In this document: positions 1-64,000 of the stretch, piece after piece
How the letters are laid out: every line of letters begins with the position of its first letter
How positions within the stretch are numbered: position 1 is the stretch's first letter
Source: an uncultured Ruminococcus sp.
GTDB lineage: Bacteria > Bacillota > Clostridia > Oscillospirales > Acutalibacteraceae
Length of the DNA stretch: 64,000 nt
Direction of reading: 5' to 3'
NCBI GenBank assembly: GCA_902761345.1
Contig: CACWKD010000005.1
Span: 15,892-79,891, forward strand
Notes under the pieces: generated by a model
Told to the model about the DNA's origin: nothing
Database searches by the model: none
The model's input: only the letters and a program-made list of their open reading frames with translations
Program-made: the position numbers and the translations under genes

Positions 1-2
1 AG

Positions 3-1601
3 CTTTACAACACAGATGAACTTCGTCAGGAGCTTATCCGCTGCGGTTATGAATTTAAAGGACATTCCGACACAGAGGTACTTTTAAAAAGCTACATACA
101 CCACGGTACGGAATGCGTCAAACAGCTAAACGGTATATTCTCATTCGCTATTTATGACGGACGTGATGAGAGTGTTTTTATCGCAAGAGATCCCATAGGT
201 GTAAAGCCGTTTTTCTATTACAAATATAACGGCGGTCTGCTTGCGGCGTCCGAGATAAAAGCCCTTCTCGCAAACCCTATTGTCAAACCTCAGATAGACG
301 AACAGGGGCTTATGGAGCTGTTTTTTATAGGACCGGGCAAAACAGGCGGACAGGGGATTTTCAAAAATGTAGGAGAGCTTTTGCCGGGTGAGTGCGGTAT
401 CTACAAGGACGGCACACTTAAAAAACAGCGATACTTTACAATAAAGGCTCGCCCTCACACTGACAACAGAGAACAGACTAAGGAACACGTACGTTACCTG
501 TTGACAGACGCTATTGAAAGACAGCTTGTAAGCGATGTGCCGCTGTGTACGTTTTTGTCGGGCGGTCTTGATTCAAGCATTATTTCAAACACCGCCGCAA
601 ATTATTACAAGAGAAAAAATCTCCCTCTGCACACCTACTCCGTAAATTATGTTGATAACAAAAAGTATTTTCAGAAAAGCCTGTTCCAGCCTAATTCCGA
701 TGAAGAATTTATTGATATTATGGTACGTCACACAGGCTCTGATCACCACGAGGTAATACTTGACAACACCGATTTGTACAACGCATTATTCGACGCTGTA
801 AACGCAAGAGATCTGCCGGGTATGGTTGACGTTGACTCATCTCTTTTACTTTTTTGCAGAGAAGTAAAAAAAGATTTTACAGTCGCTTTGTCGGGAGAAT
901 GCGCAGATGAGCTTTTCGGCGGTTATCCTTGGTATCATAACGAACAGATACTCTTCGAGGAGTGTTTCCCGTGGTCACGCTCACAGGCTGTACGCAGGAG
1001 TATTCTGAAAAGCGGAGTTCTTCCAAAGGGCGAGGAATACGTAAGACAGCGTTAGCTCGACACTGTAAACCGCACGGACTGCCTGCCCGAGGACAACAGG
1101 CATACAAGGCGAATGCGTGAGATGTTTATGCTCAACTTTAACTGGTTTATGCAGACGCTTCTCGACAGAAAAGACCGCTGTTCAATGTATGAAAGCTTAG
1201 AGGTAAGAGTACCGTTCTGCGATTACAGAATAGTGGAATATGCGTACAATATGCCGTGGGAGCTTAAAGCGCTTGACGGCAGAGAAAAGGGCATAGTTAG
1301 GGCGGCTTTTTCGGATCATTTGCCCGAAGCTATCACTTGGCGAAAGAAAAGCCCCTACCCGAAAACGCACAATCCTTTATACTTTGAGCTTGCAAGCCGC
1401 GGCGCGTTAAAGGTAATCGAAAACAAAACCTCGCCCCTATCGGAATATTTGAACGGAGCAGGTATCAGGGAGATCATCAGAAACCCCGAAGAAATATCCT
1501 CGCCGTGGTACGGTCAGCTAATGCGTGCCCCTCAGATCCTCGCCTACATCGCACAGCTTGATTACTGGTTTACTAAGTATGGAGTTGAGGTTGTTTGTTA
1601 G
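3..1601 (+). pseudogene. asnB: Asparagine synthase (glutamine-hydrolysing). The 5' end lies outside the window and the reading frame is interrupted by one in-frame TAG at 1053-1055.
   Basis: Frame 3 is open from position 3 and gives GHSDTEVLL, RDPIGVKPFFY and the PP-loop FLSGGLDSS. After the TAG the same frame continues with LNFNWFMQTLLDRKDRCSMYESLEVRVPFCDYRIVEY. ORFs 312..1055 and 1113..1601 share a frame, and the TAG is the only stop between them. Confidence 0.8.
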
Positions 1602-1897
1602 TTCAAAGTTCAAAGCTTATAGTTTAAAGTTGAGGGGAATTCAAACTTTGGGCTAACAGCTAACAACTAATGACTAACAACATAGAAATCCAAAGCCGCA
1701 GGCTTTCCGATATTATTCATTATTCATTCTTCATTATTCACTATTCATTACTTCCGTGTGGAGTCTTTTTGAATTAGGAGTGAGGAATGGGTTGTTAGTT
1801 CAAAGTTCAAAGTTCAAAGCTTATAGTTTAAAGTTGAGGGGAATTCAAACTTTGGGCTAACAACTAACAGCTAACAACTTACAACTAATAACTAACC
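1592..1897 (+). repeat. Composite intergenic repeat made of tandem heptamers. Two direct copies of about 90-105 bp (1592-1680 and 1791-1897) flank a central segment.
   Basis: GTTGTTAGTTCAAAGTTCAAAG..CTTATAGTTTAAAGTTGAGGGGAATTCAAACTTTGGGCTAACA.. occurs twice. The centre contains AAATCCAAAGCCGCAGGCTTTCCGATATTATTCATTATTCATT. Tandem 7-mers TTCAAAG, CTAACAA/G and TTCATTA are visible. Related copies lie at 11245-11516 and 14614-14843, with an inverted copy at 45958-46135. Confidence 0.85.
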
Positions 1898-1898
1898 G

Positions 1899-1940
1899 CC
1901 CCCCGACTTTGCATACTAATGCAGTCGGGGATTTTTTCTT
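1899..1940 (+). terminator. Rho-independent terminator downstream of asnB
   Basis: Stem CCCCGACT (1901-1908) pairs with AGTCGGGG (1923-1930) and is followed by ATTTTTTCTTTT. Confidence 0.8.
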
Positions 1941-1971
1941 TTATGCTTGCAATTCTGCTTATACTGCTGTA

Positions 1972-3605
1972 TAATTAGTCTTTGCTCAGCAATCCCACAC
2001 AAAAATCAAGGATAGATTTCTCTCTCCAACATAAAAGGCAGACAAAAGCCAAAGCAAAAGCTCCCTCGCAATGTTTCGGAGGTTCATTGCGAGAATTGAG
2101 AGCATAATCGATGAGCGGGTCGTGATATCGAGCTTGGTACAGATAAGCCCCATTCCAAAGCAGCGCTTTGCGAGACTGAAACCTCTCTCGACTTCAATAC
2201 GATCCGTGTTATCCTGATGTGCGGTTTTGAGTTCTTCCGATGACGGGTTCTTCTTTGGACGTCCCAGGGGCGTGCCGGAAATTCGGATATTCTTGCTTTT
2301 GCAGAAAGCGATGTTTTTACGATTGCGGTAGATCTGATCTACAAGAACTCTCTCCGGATAATGCCCGGTTCTTTTGCGGTAATTCTCAATCGCCGTGATC
2401 AGCACATCGGCTTCATTGTAAGCGTCAAACGAAAGTTTTTCCAGACGTGCAATTCCTCTTTCGTCAATGCTCATATCGAGCTTTGCTCCGAACTCGACAG
2501 GTGCTTTTGCTTTGCCTCTGACGATTGGGCGAATATAGGGCTGAGATATGCTTACAATGCGGTCCTTTACACTGTGAACTCTGTTGTCGTACATGTATTT
2601 CTGCTGCTCGTAAAGCTCGGTGATAACGCTCAAACGCTGCTGCTGTTTATCGGTCAGAACGACATTGTTGTACAGAACAAACATATCGATATAGCCAAGA
2701 TCACGGCTGATATATCCGAGTTGTTTCCCGATTGCTTTGCGAACTCTTTTTGCTGTACGCTTTTTGCATTTTGCGAGAGCGAGATAATCTTTTCTTGCCT
2801 TTTGACGATACATACGAGGCTTGTAAAAGTTGTAATCACAGCATATCTGATCAATAATAGATTCAAGATTCTCTCTTGCCTCATTGAGCAGATTGATGTC
2901 CTGCGGATATGCGATATTCTGCGGTGCGCAGGTCGCATCAAGGATCAGAGTACCTTTGTTTTCAGATTCTGTTGATCCGGCTTGGTCCGCATTGGTCGTT
3001 TCCGTATTCCCACTGTCACCGCTGTTGCTGTTATCGGAATCTCCGTCCGTCGGGTCATCGGGAGCGTTATACGCAGCAATCATCTCATTGATCTCAGCCA
3101 AGACCTCCTCGTTGAGACGCTTGCGAAACTCAACAAGCAGAGATGGCGCAAATGGTGCTTTATATTCATATCCGGGAAGTCCTATGAAATATTGATAATA
3201 CGGGTTTTCCTTGATCTGCTCGACCAATTCGCGATCGGAGTATTTGTATTCTTTCTGAATAAGCAAACATCCCAATGCCATTTGCAAGGGCTTGGCGGGC
3301 ATTCCTACCTCACTCGGAAACAATGTCGCATAGCGGTCTTCAATTTCGTTCCATGGTATCAGAGCTGCTTTCTTTACCCATCTGTTTTCGCTGCTCATTT
3401 CCATTCCCAACGGCTGATTGAAGTCGCTGAAACTGAATTGATGATTCCTGTCGAATTTATACATATCCGTCTTCCCTCCAAGTGCAAGGTTTTTGCTCTG
3501 TTTGGTTATTTTTCCTTGCACTTATTATACCATGTTATGACTAAAAATGATACTGTTTATCGGGGATTTCTGGGGTATCGAAGGTATTGAAGCAGACACT
3601 AATTA
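1972..3605 (-). mobile_element. Insertion sequence, IS1182/IS5-superfamily-like, about 1.6 kb
   Basis: A single large DDE transposase ORF is flanked by imperfect terminal inverted repeats. The left end is TAATTAGTCTTTGCT (from 1972). The right end, read as reverse complement from 3605, is TAATTAGTGTCTGCT, matching at 13 of 15 positions. I could not determine a target-site duplication. Confidence 0.6.
1986..3521 (-). CDS. DDE transposase (IS1182/IS5-like, with an InsH-type N-terminal domain). The real start is probably the internal MYKFDRN near 3464.
   Basis: The 511-aa ORF carries an N-terminal FSFSDFNQPLGMEMSSENRWVKKAALIPWNEIEDRY..LQMALGCLLIQKEYKYSDRELVEQIKENPYYQYFIGL, which is typical of this transposase group. 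The C-terminal part RIEVERGFSLAKRCFGMGLI is also typical. Confidence 0.85.
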   Translation of the reverse strand: MQGKITKQSKNLALGGKTDMYKFDRNHQFSFSDFNQPLGMEMSSENRWVKKAALIPWNEIEDRYATLFPSEVGMPAKPLQMALGCLLIQKEYKYSDRELVEQIKENPYYQYFIGLPGYEYKAPFAPSLLVEFRKRLNEEVLAEINEMIAAYNAPDDPTDGDSDNSNSGDSGNTETTNADQAGSTESENKGTLILDATCAPQNIAYPQDINLLNEARENLESIIDQICCDYNFYKPRMYRQKARKDYLALAKCKKRTAKRVRKAIGKQLGYISRDLGYIDMFVLYNNVVLTDKQQQRLSVITELYEQQKYMYDNRVHSVKDRIVSISQPYIRPIVRGKAKAPVEFGAKLDMSIDERGIARLEKLSFDAYNEADVLITAIENYRKRTGHYPERVLVDQIYRNRKNIAFCKSKNIRISGTPLGRPKKNPSSEELKTAHQDNTDRIEVERGFSLAKRCFGMGLICTKLDITTRSSIMLSILAMNLRNIARELLLWLLSAFYVGERNLSLIFVWDC

Positions 3606-3670
3606 AAACATAATTTTTTTGTTATCCTGCAATTAAATTTGTTTATTTTATTACAACGAGGTGATTTTTT

Positions 3671-5392
3671 ATGAAAACAGGCAGAAAATTGTTAGCTGTT
3701 CTTATGGCTGTAACTATGCTTATGTCGAGCGTGTACATTACCGCTGCCGCCGATATGACGCTTGTAACAGTCAACCCCTATTGGAAACCCGAAGGGCAAG
3801 ACCGTTTCACGCTCGAGGGAGCGTATTACGATTTGCAGCCCGATACATCGGATACCCCCGAAATGCCCGATGTGCTTAAAAACCGCAAACCCAAGCACCA
3901 CGTTTTCGAGAGAAAAGAAGACCATATGCTAAATTTGCGTGATGAGCTTATTATGCCGGGCGATACCTTTGAGATACCGAACGATATTACACGGGATATG
4001 ATCTACACTGTGGATTGGTACGGCAGAGGAAACACACCTTCCCCCGATGAAAATCTGAGCATGGCGCTTTGCCCCGAAAAATACGGTATCGAAGTCACAG
4101 GCTCTGTCGATATTATAGGATATGACGACTTTGACTCGGGCGACGGTATAAGCCTTGACGGAAACCACTTCACAGACAAGTTTATCCGAACCGGAAAAAA
4201 CAACCTCAACTGCCCGATAGTAATACGCGCCACAGGAGGCGGCGGTGACGGTCCGTATGTGTACTATGATGACCACACTCAACGCAGACAGCACACAGAT
4301 ATTTGCTACGATGTTTACGCACCGTTCTATCACATCTACTATCACTTTATTGACGAACCCTCCGAATCTCCCGATTATGAGAGAATTTCATATGAAGGCT
4401 TTGAGGATTTCTTGAGGTATCGCATAAATGACCAAAAAACTCTTTTCTGGTCTTTGGGTGAATTTGAGGAGCTTGATTTCCCCGAATATTACTGGCTCAC
4501 GGACGAACCCTATACAATAAGCGTACCCAATCCCATACGAGAGGGAACTCATTTCTCCGTTTGGAACGGCGGAGGTGTTAACGGCGTTGGAGATATGAGC
4601 GAGGCTCATCAGGAAGTCTTTGCCGATCACACCGAATTGTCTGTAAGGTGGGTATGGGAATTCCCGAATATTGACGATATGCTTATTGATGAACTTGACC
4701 ATTATTACAGCGATATAAATTTTTATACTGCGGGCGATATAATTATGTCCCCCGGATTAGGCGGCAATCAGAGAACTATATATTTAGACCCAAACGGCGG
4801 TACTATTAACGGACGTGACAAATTTATAATAGCCGCAAACGAAGTCAAGCGTGAGGACGAGGCAAAGTACGGCGAAAACGGCGACAGCAGAATCCCCGAT
4901 GACGGCGACTTCGGATTTGATATTAACGACTATATCCCCGAAAAGCCCGGAGATACTTTTCTCGGCTGGTGTGCCAAAGAGAACGCTCTTTACTCAAGCT
5001 TTGTAACAAAAGACTCAACTATCGAAGCGTACCGCTATTTTTGGGAGGACGACGAATACGGCACTTATACCGACAAATTCTGCGAACAGCGTCTTTACGC
5101 AAAATGGGCAAGTCAAACAGATGAAGCCTTAGAGAAAAACGGCTGGAAGCTTACAGATGACGGTACTCTTTTCATTATTGATGACGAGGGTGCGGAAAAC
5201 TGGGTAAAGGCACTGAAAGCAGACCCAAACCTTGCACCTAAAGTAAAGGACGTTAAATTGGGATATAAGGGCGAAAATGTTCAGAATTTACCTGCTAAAT
5301 TCCTTGACGGCTGTACCGGTGTCACAGAGCTTGTTTTTGACGAGCCTGTAAAATGGACCCTGGACGGAGAGTACGCTCCACGTACCCGATGA
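3671..5392 (+). CDS. Secreted protein with a signal peptide and a Listeria-Bacteroides type repeat. Probably the N-terminal part of one gene that continues in 5418..6665.
   Basis: Signal peptide MKTGRKLLAVLMAVTMLMSSVYITAAAD. The Flg_new-like pattern is IYLDPNGGTINGRD...PEKPGDTFLGWCAKEN...RLYAKWA. The start is preceded by ACGAGGTGA. Confidence 0.75.
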   Translation: MKTGRKLLAVLMAVTMLMSSVYITAAADMTLVTVNPYWKPEGQDRFTLEGAYYDLQPDTSDTPEMPDVLKNRKPKHHVFERKEDHMLNLRDELIMPGDTFEIPNDITRDMIYTVDWYGRGNTPSPDENLSMALCPEKYGIEVTGSVDIIGYDDFDSGDGISLDGNHFTDKFIRTGKNNLNCPIVIRATGGGGDGPYVYYDDHTQRRQHTDICYDVYAPFYHIYYHFIDEPSESPDYERISYEGFEDFLRYRINDQKTLFWSLGEFEELDFPEYYWLTDEPYTISVPNPIREGTHFSVWNGGGVNGVGDMSEAHQEVFADHTELSVRWVWEFPNIDDMLIDELDHYYSDINFYTAGDIIMSPGLGGNQRTIYLDPNGGTINGRDKFIIAANEVKREDEAKYGENGDSRIPDDGDFGFDINDYIPEKPGDTFLGWCAKENALYSSFVTKDSTIEAYRYFWEDDEYGTYTDKFCEQRLYAKWASQTDEALEKNGWKLTDDGTLFIIDDEGAENWVKALKADPNLAPKVKDVKLGYKGENVQNLPAKFLDGCTGVTELVFDEPVKWTLDGEYAPRTR

Positions 5393-5417
5393 ATATTACG
5401 AGGAATACAAAAACGCT

Positions 5418-6665
5418 TTGGGTGAATATGCTTATCTTCTCGAAAAACCGAACGCTCAGCGTTATCCGCTAACCGTAAACGGCACTATTATCACAGATGA
5501 TAATTTAGAGATAACGTGCGGCGACGGTACGGCAAAATTCAATCCTGATACAAACACCTTAACTCTTACAAACGCAACACTTACAAACAGCCTTAATCCG
5601 CATTACGCAAACCACTATTACGTTGACGATTCTACTCCCGATACTCCAAGCGATTATGAAAACTATAACAATTATGCTATCGTATCACATCTTGATAAAC
5701 TCACTGTTGTTATAGAGGGCGAAGTCACGGTAAACACAGTAGTTGACAACGCCTACGGTTCAACTCACGAGGAGCTGCCGAATTTCATCTATACCGAAGG
5801 CGATCTGGAGCTTACGGGCAGCGGTACTCTGAAAGCCGTTAAAAACGATACTTCATTATACTACAAGGATAATGAAACTATGGAACTGCGAGAATATATC
5901 GGTCCCGGACAGGTAAAGGCTCGGATAAACGGAGATCTCACCGTAACCGACTTAACAACAGAAAGACTGTATGCTAATGTTATGGGCAGCTTTAACGGTG
6001 AAAACGCAAAAATGTACGGCGGTTTGATAAATGCTCAAGGAGATGTTAACGCCGATAATCTTACCGTCAAGGACTTCAACGCACCCGAGGGCGATCTGAT
6101 GCTCGCTCAAGAGATCGCTTATATAATCTCATACGGAAAAAGCAGTATGAATTTCAATAACTGCGATTGCGAGTATACCGTTATCCAAGGCATTAACCAA
6201 TGCGAAGAAATAAACATTACCAACAGTAAAATGTCACTTTCAGGCAGTCTTGAGGGCGGAGATAATACAGTGCTTAATATTGATAACTCCGATATCTTTA
6301 TCAGTGCGGGAATGAATGATTACGGACCCCAAAATTCTATTGTAAACATTGCCCCCGAGAACATCACTATTACAAACGCATATATTGCGGGCGGTAACTT
6401 GACAGACGTTTTCCTCGTGATAAAGCCCGAGGAAAATCAGACAGCAGGACTTTTGGGCGATGTAAACGGCGATAACAAGGTTACGGCTAAGGACAGTTTA
6501 GTCATACAAAGATTTGTTATCAGTTCCGCGCAATTGGACGATCATCAGCAAAAGCTTGCAGACGTTGACTCAAACGGTAAAGTTACAAACGCAGACGCTC
6601 TGCATATTCTCAGATACACCATTAATGCCAATGATAAATATCCGATAGGACAAACGCTTGCATAA
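5418..6665 (+). CDS. Dockerin-bearing protein fragment with no signal peptide of its own. Probably the C-terminal part of the 3671..5392 gene, separated from it by a frameshift.
   Basis: C-terminal dockerin GDVNGDNKVTAKDSLVIQRFVISSAQLDDHQQKLADVDSNGKVTNADALHILRYTI. This frame is already open from 5352 and overlaps the end of the upstream ORF. The annotated start is TTG. Confidence 0.7.
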   Translation: MGEYAYLLEKPNAQRYPLTVNGTIITDDNLEITCGDGTAKFNPDTNTLTLTNATLTNSLNPHYANHYYVDDSTPDTPSDYENYNNYAIVSHLDKLTVVIEGEVTVNTVVDNAYGSTHEELPNFIYTEGDLELTGSGTLKAVKNDTSLYYKDNETMELREYIGPGQVKARINGDLTVTDLTTERLYANVMGSFNGENAKMYGGLINAQGDVNADNLTVKDFNAPEGDLMLAQEIAYIISYGKSSMNFNNCDCEYTVIQGINQCEEINITNSKMSLSGSLEGGDNTVLNIDNSDIFISAGMNDYGPQNSIVNIAPENITITNAYIAGGNLTDVFLVIKPEENQTAGLLGDVNGDNKVTAKDSLVIQRFVISSAQLDDHQQKLADVDSNGKVTNADALHILRYTINANDKYPIGQTLA

Positions 6666-6699
6666 GCTTAGTTATCGGTAAAATCAAGGAGATGTTATT

Positions 6700-9600
6700 A
6701 TGAAAATAAAGAAACTGTTCGCAGGTATGCTTGCGGCTGCCGTTATGCTCTCGGGTACAAACGCACTCGCATATGAGAGCAGCGTACCTGCTGTAAGCGG
6801 TGATTCCGACAGCTTATTTGCAGAGAATTACCAATACTCGGTTTTAGAGGACAATACTGCCGTCCTCACAAGGTACACAGGCAGCAGCGTAAATATAGTT
6901 ATCCCGAGCGAGATCGACGGACACAAAGTATCGGAGCTGAGCGGTACATTTAACGGCGCTGACACGGCGGAGTCGATCGTTAGCATTACTGTCCCCGATA
7001 CCGTCAAAACTATCGGCTACGCAACCTTTGCTCAGCTGTCGGCATTAGAAACTATTCTCTTGCCCGACAGTCTGGAAACGATCGGCAACCACGCATTCCG
7101 CTACTGTGCCTCTCTTGAAGAGGTAAGAATACCGTCCTCGGTTACTTCTATCGGCGAATACGCTTTCTACGGCTGCGAAAACCTCAGAAACGTCGTTATC
7201 CCCGACAGTGTAACACAGATAGGATTTGTAGCTTTTGAAGAAACTCCGTGGCTTACAAACTACTTGAATGATTTTGTAATTGTCGGCGACGAAATCCTTA
7301 TCTGCTACAAGGGCAGCGACGAACACGCAGAAATTCCCGACGGGGTAAAGAAAATAGCCGACGGCGCATTCTCTGTTGCAGAACTCAGAATCGACAAAGG
7401 ATCTTTTACAAATACGTACATCACAAGCGTTTCTATCCCCGACACTGTAACATATATCGGTGATTACGCTTTCTCACGAAACAAAATTTCGAGCATTCAT
7501 ATTTCCCGTTCGGTAAAGACAGTAGGCTCAAACGCTTTCCGCTTTACAAATCTAAATACGGTTACTCTCCCCTCTACTGTTGAAAGCTGGGGCAGCGGAG
7601 TGTTTACAGGCTGTGAAAAACTGACAACCGTAAATGTTACCGAGGGCACAAAGGGAGCGTTTAACGAAGATATGTTCCGCAGCTGTTCCTCCCTTGCGTC
7701 AATAAACATTCCCGAGGGTACGACCGAAATAGGAGATCACTGCTTTGCATACTGTTCTTCACTGAAAAATGTAACTTTGAATGACGGACTTAAAAGAATA
7801 GGCGAAGAAGCTTTTTACCAGTGTACGGCTCTCGATAAAATAACGATACCCGCAACAGTAGAAACTCTCGAAACAAACGCTTTCGGAAGCTGCGACAACC
7901 TTTCACGAGTAGATTTCCCGGGCAGAAATACAGGTTGGAACGGCTCGCTGTTTACTTGGACATACAACGTTACTGTTTATTGCTATGCTAATTCCGAAGC
8001 TCATAAATCCGCTCTTGATGATAATTTAAAATTCGTTCTCTATGACGGCGAAGACACAAACACAGATTTTATCCCCGATACAAGCACAGATACAACCTCC
8101 GACACGGATACTTCATCAGATGAGGACGATATAAAGGACTATGAGTATACAGAAGATGAAACCTCCTGCACAATAACAAAATATAAAGGCAGCGAAAAAT
8201 CTGTTGTTATGCCCGATGAGATAAACGGCAAGCCCGTTTTGACGATTGCAGCGGATGCATTCAGCGGAAATAGTACAATCGAAGAGATATACTTACCCGA
8301 ACCTCTGATCAATATCGAAGCAAACGCATTCAATAAGTGTACTGCTTTAAGAGAAGTAAGCATTTTTGATAACACAGAAGCTATTTTTGACGGCGCTTTT
8401 TCACAGTGCCCCTCTCTTGAAACTATCTCAATACCCGAAAGCGTCAAAATCCTCGGCACGTCTGTATTCGCAGGCTGTATAAATCTTGAGGACGCAGAGA
8501 TTTTGGGACAGATAGACGCAATTGGTCCCGCAGTTTTCTTAGACTGCCGCAATCTTACATCTGTTACCATTTCGGACAGCGTACAGGAAATCGAACCTAC
8601 GGCTTTCACAGGCTGCGATAATCTTGAAGTGATTTACTGCTCGGAAGGCTCTGCGGCAGAGGCTTTTGCTAAAAGTATGGGTATTGAAACAGCTCCGATC
8701 GACGCAGAAGATACAGACGATACCGATATAAACACAGAAATTGATTATACAGACAAAAGCTACGCAGGTCATTTAAGCGTTACTTCAAACGGTTACACAA
8801 CAGAATATGATATGGAATACAACCCCGAACTAAATGCCTTTGTTTGCGATTATATACCTAAAGAGGGCGATACATTAGAGTTCTATATTACTAAAGATGA
8901 CCTTAAAGTAAGAGGAAGTTCCGAAACAGCAACAATAACAGGCACCTCCTCGGACGATGACCCGGTAGGAATTGCAATAACTCTTTCTCCGTTTAAGGTA
9001 TATACTATGTACCCCGATAACAGCGAAACTGAAACCGATACGGCAACCGATACAACAGACACCTCGACAGACACAGCAAACGATACAGCAACAGATACTT
9101 CAACCGATACTCCGAAATACAACAAAGACGGCTTTGAGTATGAAGTTGACAGCGAAAATAATTGTATCAGAATAACAAAATATACAGGCAGCGACGCTAA
9201 TGTTACAGTTCCCTCTGAAATAGACGGAAAGCCCGTTGAAATAATCGGACAAAATGCTTTTGAGTTCAATGAATGCAGAAGTATCACGCTGCCCGATACT
9301 CTTAAAACAATAGAGGATTCCGCATTTATATGCTCATCGCAGCTTACAGAAATAACTATTCCGAATTCTGTCACAGAGATAGGCGAATTTGCATTTGCTT
9401 TCTGTACGTACCTCAAAGAAGCTCGCCTCCCCAATTCTATAAATAAGATCCCTGCAAACTTATTCGGCTCTTGTTCAAACCTTGAAGATGTTACAATTCC
9501 GTCAAGCGTGACAGAGATAGCAGAAAATGCATTTGAGAACTCTCCAAGTGTTACTATCCATTGCGAGGAAGGTTCTGCCGCAGAGAATTTCGCCAAGGAG

Positions 9601-9915
9601 CAGAATATCCCCACTGCACCCATAGTTCCCGATACTTCAACAGATACGTCAACAGACACTTCAACAGATTCCTCAACAGATACCGAAACAATAGAATACC
9701 TCGGCGATGTAAACGGTGATAATAAAGTTACGGCTAAGGACAGTATGCAGGTACAGAGATTTGTTATAAATCTTGCCAAACTTGACGAAAACCAAAAGAA
9801 GCTTGCAGACGTTGACGGTAACGGAAAAGTTACCAACGCAGACGCTTTGAGTATTCTGAGATACACTATTAAAGCAAATGTAAAATATCCTATCGGACAG
9901 GAAGTTACAGATTAA
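6700..9915 (+). CDS. Secreted BspA-type leucine-rich-repeat protein with Thr/Asp-rich linkers and a C-terminal dockerin
   Basis: RBS AAGGAGA. Signal peptide [24 protein letters not shown]. There are three blocks of LRR_5-like repeats ([49 protein letters not shown]). Linkers look like [14 protein letters not shown]. The dockerin is [56 protein letters not shown]. Confidence 0.85.
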   Translation: [1071 protein letters not shown]

Positions 9916-9931
9916 ATTTAACACAAAAATT

Positions 9932-9970
9932 AACTCCGGCTATGCTGCTGCACAGTCGGAGTTTTTTTAT
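9932..9970 (+). terminator. Rho-independent terminator after the LRR-dockerin gene
   Basis: ACTCCG...CGGAGT stem followed by TTTTTTTATT. Confidence 0.65.
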
Positions 9971-9982
9971 TGTTAATCAGCG

Positions 9983-11125
9983 TCATTCACCAGCCGGAAA
10001 ATAATCATTAAATAATATATTATAAACATATTTTTTATACAAATAGCTGTTCTTGTAATAATTATCACTCTCGGGGTCAAGCGAGAACCAATCGCCGTTT
10101 ATATATTTATAATATATATCGCCATTTGAAAGGTTTTGTATCATATCCCACTCGTTACAATTGACTAAATAAATCATACCAGCGTGGTCTTTAAGGTCAA
10201 CTATATCTGATAAAAAACGTATCAAAGTTTTCGCTGTCATACTCATAAACACGCATATTATCGGGCATAAAGAATTGAATCGCATGACCCGCTGCAACAT
10301 CGCCTGTTTCAGTCGGAAATTCACTTTGCAGTGAAACCGTAAGATCGCTTGTTATACCCGATATTGTATAAGTGCCGTCCTCGTTATCGGTAATATTTTC
10401 ATACTCTCCCGTAATTTCAAAATCGGGGTTTGCTTCTTTTACCTCAAAAGTAAGCTCCTTCTTTTCAGCGTCTTTATGCCATATACGTTTGCCCTCTTTA
10501 AAGCTGCAAAGCAGTATATTCCCTGTATACACGGTATCGTCTGAATTTATGCCGTCACAATCAGCAATAAAGCCGTTTGTTACAAATTCCACATAATAAC
10601 CGCCAATGCAGCCCTCGTCAGGATATTCAAATCCTACAGAAACGGAAAGATCGCCTGTAATACCGGTTATTACATAATAATCGTAATTATCATCAAAATA
10701 ATTGTCAACATATTCCTCGTTACCGTCCTTAATGCCTTTAAGCGCGTCATATTTTCCATGGATAGAAATATACATACCGACATCACTGTCCTTGTCCTCT
10801 TCTATGGAAAATACAAAATCCTTTTTCTCGGCTTCGTCACGTGACCCGCCAGTATAATTTATATCATCGGTATAAACAACACCGTCCTCGTTTATCGGAT
10901 TACCGTCGTGTATAACAGTAATGCCGTCCTCTCATTTAAATGTAATACGGTGACCTGTGACAAAACCAACGCCATTTATTGGGGCTTCGTCAAAATTGTC
11001 GTTTTCCCCCGCTGATACACTCGGTTGAAACTCCGCAGCGCTTGCTTTTGTTGCCGTACCGGTAAAAGAGAACATCATACAAGATACCAACAGCAGAGAA
11101 AGCATTTTTTCATTTGTTTACTCAT
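9983..11125 (-). pseudogene. Decayed gene for a secreted repeat protein, paralogous to 11570..12792
   Basis: The N-terminus reads MSKQMKK, then a T6 run at 11105-11110 shifts the frame relative to the signal peptide MLSLLLVSCMMFSFTGTATKASA. There is an in-frame TGA at 10932-10934 (..HRITFK*EDGITV..). A second frameshift sits at the A6 run 10212-10217, joining ORF 10197..10775 to ORF 9983..10324. Confidence 0.7.
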
Positions 11126-11244
11126 TTTCTACACTCCTTTTTTGATTTTAATAATCCTTATATTAATTAGACACAGCACCCTGCGTTTTTTTCGCAGTAA
11201 TTTTTTTATATTTTTATATTTTTATAAATATCAAAATAAAACTT

Positions 11245-11516
<272 letters not shown>

Positions 11517-11518
11517 AA

Positions 11519-11550
11519 GGGGGAGAACATACTTTCTGTAATTCTCCCCC
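11519..11550 (-). terminator. GC-rich hairpin directly downstream of the 11570 gene end
   Basis: GGGGGAGAA (11519-11527) pairs with TTCTCCCCC (11542-11550). There is no clear U-tract on the minus strand. Confidence 0.4.
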
Positions 11551-11569
11551 TAATTGTAAATAGTTATTA

Positions 11570-12792
11570 TTAATCTTCCTGCTCTTCACCTATGGAATAC
11601 TTTACATTCTGATTAACCGTGTATCTCAATATACTCATAGCGTCTGCATTTGTCACCTTACCGTTACCGTCAACGTCTGCTAACTGTTTTTGCGTATCAT
11701 CAAGATTTGAAAGATTAACAGCATATCTCTGAATAAGCATACTGTCCTTAGCGGTTGCCTTGCTGTCGCCGTTTATGTCGCCGAGGTACTTTTTACTCGG
11801 CTTTTTCTCGTCCTTATTATCCTTAGACGCATCGTCAACAGTTTTAATTTCACTCGGGTTGTAATCTGTAATTACCTCGATAGTAATATCCTCAGAGATA
11901 CCGATCACCTCGTAAACACCGTTGCCGAAGTAGTTCATATGATCGTATTCGCCGTCAAAGTTAAACTTAGTAAGACCATTGGTGCTGTCCTCGATCTTAA
12001 ACTTGATCGCTCCGTCACCGTCACCATAGATCTCCTTACTCTTATCGATCCAAGTAAGCTCTCCTACCTCGGGATCGCCGATATTCTCTTCATCAACCTT
12101 GTTGCCCTTGCTATCTACGAAGTAGCCGTCTGATTCTACCCATACAGAAGGCGCTTTGTATGAATCAACGCTGAAACCGTCTTCTACTTGTACACCGTCA
12201 ACCTCTACATATGCGCCGTTTGTAACAAAGGTTACACTGTATACGCCTTCATTTTCGCCCTGTTCTGCTGATGTTAATGTTTCGTCGGAAGCTACATCAT
12301 CGCCGATCTCTTCGTCCTCATCACCGTGCAAACCATAATAATCAAATATTTCTACGGTAATATTCTCGGAGATACCCAAAATCTTATAGTTACCGTCACC
12401 ATCGTAACCCATATAGTCGTAATCACCGTCGATTTTAAATCCGGGATTACCCTCTTCAAGGTGGAACACAACAGCACCGTCGCCGTCACCGTGGATTTCC
12501 TTATCGTTATCTACCCAGGAAATAGGAGCTTTCTCCGGATTGCCCAACTCATCATCGGAGCTTTTGTTGAAACAACTGTTTCGCCGTCTGCAACCGTTTT
12601 GCCGTTGTACTCCACATTTACACCGTTAGTGATAAAAGTAACGTTGTAACCCTCTACCTGCACAACCTGTCCTTCCGAATACTGACCCTCTTCAGCCTCC
12701 AATGCTTTAGCCGTTACTGTCGGGTATACTGCCTATAACAACATACAGCATACAAGCACCTTGGAAATCATTTTCTTCATTTCTTTGCTCAT
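11570..12792 (-). pseudogene. Decayed dockerin-bearing secreted repeat protein
   Basis: The N-terminus MSKEMKKMISKVLVCCMLL is followed by an in-frame TAG at 12733-12735. A 1-nt frameshift near 12548-12560 separates ORF 12511..12702 from ORF 11570..12547. There is an internal duplicated module (..WVDNDKEIHGDGDGAVVF.. and ..WIDKSKEIYGDGDGAIKF..). The C-terminal dockerin is [56 protein letters not shown]. Confidence 0.75.
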
Positions 12793-12860
12793 TTTTAAAA
12801 CACTCCTTTTTTTATTTAGCTTGTAAAAGCTTTCTATAAGATAGACACCGCAAATGGAAA

Positions 12861-12904
12861 AATTTCTAAAACTTTTTAAAAATTTTTCAAAAGTTTTAGA
12901 AATT
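12861..12904. repeat. Perfect 16-bp AT-rich inverted repeat with a 12-nt spacer
   Basis: AATTTCTAAAACTTTT (12861-12876), spacer TAAAAATTTTTC, then AAAAGTTTTAGAAATT (12889-12904), followed by ATTTTTTT. It lies between the serpin stop and the start of the 11570..12792 gene. Confidence 0.7.
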
Positions 12905-13101
12905 ATTTTTTTGAAAGCTTTTATTATCTTGTAATTGATATTATCAACGCATTATGAAAAGCAAATGAAAAAACACTGAGTTATAAGTGATAATACATAC
13001 CAATATTCAAAGGAGTATTTTGTAAATATTTAACAATAGGTATAAAAATATCCTCTTATCTACATAGCTACGGAGAATAAGTTTGAAATTATTATATGAT
13101 T

Positions 13102-14481
13102 TTATATGTTTTCGGACTGTTTTTTCTTAGAGCGTTTTTTTATAAGAATTATCGTAACAAATACTACACAAATGAGAATTATAGCGGCGATAAGGGCAAC
13201 TACAACTCCTCTAAAATTAGAACTTTTAACTATACTTGATGTAAAATCGCCTTTTGGCTGTAAATCTGCCGACAATTCACAAACTGTACCTATAAACAAA
13301 GGCTGACTGTTTAACGTGTCATAAATCATAAATATAAAAGGTCTGTCGAGGTATATTTCAATTTCTTCCCAAGGTTGGGCAGCTCCGTAGACTATATCGT
13401 CATAAACAGTTACCGCCTCTGCCTTTGTACCGTTTTCGTCAAGCCTGATGTGCGTTTTTTGTTTAACATTACTTATATAAGTGTTTTTATCTGTACTCGG
13501 TGCAAGCTGTGAGAAATCTGCTTTAGAGAAATCAAAAGCTTCAACCATTCCCATTTTTCTTAACGTATCATTGAGAATAAGATCGTTATTAAATTCAAAT
13601 TTCGGTATTCTTGTATATACGTCCGCCCAATTAGAGTTATTCAGAAGATTATTGATCGTACTGCCGTCCATAGTTTCAATATACTTATCAATACCTACGT
13701 CCTCATTTGGAAGAATTGCAATAAACTCATAGTCGCCTTTATACGGTCTTGTAAAAGCAACAGCTTTATCATCACTATAATATGTGTCTAATGTATCACA
13801 CAGGAAATCAGCCTCGTATGTTGAACCGTCATAATTATTAAACGGAAACGATCTGATTTGACTATCTGTATACTTATCCTCCCACTCACCGTAAAAAGCA
13901 ACGGCATTCAGCAATACAGAATTTGTTTCTTCATTTATATCATCATTACCGACAATATCCTTTATCGCACCGTTTGTATTGTCCGACGCCCAGTTGTTGA
14001 TACGATTAATTGTGGAATTATCCGGCGGCGCTTGAAAAACCTCGGCATAATAAAAGTTCTTAGCCGTTTTAACAAAGCCGTTATTGATCTTGATGTCATC
14101 TCTGTCTGAGAAATAAACGCAGTTAGCCATATTGACAATTTTGTCATTTGAGATAGATTGCATATAATTCTTGAAATAATTATTCAAGTCGTCCTGAGTA
14201 ATATTTTCATCACCGCCTTGCAGCATAGAGAGTATCTCACTCTGAGTTTGATTTGCAGCTCCGTTATCAAGCATTGCAGTATCTGTGTATAGAGAAAGAG
14301 GTGATACTATCATATTTTTTCCAATATTACCCTGTTGATAGGTATGCTTGAACAACTCCGAGCTAAAATTACCTATTGCCCGACTTACATTATTGTCCTC
14401 GTCCGCACTTGTTGTGATTGAGATAGACAATACCGAAAAAACAAGATAACAGGCAAGCAGAACGGATATAGTTTTTTTCAT
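13102..14481 (-). CDS. Serpin-family protease inhibitor with an N-terminal signal peptide and a C-terminal transmembrane anchor
   Basis: Signal peptide MKKTISVLLACYLVFSVLSISITTSA. Serpin core motifs are VSPLSLYTDTAMLDNGAANQTQSEIL, a hinge-like NGTKAEAVTV, and LDRPFIFMIYD..PLFIGTV. The C-terminus is VVVALIAAIILICVVFVTIILIKKRSKKK. RBS AAAGGAGTGA. Confidence 0.85.
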   Translation of the reverse strand: MKKTISVLLACYLVFSVLSISITTSADEDNNVSRAIGNFSSELFKHTYQQGNIGKNMIVSPLSLYTDTAMLDNGAANQTQSEILSMLQGGDENITQDDLNNYFKNYMQSISNDKIVNMANCVYFSDRDDIKINNGFVKTAKNFYYAEVFQAPPDNSTINRINNWASDNTNGAIKDIVGNDDINEETNSVLLNAVAFYGEWEDKYTDSQIRSFPFNNYDGSTYEADFLCDTLDTYYSDDKAVAFTRPYKGDYEFIAILPNEDVGIDKYIETMDGSTINNLLNNSNWADVYTRIPKFEFNNDLILNDTLRKMGMVEAFDFSKADFSQLAPSTDKNTYISNVKQKTHIRLDENGTKAEAVTVYDDIVYGAAQPWEEIEIYLDRPFIFMIYDTLNSQPLFIGTVCELSADLQPKGDFTSSIVKSSNFRGVVVALIAAIILICVVFVTIILIKKRSKKKQSENI

Positions 14482-14572
14482 TGAAAATCACTCCTTTATT
14501 TACGTTGGTATAATAATTGTTAATTAAACACAATAAATACAATCTAATCAAAGTATTTTTATCCATTAATTA

Positions 14573-14601
14573 ATTATACCATATCACAGCAATTTAATCA
14601 A
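14573..14601 (-). promoter_or_regulatory. Sigma-A type promoter for the serpin gene
   Basis: The minus strand reads TTGATT, 17 nt, TATAAT, with an extended -10 TGgTATAAT. It lies about 90 nt upstream of the start codon. Confidence 0.6.
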
Positions 14602-14613
14602 TAGAATAATTTC

Positions 14614-14843
14614 ATAGTAAACGTCATAGAAAAGATCCTATTGTACTTTAGTGGTTAGTATGCTACAGATCAAAGTTATTAGTTCAAAGTTCAAAGACTT
14701 AAACTTAACAAAATATAAATTTAAAGCCGAACGGCTTTCCGCTATTATTCACTATTCATTATTCAATCTTCATTATTCATTAATTCTAATTTCAAAATTG
14801 TACATTAGGTCAAAAATTATGTCGTCAATTATAATACTAACTC
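14614..14843 (+). repeat. Copy of the heptamer-array intergenic repeat family
   Basis: ATAGTAAACGTCATAGAAAAG, TTCAAAGTTCAAAG, AAAGCCGAACGGCTTTCCGCTATTATTCACTATTCATTATTCAATCTTCATTATTCATTA, TACATTAGGTCAAAAATTATG. It is collinear with 11245-11516. Confidence 0.85.
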
Positions 14844-14877
14844 CAAAAAAATCCCCCTGCCCATACGGACAAGGGGA
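14844..14877 (-). terminator. Rho-independent terminator of tuf
   Basis: The minus strand reads CCCCTTGTCCGTATGGGCAGGGGGA followed by TTTTTTT. Confidence 0.8.
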
Positions 14878-14903
14878 ATTATTATGCAATTCTATGAAAG
14901 AAA

Positions 14904-16106
<1,203 letters not shown>

Positions 16107-16197
16107 TGGAAAATCACTCCTTTTTAAATTCATTAAATATATAATAGCAAGTTTTCAGGAAAATTGCAACACCTTTTTATAAATTTTGTGAAAAATA

Positions 16198-18297
16198 TTA
16201 GTCAGCCTTCTTGCGGCTTGTCATAATAGCTTCACCGATGTTCTTCGGAACTTCCTGATATGTGTCAGGCTCCATTACGTACTGGCCACGTCCCTGTGTC
16301 TCGGAACGGAGGTCTGTTGCGTAACCGAACATCTCAGACAGCGGAACATTAGAAGTAATTCTTGATGTACCGTTCTCTGTTTCCATGCTTCTGATCATAC
16401 CACGGCGTGAGGTAAGGTCACCGATAACATCACCCATGTAATCCTCAGGAACAATTACGTTTACCTTCATGAGAGGCTCGAGAAGAATTGGCTGTGCCTT
16501 CTTCATAGCTTCCTTAAACGCCATAGAACCGGCGATCTTAAATGCCATTTCGGAGGAGTCAACCTCGTGATATGAACCATCATAAAGTGTAACCTTTACG
16601 TCAACTACATTGTAGTTAGCGAGAACACCGCACTGCATAGCGCCCTGGATACCTGCGTCAACTGCAGGAATATACTCCTTCGGGATAGCGCCGCCGACAA
16701 CGGAGTTCACAAACTCGTAGCCCTTGCCCGGGTTTGGTTCAAGCTTGATCTTAACATGACCATACTGACCCTTACCACCTGACTGACGTGCATACTTCTG
16801 GTCAACATCGGAATTGCCCTTGATTGTTTCCTTGTAAGCAACCTGTGGCTTACCTACTGTTGCCTCTACCTTGAACTCTCTGAGAAGTCTGTCAACAATA
16901 ATCTCAAGGTGAAGCTCACCCATACCTGCGATAATTGTCTGGCCTGTTTCCTCATCAGTATAAGCTTTGAATGTCGGGTCTTCCTCTGCAAGCTTTGCAA
17001 GAGCAATACCCATCTTCTCCTGACCTGCCTTTGTCTTAGGCTCGATTGCAACACGGATAACCGGCTCCGGGAACTCCATAGACTCAAGGATTACGGGGTT
17101 CTTCTCGTCACAAAGTGTATCGCCTGTTGTTGTAGTCTTAAGACCGATTGCGCCTGCGATATCGCCTGCGTAGCAAGTCTGAATATCTGTTCTTGAATTA
17201 GCGTGAAGCTGTACGATACGGCCGATACGCTCATTCTTGTCCTTTGTTGAGTTATAAACTGTTGTACCTGCATCTACGCTGCCCGAATATACTCTGAAGA
17301 AGCAAAGCTTTCCTACAAACGGGTCTGTTGCGATCTTAAATGCAAGCGCCGAGAACGGCTCTGTATCTGATGCGTGTCTTTCGATTTCCTCTTCTGTCTC
17401 GGGGTTTACGCCCTTGATAGCAGGAATATCTGTCGGAGCAGGCATATAATCAATGATAGCGTCCAGAAGCTTCTGAACACCCTTGTTACGGTAAGATGTA
17501 CCGCAAGTTACGGGAACCATTGTGTTGTCTATTGTTGCCTTACGAATAACGGACTTGATCTCATCTATTGTAAGCTCCTCGCCGCCAAAGTACTTCTCCA
17601 TAAGCTCCTCATCAAGCTCTGCAACAGACTCGATAAGCTTCTCATGGTACTCCTCAGCGATGTCCTTCATATCCTCGGGGATTTCTTCCTCTCTCATATC
17701 CTTACCGAGATCGTCGTAGTAGATCTCAGCCTTCATAGTTACGAGGTCTATGATACCCTTAAAGGTATCCTCTGAACCGATAGGAAGCTGTATCGGAACA
17801 GCATTACATTTTAAGCGATCCTTCATCATCTGTACAACTCTGTAGAAGTCTGCGCCCATGATATCCATCTTGTTGACATATACCATACGCGGAACCTTGT
17901 AGTTGTCAGCCTGACGCCATACAGTCTCAGACTGTGGCTCAACACCGCCCTTTGCACAAAGAACTGTTACAGAACCGTCGAGAACTCTCAAAGAACGCTC
18001 AACTTCTACTGTAAAGTCAACGTGTCCGGGTGTGTCAATTATATTGATACGGTGCTTGTCATACTGGTGCTCGCTGCCCTGCCAGTAGCAAGTTGTAGCA
18101 GCGGAAGTAATTGTGATACCTCTCTCTTTTTCCTGAGCCATCCAGTCCATTGTTGAAGCACCTTCGTGTGTTTCACCAATCTTGTGGTTGATACCTGTAT
18201 AGAATAGGATACGCTCTGTCGTTGTTGTTTTACCGGCGTCGATGTGAGCCATGATACCGATATTACGAGTTTTTTCAAGTGAAACTTCTCTTGGCAT
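16198..18297 (-). CDS. fusA: Elongation factor G
   Basis: [50 protein letters not shown], 699 aa. It sits in the canonical position between rpsG and tuf. Confidence 0.97.
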
Positions 18298-18315
18298 AGT
18301 ATCCTCCTATTATTA

Positions 18316-18786
18316 TTACCATCTGAAATGTGCGAAAGCCTTGTTTGCTTCTGCCATCTTGTGTGTATCGTCACGCTTCTTAGCTGCGCCGCCTGCACCG
18401 TTGATTGCATCAAGAATTTCGCCTGCAAGTCTTTCCTTCATAGTCTTCTCAGAACGCAGTCTGGAATACTTTGAGATCCAGCGAAGACCTAATGTCTGTC
18501 TTCTCTCAGGTCTAACCTCCATAGGTACCTGATAGTTGGCACCGCCGACACGGCGTGTCTTTGTTTCGAGTACAGGCATTACGTTCTCCATAGCCTCCTC
18601 GAAAACCTCAAGCGGATCTCTTCCTGTCTTTTCCTGTACAATATCAAAAGCACCGTAAACGATCTTCTGAGCTACGCCCTTCTTACCGTCATACATGATG
18701 TTGTTGATAAGACGTGTAACAAGCTTTGAGTTGTAGATAGGATCTGCTAAAACATCTCTCTTAGCGATTGAACCTCTTCTTGGCAT
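18316..18786 (-). CDS. rpsG: 30S ribosomal protein S7
   Basis: [31 protein letters not shown]..., ending ..AFAHFRW, 156 aa. Confidence 0.97.
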
Positions 18787-18938
18787 CTTAACTTCCCTCC
18801 TTCATAATTTATAATGATCTCATAGGTACTCGAAAGTGACAAACTCCCGTGACCAATACAGAGGCGTATATATATAAAACGCTCCGTATTGAGCAGCATA
18901 CTCTCTTAAAAACAGTTTTTAAGAATTTGTCTTTCCTT

Positions 18939-19358
18939 TTACTTACCTGCTTTCGGACGCTTAGCGCCGTACTTTGAACGTGCCTGCATACGCTTTGCAA
19001 CACCCTGTGCGTCGAGTGTACCTCTGATGATGTGGTAACGAACACCGGGGAGGTCCTTAACACGTCCGCCTCTGATGAGAACTACGCTGTGCTCCTGCAG
19101 GTTATGACCAACGCCCGGAATGTATGATGATACTTCTATTCCGTTTGAAAGTCTTACTCTGGCGATCTTTCTGAGAGCTGAGTTAGGCTTCTTAGGTGTA
19201 GCTGTCTTAACTGCTGTGCATACGCCTCTCTTCTGTGGTGAACTCTGGTCGATTGCGCGACGCTTCTTTGAGTTCCAGCCCTTCAAGAGAGCAGGTGCCT
19301 TTGCCTTCTTCTCAGATACTTCTCTGCCCTTTCTAACAAGTTGGTTAAAGGTTGGCAT
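18939..19358 (-). CDS. rpsL: 30S ribosomal protein S12. The start is at MPTFNQL, internal to ORF 18939..19415.
   Basis: [13 protein letters not shown]...[49 protein letters not shown]. Confidence 0.97.
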
Positions 19359-19421
19359 TTCTTGCATTACTCCTTTCCTTAAAATTATGGGTACAAGGGT
19401 ATACTTTCCCCACATTTATTT

Positions 19422-19450
19422 ATTGTACAATATTGCAAATTAAAAGTCAA
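19422..19450 (-). promoter_or_regulatory. Sigma-A type promoter of the str operon
   Basis: The minus strand reads TTGACT, 17 nt, TACAAT, about 60 nt upstream of the rpsL start. Confidence 0.55.
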
Positions 19451-19546
19451 CAATTATTTTTCCCTAAAAACCAAAATTTATGTTTTTCTATATTATTGTC
19501 AATGATGACGTAATTTTATGCGGATTTTAGTATAAAATTACCCTAA

Positions 19547-20314
19547 TCAAACAAATTTTACCCCGTCCGTATCTCCTTGTATTACTTCAAATGTTATATC
19601 GGTAAACCTTTCGGACAGCTTCTTTGCAAGCGGTTTTATCACTACGTTCTCCGAGCCGAAATGCCCTAATATATATGCGGAAATATTATTCTCGTTTGCA
19701 AAAATTATCTCGTGGTGCTTTAACTCTCCCGTTACAAAAGCGTCGCAGCCGTCTGCCTTTGCCGTAAAAATCTCATCTCCGCCCGCGCCCGAACAAAATC
19801 CTACTTTATTTATCATTCTGCCGCCGTTTGTGTAAGCAATGCTGTCAAGTCCGATACTGTTTTTTACCGACACAGCAAACTCCTCCGCTGTCATCGCCTT
19901 TTCTGTATCCGCTGTAAAAAGCAATTCGCTCTTATCGCTAATCTTACAGTTTTTAAGCCCCATAGCAGAAGCAAGAGCCGTATTTACTCCAAACTCCTGT
20001 GATTTATCAAGGTTTGTATGAGCGCAAATTGCAGAAATCCCACTCTGCACAAGTTCGTAAAGTGCCGTACCTTTCATAACGCTCCTTACGGGTCTGAAAA
20101 TAACAGGGTGGTGGCTGATAATAAGCCGAGCGTTTATTTCCTCCGCTTTTTTTACAACAGCCGTTGTTATATCGAGCGCAAGCAGTACCCTTGTAATATT
20201 TTCGTTAGGGTCGCCTGCAAGTATACCGACATTGTCGTAGCCTTCTGCCGTATCGAAAGGCGCAAAGCTGTCTATGTAATCGTAAATTTCTTTAACCGTT
20301 GTCATCTGTATCAA
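19547..20314 (-). CDS. Nif3-like dinuclear metal centre protein (YqfO/NIF3 family)
   Basis: 255 aa, with LIISHHPVIFRP and CAHTNLD motifs. It overlaps and follows trmK, as in the Bacillus trmK-yqfO arrangement. Confidence 0.8.
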   Translation of the reverse strand: MIQMTTVKEIYDYIDSFAPFDTAEGYDNVGILAGDPNENITRVLLALDITTAVVKKAEEINARLIISHHPVIFRPVRSVMKGTALYELVQSGISAICAHTNLDKSQEFGVNTALASAMGLKNCKISDKSELLFTADTEKAMTAEEFAVSVKNSIGLDSIAYTNGGRMINKVGFCSGAGGDEIFTAKADGCDAFVTGELKHHEIIFANENNISAYILGHFGSENVVIKPLAKKLSERFTDITFEVIQGDTDGVKFV

Positions 20315-20990
20315 CTCCGAATTTATTTTTTAACTCCTCGATGATCTCATCTTCTTTAATATTATCCTCGCCGCAGTGACGCTTTCCCTCGGCTTTATAA
20401 TTTAGTTTTTTAATTATCTGTTTTATATAGGGCTTTGCGTAAGGGTCGCCCCCTAAGAGCTTGCCCGAATAATAAAAGCTTTCGGGATAATCCCTCGTTT
20501 CTCCGTCATAGACTGCAAGCATAACGGAATAATTTTTGCCGCCGTAAGTGCAGGCTTTTTCCTCCAAAATATTAAATCCGTTCCCGCACAAGTATTCCCT
20601 TAACACAAACGCTTTAGTCATCGGCTGCATTATCAGGTGTTTATCGGGGGTTTTGAGCCACTCGGTACGGGAAATAATATTAACTATAAGCTCGCCGCCC
20701 ATTCCTGCAAGCACAATATCGTCCGCCTCGTTTTCGGCTATTTCGTCAAGTCCGTCGCTAAGTCTTGTTTTGACAATATCCGAACAACCGTACTTTTCGA
20801 TATTATCCGCACCGCTTTGTAAAGGCATAGGGCGAATATCACACGCTAAAGCAGATTTGATCCTGCCGTTTAACGCAAGCCAAACGGGCAAATATGCGTG
20901 GTCTGTGCCGATATCTGCGAGGGCTGTACCCCGTCTTACAAAATCTGCGCAAAGCTTTAGTCTGCTGTCGAGTTCAAAGAGTTTACTCAT
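20292..20990 (-). CDS. trmK: tRNA (adenine22-N1)-methyltransferase TrmK
   Basis: LADIGTDHAYLPVWLALNGRIKSALACDIRPMPL and DDIVLAGMGGELI are typical of the TrmK/YqfN family. Confidence 0.8.
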   Translation of the reverse strand: MSKLFELDSRLKLCADFVRRGTALADIGTDHAYLPVWLALNGRIKSALACDIRPMPLQSGADNIEKYGCSDIVKTRLSDGLDEIAENEADDIVLAGMGGELIVNIISRTEWLKTPDKHLIMQPMTKAFVLREYLCGNGFNILEEKACTYGGKNYSVMLAVYDGETRDYPESFYYSGKLLGGDPYAKPYIKQIIKKLNYKAEGKRHCGEDNIKEDEIIEELKNKFGVDTDDNG

Positions 20991-21008
20991 ATTGCTAATC
21001 TCCCTCTT

Positions 21009-21569
21009 TTATATCGGTCTGCTGTATTCCGTAAAATTCACCTGCGGACGCTCGGGGTCGTACTGTACTTCTATCTCTTTGCCCTCCTTGAAAGCGTCGT
21101 TTTTCTCATACGCATAAAACTCTCCGCTAAATCCGTCGCCTGATCCCTCTGCCGCAAAAGTATATATTACTTTGTAACGCTTTTTTTCTATCGGCTTTGG
21201 TGGATCGGCTGCTTCTTTCACTGCCGCATACTTTTCGATCTCTTTAAGAAACGCATTTGTTTTATTTGCTTTTTCATCAGTGTTAAGTACCGAGTCACCC
21301 TCGACAGGCTTTACATACGGCTGTACAGAAAAGATTTCTTCTTCGATAGTCACGATCTTTCCCACAGCTTTTTTATACTTATCAAAGTTTTTAATGGTAC
21401 GCATAGGTTTACTGCCTTCTTTGCCTGCAATATAAAACGAACAAATCAAAGCAACGATCACTGCTATAACAATTGCTATCAGAAGTATAGACATAAGATT
21501 ATATGTACTTGCCGCTTTTTGAACCTGTTCAATATAATCGCTGTCCGACTGCATTAAATAATTATTCAT
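21009..21569 (-). CDS. Single-pass membrane protein of unknown function (possibly DUF3592-like)
   Basis: It has one hydrophobic helix (MSILLIAIVIAVIVALICSFYIA). The C-terminal IEVQYDPERPQVNF resembles DUF3592 ends. This is a weak assignment. Confidence 0.45.
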   Translation of the reverse strand: MNNYLMQSDSDYIEQVQKAASTYNLMSILLIAIVIAVIVALICSFYIAGKEGSKPMRTIKNFDKYKKAVGKIVTIEEEIFSVQPYVKPVEGDSVLNTDEKANKTNAFLKEIEKYAAVKEAADPPKPIEKKRYKVIYTFAAEGSGDGFSGEFYAYEKNDAFKEGKEIEVQYDPERPQVNFTEYSRPI

Positions 21570-21674
21570 AGCTTCACACCTCTTATTTTACATATATTTA
21601 TTATACAAACAGGAAATATTTCTGTCAATCATAATCTATACAATAAAATTTCTAAAAAAATTTCTAAAAGTATA

Positions 21675-21703
21675 TTGACAAATAGACGAATAACTAATAA
21701 TAT
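21675..21703 (+). promoter_or_regulatory. Putative sigma-A promoter of acpP
   Basis: TTGACA (21675-21680), 17 nt, TAATAT (21698-21703). Confidence 0.5.
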
Positions 21704-21758
21704 GTGTATAGTGTATAGCACAGAAAAAAATAAATCTACCTATTCAGGAGGAATTGTT

Positions 21759-21986
21759 ATGGTATTCGAAAAACTCAGAGCTATTCTTGCAGAACAGTTT
21801 GGTACAGACGAAAAGGAAATTACACTCGACACTGATCTTGCAGACGATCTCGGCGCAGACTCTCTCGATATGGCTGATCTTCTTATGGCTATTGAAGACG
21901 AGTTTGAAGTGGAAGTTCCGGACGAGGTTGCCGCTAACGTAAAGACTGTTTCCGACATCGTAGCTTACATCGAAGATAACGAATAA
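21759..21986 (+). CDS. acpP: Acyl carrier protein. The start is at MVFEKLR after the RBS AGGAGGA, internal to ORF 21675..21986.
   Basis: LADDLGADSLDMADLLMAIEDEFEVEVPDE with the DSL phosphopantetheine-attachment serine; 75 aa. Confidence 0.9.
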   Translation: MVFEKLRAILAEQFGTDEKEITLDTDLADDLGADSLDMADLLMAIEDEFEVEVPDEVAANVKTVSDIVAYIEDNE

Positions 21987-22002
21987 TCTTACGGATAATT
22001 TC

Positions 22003-22033
22003 GCCCGCAGGTTTTTGCGGGCATTATTTTTTT
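22003..22033 (+). terminator. Rho-independent terminator of acpP
   Basis: GCCCGCA..TGCGGGC stem followed by ATTATTTTTTT. Confidence 0.8.
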
Positions 22034-22117
22034 GAAATTTCGTGAAAAAGGGTGAATTATTGTAGGATTTTGTTTATAATTTAAAGTTGTATGAAATACT
22101 AAACGGAGGAACAAATT

Positions 22118-23557
22118 ATGGCACAGAATAAAAAAATGGTCGAAGCTATCACTTCCCGTGACGATGATTTTGCGAAGTGGTATACCGACATAGTAAAAAA
22201 AGCCGAGTTATGCGATTACTCGGGCGTTAAGGGCTGTATGATCTTCAGACCGTACGGCTACGCTATCTGGGAAAATATCCAGGCAGACCTTGACAGACGT
22301 TTTAAAGAAACAGGACACGAAAACGTGTATATGCCTATGCTTATTCCCGAAAGTCTGCTCCAGAAAGAGAAAGACCATGTAGAGGGATTTGCTCCCGAGT
22401 GCGCATGGGTAACGATCGGAGGCTCTGAGAAGCTCAACGAGAAATTAGCGATCCGTCCTACTTCCGAAACTCTCTTCTGCGAGCATTACAAGAACATTAT
22501 TAACTCGTACAGAGATCTCCCCAAACTTTACAACCAGTGGTGCAGCGTTATGCGTTGGGAGAAAACTACCCGTCCGTTCTTGAGAACTTCCGAGTTCTTA
22601 TGGCAGGAGGGTCACACAATGCACGAAACAGCAGAAGAGGCACAAGAGGAAACTCTCCGTATGCTCAAGGTGTACGAGGACTTTTACAGAGAAACTCTCG
22701 CTATCCCTGCGGTAGTCGGCAAAAAGACACGCAAGGAAACCTTTGCGGGTGCAGAGGCTACCTACACTATCGAGCCTATGATGCACAACGGAGTTGCTCT
22801 CCAGGGCGGTACATCTCACTACTTTGGGGACGGCTTTGCAAAGGCTTTTGACATAACATTTACAGGCAGGGACAACAAGCTGCAGTACCCTCATCAAACA
22901 TCATGGGGCGTATCGACAAGAATGATAGGCGCTATCATTATGGTACACGGCGACGATGACGGTCTTGTACTCCCCCCGAAGATCTCTCCTATTCAGGTTG
23001 CGGTTATCCCTGTTGCTCAGCATAAAGAGGGCGTACTCGAAAAGGCTGAAGAACTCAAAGCAAGACTTAAAAAGCAGTTCAGAGTTAAGCTTGACGACTC
23101 CGACAACAGCCCAGGCTGGAAATTCTCTCAGTACGAGATGAAGGGTGTTCCGGTTCGTGTGGAGATAGGTCCTAAGGATATAGAGAAAAATCAGTGCGTT
23201 ATCGTCAGACGTGACAACAGAGAAAAGCAGTTTGTTTCTCTCGACAATATAGAAGAAGCTGTTGCACAGGCTTTGGAGCAGGTACATCAGGCTATGTATG
23301 ACAAGGCTCTTGCCAATATGCAGGAAAAGACATTCGTCGCAACGACATTCGATGAGTTTGTAGATACAGCAAAGAACAAGCCCGGATTTATCAAGGCTAT
23401 GTGGTGCGGCGACGTTGAGTGCGAGGATAAGATCAAAGACGTCACAGGCGGCGTTAAGTCGAGATGTATTCCTTTTGTTGAGGAGCATTTATCAGATGTA
23501 TGCGTATGCTGCGGCAAACCTGCAAAGCACCAGGTATTCTGGGGCAAGCAGTATTAA
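22118..23557 (+). CDS. proS: Proline-tRNA ligase (archaeal/eukaryote-like type, 479 aa)
   Basis: RBS GGAGGA. Motifs: [59 protein letters not shown], and a C-terminal Zn-like CCGKPA..VFWGKQY. Confidence 0.93.
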
Positions 23558-23671
23558 GCAGGAAGTACGCGCACTTACTCTTTTTGCAGTCAAAAAATAA
23601 AAGCCTGCGTCTTACCGTTAGTATGATGCAGGCTGAATTTCAAAAATTATACTATTGCTAAAGGTGATACT

Positions 23672-24559
23672 ATGCCTATAAAAATTCCGAGTGACCTGCC
23701 CGCTGCAAAAGTTCTCGAACAGGAAAATGTTTTTGTAATGACAAACGAGCGCGCAAGCACACAGGATATACGTCCGCTGCAGCTCCTGCGACTTCTTGGA
23801 AACAGTCCCCTTCAAGTGGATATAGAATTTCTGCAAATGGCGTCGCACGTTTCAAAGAACACTCCGCAGGATCACCTGATGTCATTTTACAATGTCTTTG
23901 ACGATATTAAGCAGAATTTCTATGACGGTATGATTATAACGGGCGCGCCTGTGGAGCTGCTGAGTTTCAGCGAAGTCGATTACTGGGAAGAGCTTTGCAC
24001 AATAATGAAATGGAGTAAAAGAAATGTCTGTTCAACACTTCATATTTGTTGGGGCGCTCAGGCAGGACTTTACTATCATTACGGTGTTCCGAAATATACC
24101 TTTGACGAAAAGCTGTCGGGTGTGTATTCTCACCGTGTATTAAACTCAATGCACCCTCTTATGCGTGGAATAGACGATGTATTCTATCTCCCCCATTCGA
24201 GAAACACGGGAGTAAAAACCTCCGATATACAAAAGCACAGCCGTCTGGAAATACTCTCTTTGTCCGATGAGGCGGGAGCGTCGATCATTGCCGACAAAAA
24301 GGGCAGACAGTTCTTCATACTCGGTCACCCCGAATATGACCGTGAAACTCTTAAAAACGAGTTTTTCAGGGATTTAAACAAGGGTATAGACCCTAAGATC
24401 CCGAAAAACTATTTCCCCGAAAACAACACCGACAAAACGCCGATGATGAAATGGAAAAGCTATGCAAATCTTTTGTTTATAAACTGGCTCAATTACTTTG
24501 TTTATCAGAACACACCTTATAATCTCTCCGAAATAGCCGCAAGAGAAGAGCAGGTTTAG
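23672..24559 (+). CDS. metA: Homoserine O-acyltransferase MetA, with an apparent internal in-frame deletion of about 16 residues
   Basis: [37 protein letters not shown] (catalytic Cys), [25 protein letters not shown]. The conserved KILILNLMPKKIETE segment expected between DIRPL and LLRLLGN is absent. Confidence 0.85.
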
Positions 24560-24565
24560 CATAAA

Positions 24566-24604
24566 ACCCGAATGCGATTGTATTACCGCATTCGGGCTTT
24601 TTTA
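24566..24604 (+). terminator. Rho-independent terminator of metA
   Basis: ACCCGAATGCG..CGCATTCGGG stem followed by CTTTTTT. Confidence 0.85.
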
Positions 24605-24605
24605 G

Positions 24606-24833
24606 ATTTTATTACTCTCCATTAGCACACTGCAAGCAATTTGCAGCGGATTTGGAATTACCCTATCACAATTCTTTGCCGAAGGCGAAATGGTAGAAAT
24701 GCCACCCGAGTTAAAGGCATTATTTGATGGGTGGGTAAACCTCAACACCGAACAGAAAGCCGCCATAATGCAAATAATAAAAGCTATGAACGGGAAATAT
24801 CGATATATACAGAAAAGCTGCCGCCTTCACTGA
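24606..24833 (+). pseudogene. 5'-truncated remnant of an XRE-family (HTH_3) regulator
   Basis: The open frame reads ..LSISTLQAICSGFGITLSQFFAEGEMVEMPPELKALFDGWVNLNTEQKAAIMQIIKAM.. This is the last HTH helix plus the C-terminal tail of Firmicute XRE repressors. The first helices and a start codon are missing, and the frame begins right at the metA terminator. Confidence 0.6.
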
Positions 24834-24876
24834 CGACAGCTTTATTATATATTCTGATATTAATTTGCCGACTTGC

Positions 24877-25134
24877 TTACTCAGTCCACCGAGCAGTAAA
24901 AAAAACCGATGTCCAGTTTGGTTCGTCAACTTCATATTCGTCTGTTATAAAACAACTCACGGGGTAATCTTTAAATCCCTCTGCGTTTTTGAGATTTTCT
25001 ATAATATCGTTAGCTTTTTCGGCAGATGAAAATACACCTATCAGCTTTTCTTCATCATGAGTACCATAATCATCGTTCAATTCATGTATATGCCACAAGA
25101 AAACAATACAAATCTCCACCGCCATTGTGACCAA
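24877..25134 (-). CDS. Small hypothetical protein of the LWHxHE..KLIGVFSS type, often seen next to immunity genes
   Basis: The 85-aa ORF carries VFLWHIHELNDDYGTHDEEKLIGVFSSAEKANDIIENLKNAEGFKDYP. It overlaps the end of 25082..25423 in another frame. Confidence 0.5.
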   Translation of the reverse strand: MVTMAVEICIVFLWHIHELNDDYGTHDEEKLIGVFSSAEKANDIIENLKNAEGFKDYPVSCFITDEYEVDEPNWTSVFFTARWTE

Positions 25135-25423
25135 ATGGAATTAGTGATATTTCTGTTGAAAGTGTAGCTTTCCTATCTTGTTCTTGCCAATGTACATATT
25201 CTTTTAATTTGTCAATAGCATTTGGTATTTCTTCAAATTGGTATAACTCACAATCGCAGTTCATCATTAAAAAGGCTTTAGTATCATTTATATAGTCTTC
25301 TCTATTATTTGGGACTTCATATTTGCTCATTTCCAGCCACTTCATCGCACCTGTTTCATAAATAGTGTGGAATGATTTCGGAAAAGTTAATCCCAGCTGC
25401 CTTTCTAACTCTCCAAGTTTCAT
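25082..25423 (-). CDS. SMI1/KNR4 (SUKH-1) family immunity-like protein, possibly C-terminally truncated or frameshifted
   Basis: LGLTFPKSFHTIYETGAM.. and ..LIPFGHNGGGDLYCF are SUKH hallmarks. At 113 aa it is short for the family. Confidence 0.6.
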   Translation of the reverse strand: MKLGELERQLGLTFPKSFHTIYETGAMKWLEMSKYEVPNNREDYINDTKAFLMMNCDCELYQFEEIPNAIDKLKEYVHWQEQDRKATLSTEISLIPFGHNGGGDLYCFLVAYT

Positions 25424-25503
25424 ATAATGTTCACACTTATCTATATTAACTCCAAATTATCACAGCACCCCAAAACAACAAGTCGGGGGTGCTGTTTATA
25501 ATT

Positions 25504-26103
25504 TTATAACGCTTTCTTTATAGCAGCCATAAGCTCCTCGTATGTTTCAAAAGCTTCGAGATCGGGGTTTTCTGCCTTGATCTTATCGTTGCTCTTGAAA
25601 AGGAAACCTGCCTTGCTTGCTCTTATCATACCGAGATCGTTGTAGCTGTCACCGCTTGCGATCGTTTCAAATCCGATAGACTGCAAAGCCTTTACTGTTG
25701 TATATTTTGATTTCTCAACACGCATTTTAAAGCCTGTTACCTCGCCGCTCTCCGATACTTCAAGGCTGTTGCAGAAGATAGTCGGGTAGCCGAGTTTCTT
25801 CATAAGCGGGGCTGCAAACTGTGTAAATGTATCGCTGATAATGATAACCTGGCACATAGTTCTCAGCTCGTCTAAAAACTCCTTTGCCCCCTCCATAGGG
25901 TCAATAGTCGCAATAACGTCCTGTATCTCCTTTAGTCCCAGACCGTGCTCTTTGAGAATATCTATTCTGTATTTCATAAGCTTATCGTAGTCGGGTTCGT
26001 CACGAGTAGTTTTTTTAAGCTCCTCTATACCCGTTGCCTCTGCGAATGCGATCCAAATTTCAGGAACAAGTACACCCTCTAAATCAAGACAAGTAATAAC
26101 CAT
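25504..26103 (-). CDS. thrH: ThrH-like HAD phosphatase (phosphoserine phosphatase / homoserine phosphotransferase family). The start is at MVITCLDLEG.
   Basis: It is nearly collinear with Pseudomonas ThrH as I remember it: CLDLEGVLVPEIWIAFAE.TGI..LK.TTRD.PDYD.LM..R..IL.EHGL, ILSDTF, GDSYND. Confidence 0.75.
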   Translation of the reverse strand: MVITCLDLEGVLVPEIWIAFAEATGIEELKKTTRDEPDYDKLMKYRIDILKEHGLGLKEIQDVIATIDPMEGAKEFLDELRTMCQVIIISDTFTQFAAPLMKKLGYPTIFCNSLEVSESGEVTGFKMRVEKSKYTTVKALQSIGFETIASGDSYNDLGMIRASKAGFLFKSNDKIKAENPDLEAFETYEELMAAIKKAL

Positions 26104-26199
26104 AATAATAATTCCTTTCAACCTAAACACAAATTATGCCGAATACTGCCGACATTTACTGTAATATTATATCATCTGCAAACATAATAGTCAATTATT

Positions 26200-26979
26200 T
26201 TATTCAATAATTCTGCGAAGCTCCTCAACCATACTTTCAAGAATATCACTCACATCATACTTGAACATATACTCAAACAGTCCGACAATATTACTCTCAA
26301 ATTTATCGGGAAGTATCCTGCACTGTTTTTTGCATATCCCCATAAGTTTTTTCTCTCCGGGGTGCGTCATCTCGTTTAATGCAAATATTACATCAAAGTA
26401 ACTCTCTAAAAATCCCGTCACTCTGTGGTTTATACTCACATAATCGTGTCTGTCATACGCTTTCTGTATCTGTTTATCGTATGAGGGCAGAGTACCGCTC
26501 AGCAAATTCATATTACGCTCGATTATAGCCTTTTTTAGGTCTTTCGGGTAATCTCCTCTGCATTTTTCCTGTAATTTGGTAAGGTTTCCCGTTTTGTCGG
26601 CTATAATTTCACACGTTCTCACATTGTGTATAAAACAAGTTGTATAGCCGTTTGACGCATTGCATTTCTCCCATACAAATTCAACGTGTTTTTCGAGATC
26701 GTCTATTCTTCTGTAAATGATGTCGGCGCATACTCCGTCTGTAAAAACCACATTATCCTCTGTTTCAAAATAGTGATTGCCTATCTCCATTACAGAACAG
26801 TACGGTTTTAATATATCTTCTCTTACAGAATTATCTATCATACCTGTCAAATACACATATATATCGTAATCTGATTTTGGGTCATCGTTTCCGCTTGCGC
26901 GAGAACCGCCCAATGCTATTGCCTCGGTTTCTTTAAGCGACATAAATTTGTTGTATATATCGTTTACATTAACACTCAC
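26200..26979 (-). CDS. Nucleotidyltransferase-domain protein with a helical C-terminal domain (DUF4037-like)
   Basis: Pol-beta-type NTase signature GGSRASGNDDPKSDYDIYVY; 259 aa. Confidence 0.6.
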   Translation of the reverse strand: MSVNVNDIYNKFMSLKETEAIALGGSRASGNDDPKSDYDIYVYLTGMIDNSVREDILKPYCSVMEIGNHYFETEDNVVFTDGVCADIIYRRIDDLEKHVEFVWEKCNASNGYTTCFIHNVRTCEIIADKTGNLTKLQEKCRGDYPKDLKKAIIERNMNLLSGTLPSYDKQIQKAYDRHDYVSINHRVTGFLESYFDVIFALNEMTHPGEKKLMGICKKQCRILPDKFESNIVGLFEYMFKYDVSDILESMVEELRRIIE

Positions 26980-27226
26980 AAAATCACCCTCTCAAAAAAT
27001 TTCACTCTAATTATACTAACGCTTTAAAATAAAATCAAGTCCCCCAAAAAAAATTTTTTAAAGCTATCCAAAAGTCCATATAACGGGACACCTGTTGTGG
27101 TATAATAGATTTATAAAGAAATTGATATTAACCAAACTCTAAGATATAATTAACAAATTATTGTTGATTTATCAGGTAACTTGTATTAAAATATTACTAT
27201 AAGATTATATTCGTAGGAGGTAAAAT

Positions 27227-28366
27227 ATGAAGCTTATTCATCTATCTGATCTTCATATCGGTAAAAAACTCAACGGTTACTCTATGCTTGAAGACCAGAA
27301 GTACATCTTAAACCAGATACTCGATATTGTCAAAACCGTTAGTCCCGACGGTATCATTATCGCAGGAGATATTTACGACAAAAGCGTACCGCCCTCTGAG
27401 GCTGTTACGGAATTTGACGACTTTCTCTACGCGCTGTCCGAAATGGATAAACCTATTTTCATAATCAGCGGAAATCACGACTCTGCTGAAAGACTGTCGT
27501 TCGGTTCAAGGATTATGAGTGACAAAAAAATCTACATCTCACCTGTCTATAACGGCAATATTACACCTGTTGAATGTGAGGACGAATACGGAAGTGTGTT
27601 CTTCTACCTTCTCCCGTTCATCAAGCCTAATGACGTTAAAAAGAGGTTTCCCGACGCACCGTTTAACGGCTCAAACTATTCGGACGCTGTGCGTTTTGCA
27701 GTTGAACAGATGAACATTGACCCCTCTGAGAGAAACGTAATCGTTACGCACCAGTTTGTTAAAGGCGCAAGTAAATCCGACTCCGAAGAACCCTGTTCAG
27801 TCGGCGGTACGGACGAGGTTGCCGCAGACATATTCGATGTATTCGACTACACGGCGCTCGGGCATATTCACGGCCCTCAAAACATCGGTAAACCCAACAT
27901 TCGATACTGCGGCACACCTTTGAAATACTCGTTTTCTGAGGAAAAGCACAAGAAATCTGTAACCGTTGTCGACATTAGAGAAAAGGGCGTTACAGAGGTT
28001 TCGACAATTGACCTTAACCCCCTCAGAGATATGAGAACAGTTGAGGGCGAGTTTGCCGAAGTGCGAAAGATCTCAAACTATACGGAGGATTATGTAAGAG
28101 TTATTCTTACCAACAGTGAGCCTGTGCACGATGCTTTTCAATTCCTCAGAGAAACTTACCCCAACATTATGATATTGAAAAACGGTACAAATTCATCTGA
28201 GAATACAATTGAAGCTTTTAAAGACGATCAACTTGAAAAAAGATCTCCTCTTGACATAGTAGCGGAATTTCTCACTGTTAAAGGTGTTGAAATGACTGAT
28301 ATGAGAAAAAATTATCTGGAAAAAATCATAAGCGAAATATGGGAGGGTAAAAATGAGACCGATTAA
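27227..28366 (+). CDS. sbcD: Exonuclease SbcCD, nuclease subunit D (Mre11-like)
   Basis: RBS AGGAGG. Motifs: MKLIHLSDLHIGK, IIAGDIYD, ISGNHDS, GHIHGPQ. Confidence 0.93.
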   Translation: MKLIHLSDLHIGKKLNGYSMLEDQKYILNQILDIVKTVSPDGIIIAGDIYDKSVPPSEAVTEFDDFLYALSEMDKPIFIISGNHDSAERLSFGSRIMSDKKIYISPVYNGNITPVECEDEYGSVFFYLLPFIKPNDVKKRFPDAPFNGSNYSDAVRFAVEQMNIDPSERNVIVTHQFVKGASKSDSEEPCSVGGTDEVAADIFDVFDYTALGHIHGPQNIGKPNIRYCGTPLKYSFSEEKHKKSVTVVDIREKGVTEVSTIDLNPLRDMRTVEGEFAEVRKISNYTEDYVRVILTNSEPVHDAFQFLRETYPNIMILKNGTNSSENTIEAFKDDQLEKRSPLDIVAEFLTVKGVEMTDMRKNYLEKIISEIWEGKNETD

Positions 28367-31300
28367 TCTTACAATATCGGCTTTCGGGCCGTATAAGGAT
28401 AAAGTTGTTATCCCTATGAACGAGCTTGGTACACAAGGACTTTACGTTATTGCGGGAGATACGGGAGCAGGAAAAACCACTATCTTTGACGCCATTACTT
28501 ACGCACTCTACGGAGAGGTAAGCAGTTCAGATAAAAAGACGGGGGCAATGCTGCGTTCAAAGTATGCTGATAAATCTGTCAAAACGTATGTGGAGCTTGA
28601 ATTTTTGTATAGAGGCACACACTACAAGATAAGAAGAAGCCCGGAATATTTTGTTGAGGGCAGAAAATCGCCCTACAAAGCAGAGGTCTGTCTTTCGTTC
28701 CCCGGAACAGACAGACCGGATATTGTCAAGAAAGAAGAAGTTAAACAAAAAATCATAGACATCATGGGCGTGGATAAAAACCAATTCTGCCAGATAGCTA
28801 TGATCGCACAGGGAGAATTTATGAAGCTGCTGAGAACCGACTCAGAAGGAAGAAAAAAGATTTACAGCCATATATTTAAAACGGGACTCTACGGAATAAT
28901 CGAAAAGCGTGTTAGTGATGATTTTAGCGCTGCAAAAAAAGAGCTTGAAAATCAGCAATTGAAAATGACTAACATTATTTCCGCATTATCAGCTCCCGAT
29001 AGTTACAAACACTCCGAACAGCTTGACAATATAAAAACAAGCAAAATAAGCAAAGACAATATCGAGGAGAGAGTATCCGTTTGCAGCGAGCTTATCGAAC
29101 TTGATGAACAAAAACACAAGGAACTCGAAGACGAGAGAGTAACCATTGAGCAAAAAATCTCGGATCAGAATACCGTTATCCAAAAAGCTGAAAAAGCTGT
29201 CGAAACAAGGGATAAGCTTGAAAAAAGCCGTACTGCTTTTACCGAAAAGGAGGTTCAGCTTAAAACTAAGGTTGACGAACTTAAACAAGTACAAGCTCAG
29301 CAGGAGTATTTCGACGAACTGCAAAAAGAAACTACTCTTTTAAAGGACAGCCTTTCCGATTACGACAAGATGAACGATTATTACAGCAAAACACAAAGTC
29401 TTGCTAACGATATTCAGTCCCTCGACGCTAAACTGAAAGCACTCGAAGAAAAGCAAACTCAGGATAGCGAAACACTTAAACAGAAAAAAGCCGAACTGCA
29501 AGACAGTTCACTTTGTGGGCTTGACGGCAAACTTACCGAACATAACCACACGCATTCGTCACTTTGCGACAAACAAGCTAAACTGCTTAAACTAAAGGAA
29601 AGCAGCCGAAATCTCACATCTGCACAGCAGGAGCTTGAACAGAAAAAGAGCAGATTTTTATCTGAAATCAAAACCTGTATAGCAGCTAAGGCAGAGTATG
29701 CAGGAGCGTTTGCGGGATTTACCGAATATCAGCAAAAATTGTATGAGCATAATATACAACAAACAGCCGATAAAAAGGTACAGCTTGAACAAAAGAGATC
29801 TCAGCTTGAACAGCTAAAGGATATTCCCGGGCAGCTTATTATTATTCAGAATACAAAAAAGGAGCTTGCCGCAGAGAAAGATAGGATAAAAGAGCTTAAA
29901 AAGGATAGATCCGTACTCAACGCATTAAAGGCAGACAAAGACACAGCGGCTGAAAAGCTTTTACAGGCAGAACAAACAGCAGAACAGTCAAGCGACAGCT
30001 ATAATAAGGCATATCACCTGTTTATTGATAATCAGGCAGGATTACTTGCACAAACGCTAAAGCCCGGTACACCCTGTCCCGTCTGCGGTTCGCTCGAACA
30101 CCCCTCTATTGCCCTGCTGAACGATGAAGCATTTGCCAAAGATATGGTAGATTCACTCAAAGCTAAAGCAGAAGCCGATGAGGCTAAATGCCGTGAATGT
30201 GAAAAATCAAAAACAAAGTGTGAAGAAAAATATAACGAAAAGCTGTCCTCGTTAAACGAAAAAGCTCGCTCCCTGCTCGGAGATGACTACTCTTTCGATA
30301 AGTTTGACATTATTTTTGAACAAAGAGAAGCTGCACTCGACAGCGACATAGAACAAACACAAGCTAAGCTCAATGACATCGAAAAGAAATCCCGTCTTAT
30401 GGTTACTTTGGACAGCGAAATAAAAAGAGATGAGCAGGTTATTCAGGAAGAGAATGAGAGCAACAGCAAATTCTCACAGACTATCGCAGCGAATAAAGAG
30501 CATCTAAACACTGTTCTTAACTCTTACAAAACTTTCCTTGATGAAACAAGTGTTGATTACTGCAAACAGCTTGATTTAACCTTTGAGCCGGAGGACAGCT
30601 ATACTGTAACGTACACGGAAACTGAACCCTCCTGCCAAAAAGCGGAAAAACTTGAAAAAGCAGTTAAACAGCTCTTTGATGATACAGTTTCCGCACGTAA
30701 CAACACCGAAAAGCTCAAAGCTGCATTTGAAAAAAGCGGTACAGAAAGACTTGGCGATAGCTTTAGTACAGAAAATGCCGATATGCTCATAACAGACAAG
30801 CTTAGTGAGGTTGAACAATCTATTGAAAATGAAAACAATGCTATTCAAAGCATTAACCGCGCAATAGAAAGGAAAAAGCTGATCGAACAGAAAATCGGCG
30901 AACTGGAAAACGCACTCGAAAATTACAAGACTGCTATTTCCGAAACCGATAAAAAAATGACTAAGAGCATCACAGACAAGGAACACTACGAAACTCAGTA
31001 CAACTCTCTGAGAGCTAAACTAAAGCACGAGAACAAACAGCAAGCAGAAAGCGTTATTGACAATAACGAGAAACAAATCACAGAACATAGCAGAAAAATA
31101 GAGGAACTCAACAGCAGTATTGCAACTCTGAGTAATGAGAAGAGCACAATTAACGGTACTATCTCGCAGCTAAAGGAGAGCTTTAACGAAACAGACATTC
31201 GTGACATTGATCAGGAAAAGCTTAAACTCTCTGCACTCCAAAGCGATAAAGACGTCAACAAGCAAAAGAGCGAAAACGTACATTCTCGTCTTACGGGAAA

Positions 31301-31925
31301 CAGAAGAATTCGTGACAGCCTAAAAAAGGAAGCTGTACAGCTTGAAGCATTCGAGCAGAATCGCGATATGCTGGGAGCTCTTAACACTGCTATCTCCGCA
31401 ACAAAATCAAACGGCTCGACCGGCAAGGTTACTCTTGAAGTATACGTACAGTCGCATTTTTTTGACAGAATAATCCGACACGCAAACACAAGGCTTTTAA
31501 CTATGACTAACGGACAGTATGAGCTTAAACGCCGAATTGAAGCAGAAAACAACAGTTCAAAAACAGGTCTTGATCTCAATGTAATCGACCATTACAACGA
31601 AACCGAAAGAAGTGTTGCTTCTCTGTCCGGAGGCGAGTCGTTTAAAGCAAGCCTTGCACTTGCACTCGGACTTTCAGATGAAATACAATCTACTAACGGC
31701 GGTATCTCTCTTGAAACTATGTTTGTAGACGAGGGCTTCGGCTCACTTGACGAGGAATCACTGCAAAGTGCCCTCAGAATGCTTATGGATCTCGCAAGCA
31801 ACGGTTCAAGCGGCAGACTTATCGGAATTATCTCTCACGTCGGCGAACTTAAAAAGAAGATCGACAAACAAATCGTTGTTACAAAAGACAGAAACAACGG
31901 CAGTAAAGTTGAAATAAAAGTATGA
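28353..31925 (+). CDS. sbcC: Exonuclease SbcCD, ATPase subunit C (Rad50-like)
   Basis: Walker A GDTGAGKTTIFDAITYALYG, long coiled coils, zinc hook CPVCGS, signature LSGGESFKASLALAL, Walker B MFVDEGFGSLD. It overlaps the end of sbcD. Confidence 0.93.
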   Translation: MRPINLTISAFGPYKDKVVIPMNELGTQGLYVIAGDTGAGKTTIFDAITYALYGEVSSSDKKTGAMLRSKYADKSVKTYVELEFLYRGTHYKIRRSPEYFVEGRKSPYKAEVCLSFPGTDRPDIVKKEEVKQKIIDIMGVDKNQFCQIAMIAQGEFMKLLRTDSEGRKKIYSHIFKTGLYGIIEKRVSDDFSAAKKELENQQLKMTNIISALSAPDSYKHSEQLDNIKTSKISKDNIEERVSVCSELIELDEQKHKELEDERVTIEQKISDQNTVIQKAEKAVETRDKLEKSRTAFTEKEVQLKTKVDELKQVQAQQEYFDELQKETTLLKDSLSDYDKMNDYYSKTQSLANDIQSLDAKLKALEEKQTQDSETLKQKKAELQDSSLCGLDGKLTEHNHTHSSLCDKQAKLLKLKESSRNLTSAQQELEQKKSRFLSEIKTCIAAKAEYAGAFAGFTEYQQKLYEHNIQQTADKKVQLEQKRSQLEQLKDIPGQLIIIQNTKKELAAEKDRIKELKKDRSVLNALKADKDTAAEKLLQAEQTAEQSSDSYNKAYHLFIDNQAGLLAQTLKPGTPCPVCGSLEHPSIALLNDEAFAKDMVDSLKAKAEADEAKCRECEKSKTKCEEKYNEKLSSLNEKARSLLGDDYSFDKFDIIFEQREAALDSDIEQTQAKLNDIEKKSRLMVTLDSEIKRDEQVIQEENESNSKFSQTIAANKEHLNTVLNSYKTFLDETSVDYCKQLDLTFEPEDSYTVTYTETEPSCQKAEKLEKAVKQLFDDTVSARNNTEKLKAAFEKSGTERLGDSFSTENADMLITDKLSEVEQSIENENNAIQSINRAIERKKLIEQKIGELENALENYKTAISETDKKMTKSITDKEHYETQYNSLRAKLKHENKQQAESVIDNNEKQITEHSRKIEELNSSIATLSNEKSTINGTISQLKESFNETDIRDIDQEKLKLSALQSDKDVNKQKSENVHSRLTGNRRIRDSLKKEAVQLEAFEQNRDMLGALNTAISATKSNGSTGKVTLEVYVQSHFFDRIIRHANTRLLTMTNGQYELKRRIEAENNSSKTGLDLNVIDHYNETERSVASLSGGESFKASLALALGLSDEIQSTNGGISLETMFVDEGFGSLDEESLQSALRMLMDLASNGSSGRLIGIISHVGELKKKIDKQIVVTKDRNNGSKVEIKV

Positions 31926-32035
31926 TGATATACTTGATACCCGCTTAGTTGTTGAGAGGAAGTAAAAAACTTATCGTGCGGCAAAGACTATCTTTGAGAA
32001 TAAAGTCGGACGAAGCTGCCCGTCGCCGCACGTCA

Positions 32036-32062
32036 CCCCCTCCTTAGCGAGGGGATTTTTTT
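32036..32062 (+). terminator. Rho-independent terminator of sbcC
   Basis: CCCCTC CTTAGC GAGGGG followed by ATTTTTTT. The adjacent A7 run plus a GCCGG/CCGAC hairpin (32069-32092) probably terminates the convergent minus-strand gene. Confidence 0.75.
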
Positions 32063-32103
32063 GCAAAAAAATGAGCCGGCATAAACCGACCCATTCTAAA
32101 TTA

Positions 32104-32841
32104 CTATATTGCCGATACCTGTAATTTTCCGGTATCGGTCTTTACTTTATAGGAATAATCTCCTGCACCGACAATATACGAATTCTTTTTTGTATCAATA
32201 TACGTTGACATACTGCCGCTCTTGGAGGAGAAATCCATTTTGTATCCCACACCGCTTGCAATACCTATCAAAATATCGCCGTCTGTCGCTGTAAGCTCAG
32301 AATTTAAAGCATACACATTTTCACAAGTAATTTTTCCACTCTGAGAATTTACTGTTAGATCTTCGCAGTTCAGGTTTTTTAGAACAACCTCTCCGTCCGT
32401 ATTTATATTGATACTTTTGAGGTTATTCGCAGTTACCCTAGGAATACGAATTTCAAGCTTTTTGTATGCGTCTGTTATCTTTACGTCCTTATCTCCTACA
32501 AAGAAAAACGAAAACTCAGTACCCTCATAAAGATACGATAATCTCTCGTCCTCTCTAAGCTGTCTTGTAGCTGCTTCCTCTACAAAATAACTATCCCCGT
32601 CATATGCTATTATCTCCACTCTTCCGCCAAACCAATCTATATTCAGCGTGTTTATATCATCAGGCGGATAATACTCGCCCATAGCGTAATACAGCGACAT
32701 ATCGGTAGGATCGTAATTTGAGAGCTTTACAGAATCGTCGTATGCCGAGCCTGAAAGCATCGTGCATAGACCATTCATCAGCATTACAAGCGAAATAAAG
32801 ATTACAGAAAAAACAGACAGTACAATACCACGAAGCTTCAT
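32104..32841 (-). CDS. Membrane-anchored DUF4097-like beta-repeat protein (putative adhesin fold)
   Basis: N-terminal TM helix LRGIVLSVFSVIFISLVMLMNGL. There are repeated beta-strand units with G-x-I / SG-I patterns (NTDGEVVLKN, SQSGKITCEN, TATDGDILIG, SKSGSMSTY). Confidence 0.55.
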   Translation of the reverse strand: MKLRGIVLSVFSVIFISLVMLMNGLCTMLSGSAYDDSVKLSNYDPTDMSLYYAMGEYYPPDDINTLNIDWFGGRVEIIAYDGDSYFVEEAATRQLREDERLSYLYEGTEFSFFFVGDKDVKITDAYKKLEIRIPRVTANNLKSININTDGEVVLKNLNCEDLTVNSQSGKITCENVYALNSELTATDGDILIGIASGVGYKMDFSSKSGSMSTYIDTKKNSYIVGAGDYSYKVKTDTGKLQVSAI

Positions 32842-32843
32842 AA

Positions 32844-33413
32844 TTATGATATAATTGTTCCGTAAACAGTACCGCTGATACCTGCTGCGTTTGCTTCATC
32901 TGTATCGATGTGCATAGCTGCTGCAAAGTCGCTTCTTACTCTTACAACTACATCTGCAAATATAGTCTTTCTGCCTGTGCCTGCGTCAACCTCAACAGAT
33001 ACTATCTGCTTGTCTTTAAGTCCGAATGCCTCAGCCTCAGCGGGAGTAAAGTGAATGTGTCTTTTTGCTACGATAACACCGCAGTCGATCTCAGCCTCTC
33101 CGCAGGGGCCGATAACCTTACATCCCGGTGTTCCCGCAATATCTCCGCTTTCTCTTATCGGAGGTACAAGACCCAACTTTCTTGCATCTGTAAAAGATAA
33201 CTCAACCTGTGTATCCTTTCTGAAAGGTCCTAAAATAGACATTACAAGCTCACCCTTAGGACCTACTACCTTTACTTTTTCCTCACAGGCAAACTGTCCG
33301 GGCTGAGAGAGATCCTTCTTGTTTGTGAGAGTTTTACCCTCGCCGAAAAGTGTTGCAAACAACTCCTCTGTTACATGAATATGACGAGCAGAGGTTTCAA
33401 CCATTACTTTCAT
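32844..33413 (-). CDS. pduL: Phosphate propanoyltransferase / phosphotransacylase PduL
   Basis: Both PduL repeats are present: SARHIHVTEELFATLFG and AKRHIHFTPAEAEAFGL, plus AAMHIDTDEANAAG. Confidence 0.9.
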   Translation of the reverse strand: MKVMVETSARHIHVTEELFATLFGEGKTLTNKKDLSQPGQFACEEKVKVVGPKGELVMSILGPFRKDTQVELSFTDARKLGLVPPIRESGDIAGTPGCKVIGPCGEAEIDCGVIVAKRHIHFTPAEAEAFGLKDKQIVSVEVDAGTGRKTIFADVVVRVRSDFAAAMHIDTDEANAAGISGTVYGTIIS

Positions 33414-33591
33414 TTTTAATCACCATTCCGTTTAAACTATATTACCGATACTCGGCTACTATTATTTTACATCAAAAACATAAACATTGCAATGTGTTTC
33501 ATTAGATTTCATTAAAATTTTACCTTAATATTGTAATCGCTTTTGTTTTATGGTAAAATTTTTTTAGCTTTTAAGAAAGAACGTGATCATA

Positions 33592-34166
33592 TGTACGATA
33601 ACTGGGAAGATTTAAAAACCGCCTGCTATAATTGTGAAAAATGCGAGCTATGTTCTACTCGAACAAACCTTGTTTTTGGTGTAGGCAATCCCCGTGCAGA
33701 GGTAATGTTTATCGGAGAGGGTCCGGGAGAACAGGAGGATCTCAAAGGCGAACCTTTTGTAGGACGAGGAGGACAGCTGCTTGATAAAATGCTTGCAGTG
33801 GTTGACCTTGACAGAAACAAAAACATTTACATTGCAAATATGGTAAAATGCCGTCCGCCCAAAAATCGTGACCCGAAACCCGAGGAACAAGACCAATGCA
33901 TTAACTGGCTGAGAAATCAGGTAAAGCTTATACACCCGAAAATAATCGTATGTTTGGGAAGAATTTCCGCTATGCGAGTAATCAAACCGGACATCAAGAT
34001 CACTCGTGAGCATGGTATTTTCTTTGAACGTAAAGGAACTCTGCTTATGGCTACCCTACACCCCGCCGCACTTCTGAGAAACCCCAACAACAAACCTGCC
34101 GCTATGGAGGATTTCTTCAAGCTGCGTGACAAGATTAACGAGATCTGCGATCATACATACGAGTGA
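33592..34166 (+). CDS. Uracil-DNA glycosylase, family 4. The start is at MYDNWEDL, internal to ORF 33543..34166.
   Basis: Fe-S cysteines [10 protein letters not shown], motif [26 protein letters not shown], motif [13 protein letters not shown]. Confidence 0.9.
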
Positions 34167-34182
34167 AAAAGGGGGTGACAAT

Positions 34183-35007
34183 ATGGCATTTATGGGAATG
34201 TTTATTATTGCTATTGTTTTAATAGCGCTTTTCACAGCATTTTGTATAATGGTAACATCTTTTATTCTGGCGATAGTATTTAAAACAAAACAAAGAAAAG
34301 TCCCTTTTATAATATTCACATCAATAGGCTCTGTACTGCTTGCAGGATTTATTGTTCTCGGAGTTATCATATTCGGGCCTAAAAGCGTAAGCATCGAATC
34401 ACCGACAGGTCAAATTACAAAAATACCGCAAAAAGAAGCTTATGCTTTTTCTGAGGCAATTTCAAATGAAGATATTCAAGGGGCTGCGGCTCTCATGGAT
34501 AAATACCCCGAGTTGGTATACTATACCGGTTCTAACGGACAATCACCGTTGGACGAAGCAAGCAACACTCTTAACATTGAACTTGCCGAATGCATAATAG
34601 ATCACGGCGCAGTATATGACGATGAATTTATGCACAGAAAAAGCGTTTATGATTACTCATTGGAATATTTTTTTGCAAAACACACAACCAATAATTATAT
34701 TGACCCGGGTATGAGCCTTAACAATATGGTTAGCTTTATGCTTGAAAACGGAGCCGGTGTAGATTTTAACAGCACCTATCATCCAAATGCTCTCTTTAGT
34801 TCAGTTTGGTATATATGCTCAGACGAAGTAATACAGGAAAGGGATTTGGAACTTCTGCAACTGCTTATTGATCACGGTGCGAACATTTCCAAGGAAAACA
34901 CAAGCGGAGAATGCCCGGCAGACTTTCTGGAAATGGCGGCACAACAAAACAATGTTTCCCTTGATAGTGAAAATTACATAAAAGCTGAAAAGCTGCTTTC
35001 CCACTAA
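34183..35007 (+). CDS. Membrane protein with two N-terminal TM helices and ankyrin-like repeats. The start is at MAFMGMF after the RBS AAGGGGGTGA.
   Basis: TM helices FIIAIVLIALFTAFCIMVTSFILAIVF and FIIFTSIGSVLLAGFIVLGVIIF. Ankyrin-like segments are GQSPLDEASNTLNIELAECIIDHGA and LLQLLIDHGANISKENTSGECPADF. Confidence 0.6.
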   Translation: MAFMGMFIIAIVLIALFTAFCIMVTSFILAIVFKTKQRKVPFIIFTSIGSVLLAGFIVLGVIIFGPKSVSIESPTGQITKIPQKEAYAFSEAISNEDIQGAAALMDKYPELVYYTGSNGQSPLDEASNTLNIELAECIIDHGAVYDDEFMHRKSVYDYSLEYFFAKHTTNNYIDPGMSLNNMVSFMLENGAGVDFNSTYHPNALFSSVWYICSDEVIQERDLELLQLLIDHGANISKENTSGECPADFLEMAAQQNNVSLDSENYIKAEKLLSH

Positions 35008-35012
35008 TAACA

Positions 35013-35044
35013 TTCACCCCCCGAACCTAAGTCCGAGGGGTGAA
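35013..35044. terminator. Bidirectional terminator hairpin between convergent genes
   Basis: TTCACCCC (35013-35020) pairs with GGGGTGAA (35037-35044) and is followed by ATTTTGTTGT. Confidence 0.65.
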
Positions 35045-35067
35045 ATTTTGTTGTGCAATATTAATAA

Positions 35068-38000
35068 TTAGTCTTCCTTGCGTCTGCGATATGCAAATGC
35101 ACAGATGAGTAATGCCGTAAGCATTGTTGCAGCGTATGCAAATGTATTTGTGCTGTCGCCCGTCTTTACAGGTTCTGCTGTCGAACCGCCCGACGGCTGC
35201 GGCAATGCTGTGTAGTTGTTTGTGTTATTGTTCGTATTGTTATTATTAGTATTGCTGTTGTTGTTTGTATTGTTGTTATTGTTTGTCTGTGTATCGGTAT
35301 CCTTATTTACTGTAACGCCCTGTATCTTTGTGTTATCGGTTGTTGTATCGGTATCAGTTTTTGTTTCTGTATCCGTTTCGGTCTCTGTTTCTGTTTCTAC
35401 CTCTGTTTCTGTCTCTGTCTCGGTCTCCGTTTCCGTTTCTACCTCAGATTCTGTCTCGGTCTCTGTCTCTGTTTCTACCTCTGTTTCGGTTTCTGTTTCT
35501 GTCTCCGTTTCTACCTCAGTTTCTGTTTCGGTCTCGGTCTCTGTCTCTGTTTCTACCTCTGTTTCAGTTTCGGTTTCTGTCTCTGTCTCTGTTTCTACCT
35601 CTGTTTCAGTTTCTGTTTCTGTCTCTGTCTCTGTTTCTACCTCTGTTTCAGTTTCTGTTTCTGTCTCTGTCTCTGTTTCTACCTCTGTTTCGATTTCGGT
35701 TTCTGTCTCTATCTCTGTTTCTACCTCTGTTTCAGTTTCGGTCTCTGTTTCTGTCTCTATCTCTACTTCGGATTCTGTTTCGGTCTCTGTCTCTACTTCG
35801 GATGCTGTTTCGGTTTCTGTCTCTGTCTCAGTTTCTACCTCTGTTTCGGTTTCGGTTTCTGCTTCTACTTCTGTGTAGTCTGTTTCCTCCTCTTCCGGCT
35901 CAGGCTGAGGTGGTATAATTATCGGCACTGATTTTTCATCGTTGTCGCTTACGTTACCCGATGCAGCTTCTACCGTACAAGGATACATATCCTGCGTTAC
36001 ATTTTCACTGTCTATTACTGTGGTAAATGTAAATGTTACCGATTCGCCCGGTTCCATTTTCGGGATAATCATTGTATTTTCGGTTGTTTTGTAATCTTCA
36101 TCAGCTTTAAATATACCGTTCAGGCTCTCTGTTACAACTACATTTACAAGCGTAACATCTCCGTTATTTGTTACCGTATCGGTCCATACAACTGTTTCGC
36201 CTATCGTGTAATCTCTGCTGTCAACCTCTTTTGTTACCTTGATCTTCGGATAAATTATTTTTGTATTTCCGTTATCTGTTGCTGTTACCGAGTCGCTTGA
36301 CGAATCCTTGTAATGCTCGCTTGCGGTTGCCGTTACTGTTGATTGGATCGTATCGTTTTCGATAATATTTTCAGTAGCCTTTACTACAAATACATATTCA
36401 TAGCTTTCGCCGGGTTCAAGCTCTGCAATTACAAAATGGTCTCCTCTAACAGTTACACCGTATGGGAGTTTGAAATAACCGTCGAGGTTTTCTTCAACCT
36501 TAATATTCGTTAATGTTGTCAAGCCTGTATTTGTAACTGTACTTGTAAACTCAACACTGTCATTTACTACGTGTACAGGTTTATCTACCGACTTGGTTAC
36601 TGTAATCTCATAATGAACTACTTCAACCGTTGCAGTATCGTCATCGGATACTTTCTCGTCTGATGTTGCGGTTACAAGATTTACAACCTTATTTACATCT
36701 GTAAGAGGTGCGTCTTTTGCGTTGATCGTGTATGTAAGAGTAACGCTGTCGCCTATATCGAGTACGTCTATAACAAACTGTCCTTTGTCGTTGATCGTGC
36801 CGTTCTCGTTTTCTGCGTATGCGCCTTTTTCGAAATTCTCCGCTACTACAACATTATGAAGCACACGGTTTCCTGTGTTGGTGACAACGTCTTTGTATAC
36901 TATATCTTCGATGTCGTCATATACTTCCTTGTCGGGTGTTGTGGTAACAGTTATCTGTGGGAATACGATCGCATATTCTACATCGTCCATTGCCTCAACT
37001 CTCTTCTCGGAGTTGGAAACTGCTGTTGTGTAAGAATATACATTAAAGTCATCGTCATGCTCTACGTCCGTAACCTTAATATAATATACAAGCGTTACGC
37101 TCTCGCCCGGGAGAAGTTTATCAATTACAAGAATGTTATTTTCTTCAACTGTTACAACCTTATCACCGTATTCGGAAGCTTCAAGATCAAACTCGCCTTT
37201 GTCGTTGTCCTCTGTTACAACTACATCATAAAGTATTCTGCCGCTTGTGTTTTCAATAACATTTGTGTACGTTACTGTATCTTCACCGTAGTATATGTCT
37301 TTGTCTGCTGTCTTTGTAATGTCTATATATACTGTGTGAACTGTACATTCATCGTCATCAGTTGCCTTTTCGGCTGTTGTTACATAAGCTGTATTAACAA
37401 GTTTGTTGTCCTCGGCATTGCTTGCAGGAGCACGGTATGTGAATGTATAGCTCTCGCCCGGTTTCAAGTCGGGGATTATAACCTCTGTACCCTTTGCGGT
37501 CATTTCGCCCTCAACAACGTCGTACTCGCCAAACACCGTCTGTGTAACTTTTACGTTTGTAAGGGTTACAGAACCTGTGTTTGTAACCGTTTCCGTATAT
37601 ACGACCGTTTCGTCCTCTTTATATACAGTATCGTCGGGAGAAATTGTTATATCTACAATAGGCACTTCAACAAATACAGTACACTCGTCGTCGTCGGTAA
37701 CTTCCTGAGCGGTCGTAACTTCTGCGCTGTTTGTTATCTCAAAGTTTTCTGCAATGCTTGCAGGAACTCTGTACAGAAGAGTATAGCTCTCGCCCGGCAT
37801 AAGGTCGGGAATAACAACGCTCTTGCCGTCAACGGTCATCTCGTCCTCAACAATATCGTACTTACCGTCTAAATCCTGTGTGACAGTTACGTTTGTGAGT
37901 TTTATATTGCCTACATTTGTAACTACTTCAGTATATACAACTGTTTCATCTTCATGATACACCGGCTGATCGGGCGTCATTGTAATTTCTACATCGGGAA

Positions 38001-40368
38001 CACCCTTTATCTTGACTTCTCTTTCGTCGCTGTCACCAATAATATTGGTTGCTACTACTTTAAGTGTGTATTCACGTCCGTCTGCGAAGTTCGGGATATA
38101 TTCGTCCAAAATCTCGACAGACTGTGTATCTCCTCTGCGTTTAACCGTGAAGTCATTTACAAAAACTCCGTCCTCATCGTAAACGCTGATAGTATAAGTA
38201 TCTACGTGAATAACTTCATCTTTTCTTGTTTTTCCGTCCTCTGTTCCAAATCCCTCGTCAACAGGTACTGTCCACGACAACTCGTTTTTATCAATATCAT
38301 AACTCAGGTCAAGAACAGGGTCGGGACGTGTAGCGAATGCAATCTCACCCCATTTGTATTCAGTGTGGCGGATTGAGTTTTTCTGTGTGTTTACATTATA
38401 AATTTCTATATTATTTGTCTCCCCGTTGTACCTTTCTCTTAATGTTCTTTCCTCTGTCGGCACTACGTAAGCATTTCTGATAAACTCACCGTCAACATAG
38501 TATTTAGTGTCCGGATTAGATACCATTACCTGATTAATAACATTGTAAGAAACACCCTTTTCAACATTGCTTAAATCTTTCTTGTTAAATGTTATTTTCT
38601 TATCGGAATAAGTATCTTTATTAACAGAAGTAGTATTATAATCGGTATAAGACACCTCACTGCTGTCAATGTCATCTCCGGGGTCTGCATAATAAGAACC
38701 ATATTGACTTGCAAAAGATTTTTTTACAACACCTTCGGTTTCGACAATACCCAATTCACTCATAACATCTTTAACCGATTTGTAGGTATACTTGTCGGAG
38801 GTATTAGGCATAAATGAGAAGTAGTAATTAATAAGGTCAGGGTAAGTTTCATTAATATGATTAATAATCTTTTCGAAAATAGCCGTTACTCTTGATATTT
38901 CGGTGTCTGTTACATTATTCACCCAACCAAAATCATACCTTATTCCTGTAATAGCTAATGAACCATGCCAAGAATAATCGCTATAATTAGTATTACTATA
39001 ATAATATTTATTATTTTGAATTACATCAAGAAGAGCCAAAAATACATTATTGTCATAATAATTATTTTTTTGACTCCAACTCATATTGTTCCCATATCTA
39101 TCTTGCAATTCATAGTAAACAGGAAAATTTTGAAGCAGTGTTTTTTCTTCATCTGTGATTTCATCACTTAAATAATAATCATTAAGAAAGTTTATCAATT
39201 CTATTGATCGCTCATGTTCCAGCGAAGTAGAAGCCAACGAATTAAAGGTCATTACTAAATAACGGTAGTCGTCACTTCCACCACGAGTACGTACTGCTTT
39301 TCTTATCGTGTCCGGGTCTGTAGATTTTCCCGGCAAACCGGTGTATGTATTTTCACGTAAATAACCATTATCGACAAAATCTATATCAATATTCGATTCG
39401 TATACTCTAAGTGCTGAATTCCAAACTTCGGAAAGTCTGAATTCTTCGCCATTATTTTTTCCCCAATGATAACCTTCGTTTTTTAAATAATTATATAAAT
39501 TGAATAATTCAAGTTCATTAGCATTATTACCATTCGGCATAATAAAAACTCTACCTTTATCTACTTCGCCGTTGGATATAGGCTGTATTGAGTTATTTCC
39601 AAAATCAAGACTTTCACCATTGTCATATACAACATCACTGCCAACTCGCGTTTGAACAAGGTTTAATTGCTCTGTCATATTATCCATCGGTAAAATTATA
39701 TCATCTTCACTTTCAAGATTGACATAAAACCTTTTTGTTGTCCCCTCATTCACTGTTTGCTCCGCATAAATAGCATTCTCCAGTTTATAGAATGATTTAT
39801 CGGTAATATTTGTACTGTGAGCTAATCTAAAGAGAGAAGCTCTGCTCGTGTCGCCGTATCTGAGCCAGTTACCGTCATACCTAATTTCAACAGCTATTTC
39901 CTGTTCCGTACTGTCGCTGTAAATCAAATGAAGATATATTTCGCTTAAATTCGAAAAAGACACCTCATTCAAATTCAAATAATATATATCAGTTATATTA
40001 TTATTATACACATTTGAATAATATCTCGGTTCAACAATAAGCAAATCAAAATCTTCACAATAATCAAATATCAGCGACTGCGAATAGGTAGTATCTCCCT
40101 GAACATACGAAACCAAAACCTGTTGTATGTCGCTTTGCTGATGTATGCTGTTGCTGTCATCAAGATGGATAAAAATATCACTTGATTTCCACCCATCACC
40201 TGTGCTTTTAGTCAATGCAGATGTATCAAGTACCACCGGATACTCCGTTACATCGTCGTCTGCACTCGCCGAAAGCTGCATTACACCCGAAAACATACTG
40301 ACTATCATCATTACAACCAGTACCTTTGCCAATAACTGCTTTAGTTCGGCAGTTAAGTTTGCTTTCAT
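35068..40368 (-). CDS. Giant (1766 aa) cell-surface protein. It has a signal peptide, a large N-terminal region of unknown fold, an Fn3-like module, about 8 DUF11/CARDB-like repeats, a Glu/Thr tandem array, an Asn-rich tract and a C-terminal wall/membrane anchor.
   Basis: Signal peptide ..[19 protein letters not shown]. Repeats of about 110 aa follow the pattern [27 protein letters not shown]......PDL.PGESYT..Y...A. The C-terminus is [35 protein letters not shown], an LPXTG-like motif followed by a hydrophobic segment and a basic tail. Confidence 0.85.
35330..35880 (-). repeat. In-frame tandem array encoding (ETETETEV)n, with a basic 6-nt period (GTTTCT/GTCTCT on the plus strand) and higher-order units of about 42-48 nt
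   Basis: About 180 residues consist almost only of E, T and V, and the DNA is visibly periodic. Next to it is an Asn codon tract at about 35215-35290 ([22 protein letters not shown]). Confidence 0.9.
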
Positions 40369-40551
40369 AAAAACTCATCCTTTCTTAAAAAATTTATTTT
40401 TTTGAGCTTTTACAAACAAAGAATGCAAAAGCTCAAAAATAATATTATTAGTATTTTATCACACTCCCATCACAATTTCAATACTTATTAATAAAAATGT
40501 ATTTTTTTGTTAATTGTACATAACACAAAATTTATATCACTGTGAACAATG

Positions 40552-40593
40552 CCAAAATTCCCCGATAAAATCTAACTTTATCGGGGAATTTTT
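40552..40593. terminator. 14-bp perfect hairpin terminator directly after the MutS-like gene, potentially bidirectional
   Basis: AATTCCCCGATAAA, loop ATCTAAC, TTTATCGGGGAATT, flanked by A4 and T5. Confidence 0.75.
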
Positions 40594-40594
40594 G

Positions 40595-42292
40595 TCACTT
40601 ATGCTCATCTATATTCTTCTTAATTTGTTCAAATGTTACTCCGTACTTTACGGCTATATCCCTTGCATAGCTTACTCCCTGCGGCGGCGCTATGCTTACT
40701 CTGAATGACCTTGCTCCGTTCTCTACTTCTGTAACCAAACTCTCAACTTTACTTGTACCGTCGATTTCAGAATTCAATCTGTCAAGATTTCTTGCAAGCT
40801 CGTGCATATGCGTGTTGAATATAGTTCTTGTTCCTACATAACGCATAGATTTTACAACGTCCTTTGCAATATACAAACCCTCCGCAACATTAGTTGTCGC
40901 AAGACTTTCGTTAAACAAAAGCAAACTTCTGTCTGTTGCTTTCTCGAATATCTCCGCAATTCTCTGCGACTCCTCGCCCAGTCTGCCCAAATCAACCGTG
41001 TCGTTCTCGTCCGCAGGAAAATGCGTATAAATATTGTCGCACGGACTGAATTTAAAATCGCTTGCAGGTACATATATTCCGTTCTGCGCAAGCAGGCACG
41101 CAAGCCCTACCGCCTGTGTAAAGGTCGTTTTTCCTCCGCGGTTCGGCCCTGTCATTATATATATTCTGCCCTTGTCGGAAAATTCAAAATCATTTCCTAT
41201 TATCTCAAACTCCTCGCCCTGTGTGCGTTTTATGGCAAGCTTCAAATTGTATATTCCCTTTGTATACAGTTCTCGGTCTGCTGTCGGAAGTACCTGCGCT
41301 TTGCAGAGCGTCAGACCCTTTTGCTGTATCTTCTCTATAAGCTCCGCCCAGCGTATGTAAAAAATAATTTCCGGTACAAGCGATACAAGCTTAAAGCCGC
41401 TTATACCTATGTACTTTTGCAGAGTATTCTTTATTTCCTTAACTATCTTTTTTACTATCGCTGTTACGGTTTTTGTCATATTTGCGGAAAGCTGGTCTGA
41501 ACCTGTCGGCGGTTCCGTTTTCATTATACTGTGTACCTCGTTCTGTGCCCCTATTACAACTACTCCCATACCAACCTTACCGGGTTTTTGGTTCTGAGGG
41601 TGGAATGATTTTAAGCTAGTAAACGCAGTACCGGTATAGAGTTCATCGTTTTGAGATGTAAAGCTCATAAAGTTCTTTAAAAGTCCGCTGTCTGTTATAG
41701 TGTGGGTATTTAAGGATATTATTCCCGCATCGGTCGGTCTTAAAAAGCTGTCAAGATTTACTCCTATCGTAATGCTCTTTATACGCCTTGCCTTATCTAA
41801 GGTTTCCGCTATATCCTGCTTTAGCTGCGGAAATCCGGTGTTATCGTGTATATCCGTTACGATCTCTTTAAGCTTTTTTAAACCCTCGGAATGTATCTCT
41901 ATATTTTCAAGAGAGTTCTTAATGCTCGTTATACAGTTTACATATCCGTCTATCTCACGTAGTCTGTTAATAAGCTGCCAGAGGTCGGAGGCGTCCGTAT
42001 CCTTTTGGAACTTTTCAAGCTCTCTCAACTCCGAAAGGTCGGTAAGCAGTTCTTCAAGCTGAGTTCGGAGAATGGGGTTTCTGAGAAGGTCGTCAAAAAT
42101 ATCACCTCTATACTTTATTACACGTTCATCATCTGTAATGTTTGTCATAAGGTTTTTAATGCTGTTTCGCTCGAATATTTCTTTTGTAAGATTTTCGCAG
42201 ACGTAATCTATCGAAAGATCGTTTACCGCCTGCACTGTCAATGTGTTGTACTTTACGTCAATATTATCGGGGTGTAATAAACTGAAATCCAT
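40595..42292 (-). CDS. MutS-related ATPase. It has only the core and ATPase domains and lacks the mismatch-binding domain.
   Basis: Walker A MTGPNRGGKTTFTQAVGL, H-loop region IFNTHMHEL, atypical Walker B LLLFNESLATTNVAEG; 565 aa. Confidence 0.75.
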   Translation of the reverse strand: MDFSLLHPDNIDVKYNTLTVQAVNDLSIDYVCENLTKEIFERNSIKNLMTNITDDERVIKYRGDIFDDLLRNPILRTQLEELLTDLSELRELEKFQKDTDASDLWQLINRLREIDGYVNCITSIKNSLENIEIHSEGLKKLKEIVTDIHDNTGFPQLKQDIAETLDKARRIKSITIGVNLDSFLRPTDAGIISLNTHTITDSGLLKNFMSFTSQNDELYTGTAFTSLKSFHPQNQKPGKVGMGVVVIGAQNEVHSIMKTEPPTGSDQLSANMTKTVTAIVKKIVKEIKNTLQKYIGISGFKLVSLVPEIIFYIRWAELIEKIQQKGLTLCKAQVLPTADRELYTKGIYNLKLAIKRTQGEEFEIIGNDFEFSDKGRIYIMTGPNRGGKTTFTQAVGLACLLAQNGIYVPASDFKFSPCDNIYTHFPADENDTVDLGRLGEESQRIAEIFEKATDRSLLLFNESLATTNVAEGLYIAKDVVKSMRYVGTRTIFNTHMHELARNLDRLNSEIDGTSKVESLVTEVENGARSFRVSIAPPQGVSYARDIAVKYGVTFEQIKKNIDEHK

Positions 42293-42511
42293 ATCTGTTC
42301 CTCCCGTAACCTTTTTTCTTAATTATAAACCCTCTATCTAAAGATAAACTGAAGATTTTTCATTTTTTAGTAAAAAACTCATTATTTTTTAAACTTACTA
42401 TGGACTAACCGCTCCGGTTCAAACTCTGTAATAATCTTATTACAGCAAGAATATAATTACAATGAGTAGGCGGATTTCTTTGTAAACAATTTGTTAAAAA
42501 CAAAATACCCC

Positions 42512-42540
42512 TTGATTTTTTCCTGAATATGGTATAGAAT
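42512..42540 (+). promoter_or_regulatory. Sigma-A promoter of groES-groEL
   Basis: TTGATT (42512-42517), 17 nt, TAGAAT (42535-42540). It sits immediately upstream of the CIRCE element. Confidence 0.7.
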
Positions 42541-42544
42541 ATAC

Positions 42545-42571
42545 TTAGCACTCAAAGATTAAGAGTGCTAA
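42545..42571 (+). promoter_or_regulatory. CIRCE operator (HrcA binding site)
   Basis: A perfect TTAGCACTC-N9-GAGTGCTAA lies between the promoter and the groES RBS. Confidence 0.95.
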
Positions 42572-42889
<318 letters not shown>

Positions 42890-42903
42890 TTTTCAGGAGG
42901 TAA

Positions 42904-44535
<1,632 letters not shown>

Positions 44536-44559
44536 TATAATAATTATCCCTTTTCTATT

Positions 44560-44593
44560 GAACGGATCGCTTCGGCGGTTCGTTCTTTTTTTA
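44560..44593 (+). terminator. Rho-independent terminator of groEL
   Basis: GAACGGATCGC TTCG GCGGTTCGTTC imperfect stem followed by TTTTTTT. Confidence 0.7.
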
Positions 44594-44602
44594 CAAAAGA
44601 AA

Positions 44603-44631
44603 AGCAGACAGTATCTAACCGCTGTCTGCTT
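44603..44631 (-). terminator. Terminator hairpin of the folE/HD operon
   Basis: AGCAGACAG..CTGTCTGCT stem. On the minus strand it is followed by TTTTCTTTTGT. Confidence 0.7.
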
Positions 44632-44637
44632 TGTCTA

Positions 44638-45129
44638 TTATAATGTAATATTTCTATTCTTCAATTCCTCGCTCCAATAGCACTCGTCTTTGGCATTACA
44701 GCAAAAGCACATTCTTGAAAGCTTATCGGCTTTGTACAAAATCGCACCAAGTGACCTATCATTTATATCGGCAGGTGTACGATGAACGCTTATCGCTTTA
44801 CAGATAATCTCAACCTCGTCGCTGTTAAACCCACACTCGGCAAGAAGTTTTTTTGCTGTCCTCTCGCCTGCTTTATTATGCGGCGTACCGTCCTTGTACT
44901 GCTCGTACCGTCCTATATCGTGCAGAAGTGCCGCAGCATATATTATATCCTTGCTGTATGGCAGATTTTCTTCAAGCTTAATTATATACATTATCCTTGC
45001 CGTATCAAGCAAATGCTCGATCCCATGACGGCAATATTTTCTCTCTCCTTCAAGCTCCTTAATGCTATTCAGCAAAAACAAATACTCACTGTTTTCAAGA
45101 AGTCTGTTGTATCTGCCGCCTATACTCAT
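44638..45129 (-). CDS. HD-domain metal-dependent phosphohydrolase
   Basis: H..HLLDTARI and AALLHDIGR (the HD motif); 163 aa. Its ATG overlaps the folE stop (ATGA). Confidence 0.8.
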
Positions 45130-45683
45130 TTTGTACGCACCATATCCATAAACATACGCTGTTTTTCGTAATTATCCTTAAAACAACCCCTTGCCGCATA
45201 AGTTACAGTTTGGCTGCCGGGTTTTTTAATTCCTCTCATCGACATACACATATGCTCAGCCTCCAGCATTACCATAACGCCTTGTGGTGCAAGGAATTTT
45301 ACCAGTGCGTCTGCTATCTGAGATGTAAGCTGCTCCTGTATCTGAGGACGTCTTGCATACACCTCTACCGCCCTTGCAAGCTTGCTTAAACCTACTACCT
45401 TTCCGTTCGGTATATATGCAACATGTGCTTTCCCGAAAAACGGCAGCAGGTGATGTTCGCACGTTGAGTAAAACATTATATCCTTTACAAGAACTATATC
45501 ATTATTATCTACCGTAAACTGCTTCGATAAATGCTCCTCAGCCGTTTTTCCAAGACCGCCGTAAATCTCCTCACACATTCTTGCAACTCTGTCCGGAGTT
45601 TCCAGAAGACCTTCTCTTGTAACGTCCTCTCCTATTCCCTCTAAAAACAGAGTAACCGCCTGCTTTATCTTTTCACTATCCAT
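45126..45683 (-). CDS. folE: GTP cyclohydrolase I. The start is at MDSEKIK, which is preceded by GGGAGG, and is internal to ORF 45126..45725.
   Basis: [77 protein letters not shown]. Confidence 0.95.
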
Positions 45684-45689
45684 AATAAA

Positions 45690-45840
45690 ACGAACCTCCC
45701 GTGCAGATAAGTCCGACAGCCGCACAAGAGGTATCTATGTAGCAGCGGAATGCGGCAGCGAAATCGCAAGCATAGCTTTTCGTCCTTTGACAACTTCCTG
45801 TTCAAAAGGCACTTAACGCTTCGCAGCCTACTCTGCAATT
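45690..45840 (-). promoter_or_regulatory. THF (tetrahydrofolate) class I riboswitch with an SD-sequestering, terminator-like expression platform
   Basis: The minus-strand RNA reads GCAGAGUAGGCUGCGAAGCGUUAAGUGCCUUUUGAACAGGAAGUUGUCAAAGGACGAAAAGCUAUGCUUGCGAUUUCGCUGCCGCAUUCCGCUGC. It shares AGAGUAG, GCGUUAAGUG, ACGAA and GCAU.CCGCU, and the P1/P2/P3 pairing pattern, with the E. siraeum THF aptamer as I remember it. Downstream, the hairpin CCUCUUGUGC...GCACGGGAGG covers the SD and is followed by UUCGUUUUAUU and then the AUG. Confidence 0.85.
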
Positions 45841-45957
45841 TATTATTTATATTATCAGTATAGCACACTCCGACAAAATAATCAACGGATTACCATACAA
45901 CTATTTGAAGTACATTTTATTATTATTGTGGAAAAAGACAGTATCGTTCACTTTGTT

Positions 45958-46135
45958 TGCTCGATGAATAATGAATAACGAATAGTTAATAGTTCAAAGT
46001 TATTAGCTCAAAGTTTGCATCTCCCCACCAACTTTAAATTATATGCTTTGAGCTAACAACTCCATTCCTAACTCCTAATAAAAAAACTCCACACTCCACA
46101 CTCCACTCTCCAAATTCCGCACTTTAAAAAAAGCT
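45958..46135 (-). repeat. Inverted copy of the heptamer-array intergenic repeat family
   Basis: The reverse complement reads GTGTGGAGTTTTTTTATTAGGAGTTAGGAATGGAGTTGTTAGCTCAAAGCATATAATTTAAAGTTGGTGGGGAGATGCAAACTTTGAGCTAATAAC...CTATTCGTTATTCATTATTCATCG. This is collinear with 1757-1880. On the plus strand there is an extra CTCCACA tandem. Confidence 0.8.
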
Positions 46136-46171
46136 CCACACTTGAAAAAAATCTTGATTCCTTATTATACT

Positions 46172-46807
46172 TTAAAGTTTAGAGTAGCCGAAGCTGTTTA
46201 CTAATGCTTCTATCTTCTCGCCTTTCTGACAAATCGGGCATTGATGAGGTTTGTAACTCTCATAGTCGCCAAGGTCATTCGGGTCAAATATAGATACTAC
46301 GTCTTGTCCGTCGCATTCATCTACTGTGGAGAATATCGACGCAACTCCCGTTACTTTGCCGCCGTAATAATTTACAGCGTCCATTGCTGCCAGCACACTC
46401 TTTCCTGTTGTTACAGATGCTGCAAGAACAAGCACATTCTTGCCTGAAATCATTGGCACAAGATTATCTCTGAACATTATCTGTCCGCCTGATACAAGTT
46501 CGGGTGTTACAACATACATAGTCTGGTGTGCGTTCATATTGAGATAGTGGTCGCCTGTAAGCTCCTCTGCCATACAGGTTCCTACTACCTGCATACCGTC
46601 TATGCAAAGTATTGTGTCTATAATAGTATTTACACCATAATGCTTTGCTATCTCGCTTGCTACCGCCTTTGCTTCCGACAAACGCATCTTCTGTATAGTT
46701 ACATCTATAAAATAGTTTGTGTGTAAGTGCATTGTTGCAAAATGACCTTTCCTTACTCGAAGAAACACATCGGGGTTTTTCGTTCTGATTTTAAAAGCTT
46801 CTGACAT
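46172..46807 (-). CDS. Phosphoribosyltransferase-family protein (type I PRTase fold)
   Basis: PRPP-binding loop NVLVLAASVTTGKSV; 211 aa; C-terminal CPICQKG. RBS AGGTGA. Confidence 0.65.
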   Translation of the reverse strand: MSEAFKIRTKNPDVFLRVRKGHFATMHLHTNYFIDVTIQKMRLSEAKAVASEIAKHYGVNTIIDTILCIDGMQVVGTCMAEELTGDHYLNMNAHQTMYVVTPELVSGGQIMFRDNLVPMISGKNVLVLAASVTTGKSVLAAMDAVNYYGGKVTGVASIFSTVDECDGQDVVSIFDPNDLGDYESYKPHQCPICQKGEKIEALVNSFGYSKL

Positions 46808-46911
46808 TTTATCACCTGCTGTTTTTTATTTTCTATTATTATAGTACAACATTTTGCACGGAAAATCAAGTGTTTATTTAATATTATTGTTAAAAACGAA
46901 AGCACAGATAA

Positions 46912-48939
46912 TCATTCCGATTTATTGCTGTTTGCAGGAATTGCTTCCCTATGTAATTTTATAAGCTGTTTTATAGCCTCCTCACCTATATCGTACCTTT
47001 CGGCAAGCTGCGTTACTCTTTGCTCCATATAATCAAGCAGAATATGGTCGCTTATCGGAGATACGCTGTCCCAAAGGTGAAATAATTCATTTTTATCGTC
47101 AATGTTTATCTCCTTTGCTCCCTTTATAATTCGCTCTGTGTTTATGTCTATATATTTCTGTGCGTCACTTCCAAATGCCCACTCAAATTCCTGCAAAATC
47201 GCCGTATCCTCGCTTACTCTGTCTGTGCGTTCGCTTAATTTGTACGGTCTGCTGTATCCTACTGCTTCAAGTGCGTCTGTGATAGTCTTTCTCACACTGC
47301 CCTCTTCAATTATATAACCAAGTCCATAGCTTCTTAACTCCTCGTTTACCTTAGATATATGTTCCACCAAAAACAGCCTTATCCCACGTTTCTTTAAATT
47401 CTTATAAAGTATGTCAAGAGTCTGCGCTCCCGTTGTATCTATACTTCCTATTCCGCTTGCATCTACTATTATATACCGTGTATCGTCTTTTATAGAATTT
47501 TCAATATCTCGTCTGAACCCCTCCACATTCGCAAAAAACAAGTTGCCCTTAAACCTATATATAACAACCTTTTCTATGGGACGTGATTTTGCATAGGATG
47601 CAATATTATAGAAATGATTTCTGCCCGGAATTACTCCCAAAAACGCTGTCGGGGGTGCGCTCTCTCTGATTATTACATTTAAAAATGATAGAAGCACTCC
47701 TATCACAACACCGTAAATCGTACCAAAAACAAGAACACCCAAAAATGCAGCTATAAAAATCCCCATTTCCTTACGGCTGCTTTTTGCAAGTTTATGTGCA
47801 AGCTCAAACTCTGTTCCGCTCCACAACGCACATACAACAATAGATGTCAAAACCGGTACAGGAAGATAACCTATAAATCCTGCCGCAAACATCAGTATTA
47901 AAAGCATTACACCGGCAGCCGTAAGCGACACTATCTGACTTGTACCTTTGTTTCTGTCATTCATTGTAGTTCTTGAAACGCTGCCGTTGAGCGGACACAC
48001 CCCTATAAATGCAGCCGCAATATTGCATACAGAAAATGCAAGCAGTTCATTGTTGTCGTCTATTGCATAACTGTTTTTAAGTGCAAAATTCTTCTCTGCA
48101 AGCAGCGTTTCCGAGGCTATTACAACAGAAATAGACAAACTCGCTGTTAGTGCATAATAGCAGTTATCAAGAGTAAAATTCGGAACAGAAAATTTTCCCA
48201 AACCGCCTGCAACCTTTGGAAGCGTGTTTATCCCCCATATTTCACAGTAATTAAACAGAAACTGTCCACCTGCCGCTAAAAGCATTACTATTGCTGACAT
48301 TGGGATCTTCGGTATAAATTTTCCCGACAACATTATTACCGCTATGCAGAAAACGGATAATACAAGAGATACTGCATTAAAGCTTTCGTTAAACGATTTT
48401 AAAATATGCTTTACAAGCTCAAATATTTCACCCGTACCGGACTGCCCACCGAACAGTTTAGGTATTTGCATCAGTATGATAGTGCAGCATATTCCGCTGA
48501 TAAATCCACCCATTACAGGCGATGACACAAACCGTGTAAGACTTCCGAATTTCATCAGGCTAAACAACAAGAGCCATATTCCCGTAAAAAATGCTATTAT
48601 CGGAACTATCGTGAGTGCCTCTTCGCTGCCGCTTACTATTCCGAGCGAGGCAAGAGTTCCACCTACTAAAGCGGCAGGTGCGGCGTCAACTCCGAATATA
48701 CATTGTGGTGAAGATGACAAAACCGCAAACAGAAATACAGGTATCACAGACCCGTACAGACCATACTGAGGGGGAAGTCCTGCAATCTGTGCATATCCCA
48801 TTGAAATAGGTATCGACACAAGCGCGATGATAATACCGCTTAATATATCTGTTTTTATCTTATCTTTCCTAAATGATTTCAGCCCCTGCAGCATATCGTC
48901 ACCGCTTTCGTATTTTATATTTATTATAGGATACAGCAT
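46912..48939 (-). CDS. SulP-family anion transporter with a STAS domain and an extra C-terminal domain of about 110 aa. The start is possibly MLQGLKSF at 48894.
   Basis: DILSGIIIALVSIPISMGYAQIAGLPPQYGLYGS; multiple TM segments; STAS-like VVIYRFKGNLFFANVEGFRRDI..YIIVDASGIGSIDTTGAQTLDIL. Confidence 0.88.
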   Translation of the reverse strand: MLYPIINIKYESGDDMLQGLKSFRKDKIKTDILSGIIIALVSIPISMGYAQIAGLPPQYGLYGSVIPVFLFAVLSSSPQCIFGVDAAPAALVGGTLASLGIVSGSEEALTIVPIIAFFTGIWLLLFSLMKFGSLTRFVSSPVMGGFISGICCTIILMQIPKLFGGQSGTGEIFELVKHILKSFNESFNAVSLVLSVFCIAVIMLSGKFIPKIPMSAIVMLLAAGGQFLFNYCEIWGINTLPKVAGGLGKFSVPNFTLDNCYYALTASLSISVVIASETLLAEKNFALKNSYAIDDNNELLAFSVCNIAAAFIGVCPLNGSVSRTTMNDRNKGTSQIVSLTAAGVMLLILMFAAGFIGYLPVPVLTSIVVCALWSGTEFELAHKLAKSSRKEMGIFIAAFLGVLVFGTIYGVVIGVLLSFLNVIIRESAPPTAFLGVIPGRNHFYNIASYAKSRPIEKVVIYRFKGNLFFANVEGFRRDIENSIKDDTRYIIVDASGIGSIDTTGAQTLDILYKNLKKRGIRLFLVEHISKVNEELRSYGLGYIIEEGSVRKTITDALEAVGYSRPYKLSERTDRVSEDTAILQEFEWAFGSDAQKYIDINTERIIKGAKEINIDDKNELFHLWDSVSPISDHILLDYMEQRVTQLAERYDIGEEAIKQLIKLHREAIPANSNKSE

Positions 48940-49005
48940 TTTTCACAAAATTGCAAGAGTAAGTTTAAAAAAACAGCACCGCCCATAAAAGCGATGCCGT
49001 TTGGT

Positions 49006-51117
49006 TTATTCAAGCTCAAAAGCTCCAGTGTACAATTGATAATACTTACCCTTCTGAGAAATCAGTTCCTCGTGACTTCCTCTCTCTATAATCCTGCCTG
49101 CTTCAAGTACCATTATAACATCTGAGTTCTTTACAGTTGACAGTCTGTGTGCAATTACAAATACCGTCCTGCCGTGCATAAGCGAATCCATACCCTTTGT
49201 TACAAGCATTTCGGTTCTTGTATCAATAGAAGATGTCGCCTCGTCCAGTATCATTACGGGCGGGTCTGCAACCGCTGCTCTTGCAATAGAAACAAGCTGC
49301 CTTTGACCTTGCGAAAGACTTCCGCCTGTTCCGTCTATCATAGTGTTGTAGCCGTCGGGCAGTCTTGTGATGAAGTCATCTGCATTGGCGAGCTTAGCGG
49401 CAGCTATACACTCCTCGTCTGTTGCGTCAAGCTTTCCGTAGCGAATATTATCCATTATACTGCCGGTAAACAGGTTTGTATCTTGAAGAACAACTCCAAG
49501 CGATTTTCTCAAATCTGCTTTCTTAATCTTATTGATGTTAATTCCGTCATAGCGGATTTTTCCGTCTGCTATATCGTAGAATCTGTTGATAAGGTTTGTT
49601 ATAGTTGTCTTTCCTGCTCCTGTCGCTCCGACAAAAGCTACCTTGTGACCCGGCTCTGCATAAATAGACACATTATGTAAAACTATCTTCTCGGGAACAT
49701 ATCCGAAATCCACATCAAACAGACGTACATCACCTTTAAGCTCCGTATAGGTTGTAGTACCGTCGCCGTGAGGGTGTTTCCACGCCCAGATACCTGTTCT
49801 CTCCTCACAGGGGACGATCTCTCCGTTCTCGTGCTTTGCATTGACCAGCGTTACATATCCGTCGTCACGTTCGCTCTCCTCGTCAAGCAGCGAGAATATT
49901 CTCTGAGCACCTGCAAGTGCCATTACTATTGAATTGAACTGCTGAGATACATTTCCGAGAGGGCCTGAGAAACTCTTTGAAAGCTGCAAGAATGATACAA
50001 TAGCACCTACCGTTAAAACTCCTCCGCCTGTAAGAGAAATCAATGCTCCGACTATCGCAAGCACCGCATACTGCAAGTTACCTATGTTCATCATAATCGG
50101 CATTAGCATATTTGCGTACTTGTTCGCGTTGTATGCAGAGTCGTAAAGCTCATCGTTGAGTTTATCGAAATCCTCTTTTGTTTTATCCTCGTGGCAGAAT
50201 ACCTTGATTACCTTTTGACCTGTTATCATTTCCTCGATATAGCCATTGACTTTGCCTAAAGACTGCTGCTGTGCTATAAAGTACTTTCCGCTGTTTCCGC
50301 CTACCTTCTTTACAACAAGAAACTGTATCACACAGAACAGCAAAACAACTCCCGTAAGATATGGACTTGTATATACCATTGCGCAGAAAACAGCAACTAT
50401 TGTTACAATTGAGTTGAACACCTGCGGAATACTCTGAGAGATCATCTGTCTTAAAGTATCTGTATCGTTTGTGTAGTAGCTCATAATATCGCCGTGAGTA
50501 TGGGTGTCGAAATACTTTATCGGCAAGGTTTGCATATGCTTGAACATATCGTCACGCACTCTTTTCAGCACACCCTGAGAAATTGTAATCATTATTCTGT
50601 TGTAGAGATACGAAGCACTCACACCTATAAAATACACAACTCCCATTACTATAAGTGCCCTTATAAGAGGTGCAAAGTCAGGGTGTACTTGTGTAAGCAT
50701 TGGGGTAATATAGCTGTCTATGAGCAGTTTAATAAACATAGAGCCTGCTACATTCACTACTGCACTAACAAGAATACATATAAGCACAAGGAAAAATCTT
50801 GCCTTATAGCGTGAGAAAACATAATTGAGCAGTCTTTTTACCGTACTTTTATCCACCTTCGGCATAGGCGGCTTTCCACCCTTCGGGGGCATTTTACCCA
50901 TTTTATCGGCGGCGTTACTCTTTTCTTTTGCTTTTTGCGTTTGAGCTTCAACCGTCTTTTTGCTCTTTTCGGGTTCAGTAACTTTCTCAGCCTTCTGCTC
51001 CTTCTGAGGTTGTGGCTTTACCGTTTGTTCTCCCTTATCGGGTGTTTGCACATTCTTCTTTTCCTGCGTCTTTTCAGCAGAGGGGTTTTGCTTTTTCTTG
51101 TTTTTCTTCTTACTCAT
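49006..51117 (-). CDS. ABC exporter, fused permease/ATPase half-transporter, with a Lys/Glu/Gln/Pro-rich N-terminal extension of about 90 aa
   Basis: Six-TM exporter domain; Walker A GATGAGKTT; signature LSQGQRQLVSIARA; Walker B ILDEATSSID. Its ATG overlaps the end of the upstream ABC gene. Confidence 0.9.
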   Translation of the reverse strand: MSKKKNKKKQNPSAEKTQEKKNVQTPDKGEQTVKPQPQKEQKAEKVTEPEKSKKTVEAQTQKAKEKSNAADKMGKMPPKGGKPPMPKVDKSTVKRLLNYVFSRYKARFFLVLICILVSAVVNVAGSMFIKLLIDSYITPMLTQVHPDFAPLIRALIVMGVVYFIGVSASYLYNRIMITISQGVLKRVRDDMFKHMQTLPIKYFDTHTHGDIMSYYTNDTDTLRQMISQSIPQVFNSIVTIVAVFCAMVYTSPYLTGVVLLFCVIQFLVVKKVGGNSGKYFIAQQQSLGKVNGYIEEMITGQKVIKVFCHEDKTKEDFDKLNDELYDSAYNANKYANMLMPIMMNIGNLQYAVLAIVGALISLTGGGVLTVGAIVSFLQLSKSFSGPLGNVSQQFNSIVMALAGAQRIFSLLDEESERDDGYVTLVNAKHENGEIVPCEERTGIWAWKHPHGDGTTTYTELKGDVRLFDVDFGYVPEKIVLHNVSIYAEPGHKVAFVGATGAGKTTITNLINRFYDIADGKIRYDGININKIKKADLRKSLGVVLQDTNLFTGSIMDNIRYGKLDATDEECIAAAKLANADDFITRLPDGYNTMIDGTGGSLSQGQRQLVSIARAAVADPPVMILDEATSSIDTRTEMLVTKGMDSLMHGRTVFVIAHRLSTVKNSDVIMVLEAGRIIERGSHEELISQKGKYYQLYTGAFELE

Positions 51118-52864
51118 CTTCGCCGCCCCCTTTCACCTGTGACTCATAAACCTCACGATAAATCGCATTATTTTTCAAGAGTTCCTCATGTGTTCCAAAT
51201 CCGTTAAGCTTACCGCCGTCAAGAACTATAATTCTGTCTGCGTCCTCAACCGAGGAAATTCTCTGTGCAATAATAAACTTTGTAGTATCGGGTATCTCCT
51301 CTGCAAAAGCCTTTCTGATAAGCGAATCCGTCTTAGTATCTACCGCACTCGTAGAGTCGTCAAGAATAAGTATCTTCGGCTTTTTGAGCAAGGCTCTTGC
51401 TATACACAAACGCTGTTTCTGTCCGCCCGATACGTTAGTACCGCCCTGTTCGATGTATGTATCGTATTTGTCGGGGAACTTCTCTATAAATTCGTCCGCA
51501 CACGCAAGCTTACAGACTCTTTTGATTTCCTCATCTGTTGCATCGGGATTACCCCAGCGGAGATTTTCTTTAATCGTACCCGAGAAAAGCACATTCTTCT
51601 GGAGAACCATAGCAACATTATTTCTGAGCGTTTCGAGGTCATAATTACGCACATCTACTCCGCCTACGATGACCTTACCCTTTGTAGCGTCATAAAGTCG
51701 TGGAATAAGCTGTACAAGGCTCGATTTTGAAGAACCCGTACCGCCGATTACGCCTATTACCTCACCCGACTTTATATCAAGGTCAATATCGCTCAAACAA
51801 TATCTGTCGGACGCATTATAGCTGAATGATACTCCCTCAAACTTTACAGAACCGTCCTTTACTTCCATTACAGGATCATCGCCGTTTGTAAGGTCGGATT
51901 TCTCGTCAAGCACCTCGCATATTCTCTCTGCCGATGCTTTTGAAATTACTATCATCATAAATATCATAGAAAGCATCACCAGACTGATAAGCATCTGCAT
52001 TAAATACGAATACAGACTTGTAAGCTGTCCCGTTGTAAGTCCTGCGTCGGGGTTATTTCCCGAGGCTACAATGAATTTTGCGGAAAGCCAAGACAGACAA
52101 ATCATACTTCCGTAGATGACAAGCTGCATAACAGGCATATTAAAGATAATAATTTTCTCTGCTTTTATAAACAAGTCGTATATCTTGCCTGATACGTCTT
52201 TAAACTTCTTATCCTCGTAATCCTCTCGTACGAATGTTTTAACAACTCTTATACCGTGAAGATTTTCCCCTACAATATTATTAAGCTTATCGTAAGTCTT
52301 AAACACCTTTTCAAAAATCGGGTGTGCGTTTGACATTATTATAAAAAATGCTACTGCAAGTATCGGTACTGCAAGCAGATACATCAGCGAGATAGTTTTG
52401 TTTATTCTGAACGCACTTATCATACAGAATATTATCATCGCAGGACTTCTGAAAGCTGTACGAACTATCATCATATAAGCGTTTTGTACGTTAGATACAT
52501 CGGTAGTAAGTCTTGTAACTAAACTTGAAGTCGAAAACTTATCTATATTTGAGAAAGAGAACCCCTGTACATTATAGAACATGTCTCTTCTCAGATTTTT
52601 TGCAAAGCCTGCCGCAGCTTTTGCCGCAAAAATTCCTGCCAACGCACCGCACAACAGCGATAAAAGACACGCTGTTACAAGCTTCGCACCCGTAAGCCAA
52701 ACATATGACATATCTCCCGGGTTTATTCCGAAGTCAATAAGCTCAGCCATTAGCCTCGGAATTATAACTTCAAGTATAACCTCACCGACAACTGTGATCG
52801 GTGCAAGTATTGAAAAAAGCCAATATTCCCTTACGCAGCCTGCAAGCTTTTTTATCATACACAT
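51110..52864 (-). CDS. ABC exporter, fused permease/ATPase half-transporter, partner of 49006..51117. The start is more likely MIKKLAG at 52858.
   Basis: Walker A GGTGSSKSS, signature VSGGQKQRLCIARA, Walker B ILDDSTSAVD. RBS AAAGGAGAG. Confidence 0.9.
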   Translation of the reverse strand: MCMIKKLAGCVREYWLFSILAPITVVGEVILEVIIPRLMAELIDFGINPGDMSYVWLTGAKLVTACLLSLLCGALAGIFAAKAAAGFAKNLRRDMFYNVQGFSFSNIDKFSTSSLVTRLTTDVSNVQNAYMMIVRTAFRSPAMIIFCMISAFRINKTISLMYLLAVPILAVAFFIIMSNAHPIFEKVFKTYDKLNNIVGENLHGIRVVKTFVREDYEDKKFKDVSGKIYDLFIKAEKIIIFNMPVMQLVIYGSMICLSWLSAKFIVASGNNPDAGLTTGQLTSLYSYLMQMLISLVMLSMIFMMIVISKASAERICEVLDEKSDLTNGDDPVMEVKDGSVKFEGVSFSYNASDRYCLSDIDLDIKSGEVIGVIGGTGSSKSSLVQLIPRLYDATKGKVIVGGVDVRNYDLETLRNNVAMVLQKNVLFSGTIKENLRWGNPDATDEEIKRVCKLACADEFIEKFPDKYDTYIEQGGTNVSGGQKQRLCIARALLKKPKILILDDSTSAVDTKTDSLIRKAFAEEIPDTTKFIIAQRISSVEDADRIIVLDGGKLNGFGTHEELLKNNAIYREVYESQVKGGGEDE

Positions 52865-52888
52865 CTCTCCTTTGAGTAATTTGCCGTG

Positions 52889-53329
52889 TCACTGACTTTC
52901 GGCATTTTTCTGTACTTTGGCGAGAACCTCATAGAATATGTCAAGCTTATCCTCGGGTATTCCCTTTGTCAAGCTATCCTCAAACTCTATCGTGCGTTTG
53001 TTGACTTCATCGCATATTTCAAGAGCCTTTTGAGTGAGTACAAGTTTTTTAAGTCTTGCGTCACGCTCAACAGAAACCCTCTCAATATAACCTTTTTTTT
53101 CAAGCAAAGATATTATACTTGATGAAGTTGAACGTCTGATGTAGAACTTTTCCTCTATGTCTTTTTGAAAAACGTCCTCGCCGTCATGGTCGAACAGATA
53201 CATCAGCAGCCAGCAGTTTGACGTTGTTATCTCGTCGCCGTACACGTCTTTACATCTGCCCGAAAATGCACGTCTTATGCAGTTTGAAACACGCTTCATA
53301 TCACGACCAACATATCTGTCACTATCCAC
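52889..53329 (-). CDS. MarR-family transcriptional regulator
   Basis: 146 aa with a winged-HTH region QKDIEEKFYIRRSTSSSIISLLEKKGYIERVSVERDARLKKLVLT. It sits first in the operon with the two ABC genes. RBS AGGAGG with a GTG start. Confidence 0.85.
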   Translation of the reverse strand: MDSDRYVGRDMKRVSNCIRRAFSGRCKDVYGDEITTSNCWLLMYLFDHDGEDVFQKDIEEKFYIRRSTSSSIISLLEKKGYIERVSVERDARLKKLVLTQKALEICDEVNKRTIEFEDSLTKGIPEDKLDIFYEVLAKVQKNAESQ

Positions 53330-53521
53330 AAAAACACCTCCTTTTTTCTTTTATAAAAAAATGTCAGTACACTAATAGTTCGTGTACTAACATTATAACT
53401 CTTTGATATAAAATATGTCAATTCATATGTAAAAAATGTACAATTTTCGTCAATATGCTGTAAAGTATTGATATTCAAGGGCATTTATTAGATCATCTCA
53501 CAAATACCCCTACCTACAATT

Positions 53522-53900
53522 TTATTTATCAATCTTCTCCAACAACTGCTCGATGACATCTGCACAATCATCGGGTCTTTGGGCAAAGATATAGTGATCT
53601 CCCCCCAAAAGCACCATCTCACAGTTACCCATTTTCTCTGTATAAGGCTTGATAACAGTATCTCTCATATTTTGCGACTGCTCAAGTGTTACAGAAATAA
53701 GCGACTTGTCAAAATTCACCGCCCGCTTCATTGAGCATATCAAACTCTTGTGCAAGCTTTATCTTGTTTACCGTAAAAACTACGGCTACAAACACAACAA
53801 ACACCATTAAAACTCCGAAGATTATTCTTTTAATGATTTTCCTTTTGTCAATTTCGTCTTGCTCATACCATTTTCCTCACTTTGTTTTACAATATACTGT
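53522..53900 (-). pseudogene. Remnant of a membrane-anchored alpha/beta-hydrolase. Only N-terminal anchor and C-terminal fragments survive, in different frames.
   Basis: One minus-strand frame gives ..YEQDEIDKRKIIKRIIFGVLMVFVVFVAVVFTVNKIKLAQEFDMLNEAGGEF*. A second frame (ORF 53522..53755) gives ..MVLLGGDHYIFAQRPDDCADVIEQLLEKIDK, a typical alpha/beta-hydrolase C-terminus. The catalytic core of about 200 aa is missing. Confidence 0.55.
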
Positions 53901-53923
53901 CCTTATCAAATACACCCCTAATA

Positions 53924-54580
53924 TCACACATTATCATCAGTATCGTTTTTTTCTGTATACCTTTTCAGTTTATTTGTTACACGTTCGAGCTGATCAACAT
54001 ACTCTTTTATTTTCGTTATTTCATTTTGACTGTACAGCCTTAGTCCCGAAACCAATACTGCAATAGATAGGAAAATCGCTCCGCATAATACACCTGCAAT
54101 AAAAGCAATAACTCCCTTAAAAACCGACTTTGACTCCTTTTGTTTATCAGATGATGTATTGCTTTCGTCCGCAGAACTTACTTCGGACGTACTATCCTCT
54201 GTTTTGCTTTCATCAGCGATACTGCTGTCTTCCGATTTACTGCTCACTTCAAAGATACCGCCCTCTTCTGTTGTAACGGTGCTTTCATCGCTGTCCGTGT
54301 TTTCTGTACTTTTTTCCTCACTCTTGTTGTTCTCTTCTCCAAAGATGTCGGAATTAGCGCCTTTTATAACATCAGGCTCACTTTGAACTTCTCCATCTTC
54401 ACCGTCTAATTCTTCATCATCGTACAAATAATCAGGCTCTTCTTCGTCTATGTAGTCATCATTGTAATCATCATACACATCGCCGTAATAGTAATCGTCT
54501 TCCGCACTTGCAGAAACACCGCCGAATATCAACAGCAGCGATACAGCAATACAATTAAGTATTAATAATAGTCTTCTCAT
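53924..54580 (-). CDS. Bitopic acidic protein. It has a signal peptide or TM, a Asp/Glu/Tyr-rich and Ser/Glu/Thr-rich ectodomain, a TM helix, and a short cytoplasmic coiled coil. It is the last gene of the candidate operon.
   Basis: MRRLLLILNCIAVSLLLIFGGVSASA, EDDYYYGDVYDDYNDDYIDEEEPDYLYDDEELDGEDGE, a second TM VIAFIAGVLCGAIFLSIAVLVSGL, and a tail NEITKIKEYVDQLERVTNKLKRY. RBS GGGGAG lies 27 nt after the upstream stop. Confidence 0.7.
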   Translation of the reverse strand: MRRLLLILNCIAVSLLLIFGGVSASAEDDYYYGDVYDDYNDDYIDEEEPDYLYDDEELDGEDGEVQSEPDVIKGANSDIFGEENNKSEEKSTENTDSDESTVTTEEGGIFEVSSKSEDSSIADESKTEDSTSEVSSADESNTSSDKQKESKSVFKGVIAFIAGVLCGAIFLSIAVLVSGLRLYSQNEITKIKEYVDQLERVTNKLKRYTEKNDTDDNV

Positions 54581-54607
54581 TGAAACTTCTCCCCAATATA
54601 GATTTTT

Positions 54608-57600
54608 TCAGAAACTTTCCGATATTATCCTGCCAACCTCAAAAAGATATACCGCATTGTGTATCATTTCAGGGTAAACATCGGCATTTGCAGCCCTCAT
54701 AAACGAGCTGTTCTTATCTTTAGAGATAATTCGTTTTGATATTTTCCTCTCATTCATCTTATCTACCAAAATATGCTCGTTTCCGTCGGGTATAAAGAAT
54801 TGTTCTATCTCCGAAACATACTCTTTTAGTTCTGCAAAAGGATTTTTAATAAAGTTTGCAGTTCTGTATCGCTGTTCTTTATTTTTATTGAGTTCATCTC
54901 CGCTCTTCAAAGGAGTAATATTATACTCTGCACACTTGTCACGTCTTAGCGGGTTTGTAATATAGTCCATATTTCGAGGGTCAATATATCTCCACTCTGT
55001 AACCGTTGTTTTGGTATCGTGCAAATGTACATTGTACAACTGAGAATTATCCGCACCACTGTTGTTAAAAGCGTCCGCATATACATCGAGTTTTTCAAGT
55101 CCTTTTAACAGCAGCTGTTTTGAATCGCCCTCAGGTACTTTAACGCTTACACTTATGTTGTATTTGCCGAAATACTTGTTTATCATCGAAATAAACTCGT
55201 TCGTAAACTTCTCAGCCAACAGCAGACCCTTTGAACCGCCGCCGTAGAAATTAAGGCTTACAGTAGCGTCTGTATGTTCGCAGGCATTCAGAGATGTTTG
55301 TGCAAAATCCTTTATAATAGGAATAAGTACGGCGTATCTGTAAAGGAGAGCCGATCTGATTTTAGGATCACACCCGTCAATGTTTATGTCGGCACATTCA
55401 AGTATCTCCATAAAAATATTCTCCCATGCAGCACTTTCAATATCTCCGCTGTCGTTTATATCACTGACAAATCTCTTTGCAAGCATACTTGCGTAATTTT
55501 GCAGAGGCTTTTTGTTTTCTTCCGACTTAGGCTCAAAGAAACCCGATACTCTTTCATTGCCGATCAAAAACTCTGTAATATTTCTCTCAAAGTCTTGCGG
55601 ATCACTCTTGCTGCCGCTATGTATCAGCATATCGAAAACCGCGCGTTTTAAAAGTTGCTTTCCCGCATACTCAATTGACGAATATCCGCAGAATGTTTTC
55701 GTATTGTTCACACAGTAAACTGCCGCCATATCCGTAGTCGAGTCGCCAATATCTATACCGATTATCAGATTGTTGTTTGCCATACTGCTGCCCGAAATAC
55801 CATTTGTAATAGCAAGACTTTCATACAGCAAATAATTATTTTTGCAGGTTATTACACTGTTTATCTGCAAATCATGAAAAACATTCGTTTTGAAATTATT
55901 ACTTAAATGGTAAGTAATAATATGATACAATTCCCTGTAATCTTCATTTGGAAACGACTGTATAAAAACAGCCTCCTCGCAGTTTGACGCTATCACATGA
56001 CACAACGCAGTATAAAACAGATTATAGATCATAGCTTGCAGAGTGTTATTAATAGTACCTGTTGAATTTGCAAGCAATGATTTATTTACGTCGCATATTT
56101 TCAAACCCTTTTCCTCAAATTTTGAGAAATGCCTATGGAAAGGCAGAAAAACATTGTCAAACGACACATCGCTAAACGGCTTGTCACAATACTCGATAAG
56201 AGCCGACGGAACAGAGCCGTTTTTCTCATACAGCGAGGGCATATTCAAAAAGTATGAATATCTCTCATTATCAAAGCTGCCGATAAGCTCACGGACAATA
56301 TTTGTTCCGCCCGTAATATCATCTAACAAACTTCCTCCGTTACCTATTTTATAGCCGACTGCACTTGAACTGCTGCCAAGATCCATATAAATATACATCG
56401 TGCTTTTCGGCTCGATTTTTACCGAATTAATATCAAACGATGTTATTTTATCTTCCTCAAGCAGAGGCGGCGTACACTCGTTACCCAATTTATGGATATT
56501 GATTATACAGCCTGCATAGCGATTTTCTCCCGAATATTTTGTTTTGCACAAGCTTACTTTAAATACATGTATCGGCTTATCGGAAGAATAAATATAAATC
56601 TTGTCACCGCTGTATGACTGTTTAAAATCCACTTCGCTGAGTTCAAGATTTTCTGCCGTACCGCCGTTTGATAAGCTTACGTTTAAATCGTAAAAATAAT
56701 TATACGATTTGCAGCGATATTCATATTCAATAGGTATGTCGGGATATGTACAAAATGTTCCTACACCGTCTGCACTCTTTATATTATCTCCGATATATTG
56801 TTTCTCATCTGTAAAATAATACGGTACTTTAAAGCTATCTGCATTCTCTTGACCAATATCTTTAAAAGATACTTTATAGCAAAATTTTCCACTTACAGTA
56901 TACTTTTCGGAAATTTCTTCATCATAGGTATGCTGCATAACTATGTTTTCTACCGATGTAATATTTCTTTCGATATCCTCTGCAAAATTCTTTTTCAACG
57001 GGTACAGAGCCACACACTTTCCGTTTACCTTTGATACATAAATATCATCGCAAAGAACATTATCCGACAAAACGGCATTTTCTATATCATAAAGCTTTAG
57101 AAAACCAACCGAACTATACGGTACATCTTCGCTGAAATTTATATCGCACTGTACAGCCGATAAAATAAACTCCCTTATCATCATAACGGGTAAATTCTCA
57201 GGGAGAGAATATGCCGAAAACTTTAGCTTTATTCGAAACGATACGGGTATCTGTGTGTTTATATACTTATCAAGGTTTTCTGTTTTTATAAGCTCCGAGA
57301 ACAGTTCCTCCCAGCCGTTGTCTTTACTCGCAATATGACGTGACGGGATTATGCAGTATCTGTTCGAGAAGCTGCCAATTGCAGTTCCTGTTTCATTTTT
57401 GACAAACTCATATACATAAAATTGATTTTTTGTATCTTCATCGGCAGAATTGCTTTGAGGGCAATTATCGTCCGTTTTGTCAAATAAAAACTTATTTTTC
57501 CAAACCCTCAAAAACGTATTATTCTCTATCGGATAACCGACTGTTTTAAGATGATAACCGTTATAAGAACCGTATATCATCATACATATTACAGCGGCAA

Positions 57601-57859
57601 CCCACCTTTTGAGTACGGGATTTCTGCCTAATTCACCTAAAACTTGTTTTTTATCTTGTGACCTTGAATACTTACCCCAAAGATTATCTATCGACCTCAT
57701 CGTATGGATAAAATGATCGTGTCCCTCAAAGCCTGTTCCTATCGAAAACTTGCGTTCGGCAAGCGCGGCATAATCCTTTACACTGCCCGATACTTTGTAA
57801 AATCTTGTGTCCCTGTAATCTGTACCGTCGTTGGTATCTCGTATGTTTGAAGTTACCAT
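54608..57859 (-). CDS. Giant (1083 aa) protein with a C-terminal actin/Hsp70-like (ASKHA) ATPase core; paralogue of 60549..64000
   Basis: The ordered motifs are IYMDLGSSSSAVGY (phosphate-1, about 56355-56390), LLYESLAI (EPxAA-like), IGIDIGDSTTDMAAV (phosphate-2, about 55717-55762) and NFYGGGSKGLLL (adenosine motif, about 55220-55250). Its start ATG overlaps the upstream stop (ATGGTAA). Confidence 0.75.
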   Translation of the reverse strand: MVTSNIRDTNDGTDYRDTRFYKVSGSVKDYAALAERKFSIGTGFEGHDHFIHTMRSIDNLWGKYSRSQDKKQVLGELGRNPVLKRWVAAVICMMIYGSYNGYHLKTVGYPIENNTFLRVWKNKFLFDKTDDNCPQSNSADEDTKNQFYVYEFVKNETGTAIGSFSNRYCIIPSRHIASKDNGWEELFSELIKTENLDKYINTQIPVSFRIKLKFSAYSLPENLPVMMIREFILSAVQCDINFSEDVPYSSVGFLKLYDIENAVLSDNVLCDDIYVSKVNGKCVALYPLKKNFAEDIERNITSVENIVMQHTYDEEISEKYTVSGKFCYKVSFKDIGQENADSFKVPYYFTDEKQYIGDNIKSADGVGTFCTYPDIPIEYEYRCKSYNYFYDLNVSLSNGGTAENLELSEVDFKQSYSGDKIYIYSSDKPIHVFKVSLCKTKYSGENRYAGCIINIHKLGNECTPPLLEEDKITSFDINSVKIEPKSTMYIYMDLGSSSSAVGYKIGNGGSLLDDITGGTNIVRELIGSFDNERYSYFLNMPSLYEKNGSVPSALIEYCDKPFSDVSFDNVFLPFHRHFSKFEEKGLKICDVNKSLLANSTGTINNTLQAMIYNLFYTALCHVIASNCEEAVFIQSFPNEDYRELYHIITYHLSNNFKTNVFHDLQINSVITCKNNYLLYESLAITNGISGSSMANNNLIIGIDIGDSTTDMAAVYCVNNTKTFCGYSSIEYAGKQLLKRAVFDMLIHSGSKSDPQDFERNITEFLIGNERVSGFFEPKSEENKKPLQNYASMLAKRFVSDINDSGDIESAAWENIFMEILECADINIDGCDPKIRSALLYRYAVLIPIIKDFAQTSLNACEHTDATVSLNFYGGGSKGLLLAEKFTNEFISMINKYFGKYNISVSVKVPEGDSKQLLLKGLEKLDVYADAFNNSGADNSQLYNVHLHDTKTTVTEWRYIDPRNMDYITNPLRRDKCAEYNITPLKSGDELNKNKEQRYRTANFIKNPFAELKEYVSEIEQFFIPDGNEHILVDKMNERKISKRIISKDKNSSFMRAANADVYPEMIHNAVYLFEVGRIISESF

Positions 57860-59373
57860 TTTGTCACCTCTTTTACAAATGCTTTAGAGGACGAAACTAC
57901 TGTTTTTATAATCGCAGCTATATCGCCCGAACTAACATTTATACTTCTGATAAGTTCATCTGTTAGGTTATTCAATCGTTCGTCTTTAATACTGCTGTTA
58001 AACGATCTTACAAATTTTACTATTTCATTTTGAACTGCATCAGGTGAACCATTATTTACAGCTTCAAGACAATTGTAATAAATTGGTGGAATTACAGCTG
58101 ATAACTGTGAGGAAGCGTCTATTTCTCTGAAAACTGCAATAATCGGTAAATAATTTTTCTCGAATATATTGTCAAATGTATTATTAAAACACCCTCTGAC
58201 TATCAGCGCCGAAATCAGAAAACCCAGGAATTTCTGCGTGTTCTTATCATCAAACAGATTGAAACTACTAAAGCTGTCGCCTTTGTCGCTGCCAAAGCCA
58301 TAAACTCCGCCGCCATTATAATTATCGTAGTGTTCAGCTATTTCTATCATTGAAACAGCACTCAATAAATTTACTATGTTTATTTTTGTACACTGACTGC
58401 CCGACAAAATCTTTGTTGAAGTTACATCGGGCGGTAAAAGTTTACTGCCGTTCGTTTTAAGATTAATAAAAGAAGCAGAAACAGTGCTATGCTCCGATTT
58501 TAAAGCCTCTATTAATTTTTCGGGATAGTCCTTTGGATTTAAGCCGCGATAATCATAATTTTCGGAAAACACTCTTGAATACTCTCTTTGGAGATTTACA
58601 ATATCTCCGTACATTCTGTTACGCTCCTCTAAAGAAGCATTACTGAATGCTTTTGCAATTTCGCTCGAATGTTCGGGAATATCAAAAATGTCGGTTTCTG
58701 CAAAGCCGATTGATCCAAAAGCGTCGGGATTATGAATAGGTATTTTCTCCGATTTTTTAGTTGAAGATGCGTTTAAAACATTGTACCTGAATATAACGCA
58801 ATCATGTTTGTTAGTAACTTTGGACACGGGAATTACATTTTCAAGCGGTATGAATGTAATCGCTGTACTATCAGAGCTGTAATCGCCTGTATTTATAATA
58901 ATTGTTTCTTTCTCAAAAGCGTTATTTGTTTCATTATCGGAATATAAAAGGTTCAATACATCTTTATCAGCGAAAAAGACCTCGCCCAATCTTGTGTTTC
59001 CGTGCATACCATAACGAATATTCTGTTTCATATCTATATCGGAACACCCAAGCGACAAAAGCTTTCTTTCTTTTTCGCTGTAAGTATCAGCAAGAGTTTT
59101 TTTAATATCGACCCTATTTGATACAATACCCGACAAGGTAACATTTTCGGGAAACACCATTTCGCTGTCCATAGGGTAATATTTTTTGTAATAATCGGAG
59201 TATACTTTTTTGAGTTCCGACAGTCTGCTGTTATCAGCCGTTTCGTTATTCAAACAAAGGGTTCTGACTATTATTTTATTGCAATTGCTTATCATACCCA
59301 TACAGGCAACCGAAATAAGTGCAGCGGCGTTTAATATTCCGCTTTCACCCCACGCATTTACTATAATATTCAT
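57853..59373 (-). CDS. Hypothetical 506-aa protein with no domain I can recognise; part of the candidate operon
   Basis: It has a long uninterrupted ORF with RBS AAGGAG 7 nt upstream and is translationally coupled to the downstream gene. There are no P-loop, TM or signal sequences. Confidence 0.6.
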   Translation of the reverse strand: MNIIVNAWGESGILNAAALISVACMGMISNCNKIIVRTLCLNNETADNSRLSELKKVYSDYYKKYYPMDSEMVFPENVTLSGIVSNRVDIKKTLADTYSEKERKLLSLGCSDIDMKQNIRYGMHGNTRLGEVFFADKDVLNLLYSDNETNNAFEKETIIINTGDYSSDSTAITFIPLENVIPVSKVTNKHDCVIFRYNVLNASSTKKSEKIPIHNPDAFGSIGFAETDIFDIPEHSSEIAKAFSNASLEERNRMYGDIVNLQREYSRVFSENYDYRGLNPKDYPEKLIEALKSEHSTVSASFINLKTNGSKLLPPDVTSTKILSGSQCTKINIVNLLSAVSMIEIAEHYDNYNGGGVYGFGSDKGDSFSSFNLFDDKNTQKFLGFLISALIVRGCFNNTFDNIFEKNYLPIIAVFREIDASSQLSAVIPPIYYNCLEAVNNGSPDAVQNEIVKFVRSFNSSIKDERLNNLTDELIRSINVSSGDIAAIIKTVVSSSKAFVKEVTKW

Positions 59374-59425
59374 TGAATTTCTCCTTGTACAAGATAAGAA
59401 GTATTACAAACATATACTTTTTGCT

Positions 59426-59478
59426 ATAAAAATCATACTCACCGCTGCAGTCTTATATCGTACAGCAACGATGAGTAT
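59426..59478 (-). terminator. Intra-operon hairpin with a U-tract (possible attenuator) between the 354-aa and 506-aa genes
   Basis: The minus-strand RNA reads AUACUCAUCGUUGCUG, loop, CUGCAGCGGUGAGUAU (16 positions: 13 Watson-Crick pairs, 2 G-U pairs, 1 mismatch), followed by GAUUUUUAU. Confidence 0.5.
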
Positions 59479-59487
59479 AGATTATTG

Positions 59488-60552
59488 TTATTGACTTATT
59501 TTTCCTTTTTGCAAGATTTTGTTATATTCATCTACTACACAAGGCTGTATCAACTTGTAGCTTTCATCAATGAAGTAGCTGTCACACTCATAAACAGAAT
59601 CATCGATCTCATTAATGTTGAATGCACTTGTTTTGTTCGGCAGGATTATGTATCCGTACTGTTCATCTTTGCATCTCACGTAAGGAGTGTCCGAATTTTC
59701 GCTGTACATAGTATGACTGAAGTTAGACATACCCGAATCCAGTTTCAGGAACGGAGTTGTAGGATCTTTTCGCAGTCTTCTGACTTGATTGAATACATCT
59801 TCCATAGTGCGGTACTTGGACATAGCTTCAGCTCTTGCCTGTTCCTCAGCAATGCGTTTATTCTCTTCCTCTTGTTTTCGTTTAGCTTCCAACTCAGCTT
59901 TCTTTCTATTTTCAGCTTCTAATTCCCTGTCTCTATGTAATTCCTTCTGTGCTATACGTTCGTTAACACGTTTCTCCAGATACTCTTCAAATGTTTCGCT
60001 TGGATTGGCGCTGTTTAAAAAGAGTATCGCACAACCGGTGCTGTCCGAGCTGATTACAGTCTGCGGCATCTCATACAACACATAAGGCGCTGAATTGCCG
60101 TCATTTACCCCTTTTGTGCCATTCGGTAAACGCAGCCATTTTTTAGAATTATCCATATCAACCAAAAAGCGTTCTCTGTTGTTGGGATCTCTATCTATAT
60201 GACCGTTTACACGAAAACAAATCGAAAGTGTACCATTCTGCTCTTGATGAGGAGGAGTGACTTTTGGAACATCTAAGTCGTATAAATCATTTTGCGAAGC
60301 TGCGTTCGGACGCAACATAAAACCGCTCATGTCTTGACCTTGACGTCCCGACTTCACAGGTGTGTTATCGGGAATTATTTGAGGATTTTGTTTGCTGTTA
60401 CCCGAACGATCATTGCGTTTGGGATTGTAAATCCCCGGTGAAGAAACATCGAGTACATCTTTTACCGCCTCAATTATGTTGATAGCATCTTGTAGTTTTC
60501 TCGACAATATCTGCATATCGGAATCATTTTTATGATTCACCATAATCATCAA
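59488..60552 (-). CDS. Hypothetical 354-aa protein with a central highly charged coiled coil or single alpha-helix; part of the candidate operon
   Basis: The ORF start overlaps the upstream stop (TGATGA context preceded by GGAGGT). The central segment is ELHRDRELEAENRKKAELEAKRKQEEENKRIAEEQARAEAM. There is a Gln/Asn/Pro-rich, low-complexity segment near the N-terminus. Confidence 0.6.
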   Translation of the reverse strand: MMIMVNHKNDSDMQILSRKLQDAINIIEAVKDVLDVSSPGIYNPKRNDRSGNSKQNPQIIPDNTPVKSGRQGQDMSGFMLRPNAASQNDLYDLDVPKVTPPHQEQNGTLSICFRVNGHIDRDPNNRERFLVDMDNSKKWLRLPNGTKGVNDGNSAPYVLYEMPQTVISSDSTGCAILFLNSANPSETFEEYLEKRVNERIAQKELHRDRELEAENRKKAELEAKRKQEEENKRIAEEQARAEAMSKYRTMEDVFNQVRRLRKDPTTPFLKLDSGMSNFSHTMYSENSDTPYVRCKDEQYGYIILPNKTSAFNINEIDDSVYECDSYFIDESYKLIQPCVVDEYNKILQKGKISQ

Positions 60553-63500
60553 CCTCCGAATTCATGGCCGTTAGCTGTACCGTTGTTTATAATTCTGCTG
60601 GTTGGGTTATAGCTGCCCTGATACTGCGAAAGCATCTTGCTTAGAGTAAACATAAATATAGCGCTCTGCATCATCTCGGGGTATATACAAGAGTTAGTAG
60701 CCTTTACAAAACTATTATTCGGGAAACCTAAGAGTTCTCTGTTAATAGCGTTCTGCATATTCTGTGATGCATTAGAAAGGAACGACTCGGTCAATACTTC
60801 GATCGGGTCTTGAACACCGTCATCATTGTTTATGAGCTGATCGTAGATCTCTTTCTTATAAAAAGCACTGATATCTTCAAACGGATTTCCTACATTATCA
60901 TAATACGACACAACATTATGAATGATCTGATCGTTAGCCTGCTTGTCGGCATTGCTGTTGCCTGTATAGACAAACGATTTGTTCCTCTGAAGAGCGTCTG
61001 TGTGAACGCTTGCAGTTGTTCCGAATGCTTCTGTATATTTCGGATTTACTTCATCGTCCCAATTTACCGGTGCTACCGTAACGCCATTAATGGAAAGCTC
61101 GAATACACCGTTATTCTGGTTCTTATCAATTCTTGCCAAACCGTCTATCAAAGTCTGCTTATCGTTATCTTGGGAAACACTAACGCTGACAGCGCCGGGA
61201 AACGCATTATTGAAATAACGATCAAGCAGTGTACGCACGTTAGTATTTCTCGAATCAAGATTGTTAAATAAATCTATACCCTTTGAAGCGCCGCCCTGGA
61301 ACTTAATATTAATACTTGCCCCCGGATTATATATTGATCCTGCAATTTTAATTGCTGTATTAATAAAGTCCTTAATAACAGGCATCATAAACATATATCT
61401 GAGGATAAAGTCAGCTGCGACTTTCTGATCCTTTACACCAACTCCTGCGCCAAAAGAAGCAACATCAAGAATATCCATAACTTTACTTTCAAAGTAATCG
61501 TTATCGTTTTGGTTCGCTTTGAGGTCGTTAATATATCCCTTGTATAAGGTCGTGTTATTACCTTTCGGTACAAATATAGGCTGACCGTAAGCGCATTGAG
61601 GATCAAGCGAACCGATAAGATGCTTATCAGCCATATCGCTTCCCTGAGCAAGAATATCTTTAACAACCGTCTTGATAAGATCCTTTCCTGCATACTCAAT
61701 GGAAGAGTATCCGCAGAAGTGTATCGTGCCGCCTGCGTCAACATATACAGCCGACATATCTGTTGTTCCGTCACCCATATCAATATTAATATTGAGTGCG
61801 TTTTGAGCAAGACCGTTAGTACCCAAAGTAACGCCGATACTCTCGTATAAGAAATGATTATTTCTATGATCAAGATAAAAATCATAAGTTAATCCGCTGA
61901 ACACCTGACTTACAGCATTCTTCGCTTGTGACCACGTTGTTTGTAGGTTCGGCTCATAATCCTTACTCGGCAGCGACGGTACGATCGTTACTTCACTGCA
62001 ATTGTTATCGATCGCATTGCAGGCAATTGTATAAAGCATATTGTGTATGACGATCTTCGGATGAACAAAAGCTCCTCCGCCTGTAACCAGTTCTGTCTTA
62101 TGGCTTGTAAAGGTATTGCCGATACCGCCGTAATTGGCATAGCTTTTTACAAAAGGCGTCCATGCGTCCTTATAAGGCATAGAATCAGCTACAGGAGCTT
62201 GCTTGTCATACAGAGAAGTTGTTGAAAGGAATTTATGATCTGTGTTTATTTCCGGATCATTGACAAGTATGCTGTACGCATTTTTAGCATAATCAACAAG
62301 ACATCTGCGTAATGTACACTTATTCTCTACCAAGCTTCCTCTATATCCGTTTCCTAAAGTAGTATCAACTTCATATCTTATATAAGAAGAACTGCTTCCG
62401 AAGTCAATATAAGCGCGAAGCTTGTGAGTTCCCGCAGGTCTGTCGTTATCGATACCAATGTCAACGCCCATTCCCTTATCAGCAAGCAGCGCAGGCAGAT
62501 CGCCCTTTCCTCTTGTTCTGAGGTTAAGAACATAACCGTAGGATCTTACTCCGTTTCTATCGGAGATCATTATAAAATGCTCGGGCAAGGTGGCTTCTGT
62601 TGATGAAATATCGATCTTATCATAAGCCTTTACATTCTTGTATGGCGCTAATGCACTCGGGGCAAAATCAATGAGCTTTTTAAGTGTTGTATCTCCGTTC
62701 AGCGAACCCATAAGCAGTCCGTCTTGAAGCACAACAGCTGTACCTAACCCCTTTACCTGATCCAACAGTATGTTAGTACCTTTTCTGCTGAAATATGTAA
62801 ACTTATTGCATCTGTGTTCCAAATCAGAGGTCAGATTAGGATACATACAAATAGTGGGGATCGCACGAATCCACTGGATCTCTCCCTTGTCGGCGCTGTA
62901 AGTCTTTGTTTTTGTATAATTTATTGTATGATCATACTTCGGAACACCTGCATTATTGATAAACTGCAGTGAGGTATTGACTGTGAAATCCAATTCCGCA
63001 GATGTAACCAAAGCAGTGTCAGCGAAGTCGGTTTTTACCTTTAGCTTAACATCATTGATCTTGCCGCCGTCCTTTACAAACTGTACGCCTATTGCGCTTA
63101 AAGGATAAGTAGAGTAGAACTTCTCATCATGACGTCCGAGATACAGCGTGTCATTTATCATTGCATCAAGATCTCTGTATCCGCTTATCTTGTAAAAACT
63201 AATGCCGTTGATAGTTTTCCAAGGTGTTACAGATCCGGCAGGAAGTACAACGCCGTTCGGCAGCTTAATAAGCTCCTTTATAAGAGCTGCTGCAAGCTGA
63301 AGAGGAGCAGGCTCTGTTGTAGATATGGAGTCGGCGCTCATGTGCAGGAATATCTTCTGCTTAACATTAAGCTCGTTCAATCTATCTGTGTACTTTTCCC
63401 AGACATCACTTAGCTTTATCTGTGTATTTGGATTATCTCTTCCCTCGCAAAGGTACAAATACTTCTTCTTCCACTCGGGAACTGCACCCGGAACACCGCT

Positions 63501-64000
63501 TAGCTTGTACTCTTTCATAGGTATAACAAACAACTGATCGTGGAATGTTCCGACATTGTTATGATAACCTAATTTCGGTAATGCAGGATTTGTAGGATCC
63601 ATTGTTATATAATTAAAAGAAGTTGAGCTTAATCCGGGAACAGGCAAACCTAATGCGTTAGCTCTTACTGTACCGTCATTATTATTACTGCCGCCGTTTC
63701 TTTCAAACTTTTTCTTCCATATTTCAAGAAAACGAGTACCCTGAATAGAATTACCCATTCCATCTTTAAACGGCTCGCCCTCTATGTGAACATCTGTCTG
63801 ATCATCGCAGCCGTACATTATACAGCATATCAAAGCAGATAACCATGATCGCAGATAGCCGCCCGATTTTTTCTTTAGCTCGGGAACGATAGTATTGTTT
63901 ATAGTTGCAGCCATTGGCGCGGCCTTATAAATACCTGCAATATGTGTTACCTTATTTTCCATAGTAATAAAGTGATCGCTGTCGCCGTCAACCTCCGCAA
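60549..64000 (-). CDS. Giant (more than 1137 aa) protein with an actin/Hsp70-like (ASKHA) ATPase core; paralogue of 54608..57859. The 5' end is probably outside the window.
   Basis: The ordered motifs are YIDFGSSSSYIRY (about 62373-62412), FLYESIGV, NIDMGDGTTDMSAVYV (about 61741-61790) and KFQGGASKGIDL (about 61273-61305). The frame stays open upstream of the first ATG (63962) to the window edge. There it reads ..GDSDHFITMENK.., which aligns with EGHDHFIHTMRS at residues 46-57 of the paralogue. Confidence 0.75.
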   Translation of the reverse strand, partial: AEVDGDSDHFITMENKVTHIAGIYKAAPMAATINNTIVPELKKKSGGYLRSWLSALICCIMYGCDDQTDVHIEGEPFKDGMGNSIQGTRFLEIWKKKFERNGGSNNNDGTVRANALGLPVPGLSSTSFNYITMDPTNPALPKLGYHNNVGTFHDQLFVIPMKEYKLSGVPGAVPEWKKKYLYLCEGRDNPNTQIKLSDVWEKYTDRLNELNVKQKIFLHMSADSISTTEPAPLQLAAALIKELIKLPNGVVLPAGSVTPWKTINGISFYKISGYRDLDAMINDTLYLGRHDEKFYSTYPLSAIGVQFVKDGGKINDVKLKVKTDFADTALVTSAELDFTVNTSLQFINNAGVPKYDHTINYTKTKTYSADKGEIQWIRAIPTICMYPNLTSDLEHRCNKFTYFSRKGTNILLDQVKGLGTAVVLQDGLLMGSLNGDTTLKKLIDFAPSALAPYKNVKAYDKIDISSTEATLPEHFIMISDRNGVRSYGYVLNLRTRGKGDLPALLADKGMGVDIGIDNDRPAGTHKLRAYIDFGSSSSYIRYEVDTTLGNGYRGSLVENKCTLRRCLVDYAKNAYSILVNDPEINTDHKFLSTTSLYDKQAPVADSMPYKDAWTPFVKSYANYGGIGNTFTSHKTELVTGGGAFVHPKIVIHNMLYTIACNAIDNNCSEVTIVPSLPSKDYEPNLQTTWSQAKNAVSQVFSGLTYDFYLDHRNNHFLYESIGVTLGTNGLAQNALNINIDMGDGTTDMSAVYVDAGGTIHFCGYSSIEYAGKDLIKTVVKDILAQGSDMADKHLIGSLDPQCAYGQPIFVPKGNNTTLYKGYINDLKANQNDNDYFESKVMDILDVASFGAGVGVKDQKVAADFILRYMFMMPVIKDFINTAIKIAGSIYNPGASINIKFQGGASKGIDLFNNLDSRNTNVRTLLDRYFNNAFPGAVSVSVSQDNDKQTLIDGLARIDKNQNNGVFELSINGVTVAPVNWDDEVNPKYTEAFGTTASVHTDALQRNKSFVYTGNSNADKQANDQIIHNVVSYYDNVGNPFEDISAFYKKEIYDQLINNDDGVQDPIEVLTESFLSNASQNMQNAINRELLGFPNNSFVKATNSCIYPEMMQSAIFMFTLSKMLSQYQGSYNPTSRIINNGTANGHEFGG

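Follow-up and report, generated by a model that had tools for sequence, protein, structure and literature searches.

To our knowledge, intergenic heptamer repeats have been catalogued for decades in cyanobacteria, Beggiatoaceae, Bacteroidetes and Xanthomonas without a mechanism. Direct repeats of TAACTGA are known from Beggiatoaceae, cyanobacteria and Bacteroidetes (MacGregor 2015, PMC4679880), and the heptamers GGGAATC and GGGGA(C/T)T were described in Xanthomonas and Nostoc, respectively (Rehm et al. 2015, PMC4692102). As Mrazek et al. 2007 is cited in these two papers (PMC4679880, PMC4692102), heptanucleotides are the most abundant class among the 5–11-nt prokaryotic SSRs, and polymerase slippage is the proposed origin of SSRs. 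The cyanobacterial and Beggiatoa heptamer assemblages are the closest known kind to the family analysed here. As in those STRR/heptamer assemblages, short 7-nt tandem arrays are found only in intergenic DNA, several heptamers share a spacer, and inverted arrangements can form stem-loops; as in the Bacteroidetes case (PMC4679880), one genome has the array and the same spacer of its close relatives is without it. Unlike those assemblages, however, our family belongs to another phylum (Firmicutes/Clostridia, from the rumen) and uses other unit sequences: the described units STRR1-3, TAACTGA, GGGAATC and GGGGAYT occurred 0 times in its arrays. Moreover, its arrays have 2–7 units and stand in fixed order with the unique blocks C, E and A/H, and two of its copies carry terminal inverted repeats (TIRs). 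The described families are mostly arrays of a single unit type, whereas here several unit types build one element, and TAACTGA arrays lie just upstream of start codons, a placement that this family does not have. Long SSRs stand as isolated arrays, whereas the present ones belong to a multi-module element that is dispersed and contains unique sequence that is conserved.

The E. coli BIME/REP, pneumococcal BOX (boxA-boxB(n)-boxC), RUP, Neisseria Correia and Bacillus cereus bcr1-bcr18 elements are mosaic interspersed repeats, species- or genus-specific and often co-transcribed in 3′ UTRs; RUP, Correia and bcr1 are TIR-bounded MITEs. By their descriptions, our family resembles them in being small, non-coding, intergenic, present in both orientations and rich in stable hairpins, with a limited set of modules of which one varies in copy number. 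By eye there is no resemblance in sequence. Unlike those of BOX, the variable modules are 7-nt microsatellites and not 45-nt boxB units; the GTAG-type head of REP is absent by eye, although the hairpin and mosaic organisation is alike. In contrast to RAYT- or IS-linked repeats, no associated RAYT or IS was identified in the ~79 kb region, and in contrast to TIR-bounded MITEs, only two of the five copies have TIRs.

The original prediction was of a modular, non-coding repeat at four intergenic loci of the window (the whole 64,000-nt stretch that was analysed). All four were present, copy 4 being inverted, and a fifth lies 2.9 kb beyond the window, giving five copies of 142–306 nt in ~79 kb of one scaffold. 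Their contexts are the asnB 3′ end, the gap between a dockerin gene and the next gene, the tuf-serpin gap, the region upstream of the folE riboswitch, and the yqfD/radical-SAM gap. The window has 18 intergenic gaps that measure 120 nt or more, and 4 of them hold a copy; in every copy stop codons close all six frames. A lag-7 detector found 11 period-7 arrays in the window, all within the four loci; first-order Markov simulations gave 0.18 on average and never more than 2. TRF reported arrays of 2.7–7.4 units each at 1600-1631, 1652-1670, 1712-1750, 1797-1835 and 1857-1896 (copy 1), 11298-11349, 11359-11390 and 11425-11449 (copy 2), 14670-14696 and 14744-14782 (copy 3), and 45964-46006 and 46086-46123 (copy 4). 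Tandem 7-nt units of multiple types (TTCAAAG/TTCTAAG, CTAACAA/G, TTATTCA and GTGTGGA) thus occur together in intergenic DNA.

The shared unique blocks of the prediction also held up, in fixed order across loci. Block AAAGCCGCAGGCTTTCCGATATTATTCA occurs without mismatch at 1692 and 11405 and in a diverged form at 14723, ATAGTAAACGTCAT.GAAAAG is found at 11245 and 14614, and TTAGGAGT.AGGAATGG at 1774 (+) and 46062 (-), with a chance expectation of ~0 matches per block. The module order is a fixed cycle, G-B-C-D-E-F, and each copy is a concatenation from this cycle; both module content and, as predicted, the number of heptamer units vary from copy to copy. Pairwise identity among copies is 77–94%, which, as a sequence distance, does not point to a very recent burst.

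The array modules had been listed as independent parts of the element. Instead, they pair with each other as hairpin arms: B, an (AGTTCAA)n array, and D, an (AACTAAC)n array, are mutually inverted and make one long hairpin around block C, a conserved loop. This B-C-D core is an imperfect hairpin of 80–100 nt, with a 9-bp central stem and arms composed of 4-bp helices with 3-nt internal loops between them. In all four core copies the fold covers the whole core, whichever strand is read (z -3.0 to -4.7 forward, -2.4 to -4.3 reverse), and the consensus structure has 17 pairs, 0 of them broken. Block E is a small GC hairpin. Judged by sequence, array F and block G may be a second, degenerate complementary pair, in part. 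Note that we do not claim this pairing as a third hairpin: its MFE is suggestive and its z only -1.8.

Copy 1 (1592-1897, +) is located between the asnB stop codon (TAG, 1599-1601) and the asnB intrinsic terminator (1898-1937), with the order B-C-D-E-F-G-B-C-D, that is, 1.5 periods of the full cycle. As had been noticed from the letters, it contains a direct duplication (period 204 nt; 94% identity over 82 nt, 1600-1681 vs 1804-1885), and the asnB stop falls inside it, in the first TTGTTAG unit. Core hairpin 1a (1595-1681, +) is made of a B arm (1595-1629; units TTGTTAG, TTCAAAG twice, CTTATAG and TTTAAAG), the C stem-loop (1626-1652) and a D arm (1653-1681; CTAACAG, CTAACAA, CTAATGA and CTAACAA); its fold spans the whole core at -28.3 kcal/mol (z -4.74). 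Block E follows at 1686-1712 (+; AAATCCAAAGCCGCAGGCTTTCCGATA), with a 6-bp hairpin, AAAGCC/GGCTTT, at 1692-1706; it is weakly terminator-like on the - strand, and a SNP in L031 breaks its stem. Array F (1713-1754, +) has six TTATTCA-type units (TRF period 7, 5.6 copies, 87%), and block G (1756-1791, +; GTGTGGAGTCTTTTTGAATTAGGAGTGAGGAATGGG) is a partial, transition-diverged complement of it. Core hairpin 1b (1792-1897, +) has its B arm at 1792-1833, C at 1830-1856 and a D arm of six units at 1857-1897, and folds at -25.1 kcal/mol (z -3.34); its inverted arms, 1789-1828 and 1862-1901, are 70% complementary over 40 nt. We also considered the element as the source of the asnB C-terminus and rejected this. 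Since the asnB homologues end in ...VE(I/V)V like the protein of the window, the element adds no more than a single Cys, plus the stop codon.

Copies 2 and 3 are inverted-repeat-bounded, and for them the claim that the family lacks terminal inverted repeats was wrong. Both are type I elements with ends of the ATAGTAAACGTCAT...ATGACGTTTACTAT type, bounded by an A/H inverted repeat of ~45 nt that coincides with the boundaries of the homology between the two copies. Copy 2 (11236-11509, +; order A-B-D-E-F-H) has terminal arms at 11236-11258 and 11487-11509, B at 11298-11349, D at 11359-11395, the E hairpin at 11405-11419 and F at 11426-11452. It is flanked on one side by the terminator of the dockerin gene (11570-12547, -) and on the other by the promoter region of the - strand gene that comes next. 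Copy 3 (14606-14841, +; the same order, with a short D; z -3.26) has terminal arms at 14606-14628 and 14819-14841, B at 14670-14696, the E hairpin at 14723-14738 and F at 14744-14786; its neighbours are the tuf terminator (14852-14877, -) on one side and, on the other, the serpin promoter (14601-14573, -). The outer arm is complementary at 18 of 23 positions in copy 2 (78% over 23 nt, p<0.001 vs shuffles) and, in the same register, at 15 of 23 in copy 3 (p about 0.04). The A/H stem has 26 pairs, 22 of which are kept in copy 3, with one compensatory change from T-A to C-G. No clear target-site duplication was seen at copies 2 and 3, where the flanks are AT-rich, and no transposase with matching ends was identified in the region covered. 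The only IS there (window 1972-3605, DDE_Tnp_1_2/DUF772) adjoins copy 1; it was rejected as a partner because its ends (TAATTAGT...) bear no relation to the element and because no element adjoins the identical IS copies elsewhere.

Copies 1, 4 and 5 have the internal inverted B/D arms only. Copy 4 (45925-46145, -) is a ~215-nt insertion between a 211-aa PRTase-like gene (46172-46807, -) and the folE promoter with its THF riboswitch; on the - strand it comprises a G array (GTGTGGAG-type, 46056-46144), the B-C-D core (45984-46061) and an F array (45964-45985). Two Logan/ENA contigs begin inside it, as expected of a genomic repeat. In the empty-site alignment of copy 4 the two flanks resemble each other only weakly, and the empty sites are too diverged to reveal a target-site duplication. 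Copy 5 is at L029:16229-16370. Since terminal inverted repeats are missing in three of the five copies, transposition is insufficient to explain all of the dispersal.

The element is absent from the same sites in relatives. At the copy 4 site, 12 nt of L048 (neighbouring protein 95% identical) stand in place of the ~215 nt of the window, and L044-L047 (neighbouring protein 85% identical) are without copy 4. In L020 and L021, with a str operon of ~90% nt identity, tuf is not followed by an element, and their paralogous dockerin and serpin genes have none between them. In the nearest relatives, two loci have the same genes and lack the element; a third has a different gene order and element-free intergenic regions. 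The nhmmer profiles of every module found nothing in ~90 kb of the relatives' DNA. The EF-Tu cluster mates labelled Acutalibacteraceae, which at 89–92% identity are too distant to count as closer relatives, had no arrays at the two loci read. As far as the sequences of the sampled relatives go, these comparisons show that the copies entered intergenic DNA after the split from the nearest of them.

Copies 2 and 3 were identical in 3 assemblies and copy 4 in 8; such agreement between independent assemblies, made from different samples, excludes an assembly artefact. One polymorphism is clear: copy 1 has a 204-bp recombination indel, with the short allele in L029 and the long one in L031 and L032. 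Both ends of the indel fall within the direct core repeats of this copy, which shows that copies recombine with each other. The proposal that the arrays change by slippage stood in part: unit number varies among copies, but ongoing slippage was not seen in the population, where the strain comparison of heptamer number gave one possible -1 unit change, at a contig end.

In the genome collection, pattern GGCTTTCCGNTATTATTCA had 16 matches in unrelated taxa, compared to ~17 expected by chance, and 0 in relatives. Pattern TTTCCGNTATTATTCAYTATTCA had one match in the metagenome collection, by chance and in an unrelated non-coding contig, and the matches in the viral collection (C core 0, A block 1, E block 2) were all chance. 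By these searches and the comparisons with relatives, the family is not widespread. Plasmids and phages, searched with BLASTN, gave short array-level matches only; those in Vequintavirinae phages, TTCAAAG-like runs with no fold, probably arose by chance. A Pseudanabaena plasmid spacer, with (TTTTAGC)4 and (CTAACAG)6, is alike in that its paired arrays fold into an in-register hairpin (z -7.7) and in that CTAACAG is one of our D units. That in-register heptamer-array hairpins in a rumen Firmicute and a cyanobacterial plasmid are a selected convergent architecture, read at 7-nt steps by a specific protein (an OB-fold or cold-shock-type RNA binder, or a dedicated mobilising enzyme), is a speculation to which we give little credence.

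We lean, by a little over even chances, to the view that the element is a lineage-specific, non-coding, mosaic MITE/BIME-like interspersed repeat, made from heptanucleotide microsatellite modules, of an uncultured rumen Clostridia bacterium. Probably it is selfish DNA, with hairpins that come to lie in 3′ UTRs. The TIR-bounded copies would be mobilised in trans, by a transposase whose gene is elsewhere in the genome; recombination or template switching between copies would spread and reshuffle partial module sets; and the arrays would lengthen and shorten through replication slippage. What may preserve the inverted arrangement is that changes in either arm are copied from its partner or selected against that partner. 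The effect would be mostly selfish or neutral, with co-transcription with the upstream gene as a by-product. REP/BIME elements slow 3′-exonucleolytic decay; here, by analogy, the core, which directly follows stop codons in copies 1, 4 and 5, would as part of a 3′ UTR supply a stable hairpin and stops in all frames, and could buffer read-through and slow such decay.

The alternative that the element is a structured RNA under selection, whether a 3′-UTR or leader module or an sRNA, with heptamer-periodic hairpins and single-stranded arrays serving as a protein-binding platform or as an mRNA 3′-end stabiliser or terminator, seems to us unlikely. It draws on the core being directly 3′ of stop codons in copies 1, 4 and 5 (at all three loci carrying it, the C hairpin is sense-oriented and 0–30 nt past the upstream stop codon), on the C hairpin of copy 5 being the sole hairpin between two convergent genes, on the compensatory change in the A/H stem, and on the central stem AGYTCAAAG/CTTTGRGCT, whose U.G, C-G and U-A alternatives pair on the forward strand only. 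The forward-only G.U pairs and the core position right after stops hint at selection on RNA, which a purely selfish model does not predict. Forward-strand folds are also more stable than reverse ones by 5–12 kcal/mol; this advantage vanishes in z-scores, however, since G+U-rich shuffles fold well too. The binder could be, for example, an OB-fold or cold-shock-type protein covering ~7 nt per monomer, and S1, Csp or CsrA-type binders have been proposed for the TAACTGA heptamer arrays (MacGregor 2015, PMC4679880). Against an RNA role, copies 2 and 3 are reverse, that is, antisense to both neighbours (copies 1, 4 and 5 are forward), consensus scans for an sRNA promoter or U-tract terminator belonging to the element stayed at background level, and module content is variable. 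Since relatives with neighbouring proteins 85–95% identical lack the element at the same sites, no conserved regulatory need is evident. Nor did Rfam recognise it: at the gathering threshold the sole match was the THF riboswitch (45741-45837), and in E-value mode copies 1 and 2 gave only noise, with E of at least 0.44.

Could the arrays act as DNA? Three heptamers amount to two turns of the helix, TRF gives 21 nt as a further period at 1712-1754, and copies 2 and 3 lie upstream of the promoters of secreted dockerin and serpin genes, in a region that varies among strains; protein-binding sites that are iteron-like, nucleoid-associated or regulatory for accessory cellulosome and serpin genes are conceivable. 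We find this very doubtful: four or five unit sequences would require several binding specificities, copies 1 and 5 are at 3′ ends, between convergent or terminated genes with no promoter there to regulate, and complementary array pairs point to a hairpin or cruciform and not to a row of identical operator sites. Most improbable of all is a local segmental duplication with independent microsatellite growth and no dispersed family, even though copies 2 and 3 are just 3.3 kb apart among paralogous dockerin and serpin genes and have blocks A and H in common, missing in the others, and nothing was found outside the lineage. The unrelated gene contexts argue against it: copies 1, 4 and 5, at distances of 10–45 kb, still share 75–100-nt cores (~85% identity) and blocks E and G, and the genes beside copies 2 and 3 do not form paralogous pairs (tuf/serpin vs dockerin/unknown). 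Moreover, the unique blocks are 20–35 nt long, so convergent slippage cannot produce them. From these comparisons, local duplication appears largely refuted, and the modular, dispersed, non-coding family is real.

What is new here is a Firmicute heptamer family whose workings are more visible than those of the families described before. Its complementary hairpin arms, fixed order with unique blocks, transposon-like ends in some copies and insertions datable against near relatives make the origin and spread of heptamer assemblages more testable. A practical consequence is that repeats of this sort interrupt metagenome assemblies, as with the contigs starting inside copy 4, and they mark strain-variable regions of rumen MAGs. 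If merely selfish DNA, the element would be one further species-specific repeat family; if its hairpin architecture were selected and recognised by a specific protein, the element, far from being passive microsatellite clutter, would represent a new type of mobile or post-transcriptional module.

Reading the four regions directly confirmed that heptamer arrays and unique blocks are present as the original prediction described, at copy 1 (1592-1897), copy 2 (11236-11509), copy 3 (14606-14841) and copy 4 (45925-46145, minus strand). Tandem Repeats Finder confined the period-7 arrays of the window, 2.7 to 7.4 units long, to these loci; outside them it returned three trivial 2-3-unit matches, all inside genes. 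A lag-7 detector found 11 arrays in the 64 kb, every one within the four loci, against a mean of 0.18 expected from first-order Markov simulations. The sharing of unique blocks is likewise far beyond chance: the 28-nt block E is exact at 1692 and 11405, block A occurs at 11245 and 14614, and block G at 1774 (+) and 46062 (-). As predicted, the element is non-coding, with stops closing every frame on both strands, and a repeat search recovered both the families and, as a 204-nt period, the internal direct duplication of copy 1.

The aligned copies follow a fixed module cycle, G-B-C-D-E-F. Copy 1 reads B-C-D-E-F-G-B-C-D and copy 4 G-B-C-D-F, while copies 2 and 3 read A-B-D-E-F-H, with A and H restricted to these two. 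The B-C-D core occurs in four instances, about 85% identical. Its B units (AGTTCAA) and D units (AACTAAC) are mutually inverted, each B/D pair giving a 4-bp helix (AGTT/AACT) plus a 3-nt internal loop, and a 9-bp stem (AGYTCAAAG/CTTTGRGCT) adjoins the core loop. All four cores fold over their full length into a single hairpin (forward strand, -23.5 to -28.3 kcal/mol, z -3.0 to -4.7), and folding is likewise predicted for the reverse strand (z -2.4 to -4.3). The consensus structure has 17 pairs, none of them broken, and includes U.G/C-G/U-A alternations that pair on the forward strand only. Block E forms a GC hairpin of 6 bp, and the partial complementarity between array F and block G gives no significant pairing (z -1.8). 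The arrays listed as different tandem heptamers are more aptly seen as hairpin arms that pair with each other.

Copies 2 and 3 carry an inverted repeat at their ends, and its position coincides exactly with the boundaries of the homology between them. In copy 2 the outer arm (11236-11258 versus 11487-11509) is complementary at 18 of 23 positions, which none of 2000 shuffles equalled; in copy 3 the arm lies in the identical register with 15/23 (p about 0.04). Together with the inner helix, copy 2 forms 26 pairs. Copy 3 retains 22 of them: one of these shows a T-A to C-G double change, and at four others a change on one side leaves the pair intact. The statement that the family lacks MITE-type inverted repeats is thus incorrect for copies 2 and 3.

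In reverse complement, the window corresponds to a rumen metagenome scaffold of 122.7 kb (ENA ERZ28613103, STEW19-1 scaffold_133) from a cellulosome-bearing Clostridia bacterium with dockerin proteins, a serpin and a str operon, whose EF-Tu cluster mates are labelled Acutalibacteraceae. Copy 1 lies between the asnB stop codon and the asnB intrinsic terminator. Note that asnB (312-1601) comprises two ORFs both here and in the STEW19 scaffold, whereas a further assembly (L031) has it as an intact gene of 611 aa; the locus thus shows a frameshift or pseudogene polymorphism. Copy 2 separates the terminator of a minus-strand dockerin-protein gene from the promoter of the next, unknown gene, and copy 3 the terminator of the minus-strand tuf from the serpin promoter, both being antisense to both neighbours. 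Three paralogous segments of ~200 nt (6456-6652, 9703-9899 and 11563-11788; 70-79% identity) correspond to the dockerin modules of three genes next to one another. Copy 4 is flanked on one side by a PRTase-like gene and on the other by the folE promoter with its THF riboswitch (45741-45837, minus strand; Rfam RF01831, 85 bits), which is conserved in relatives lacking the element. A fifth copy, G-B-C-D, lies outside the window on the same scaffold, about 2.9 kb from position 1 (L029:16229-16370). It makes up the entire 142-nt gap between the stop codons of the convergent yqfD and radical-SAM genes, a spacer with no other hairpin or terminator. No copy was present in the 6.6 kb beyond the opposite end, and nhmmer profiles of each module detected neither additional copies nor degenerate ones. 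Of the 18 intergenic gaps in the window that span 120 nt or more, 4 hold a copy. A long coding tandem repeat (35254-35886; periods 6, 42 and 78 nt) within a large minus-strand gene looks like the Thr/Glu/Pro-rich linker of a surface protein.

Comparison with relatives revealed orthologous sites without the element. At the copy 4 locus, the closest relative available (neighbouring protein 95% identical) has 12 nt against about 215 nt in the window, and the element is also absent there from a group of relatives at 85% identity. In a species whose str operon is about 90% identical at the nucleotide level, the spacers that follow tuf and that separate the paralogous dockerin and serpin genes are plain. 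In a strain whose str operon is 99.3% identical, wholly unrelated sequence and a different terminator directly follow the tuf stop (14852-14903 versus L022:10440-10551), so the serpin/dockerin block with copies 2 and 3 is an accessory, strain-variable region. The contigs of more distant relatives end shortly after tuf in GC-rich structured sequence (GGGGTTCTAAGGGGCAGCGAGTCTCGCC...; L057:11360-11560 and L058:11360-11446), which looks like a different repeat family. Exact-pattern scans of genome, metagenome and viral collections gave chance matches only, and Rfam had no match for the element at gathering or permissive thresholds. Adjoining the copy 1 terminator is a 1634-bp IS (1972-3605; DDE_Tnp_1_2 and DUF772 domains, ends TAATTAGT.T.TGCT), identical in other contigs and contexts (L030, L033-L035) and unrelated to the heptamer element.

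Within the population, two further assemblies have copies 2 and 3 in identical form, and eight from different samples share an identical copy 4. The sole exception for copy 4 is one Logan contig that starts within the G array and is one unit shorter; two contigs begin within copy 4. These independent assemblies rule out an assembly artefact. Copy 1 varies: in the STEW19 scaffold a single core separates asnB from the terminator, while the 306-nt form is present in the window and in two other assemblies. Since the end points of the indel lie in the two direct core repeats, the short allele is most simply a recombinational deletion of 204 bp. Elsewhere, the window lacks 48 nt at 23779, inside the homoserine O-succinyltransferase gene, relative to same-strain assemblies (L017, L019, L022), and 95 nt at 5355-5371 relative to L017; the latter lies in a dockerin gene that is a single 1029-aa gene in L029 and two ORFs here (3671-5392, 5418-6665).

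Heptanucleotide units are reported to be the commonest long SSR class in bacteria, as cited in PMC4679880 and PMC4692102, and intergenic multi-heptamer assemblages have been described in Calothrix/Nostoc (STRR), Microcystis, Beggiatoaceae, some Bacteroidetes and Xanthomonas, with presence/absence between close relatives and inverted arrangements (PMC4679880, PMC4692102). The rumen element differs from these in phylum and unit sequences, in its conserved unique blocks and fixed module order, and in the terminal inverted repeats of some copies; the limited literature searched contained no description of such elements in Firmicutes. BLASTN identified a Pseudanabaena galeata plasmid spacer (NZ_CP112875.1, L049:508-645), between a terminator and the next start codon, that contains (TTTTAGC)4 and (CTAACAG)6, the latter unit being identical to one D unit. 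Since the two arrays form an in-register hairpin (z -7.7), the architectural principle is common to both. In Cronobacter phage GAP31, a spacer upstream of tRNA genes contains a TTCAAAG-like heptamer run (L050:385-450; similar in PVP-SE1-like phages) that matches part of the B array at about 87% identity. This run shows no folding (z +0.3), and the likeness is probably due to chance.

What kind of element is this? The main rival reading is a selected RNA element, suggested by the core G.U pairs on the forward strand only, the compensatory change, and the fact that every copy with a core lies in sense immediately downstream of a stop codon. However, copies 2 and 3 are antisense, the element has no promoter or terminator signals of its own, the forward-strand advantage is lost in the z-scores and close relatives lack the element, so we consider this explanation unlikely. 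A selected architecture of heptamer-periodic hairpins, recognised by a protein in steps of 7 nt, seems more doubtful still. Arrays that bind proteins at the DNA level are slightly less probable again, and local duplication is the least probable account of all.

We lean instead, with some reserve, towards a species-specific mosaic interspersed repeat of the MITE/BIME/BOX type, built of heptanucleotide microsatellites, because its copies are dispersed in unrelated spacers, lie in both orientations relative to flanking genes and are missing from orthologous sites in near relatives, because module content varies while order is fixed, and because the arms form hairpins, some copies have terminal inverted repeats and copies recombine. 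The analysis establishes the insertion, the hairpins, the inverted ends and the recombination indel. Beyond that, such an element would be mobilised in trans; its modules may be reshuffled by recombination or template switching, its arrays would change by slippage, and it might exert an effect in 3'-UTRs.

Follow-up and report, generated by a model that had tools for sequence, protein, structure and literature searches.

A rare operon of rumen Ruminococcus relatives that may encode a new membrane-bound cytoskeleton-like machine

What task could bring two giant proteins of the predicted actin/Hsp70 fold (ASKHA) together with membrane and surface proteins in one bacterial operon? The question is raised by the end of a 64,000-nucleotide stretch of DNA from an uncultured Ruminococcus sp., here called the window, in which a sequence-only reading had seen an undescribed system of five coupled genes. 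That core claim holds, whereas the delimitation to five genes, the orphan status of one protein, the ASKHA core as sole biochemical handle and a hint from base composition had to be given up. The locus belongs to an operon of rumen Ruminococcus relatives that is rare and undescribed and that may encode a new membrane-bound cytoskeleton-like machine.

Organization and conservation of the operon

The ORF listing of the 64-kb window contains all five co-directional genes:

60549..64000, minus strand: giant A, predicted actin/Hsp70-fold (ASKHA) ATPase, cut by the window end
59488..60552, minus strand: tether or "cc" protein, 351-354 aa, likely start ATG at 60549 or 60543
57853..59373, minus strand: X2, 506 aa, putative divergent FtsZ/tubulin-like protein and paralogue of X1
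54608..57859, minus strand: giant B, predicted actin/Hsp70-fold (ASKHA) ATPase, 1083 aa
53924..54580, minus strand: bitopic acidic membrane protein, 218 aa, the downstream-most gene

The tight junctions described earlier are likewise present. The TGA stop of giant A (60551-60549) and the ATG at 60549 have one base in common, with GGAGG just upstream; the X2 stop overlaps the giant B start in ATGGTAA at 57853-57859; and a 27-nt gap with a GGGGAG ribosome-binding site separates giant B from the last gene. Inside the window, the giant A frame is seen at 60549-63962 with no in-frame stop upstream. A 100%-identical protein (P0005, locus L004) sets its full length at 1189 aa, in line with the earlier minimum of 1137 aa, and 52 residues are therefore missing from the window. 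The window genes are real, since giant B has a dN/dS of 0.19 against a 98%-identical copy from a metagenome-assembled genome (MAG) and synteny is kept in other genomes; the five are tightly coupled and under purifying selection. As anticipated, none of the five proteins can be assigned to a named family: no Pfam, NCBIfam, PADLOC or PHROG model scored above its curated cut-off.

The window holds the downstream two-thirds of a conserved operon, which continues beyond position 64000 with at least a lipoprotein, a 4-TM protein and X1. The complete eight-gene cassette (lipoprotein, 4-TM protein, X1, giant A, tether, X2, giant B, bitopic acidic protein) is kept in about ten rumen Ruminococcus/Oscillospiraceae MAGs. 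Seven loci (L001, L005, L010, L012, L013, L015 and L017) show full synteny, with 25-57% protein identity to the window/L004 proteins. The gene set is thus conserved as a unit in other genomes, which speaks against the chance juxtaposition that the sequence-only reading had allowed for. A single-module form (lipoprotein, 4-TM protein, X-like protein, giant) was found in three distant lineages:

L025: ENA metagenome contig
L030: Prevotella sp. oral taxon 299 F0039 (cultured)
L032: JGI metagenome contig

Across these lineages, profile alignment (hhalign) links the giants with 99.9% probability (E 2.4e-31, 616 columns) and X2 to the X-like proteins with 96.5% (E 7.4e-10, 427 columns). The lipoprotein reaches 91% probability against L032 and 52% against L025, and the distant 4-TM and tether proteins are positional analogues only.

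The suspected AT-richness, taken as a sign of horizontal acquisition, is not distinctive, because the GC content of the region (38.7% vs 41.2% in the rest of the sequence) falls inside the 38.0-43.9% range of 10-kb segments of this sequence. At 53522-53900, the presumed decayed gene indeed reads as broken ORF fragments.

The giant proteins

Giants A and B are paralogous over their full length (23% identity, about 1120 aligned columns, E 5e-64). The ASKHA motifs DxGSSSS (P1), DxGDxTTD (P2) and GGxSKG (adenosine) are invariant in a nine-sequence alignment (A1) and lie at:

62385-62405, minus strand: giant A, P1 motif DFGSSSS
61758-61781, minus strand: giant A, P2 motif DMGDGTTD
61278-61295, minus strand: giant A, adenosine motif GGASKG
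56363-56383, minus strand: giant B, P1 motif DLGSSSS
55730-55753, minus strand: giant B, P2 motif DIGDSTTD
55226-55243, minus strand: giant B, adenosine motif GGGSKG

In an AlphaFold model of giant B, the mean pLDDT is 57.6, with residues 600-930 mostly at 60-89 (10-residue block means); model quality is low over the first 480 residues of the giants. Foldseek matched the giant B model to the nucleotide-binding domains of DnaK/Hsc70 and to MreB (E 1.5e-7 to 4e-6, probability 1.0), and no sugar kinase or hydantoinase was among its top 50 matches. The Pfam HSP70 and MreB_Mbl models gave no sequence-level match to the giants, and distant relatives have weak Pfam matches to MreB, FtsA and SrfB. Motifs and model together place both giants in the ASKHA fold, with nucleotide-binding motifs intact, as first proposed.

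Such proteins could also be Hsp70-like chaperones or translocation motors, using ATP on extracytoplasmic clients at or through the 4-TM protein with X as a co-factor. We consider this reading quite improbable, and hold the same of its candidate clients (the acidic bitopic protein, the lipoprotein, a transglutaminase-like lipoprotein and cellulosome-related surface proteins). It would fit the Hsp70 domains as best structural matches of giant B, the several secreted or membrane partners, and hosts that produce cellulosomes, with dockerin enzymes adjoining L010. The P1-P2-adenosine spacing of 210 and 170 residues, taken from the A1 motif positions, is also nearer to Hsp70 than to MreB by the DnaK and MreB numbering. 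However, the P2 motif DxGDxTTD is closest to MreB and FtsA, and an Hsp70 substrate-binding domain, a J-domain and a GrpE-like partner were looked for and not detected. The missing Pfam HSP70 match, the lack of any recognisable translocon or secretion ATPase, and the lack of a known precedent for a probably tubulin-like protein as Hsp70 co-chaperone argue further against it.

The X proteins

The 506-aa protein X2, initially regarded as an orphan, belongs to a second duplicated family. It is a paralogue of X1 (26% identity over 434 aa, E 2e-37), a 620-aa protein encoded just upstream of giant A, outside the window, and the core of the operon is therefore a duplicated X + giant module. Three stretches of X2 resemble tubulin/FtsZ loops:

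59338-59352, minus strand: T1-like WGESG
58981-59010, minus strand: T3-like GMHGNTRLGE
58837-58893, minus strand: degenerate T4-like loop NTGDYSSDSTAITFIPLEN

Each single link between X and tubulin or FtsZ falls below curated or conventional thresholds. The Prevotella X homologue matches Pfam Tubulin_2 best (E 7.8e-5; 22.5 bits against a gathering cut-off of 27), followed by Tubulin (E 6.6e-4; 20.4 bits against 33); X2 and X1 have no match to Tubulin_2. In the PDB, all 38 matches of this homologue are FtsZ (best E 0.0025), with the NTD.QAL, T3 and T4 motifs of the best match in register. For a 13-sequence profile of mostly Ruminococcus X proteins, six of seven PDB matches, headed by RepX (PDB 4ei7; E 0.037, over T3-T4), are to RepX or FtsZ and keep this T3-T4 register. 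Direct hhalign comparison of X with FtsZ selects the identical register; against a 7-sequence FtsZ profile P was 0.007-0.1, and one run ranked an irrelevant region first. The X2 AlphaFold model (pLDDT 80, pTM 0.83) has an order of secondary-structure elements that fits tubulin/FtsZ. It gave no significant Foldseek match: generic Rossmann-like enzymes came first (E 0.019-0.03), and FtsZ/tubulin recurred among the weak matches (probability up to 0.89).

Since these mostly sub-threshold links all share one T3-T4 register, X is probably a highly divergent member of the FtsZ/tubulin superfamily that resembles FtsZl1, and the ASKHA core is then not the only biochemical handle. Motif and profile evidence supports a GTP-binding domain of the tubulin/FtsZ type, with T1, T3 and T4 loops, and behind it, as in FtsZl1, a helical C-terminal region. 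Because this half is unlike the FtsZ/tubulin C-domain, filament formation should not be assumed. X2 has no Gly-rich T4 loop in this genome, and it is retained in several lineages with the same loss.

The Rossmann-like Foldseek matches, which together with glycosyltransferases top the X2 results without reaching significance (E 0.02-0.2), would suit a metabolic or cell-wall enzyme pair, in which the giant is an ASKHA-type kinase or transferase and X a Rossmann-fold enzyme. Many ASKHA proteins are kinases. We regard such a pair as highly improbable, and just as much so a glycosyltransferase-like or nucleoside-hydrolase-like X that modifies an envelope polymer: giant B matches the Hsp70/actin branch, no Pfam enzyme family matches, the sequence matches of X are specifically to FtsZ, RepX and Tubulin, and retention of X2 despite loop loss is typical of structural paralogues.

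Membrane and surface components

The gene between giant A and X2, a position kept in all double-module loci, had been read as a coiled-coil protein. It does contain a charged coiled coil, but within a longer layout: an N-terminal helix and a low-complexity linker precede it, and a conserved domain of about 100 aa with invariant LPN..F..Y..G.I forms the C-terminal end. Most homologues in a ten-sequence alignment (A6) are N-terminally membrane-anchored, with a TM helix, basic residues and a P/Q/A-rich linker; the versions of the window, L001 and L005 have no TM helix. By its sequence layout of membrane anchor, flexible linker and globular C-domain, the tether has the architecture of ZipA.

The last gene encodes an acidic bitopic membrane protein, as first described. 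It contains 25% Asp+Glu and has a signal peptide, an Asp/Glu/Ser/Thr-rich ectodomain, a single TM helix (residues 157-175) and, on the cytoplasmic side, a coiled-coil tail of about 43 aa. Behind giant B, the loci L001, L008, L009, L010, L011 and L017 encode a protein of the same architecture whose sequence has diverged. The upstream membrane parts are an extracytoplasmic lipoprotein and the small 4-TM protein.

Distribution and genomic context

The family is extremely rare and patchy, with 73 matches at E<=1e-3 among 1.84 billion representatives, and apart from one Prevotella secondary replicon no relatives were found in 50,697 phage and 72,556 plasmid records. Flanking genes vary from genome to genome; in Ruminococcus loci they are housekeeping or cellulosomal genes, and no defence islands. 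The L025 cassette has a tyrosine integrase directly upstream, and the L032 cassette two TerD genes upstream, neighbours that would also suit an accessory function or one in stress.

An accessory conflict or stress system, that is, a membrane-anchored NTPase sensor/effector complex, would account for this patchiness, the variable flanks, the integrase and TerD neighbours and the fast divergence of the bitopic ectodomain under a constant architecture. In this reading the variable surface protein would be the sensor, for phage or some other insult from outside, and the Hsp70-like giants and X proteins in the cytoplasm would carry out the response. Both the system and this division of labour appear unlikely. 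PADLOC identified none of the 12 proteins scanned (L004 g1-g7 and full giant A; window cc, X2, giant B and g12), and no nuclease, helicase or other effector domain was detected in any cassette, nor any protease-effector, TIR, Sir2 or pore-forming toxin domain. The near absence from phage and plasmid records and the Ruminococcus flanks also count against it. Some defence systems, CoCoNuTs among them, do contain Hsp70-like domains, but in CoCoNuTs these are tied to McrBC, which is absent here.

A membrane-tethered NTPase machine

We tentatively favour a membrane-tethered tubulin-like/actin-like NTPase machine, analogous to FtsZ-FtsA-ZipA and acting on the cell envelope. It would comprise two paralogous modules, each pairing an FtsZ/tubulin-superfamily X protein (~500-620 aa) with an ASKHA ATPase (~1100-1200 aa), joined by four membrane or surface parts: lipoprotein, 4-TM protein, ZipA-architecture tether and bitopic surface protein. 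By this analogy, X proteins would assemble in a nucleotide-dependent manner and the giants would bind and hydrolyse ATP; giants, tether and bitopic tail would keep the X assembly at the cytoplasmic face of the membrane, and the 4-TM protein and lipoprotein would connect this assembly with the cell surface. Rather than targeting DNA or RNA, the machine would organise or remodel the envelope or the surface. Because X2 has lost the glycine-rich T4 loop in this genome, module B probably forms a hetero-complex with module A and serves it in a structural or regulatory capacity. Among the three functions first suggested, a cytomotive or filament-forming machine has most support, surface assembly is compatible with the data, and defence gains little.

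Comparison with known systems

With Hsp70/DnaK and MreB, the best structural matches of giant B, the giants share three nucleotide-binding motifs in identical order. They differ in the absence of Pfam HSP70/MreB_Mbl matches and of an Hsp70 substrate-binding domain, and in N- and C-terminal extensions of ~630 aa in total.

SrfB (PF07520), a large ASKHA-type "virulence factor" of srfABC operons to which an earlier suggestion had pointed, is also ~1000 aa long with only the actin-like ATPase core recognisable, and its small operon likewise encodes uncharacterised partners. However, neither the window giants nor any of the nine A1 family members match it; one of 14 distant relatives (P0054) does so weakly, below cut-off, over the P2 region (E 0.0025). 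No SrfA or SrfC homologues occur in this cassette, and the hosts are Gram-positive rumen anaerobes, not Proteobacteria.

The type IV pilus alignment subcomplex (PilM-PilN-PilO-PilP) and the GspL-GspM pair of type II secretion have an analogous architecture, in which a cytoplasmic actin-fold protein is joined with bitopic membrane proteins and an extracytoplasmic lipoprotein. Here, in contrast, pilin, secretin, PilB/PilT ATPase and platform protein are absent, the sequences show no similarity, PilM has only a third of the giants' size and the putative partner is tubulin-like.

TubZ/RepX, the tubulins of type III plasmid partition, resemble X (putatively) as very divergent superfamily members in accessory operons, and RepX 4ei7 tops the X-profile PDB matches with T3-T4 aligned, a match not significant alone. 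They differ in that this cassette has no TubR-like DNA-binding protein or centromere, has membrane partners and is chromosomal, the Prevotella secondary replicon excepted.

The FtsZl1 (Pfam Tubulin_2)-vWA operons, predicted membrane-remodelling systems (Makarova and Koonin 2010, PMC2875224), resemble this cassette in being rich in uncharacterised secreted and membrane proteins. In Magnetospirillum magneticum, a 1626-aa DnaK-like (COG0443) protein is encoded beside FtsZl1/vWA genes (PMC2875224, supplementary file 5). As in FtsZl1, X would combine a divergent N-terminal FtsZ-like domain, with reliable similarity ending at ~H5, and a mostly helical C-terminal region; the best Pfam match of the Prevotella homologue is Tubulin_2, although below the gathering cut-off and without counterpart in X2/X1. 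FtsZl1 proteins have ~850-1190 aa and an extended coiled coil, whereas X has 500-620 aa and none. P-loop GTPase and OmpA partners are absent, only MIDAS-like strings in the lipoprotein point towards a vWA partner, and FtsZl1 as described includes neither a duplication nor a regular partnership with a giant ASKHA protein.

From FtsZ-FtsA-ZipA itself, the cassette differs in being accessory and rare rather than universal, in its reversed gene order (X upstream of the giant), in giants of ~3x FtsA size with an N-terminal extension of ~480 aa, in an X without the FtsZ C-terminal domain, and in the duplicated module with added lipoprotein, 4-TM and acidic surface partners; the Pfam FtsA, FtsZ and ZipA models match no window protein. 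The likeness lies in the arrangement: the gene of a putative tubulin-superfamily GTPase adjoins that of an actin-superfamily ATPase whose DxGDxTTD resembles the FtsA/MreB form DIGGGTTD, and both systems include a bitopic tether in which a flexible linker joins an N-terminal TM helix to a globular C-domain.

Gene organization of the cassette

ORF calls recovered five co-directional genes, positioned exactly as in the sequence-only reading:

60549-64000, minus strand: giant A
59488-60552, minus strand: tether, 354 aa
57853-59373, minus strand: X2, 506 aa
54608-57859, minus strand: giant B, 1083 aa
53924-54580, minus strand: acidic bitopic membrane protein, 218 aa

The junctions described earlier were found as well: the last base of the giant A TGA stop (60551-60549) is also part of an ATG that has GGAGG directly upstream, ATGGTAA (57853-57859) holds both the X2 stop and the giant B start, and the last gene is preceded by a 27-nt spacer containing a GGGGAG ribosome-binding site. 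Giant B has a dN/dS of 0.19 against a 98%-identical copy from a rumen metagenome-assembled genome (MAG), and the five genes are functional coding genes rather than chance ORFs. Giant A runs to the window end with no in-frame stop upstream; since a 100%-identical database protein has 1189 aa, the window copy is short by 52 N-terminal residues.

Of the proposed five-gene unit, the giants and their partners stood but the extent did not, since L004, a contig identical to the window and reaching further upstream, continues with more cassette genes. Its order is three poorly conserved genes, a transglutaminase-like lipoprotein, a 635-aa lipoprotein, a 167-aa protein with four transmembrane helices (4-TM), the 620-aa X1 and giant A. 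The three poorly conserved genes (L004:35-4426) are co-directional and code for products of 145 aa or more, 347 aa and 432 aa, the last with a highly charged E/K/R tail. They are followed by the lipoprotein with the transglutaminase core (PF01841, E 4e-9), and of these four genes only the transglutaminase-like one recurs near the cassette elsewhere (L005, L013). Pfam and PADLOC searches with the upstream genes gave nothing above cut-offs except this Transglut_core match.

Directly downstream lies a separate operon (46912-53421, minus strand), composed as follows:

53392-53421: perfect (12/12) sigma-70 consensus match
52889-53329, minus strand: MarR-family regulator, after the sigma-70-like promoter
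51110-52864 and 49006-51117, minus strand: two fused ABC exporter genes
46912-48939, minus strand: SulP/STAS permease

This separate promoter and the MarR/ABC-exporter/SulP block place the end of the cassette at about 53924. The stretch 53522-53900 (minus strand), which lies between the cassette and the promoter of the MarR block, holds three short, broken frames, the last of which ends in ...GGDHYIFAQRPDDCADVIEQLLEKIDK; it looks like a decayed gene.

The earlier impression that the region is AT-rich, which would fit horizontal acquisition, did not hold up. Its GC content of 38.7% differs only marginally from that of the rest (41.2%) and lies between the extremes (38.0-43.9%) found for 10-kb windows along this sequence; composition is therefore no argument for horizontal acquisition, and transfer argued on this ground was rejected. 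Elsewhere in the window, a 1766-aa ORF (35068-40368, minus strand; 38.9% GC overall) lies partly in the lowest-GC 2-kb segment (38-40 kb, 34.6% GC).

None of the five proteins had a match above cut-offs in Pfam, NCBIfam, PADLOC or PHROGs, in agreement with the earlier view that they belong to no named family. No significant PDB match was obtained for the giants, X, the tether or the lipoprotein by sequence or profile search, and no description of this cassette was found in the literature. The cassette is genuine and conserved and has no earlier description; like both of its protein families it is new, and its building blocks come from known superfamilies.

Distribution of double- and single-module cassettes

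A word-indexed search of 5.8 billion proteins gave four to five relatives per giant, and when 1.84 billion cluster representatives were searched exhaustively with a profile, only 73 proteins were returned at E<=1e-3. The giant family is extraordinarily rare. Scanning one genome per GTDB species revealed 12 loci, all in rumen Ruminococcus, Oscillospiraceae or Clostridiales MAGs. The gene set is conserved as a unit, with a common order in L010, L012, L013, L015 and L017 and in the metagenome contigs L001 and L005. ORF clustering (down to 25-35% identity) defined this order as lipoprotein, 4-TM protein, X1, giant A, tether, X2, giant B and bitopic protein. A tblastn search with giant B and a distant giant, P0055, gave no match in phage and plasmid collections.

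The flanks vary between genomes and consist of housekeeping or cellulosomal genes. The L010 cassette (L010:14404-21600) is flanked by dockerin-bearing pectate lyase/CBM77 and GH11 xylanase/CBM/esterase genes, which identifies its host as a cellulosome-producing Ruminococcus. Three genes lie downstream of the L013 cassette (L013:13379-19835). Their products are a surface protein of 766 aa, which has a signal peptide and a TM helix in its middle part, a protein of 837 aa that contains a C-type lectin domain (PF00059, E 3.6e-7), and another transglutaminase-like protein.

Several loci show local variations. In L016 (2270-5886), giant A is distributed over two overlapping ORFs (442 and 795 aa), the result of a frameshift/pseudogene or an assembly error. 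The metagenome contig L005 carries two tandem tether paralogues after giant A (9043-10729). In L007 (390-6286), the place after giant B is taken by an X1-type gene (54% identity to X1) and not by the bitopic protein, which points to a permuted order or to a second cassette.

Among the matches of the exhaustive search were also proteins of 1000-1200 aa whose match is confined to the C-terminal half of the ATPase. Profile-profile comparison showed these to be homologous to the giants (616 columns, probability 99.9%, E 2.4e-31), and three loci that encode such proteins are cassettes with a single X and giant module.

Single-module cassettes and their surroundings, in gene order (protein lengths in aa)
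L025, ENA metagenome: upstream, integrase and PPDTG-anchored surface protein; lipoprotein 578; 4-TM 158; 4-TM 164; X-like 588; giant 1203; then a TM protein
L030, Prevotella sp. oral taxon 299 F0039 (cultured): upstream, 212-aa ORF with hydrophobic N-terminus; lipoprotein 513; 4-TM 147; X-like 515; giant 1158; then a coiled-coil protein
L032, JGI metagenome: upstream, P-type ATPase, TerD, TerD; lipoprotein 530; 4-TM 152; X-like 499; giant 1033; contig ends after the giant

By hhalign, the X-like proteins are homologous to the Ruminococcus X family (96.5%, E 7.4e-10, 427 columns), and the lipoproteins of L032 (91%) and L025 (52%) are probably homologous to the Ruminococcus cassette lipoprotein. 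No homology was found by hhalign between the tether family and the post-giant proteins of L025, L031 and L030, or between the 4-TM family and its positional counterparts; the 4-TM and post-giant proteins of the distant cassettes are positional and architectural equivalents only.

The integrase of L025 is a tyrosine integrase (Phage_integrase; L025:1158-3364) directly upstream of the cassette, and the Thr-rich surface protein of this locus ends in PPDTG, a hydrophobic helix and a basic tail, so that it looks like a sortase substrate. Directly upstream of the L032 cassette, and on its strand, are genes for two TerD-domain proteins and a P-type cation ATPase that is split (L032:724-4805). In the Prevotella genome, the L030 cassette falls within about NC_022111.1:620,780-630,204, with the giant at about 625,284-628,760.

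The giants have an actin/Hsp70-type core

An alignment of the two giants covers their whole length (23% identity, E 5e-64), and they are paralogues, as had been proposed. Nine sequences spanning both paralogue clades all have DxGSSSS, DxGDxTTD and GGxSKG as invariant motifs. These motifs provide the phosphate-1 (DxG), phosphate-2 (DxGxGxxD-type) and adenosine (GGG-type) motifs of the actin/Hsp70/sugar-kinase (ASKHA) superfamily in the expected order, and the same three are found in the distant giants. A Foldseek search with the AlphaFold model of giant B gave 228 PDB matches at E<=1e-3, led by DnaK/Hsc70 nucleotide-binding domains and MreB (probability 1.0). This model is mediocre overall (mean pLDDT 57.6) and usable over residues 600-930, where means of 10-residue blocks are mostly 60-89. 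Motifs and structural matches place the giants in the actin/Hsp70 (ASKHA) fold with its duplicated RNase-H-like arrangement, in keeping with the sequence-only reading. The ATPase core spans approximately residues 485-930, flanked by about 480 N-terminal and about 150 C-terminal residues, the latter helical in the model of giant B.

At the family level, the window giants had no Pfam or NCBIfam match at E<=1, the HSP70 model included, and no C-terminal Hsp70 substrate-binding domain was detected. That they act as an Hsp70-like chaperone or translocation motor for surface clients is a reading we consider quite unlikely. Paired ASKHA enzymes of the hydantoinase/oxoprolinase type were also considered and rejected, with no Pfam match and none among the top 50 Foldseek matches.

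X proteins probably contain a tubulin/FtsZ-type domain

The 506-aa protein X2 had been regarded as an orphan, yet it is a clear paralogue of X1 (26% identity over 434 aa, E 2e-37), and the core of the cassette therefore consists of two copies of an X and giant module. The X2 model is good (pLDDT 80, pTM 0.83) and comprises an N-terminal alpha/beta domain and an all-helical C-terminal half. It had no Foldseek match to PDB or viral structures at E<=1e-3. The best, non-significant matches were generic Rossmann-like enzymes, and FtsZ and tubulin recurred at E 0.1-0.3 with probabilities up to 0.89; a tubulin/FtsZ structural match with a T7/C-terminal activation domain was not obtained with this model. 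That the cassette encodes an enzyme pair strikes us as very improbable.

The secondary-structure order of the X2 model fits that of tubulins, in which a glycine-rich T1 loop follows strand 1, with T3 (G.P.[VI]G) next and T4 (GGGT-type) after strand 4; X proteins have such loops in tubulin order and spacing. In X1, the loops at these positions are NLWGGEG (Gly-rich, after strand 1), GIYGKPWVGE and GGYKGGGTAATFIP (after strand 4), and distant X-like proteins bear GGTG[ST] and GG[TA]G. The T4 loop of the window X2 is degenerate (GDYSSDSTA); X2 has lost the Gly-rich form in the window genome, L001, L007, L008 and L010, and keeps it in L013 and L015.

Pfam had no match for the window X2 or X1, and no consensus family emerged when each member of the X alignment was searched. 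Distant homologues make a stronger case. The Prevotella X-like protein, linked to the window X family by hhalign (96.5% probability), matched Tubulin_2 (E 7.8e-5) and Tubulin (E 6.6e-4), both under the gathering cut-offs. All of its PDB matches were FtsZ (38/38; best E 0.0025), with the NTD.QAL, T3 and T4 motifs aligned in register. Similarly, a profile of 13 X sequences, in which Ruminococcus X dominates, had RepX (E 0.037) or FtsZ (E 0.5-1.5) as six of seven PDB matches, on T3-T4. The Ruminococcus X profile chose the T3-T4 register in hhalign with E. coli FtsZ at a P of only 0.22. Comparisons with a seven-sequence FtsZ profile gave P 0.007-0.1, one of them with an irrelevant top alignment (P 0.1), so that we claim no direct significance for the match between X and FtsZ. 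A phmmer search of the PDB with the L032 X-like protein returned no FtsZ. Taken together, X is likely to contain a highly divergent nucleotide-binding domain of the tubulin/FtsZ type. Its overall layout, an FtsZ-like N-domain with a helical C-region, is the one reported for FtsZl1, the Pfam Tubulin_2 family, in which similarity likewise fades after H5 (PMC2875224).

Membrane-associated components

The 354-aa product, described earlier as a coiled-coil protein, has lost the N-terminal TM helix that most of its homologues have. In most tether homologues this helix is followed by basic residues, then by a long linker that is either P/Q/A-rich or a coiled coil, and lastly by a C-terminal domain of about 100 aa, which is conserved. 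The tether had no Pfam match and resembled no PDB chain in sequence, that of ZipA included, so that its ZipA-type organization is an architectural similarity only. The lipoproteins (L030:3303-4802; L004:4486-6393) carry strings resembling a vWA MIDAS, VNFYLERSGSM (ERSGSM) in Prevotella and VNVYYDNSQGC (DNSxG) in Ruminococcus, each with a later [ST]D[LM] strand. A vWA assignment, suggested by these short motifs, was not supported by Pfam or by a PDB profile search.

The protein encoded after giant B is constant in architecture and drifts in sequence. It consists of a signal peptide, an ectodomain that is acidic or rich in Ser/Thr, a single TM helix and a coiled-coil tail in the cytoplasm. This variable ectodomain, together with the rarity of the cassette and the integrase and TerD neighbours, would fit an accessory conflict or stress system. 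We regard such a role as unlikely: no effector domain was found, the flanks are housekeeping genes and PADLOC-DB v2 gave zero matches, both for the five window proteins (E<=1) and for eight L004 proteins (seven upstream gene products and full-length giant A; E<=0.1). If the cassette were a defence or stress module instead, it would represent a new architecture without a recognisable effector.

A possible membrane-tethered machine

Bacterial tubulin-like and actin-like cytoskeletal systems drive division, shape, DNA segregation and organelle positioning, and newly found families such as TubZ, PhuZ, MamK, Alps and FtsZl1 have each revealed new cell biology. The cassette brings together two undescribed families, putative remote members of the tubulin and actin superfamilies, which are genetically locked together with their own membrane tethers and recur across Bacillota and Bacteroidota. 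Both the tubulin link and the mechanism outlined here are predictions from sequences and models.

The observed features are the parts list, its conservation and duplications, the intact ATP-binding motifs of both giants and the predicted topologies. By analogy with FtsZ-FtsA-ZipA, we tentatively propose a membrane-tethered tubulin-like/actin-fold machine, a reading we rate somewhat short of even. The tubulin-like protein and the actin-fold ATPase would act jointly at the inner membrane face, where the tether and the cytoplasmic tail of the bitopic protein would hold them, and the 4-TM protein may couple the pair to the extracytoplasmic lipoprotein. Such a machine would serve to organize or remodel the envelope or the cell surface. 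Module B, with its degenerate X2, could serve as a structural or regulatory partner of module A.

A more far-reaching version, which we consider rather doubtful, is a new prokaryotic dual-cytoskeleton machine, in which a tubulin-superfamily GTPase and a giant actin-superfamily ATPase would be obligate partners that co-assemble on the membrane. The modules A and B duplicated in rumen ruminococci, one with an inactivated GTP-binding loop, would then somewhat resemble alpha/beta-tubulin, and the pairing would be independent of FtsZ-FtsA and dedicated to a non-division envelope function.

We know of no ASKHA protein of about 1,100 aa with a known mechanism, and the finding offers a role for such proteins. 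It also gives the FtsZl1-like branch of tubulins, which is poorly understood, a concrete genomic context. Since the hosts are cellulosome-producing rumen cocci, a role in surface organization could bear on fibre degradation. The single-module version is present in the cultured Prevotella sp. oral taxon 299 F0039, where it can be tested.

Comparison with known systems

Among known ASKHA proteins, one other, SrfB, has a length of about 1000 aa. An affiliation with SrfB (PF07520), raised in the sequence-only reading, was not supported: the window giants had no match, only one distant giant relative touches the model, weakly (16.3 bits, E 0.0025, versus a gathering cut-off of 27.1 bits), and the neighbours of the giants are unrelated to srfA/srfC. 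CoCoNuT Hsp70-like proteins were rejected as relatives because they are linked to McrBC.

Among computationally described systems, the FtsZl1-vWA operon, a predicted "membrane remodelling" system (Makarova and Koonin, PMC2875224), comes nearest; a supplementary table of that study places a 1626-aa DnaK-like protein beside FtsZl1/vWA genes in Magnetospirillum (PMC2875224). The cassette differs from it in several respects. FtsZl1 proteins have about 850-1190 aa with a coiled coil, whereas X has 500-620 aa, half the size, and the Tubulin_2 score of X is under the cut-off and comes from the Prevotella homologue only. No vWA domain is demonstrable in the cassette lipoprotein, which has MIDAS-like strings only, and the invariable pairing of X with a giant and the duplication of this pair are not part of the FtsZl1-vWA description.

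The nearest functional analogue is FtsZ-FtsA-ZipA. No membership test placed the cassette proteins in these families. Most tether homologues have the architecture of ZipA, with an N-terminal TM helix, a charged P/Q-rich linker and a C-terminal domain.

Follow-up and report, generated by a model that had tools for sequence, protein, structure and literature searches.

Two putative giant ASKHA-fold ATPases encoded beside tubulin-like proteins in an uncultured Ruminococcus sp.

Gene content of the locus

The window analyzed here (the whole 64,000-nt stretch of DNA) carries a gene cluster whose core comprises an extracytoplasmic lipoprotein, a small polytopic membrane protein, a tubulin-like protein, and a giant ASKHA protein. 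This core recurs in Ruminococcus/Oscillospiraceae metagenome-assembled genomes and on cyanobacterial plasmids, with the lipoprotein, tubulin-like, and giant families matched by profile on Picosynechococcus plasmids. In this Ruminococcus-like lineage, the last two core genes were tandemly duplicated, giving here the arrangement u620-B-g354 and g506-A-g218. The features at this end of the window are:

60549..64000, reverse strand: gene B, the second giant ASKHA paralogue, with its frame open up to the window end
59488..60552, reverse strand: g354, 354 aa by translation, between B and g506
57853..59373, reverse strand: g506, 506 aa, directly upstream of A, divergent Tubulin_2/FtsZl1-like by profile links
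54608..57859, reverse strand: gene A, giant ASKHA paralogue, 1083 aa (ORF and translation)
53924..54580, reverse strand: g218, the last cluster gene, whose product combines a signal peptide with an acidic low-complexity region, a single transmembrane helix, and a short tail
53720..53737, reverse strand: weak terminator-like hairpin after g218 (consensus match; such sites are no commoner than in shuffled sequence)
53392..53421, reverse strand: sigma-70-type promoter, perfect (12/12), ahead of a MarR gene

The in-window ORF of B (60549-63962, reverse strand; 1137 aa, counted from the ATG at 63962, the first in the window) is truncated by the window end, with B orthologues spanning 1189-1215 aa. 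A public contig (L004) that overlaps the window, being 99.98% identical over 60018-64000, supplies the true start of B about 118 nt past the window end, giving a full-length protein of 1189 aa (52 codons longer). This truncation, along with the tubulin-like partners and the membrane components, was missed in the original prediction.

Consistent with the paralogy first proposed for the two giants, A and B share 23% identity across their full length (BLASTP, E 5e-64). In a tree of the giants, the A-type proteins fall into a clade apart from that of the B-type proteins, and each of the two clades receives one member from each of five loci (L001, L009, L012, L014, and L016), which indicates that the duplication is old and that both copies were kept, as had been suggested. 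Close relatives of A number only four among 5.8 billion protein clusters, and 1.84 billion proteins contain ~72 cluster representatives of the giant family as a whole, which carries no name in any database searched. A and B are very probably ancient paralogues that belong to a hitherto unnamed family of giant ATPases with an ASKHA (Hsp70/actin-like) fold. No transmembrane segment was noted in the giants by simple hydropathy inspection.

The other products of the cluster include several membrane or extracytoplasmic proteins, assigned by simple hydropathy and motif inspection. A lipobox identifies u635 and the transglutaminase-like protein as lipoproteins, u167 displays four transmembrane segments, and g218 is bitopic. 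The g354 product has no transmembrane segment and no family match in Pfam, NCBIfam, or PADLOC searches, displays a Lys/Glu-rich coiled-coil-like segment (~residues 190-250), and is encoded at a position conserved across related loci. The A-type gene is followed by a g218 homologue in L001, L007, L008, L009, and L010; in L022/L023, a 675-aa gene separates the distant giant from the g218 homologue downstream of it. The hairpin after g218 likely marks the 3′ end of the cluster, and given the perfect sigma-70-type promoter before MarR, we have assigned MarR and the two downstream ABC exporters to a separate unit.

The probable ASKHA domain and its flanking regions

The domains, motifs, and conserved blocks of the two giants are listed below; residue numbers for B are those of the in-window ORF.

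56405..57859, reverse strand: A N-terminal region, residues 1-485 (secondary structure from model)
57566-57610, reverse strand: A N-terminal block KRWVAAVICMMIYGS, conserved between A and B
57488-57514, reverse strand: A N-terminal block FLRVWKNKF, conserved between A and B
55070..56404, reverse strand: A ASKHA ATPase domain, residues ~486-930 (model, Foldseek, family profile)
56363..56386, reverse strand: A phosphate-1 motif MDLGSSSS, residues 492-499 (D493 and G495, invariant in 44/44)
56078..56095, reverse strand: A segment CDVNKS with invariant K593 (alignment of 44 family members)
55811..55831, reverse strand: A connect-1 motif LLYESLA, residues 677-683 (E680; invariant in a 9-sequence alignment)
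55718..55762, reverse strand: A phosphate-2 motif IGIDIGDSTTDMAAV, residues 700-714 (D703, G705, D706, T708, T709, D710)
55658..55693, reverse strand: A block FCGYSSIEYAGK, specific to the family, running from the third strand of lobe II into the start of the next helix (G733, invariant in 44/44)
55226..55249, reverse strand: A adenosine motif FYGGGSKG, residues 871-878 (G873, G874), after model strand 866-872
55088..55126, reverse strand: A connect-2-like helix DSKQLLLKGLEKL (model helix 913-922; K914 and G920 conserved)
54611..55069, reverse strand: A C-terminal region, residues 931-1083, mostly helical (model)
54641-54679, reverse strand: A C-terminal YPEM block VYPEMIHNAVYLF, conserved
62385..62408, reverse strand: B phosphate-1 motif IDFGSSSS, residues 519-526
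61833..61853, reverse strand: B connect-1 motif FLYESIG, residues 704-710
61746..61790, reverse strand: B phosphate-2 motif INIDMGDGTTDMSAV, residues 725-739
61278..61301, reverse strand: B adenosine motif FQGGASKG, residues 888-895

All motif strings originally quoted as lying in the same order in A and B were found, and the addition of connect 2 brings the shared set to five (phosphate 1, connect 1, phosphate 2, adenosine, and connect 2), similarly spaced in the two proteins. The patterns D.GSSSS, D.GD.TTD, GG[GA]SKG, and GYSSIEYAGK are not chance strings: a six-frame translation of the whole window contains exactly two copies of each, in A and B alone. The motif residues are invariant in 9/9 orthologues. 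In a 44-member family alignment, which takes in sequences just 13-16% identical to A, D493, G495, K593, G705, and G733 are invariant and D703, D706, D710, and G874 nearly so. K593 is kept in every A-type and B-type protein, and the segment around it may correspond to that bearing the Hsp70 catalytic lysine (K70/K71). Connect 1 of A aligns with ParM ‘vmPESi’ in a profile-to-PDB alignment, phosphate 2 aligns with ParM DLGGTTLD and DnaK DLGGGTFD, and distant family members display textbook motifs (IGIDFGTTSTN and VDIGGGTTDVS).

Given that A and B retain every phosphate-1, connect-1, phosphate-2, and adenosine residue, it is reasonable to infer that both bind nucleotide, as had been proposed, although this holds for the copies in this window; the A-type proteins of two other loci (L012 and L014) have lost catalytic residues. 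The conserved catalytic positions further suggest that A and B would bind and hydrolyze ATP.

The AlphaFold2 model of A, built with the 44-sequence alignment (pLDDT 87, pTM 0.82), comprises two beta-beta-beta-alpha-beta-alpha-beta-alpha lobes with the motifs on the expected strands and helices, and with inserts of ~100 aa after lobe I strand 2 and of ~120 aa, helical, in lobe II (residues 754-859). Structure prediction, which had been named as a possible refutation of the ASKHA assignment, did not refute it and gave a two-lobed RNase-H-like ASKHA fold. A Foldseek search of this model against the PDB returned 371 matches at E<=1e-3, and 50/50 among the matches listed were ASKHA proteins; the best were the nucleotide-binding domains of Hsp70/DnaK/BiP/mortalin (E 5e-8, probability 1.0), with beta-actin and MreB also present. 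In the viral structure library (BFVD), every match at E<=1e-3 was an ASKHA protein, namely viral Hsp70 homologues. The TM-scores to Hsp70 nucleotide-binding domains were 0.40-0.50 (target-normalized) with an rmsd of ~10 Angstrom, indicating that lobe geometry or inserts differ considerably from those of known members. As for a C-terminal substrate-binding beta-sandwich with a helical lid, most alignments to full-length DnaK, BiP, and Hsp110 chains cover ~500 columns, and the few longer ones to Hsp70-type chains (~740-760 columns) have an rmsd of 22-28 Angstrom.

Taken singly, A and B displayed no direct Pfam, NCBIfam, or PDB-sequence matches. HSP70 (PF00012) matched neither A, B, nor any of the 44 members at E<=0.1; SrfB (PF07520) matched neither A nor B; and the MreB_Mbl, FtsA, and ParM family cut-offs were reached by none of A, B, or the distant members. 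The profile searches, also run to refute the ASKHA assignment, found only ASKHA families (ParM, actin, MreB, and FtsA). The family profile matched ParM among PDB sequences at a marginal E of 4.4e-4, with connect 1 and phosphate 2 in register, and distant members gave sub-threshold Pfam matches to MreB_Mbl (P0068, 21.8 bits, cut-off 27), FtsA (17-18 bits, cut-off 31.8), and EutA. One distant member (P0054) matched SrfB around phosphate 2 at 16.3 bits (E 0.0025; cut-off 27.1). Overall, A and B each very probably hold an actin/Hsp70-type ATP-binding domain.

In A, the domain begins at ~residue 486; in full-length B, whose true start lies beyond the window end, it begins at ~565. The sequence ahead of it, put at about 500 aa of unknown kind in the original prediction, measures ~490-570 aa in A/B and has no detectable relatives. 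In the model of A, this region is helical at 27-96 and 182-235 and beta-rich at 249-475, and it had no Pfam, NCBIfam, PADLOC, PHROGs, or PDB-sequence match. The non-ASKHA blocks reported as shared are indeed present in both proteins, FCGYSSIEYAGK being common to A and B; however, RSWLSALICCIMYGC and FLEIWKKKF, which were listed first, are N-terminal blocks of B and not of A. Past the ASKHA domain, the model of A continues for ~150 aa, mostly helical.

Tubulin-like putative partners of the giants

Each giant in the window is preceded by a tubulin-like gene (g506 before A and u620 before B), which encode paralogues sharing 26% identity (E 1e-37) in a family of 500-620 aa proteins. While g506 and u620 displayed no direct matches to Tubulin_2 (PF13809) or any PDB tubulin/FtsZ, we have putatively assigned both to the Tubulin_2/FtsZl1 (PF13809) family via a transitive link through more canonical relatives. 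Using hhalign, the g506/u620 family was linked to a set of distant relatives, a bona fide PF13809 protein among them (probability 97%, E 9e-11, 403 columns), a jackhmmer search from the PF13809 protein recovered g506 and u620 and nothing unrelated, and hmmsearch also linked the families. A syntenic gene on a Gloeothece plasmid is annotated as tubulin-like and scored 40.8 bits against PF13809 (cut-off 27), and the tubulin-like protein of L020 displayed weak Tubulin_2 and Tubulin matches. The glycine-rich loops of g506 are decayed (NAWGESG; INTGDYSSDSTAITF).

The tubulin-like gene immediately precedes the giant in every fetched locus with enough upstream sequence (window/L004, L001, L003, L006, L007, L009, L011-L016, and L020-L025), a set that leaves out L008, L010, and L017-L019, where the upstream sequence is too short. 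The tubulin-like tree broadly mirrors that of the giants, with the exception of the second copies in L012 and L014, which fall in the u620 clade; the tubulin-like protein and the giant are duplicated as a unit. As A and B each follow a tubulin-like gene of their own, these being paralogues duplicated along with the giants, the context points first to the cognate tubulin-like protein as partner, rather than to the A-B heteromer originally suggested.

Known systems and competing explanations

The giants share with Hsp70 an Asp in phosphate 1, a Glu in connect 1, the DxGxxTxD pattern in phosphate 2, and the GG of the adenosine motif, all in the same order. Both also have an invariant Lys located after phosphate 1 but ahead of the first long helix, and lobe II holds a large helical insert in each. 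No substrate-binding domain was recognized in A, which, unlike Hsp70, has a 485-aa region before the ATPase domain, and the giants carry Asp in phosphate 2 where Hsp70 has Gly (DIGDSTTD vs DLGGGTFD). The likeness to ParM lies in connect 1 (PES in ParM, YES in the giants) and the aligned phosphate 2; the giants are, however, three times larger than ParM, MreB, or FtsA, and no ParR/parC- or MreCD-like genes were recognized in the cluster context. As in FtsZ-FtsA, a tubulin-superfamily protein is encoded beside an ASKHA-superfamily protein, and by analogy the giants are proposed to act at the membrane. In contrast to that pair, no cluster protein had an FtsZ/Tubulin or FtsA match at threshold, the gene order is reversed relative to ftsA-ftsZ, the ASKHA protein is giant, and no membrane-targeting helix was identified in the giants.

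The FtsZl1/Tubulin_2 operons have been predicted to form membrane-associated, membrane-remodeling complexes (Makarova and Koonin 2010, PMC2875224). In that work, a Magnetospirillum FtsZl1 gene adjoins that of a 1626-aa DnaK-like protein (COG0443; Additional file 5), and many of the FtsZl1 neighborhood entries are themselves ~850-1,190 aa and are associated with OmpA, protein kinases, vWA proteins, and a diverged GTPase. The text of the paper (PMC2875224) describes no giant ASKHA protein as an obligatory partner. The present cluster resembles these operons in its tubulin-like g506/u620 (by the transitive profile link) and its several membrane/extracytoplasmic proteins. Unlike the published operons, it has no detected vWA, diverged P-loop GTPase, protein kinase, or OmpA: the lipoprotein family and other neighbors had no VWA match in Pfam and no PDB profile match, the GTPase is absent from the window, L004, and the Ruminococcus loci (a faint DO-GTPase2 match occurring in the distant L017 alone), and OmpA and protein kinases were not detected by profile in the cluster. 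MIDAS-like strings, such as YFDNTGSM, are the sole vWA-like trace. SrfB, at ~1,000 aa, likewise shares its cluster with the gene of a membrane-anchored partner, but no SrfA- or SrfC-like neighbors were detected here.

Three alternatives to a giant acting with its tubulin-like partner were weighed. One could argue that the proteins resemble ASKHA-fold ATPases in their motifs only superficially and do not belong among them, given the lack of direct database matches for A and B and an hhalign comparison with a single DnaK sequence, in which the phosphate-2 region alone aligned (probability 7.7%). Given the high-confidence model with its 371 significant ASKHA structural matches, the in-register profile match to ParM, and the invariance of motif residues among sequences 13-16% identical overall, we regard this explanation as effectively refuted. 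It is conceivable, if unlikely, that A and B co-assemble as a heteromeric actin-like (ParM/MreB-type) cytomotive filament, in which case the cluster would encode a bacterial actin cytoskeleton of a new kind. In favor of this, the best sequence-profile match is to ParM, the structural matches include actin and MreB, the paralogues have been retained side by side since an ancient duplication, and their nucleotide-site residues are all intact in this window. However, in both structure libraries actin and MreB rank below Hsp70 nucleotide-binding domains, which are not filament-forming, and a lattice would need room for the 485-aa N-terminal and 150-aa C-terminal additions. Moreover, distant family members occur as one copy per locus, which excludes an A-B heteromer as the ancestral mode.

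A further explanation, which we consider distinctly improbable, is that the cluster is a mobile conflict system (anti-phage defence or an SrfABC-style toxin) with the giant as an NTP-dependent sensor/effector. The very sparse, patchy distribution of the family and its occurrence on plasmids would fit, as would a neighbor in L017 with faint DO-GTPase2 and mad8/HerA matches and the weak SrfB match of one distant member, with SrfABC having been reported as a tripartite toxin (bioRxiv 10.64898/2026.09.18.752743). One relative directly adjoins a phage-type integrase gene and another adjoins TerD genes, surroundings equally compatible with a mobile conflict system and with housekeeping machinery at the membrane. 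Against this explanation, searches of PADLOC, PHROGs, and viral or phage collections returned nothing for the core components, the core showed no recognizable effector domain of the nuclease, protease, or pore type, the SrfB match is single and below the curated cut-off, and the window cluster sits among chromosomal housekeeping genes (EF-G, ProRS, and GroEL).

We consider it fairly probable that these unnamed giant ASKHA ATPases are ATP-driven partners of tubulin-like proteins at a membrane complex. Each giant would bind and hydrolyze ATP in an Hsp70/actin-type cleft, and its ATP cycle would control or anchor the cognate tubulin-like partner, a contact proposed from their adjacency and co-duplication, at a membrane complex of the polytopic protein and the lipoprotein. 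The giant may act in the manner of FtsA on FtsZ or as an Hsp70-type nucleotide-gated clamp. Given that g506 has lost its glycine-rich nucleotide loops, the second module (g506-A) probably has a regulatory or structural role. The output of the system could be membrane remodeling, as predicted for FtsZl1 systems, or conflict/defence.

Giant paralogues A and B and their predicted fold

The two giant genes lie close together on the minus strand:

54608–57859, minus strand: giant A, an open reading frame (ORF) of 1083 aa
60549–63962 within the window, minus strand: giant B, a giant ORF 2.7 kb upstream of A in the same orientation

B is cut by the window end. A public contig (L004, 99.98% identical to window positions 60018–64000 and giving 9 kb more upstream sequence) places its true start 52 codons further on, and B orthologues are 1189–1215 aa long. 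Aligned end to end, A and B share 23% identity (BLASTP, E 5e-64). The observation behind the original prediction, that both giants carry an ASKHA motif set, proved real: every motif string it quoted was found in the described order and spacing, and in a six-frame translation of the whole window, D.GSSSS, D.GD.TTD, GG[GA]SKG, and GYSSIEYAGK are confined to A and B. Simple inspection revealed no transmembrane segment in the giants. In one related locus (L015, 2324–5886), two ORFs (424 and 795 aa) stand in place of a single B-type gene, owing to either pseudogenization or misassembly.

The family is rare and unannotated. A, B, the tubulin-like protein encoded before A (g506), and two small cluster genes (g354 and g218) returned nothing meaningful in Pfam, NCBIfam, PADLOC, or PHROGs, and phmmer searches of A and B as single sequences against the PDB gave noise only. 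Word-indexed searching of 5.8 billion clusters yielded four relatives of A and five of B, none of them named (repeated with a broad alignment, it returned three proteins, all already known), and profile searching recovered 72 proteins at E ≤ 1e-3 from among 1.84 billion cluster representatives, 44 of these at E ≤ 1e-30. The weakest-scoring representatives (roughly 930–1,230 aa) are similar in the central region only and bear textbook motifs (e.g., IGIDFGTTSTN, VDIGGGTTDVS, and LAGCGSKG); their matches to MreB_Mbl, FtsA, and SrfB were all sub-threshold. Kinship with SrfB was rejected given its one sub-threshold match, and we found no literature on the SrfB fold. A phage origin was likewise rejected, as searches of viral contigs and phage genomes gave no matches. 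No sequence-level relatives were detected for the N-terminal 485 and C-terminal 150 residues of A.

In an alignment of 44 sequences, whose distant members are 13–16% identical to A, the positions of phosphate 1 (D493 and G495, A numbering), phosphate 2 (D703, G705, D706, and D710), and the adenosine site (G873 and G874) are invariant or nearly so, as are G733 and K593, the latter a possible counterpart of the Hsp70 catalytic lysine. The profile of this alignment matched ParM in the PDB (E 4.4e-4), placing LYES opposite the ParM PES and DIGDsTTD opposite DLGGTTLD, with actin, MreB, and other actin-like ATPases ranking behind at weaker scores. Aligned to E. coli DnaK by hhalign, the family paired at phosphate 2 alone (probability 7.7%), a result that speaks neither for nor against kinship. 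None of the Hsp70, ParM, MreB, and FtsA family models matched at threshold, which places the domain outside these families proper.

Structure prediction and profile searches, both named in the original prediction as possible refutations, came out in favor of the ASKHA fold. A poor AlphaFold2 model from a 9-sequence alignment (pLDDT 58), which already pointed to Hsp70 nucleotide-binding domains, was replaced by one from the 44-sequence alignment (pLDDT 87, pTM 0.82). In this model, the motifs occupy the places demanded by the ASKHA fold: D493 ends strand 486–494, which is followed by strand 627–636 and helix 639–660; LYES begins helix 680–686; phosphate 2 is borne by strands 697–704, 709–717, and 720–729; strand 866–872 leads into the GG motif and helix 874–886; and connect 2 is formed by helix 913–922. 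Lobe I carries a ~100-aa insert after the second strand, with K593 inside, and lobe II a ~120-aa helical insert (754–859) at the subdomain IIB position. Foldseek returned 371 PDB matches at E ≤ 1e-3, topped, among the matches listed, by the nucleotide-binding domains of Hsp70, DnaK, BiP, and mortalin (E 5e-8, probability 1.0) and also taking in beta-actin and MreB, while BFVD yielded viral Hsp70 homologues and one Kae1/TsaD-type protein. The modest TM-scores of the top PDB matches (0.40–0.50, normalized by target) and an rmsd near 10 Å indicate a distant, heavily decorated ASKHA domain. The ASKHA interpretation is supported, and both window paralogues have the fold with an intact active site.

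Tubulin-like partners and the conserved cluster

At every locus with a readable upstream gene, the giant follows directly on a divergent FtsZl1/Tubulin_2-like gene. For A and B, these are:

57853–59373: g506, the gene before A
L004 6993–8855: u620, the gene before B

The two are paralogues (26% identity, E 1e-37), and their tubulin kinship was reached solely via an annotated plasmid homologue and profile–profile comparison. With a distant family member as the query, tblastn against plasmids uncovered the same arrangement in Gloeothece verrucosa PCC 7822, where the gene preceding the 1118-aa giant is annotated as a "tubulin-like domain-containing protein" and matches Tubulin_2 (PF13809) at 40.8 bits (cut-off 27). 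A profile including u620 and g506 matches this protein (E 3e-15), jackhmmer started from it recovered all syntenic partners and nothing else, and the equivalent protein of L020 has weak Tubulin_2 and Tubulin matches. Comparison by hhalign of the 15-member g506/u620 family with the distant group (probability 97%, E 9e-11, 403 columns) pairs NxWGGEG with a GGTG loop and INCGGYKGGGTAAT with an FGGTGAAG loop. Direct tests of the partner family for tubulin similarity, comprising two PDB profile searches and an hhalign comparison with E. coli FtsZ, found nothing. The link of g506 and u620 to the tubulin-like family is transitive but consistent.

The same core is present on plasmids of Gloeothece PCC 7822, Picosynechococcus PCC 8807, 73109, and 7003, and Synechococcus NIES-970, including:

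NC_014503.1, 39251–47534: cyanobacterial plasmid core of Gloeothece PCC 7822 (L024)
NZ_CP016489.1, 132389–141012: cyanobacterial plasmid core of Picosynechococcus (L025), with core genes of 409, 155, 509, and 1100 aa at 134328–141012

It comprises a small multi-transmembrane protein, the tubulin-like protein, and the giant ASKHA protein, followed by two more proteins, which in Gloeothece are coiled-coil paralogues; nearly every one of these proteins is annotated as hypothetical.

Related loci in MAGs of rumen Ruminococcus and Oscillospiraceae repeat the gene order u635 – u167 – u620 – B – g354 – g506 – A – g218 on every contig of sufficient length. Distant single-copy relatives share this core, with a ~520–570 aa protein, small membrane proteins (one or two), a ~500–585 aa protein, and then the giant. 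By simple inspection, a lipoprotein signal is present in u635, four hydrophobic segments in u167, and a signal peptide with one transmembrane segment in g218; the cluster thus includes predicted membrane and extracytoplasmic partners.

L004 4486–6393, just past the window end: u635, the conserved cluster lipoprotein

The u635 family shares an invariant strand (hhhh[ST]D[LM]xE) and vWA/MIDAS-like strings (VNVYYDNSQGCF; YFDNTGSM in L020; L021, L022, and L025 were also considered). A vWA fold resting on these strings was rejected, as Pfam VWA and PDB profile searches gave no support. Past window position 64000, L004 (1–8988) extends the cluster with a 459-aa transglutaminase-like lipoprotein (PF01841), found again in L003 and L012, a protein of 432 aa whose tail is rich in Lys and Glu, and proteins of 347 and >156 aa without known domains. 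Distant clusters adjoin a phage-type integrase (L022/L023; L022 3158–4231), two TerD genes and a P-type ATPase (L021 3483–4805), or an agrB/histidine-kinase pair (L020 1–1395), and one neighbor in L017 (5121–6254) has faint DO-GTPase2 and mad8/HerA-like matches.

Beyond g218 lie the following features:

After g218: weak hairpin
53421–53392, minus strand: sigma-70-type promoter (perfect, 12/12) before the MarR gene
52889–53329: MarR regulator, behind the perfect promoter
49006–52864: two ABC exporter genes, after MarR
46912–48939: SulP/STAS transporter, after the ABC exporters

The promoter and hairpin indicate that MarR and the exporters probably form a separate unit, and with a perfect promoter of their own they were rejected as parts of the system; together with the transporter, they are probably a unit apart from the ASKHA cluster. 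The rest of the window looks chromosomal (EF-G, ProRS, and GroEL are present) and contains dockerin, BspA-LRR, and serpin genes of the kind usual in rumen Ruminococcus, the dockerin and serpin fitting a cellulosome-bearing member. Its large genes are:

6700–9915: BspA-type LRR protein with dockerin
13102–14481: serpin
28353–31925: SbcC/Rad50-like ATPase, 1190 aa
35068–40368: DUF11/DUF7507 repeat protein, 1766 aa
40595–42292: MutS2-like protein

Module duplication and nucleotide-site decay

In neighbor-joining trees, A-type and B-type giants form separate clades, both within the single-copy relatives, and L001, L009, L012, L014, and L016 each have one member in either clade. For the tubulin-like partners, the branching is mostly the same as for the giants, except that the second copies of L012 and L014 join the u620 clade. 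Taken together, the trees indicate that the two-gene unit duplicated once, prior to the divergence of these lineages; the tubulin-like protein is both fixed in its adjacency to the giants and co-duplicated with them. L006 has a u620-like gene (5360–6289, 54% identical) behind its A-type gene, pointing to modules ordered differently or to an additional copy.

B-type modules are intact everywhere, with all catalytic positions of the giant kept in 9/9 loci. A-type giants keep them in eight of ten, the window among them; in L012 and L014, these giants carry changes such as E680D and D710K, with D703E, D706H, and T708F additionally in L014. The tubulin-like partner of A retains its glycine-rich loops in L012 and L014 and lacks them in the window, L001, L006, L007, and L009 (GDYSSDSTA and similar). 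In this small sample, decay of the second module looks complementary between the ASKHA site and the partner loops.

A candidate two-NTPase system

PF13809 is the Pfam counterpart of FtsZl1 (PMC2875224; PMC9871819), the "FtsZ-like" family that Makarova and Koonin described in 2010 and predicted to be the center of membrane-associated complexes (PMC2875224). The text of that paper gives vWA, GTPase, kinase, and OmpA partners and does not discuss an actin/Hsp70-like one. Among the entries in its Additional file 5 are amb2961, a 1626-aa DnaK-like protein (COG0443) encoded beside the Magnetospirillum FtsZl1 gene, and a 1083-aa "GrpE" (COG0576) in the Chloroflexus aggregans FtsZl1 neighborhood table, Hsp70-system-like neighbors that the text passes over. 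In the literature searched, we found no experimental characterization of FtsZl1 proteins and nothing relevant on an ASKHA–tubulin or ASKHA defense system.

We tentatively propose, as a possibility well short of an established reading, that the cluster encodes an unrecognized two-NTPase machine, in which a giant ATPase of the actin/Hsp70 superfamily and a GTPase of the tubulin superfamily co-evolve as an obligate pair and act at a membrane complex of their own (the lipoprotein and polytopic protein), and that in rumen Ruminococcus this pair was duplicated into an active and a partly inactivated module, a logic comparable to that of alpha/beta-tubulin. With more confidence, we favor a mechanism in which each giant would use an ATP cycle to regulate or tether the tubulin-like protein paired with it at a membrane complex, analogous to the action of FtsA on FtsZ or to an Hsp70-type clamp. 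We rank below this the heteromeric actin-like filament of A and B suggested in the original prediction, and also a mobile conflict system, for which the sparse distribution, plasmid occurrence, and adjacent integrase and TerD genes would speak. Compared with the original description, the locus gains interest because relatives of both cytoskeletal NTPase superfamilies occur as a pair within one conserved cluster that lacks annotation.

PCC 7002, a close relative of the Picosynechococcus strains with core plasmids, is genetically tractable, so that tests of the system may be feasible beyond uncultured rumen bacteria. The apparently complementary decay amounts to a natural test of which NTPase activities are required. 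The actin/Hsp70 superfamily gains a very divergent, giant, and wholly unannotated family, now supplied with a structural model of high confidence and an active-site map at residue level, and the fixed ASKHA partner provides a concrete handle on what FtsZl1 systems do. If true, the two-NTPase machine would represent a new class of system in prokaryotes, either cytoskeletal or membrane-remodeling, in which both major cytomotive superfamilies are joined.
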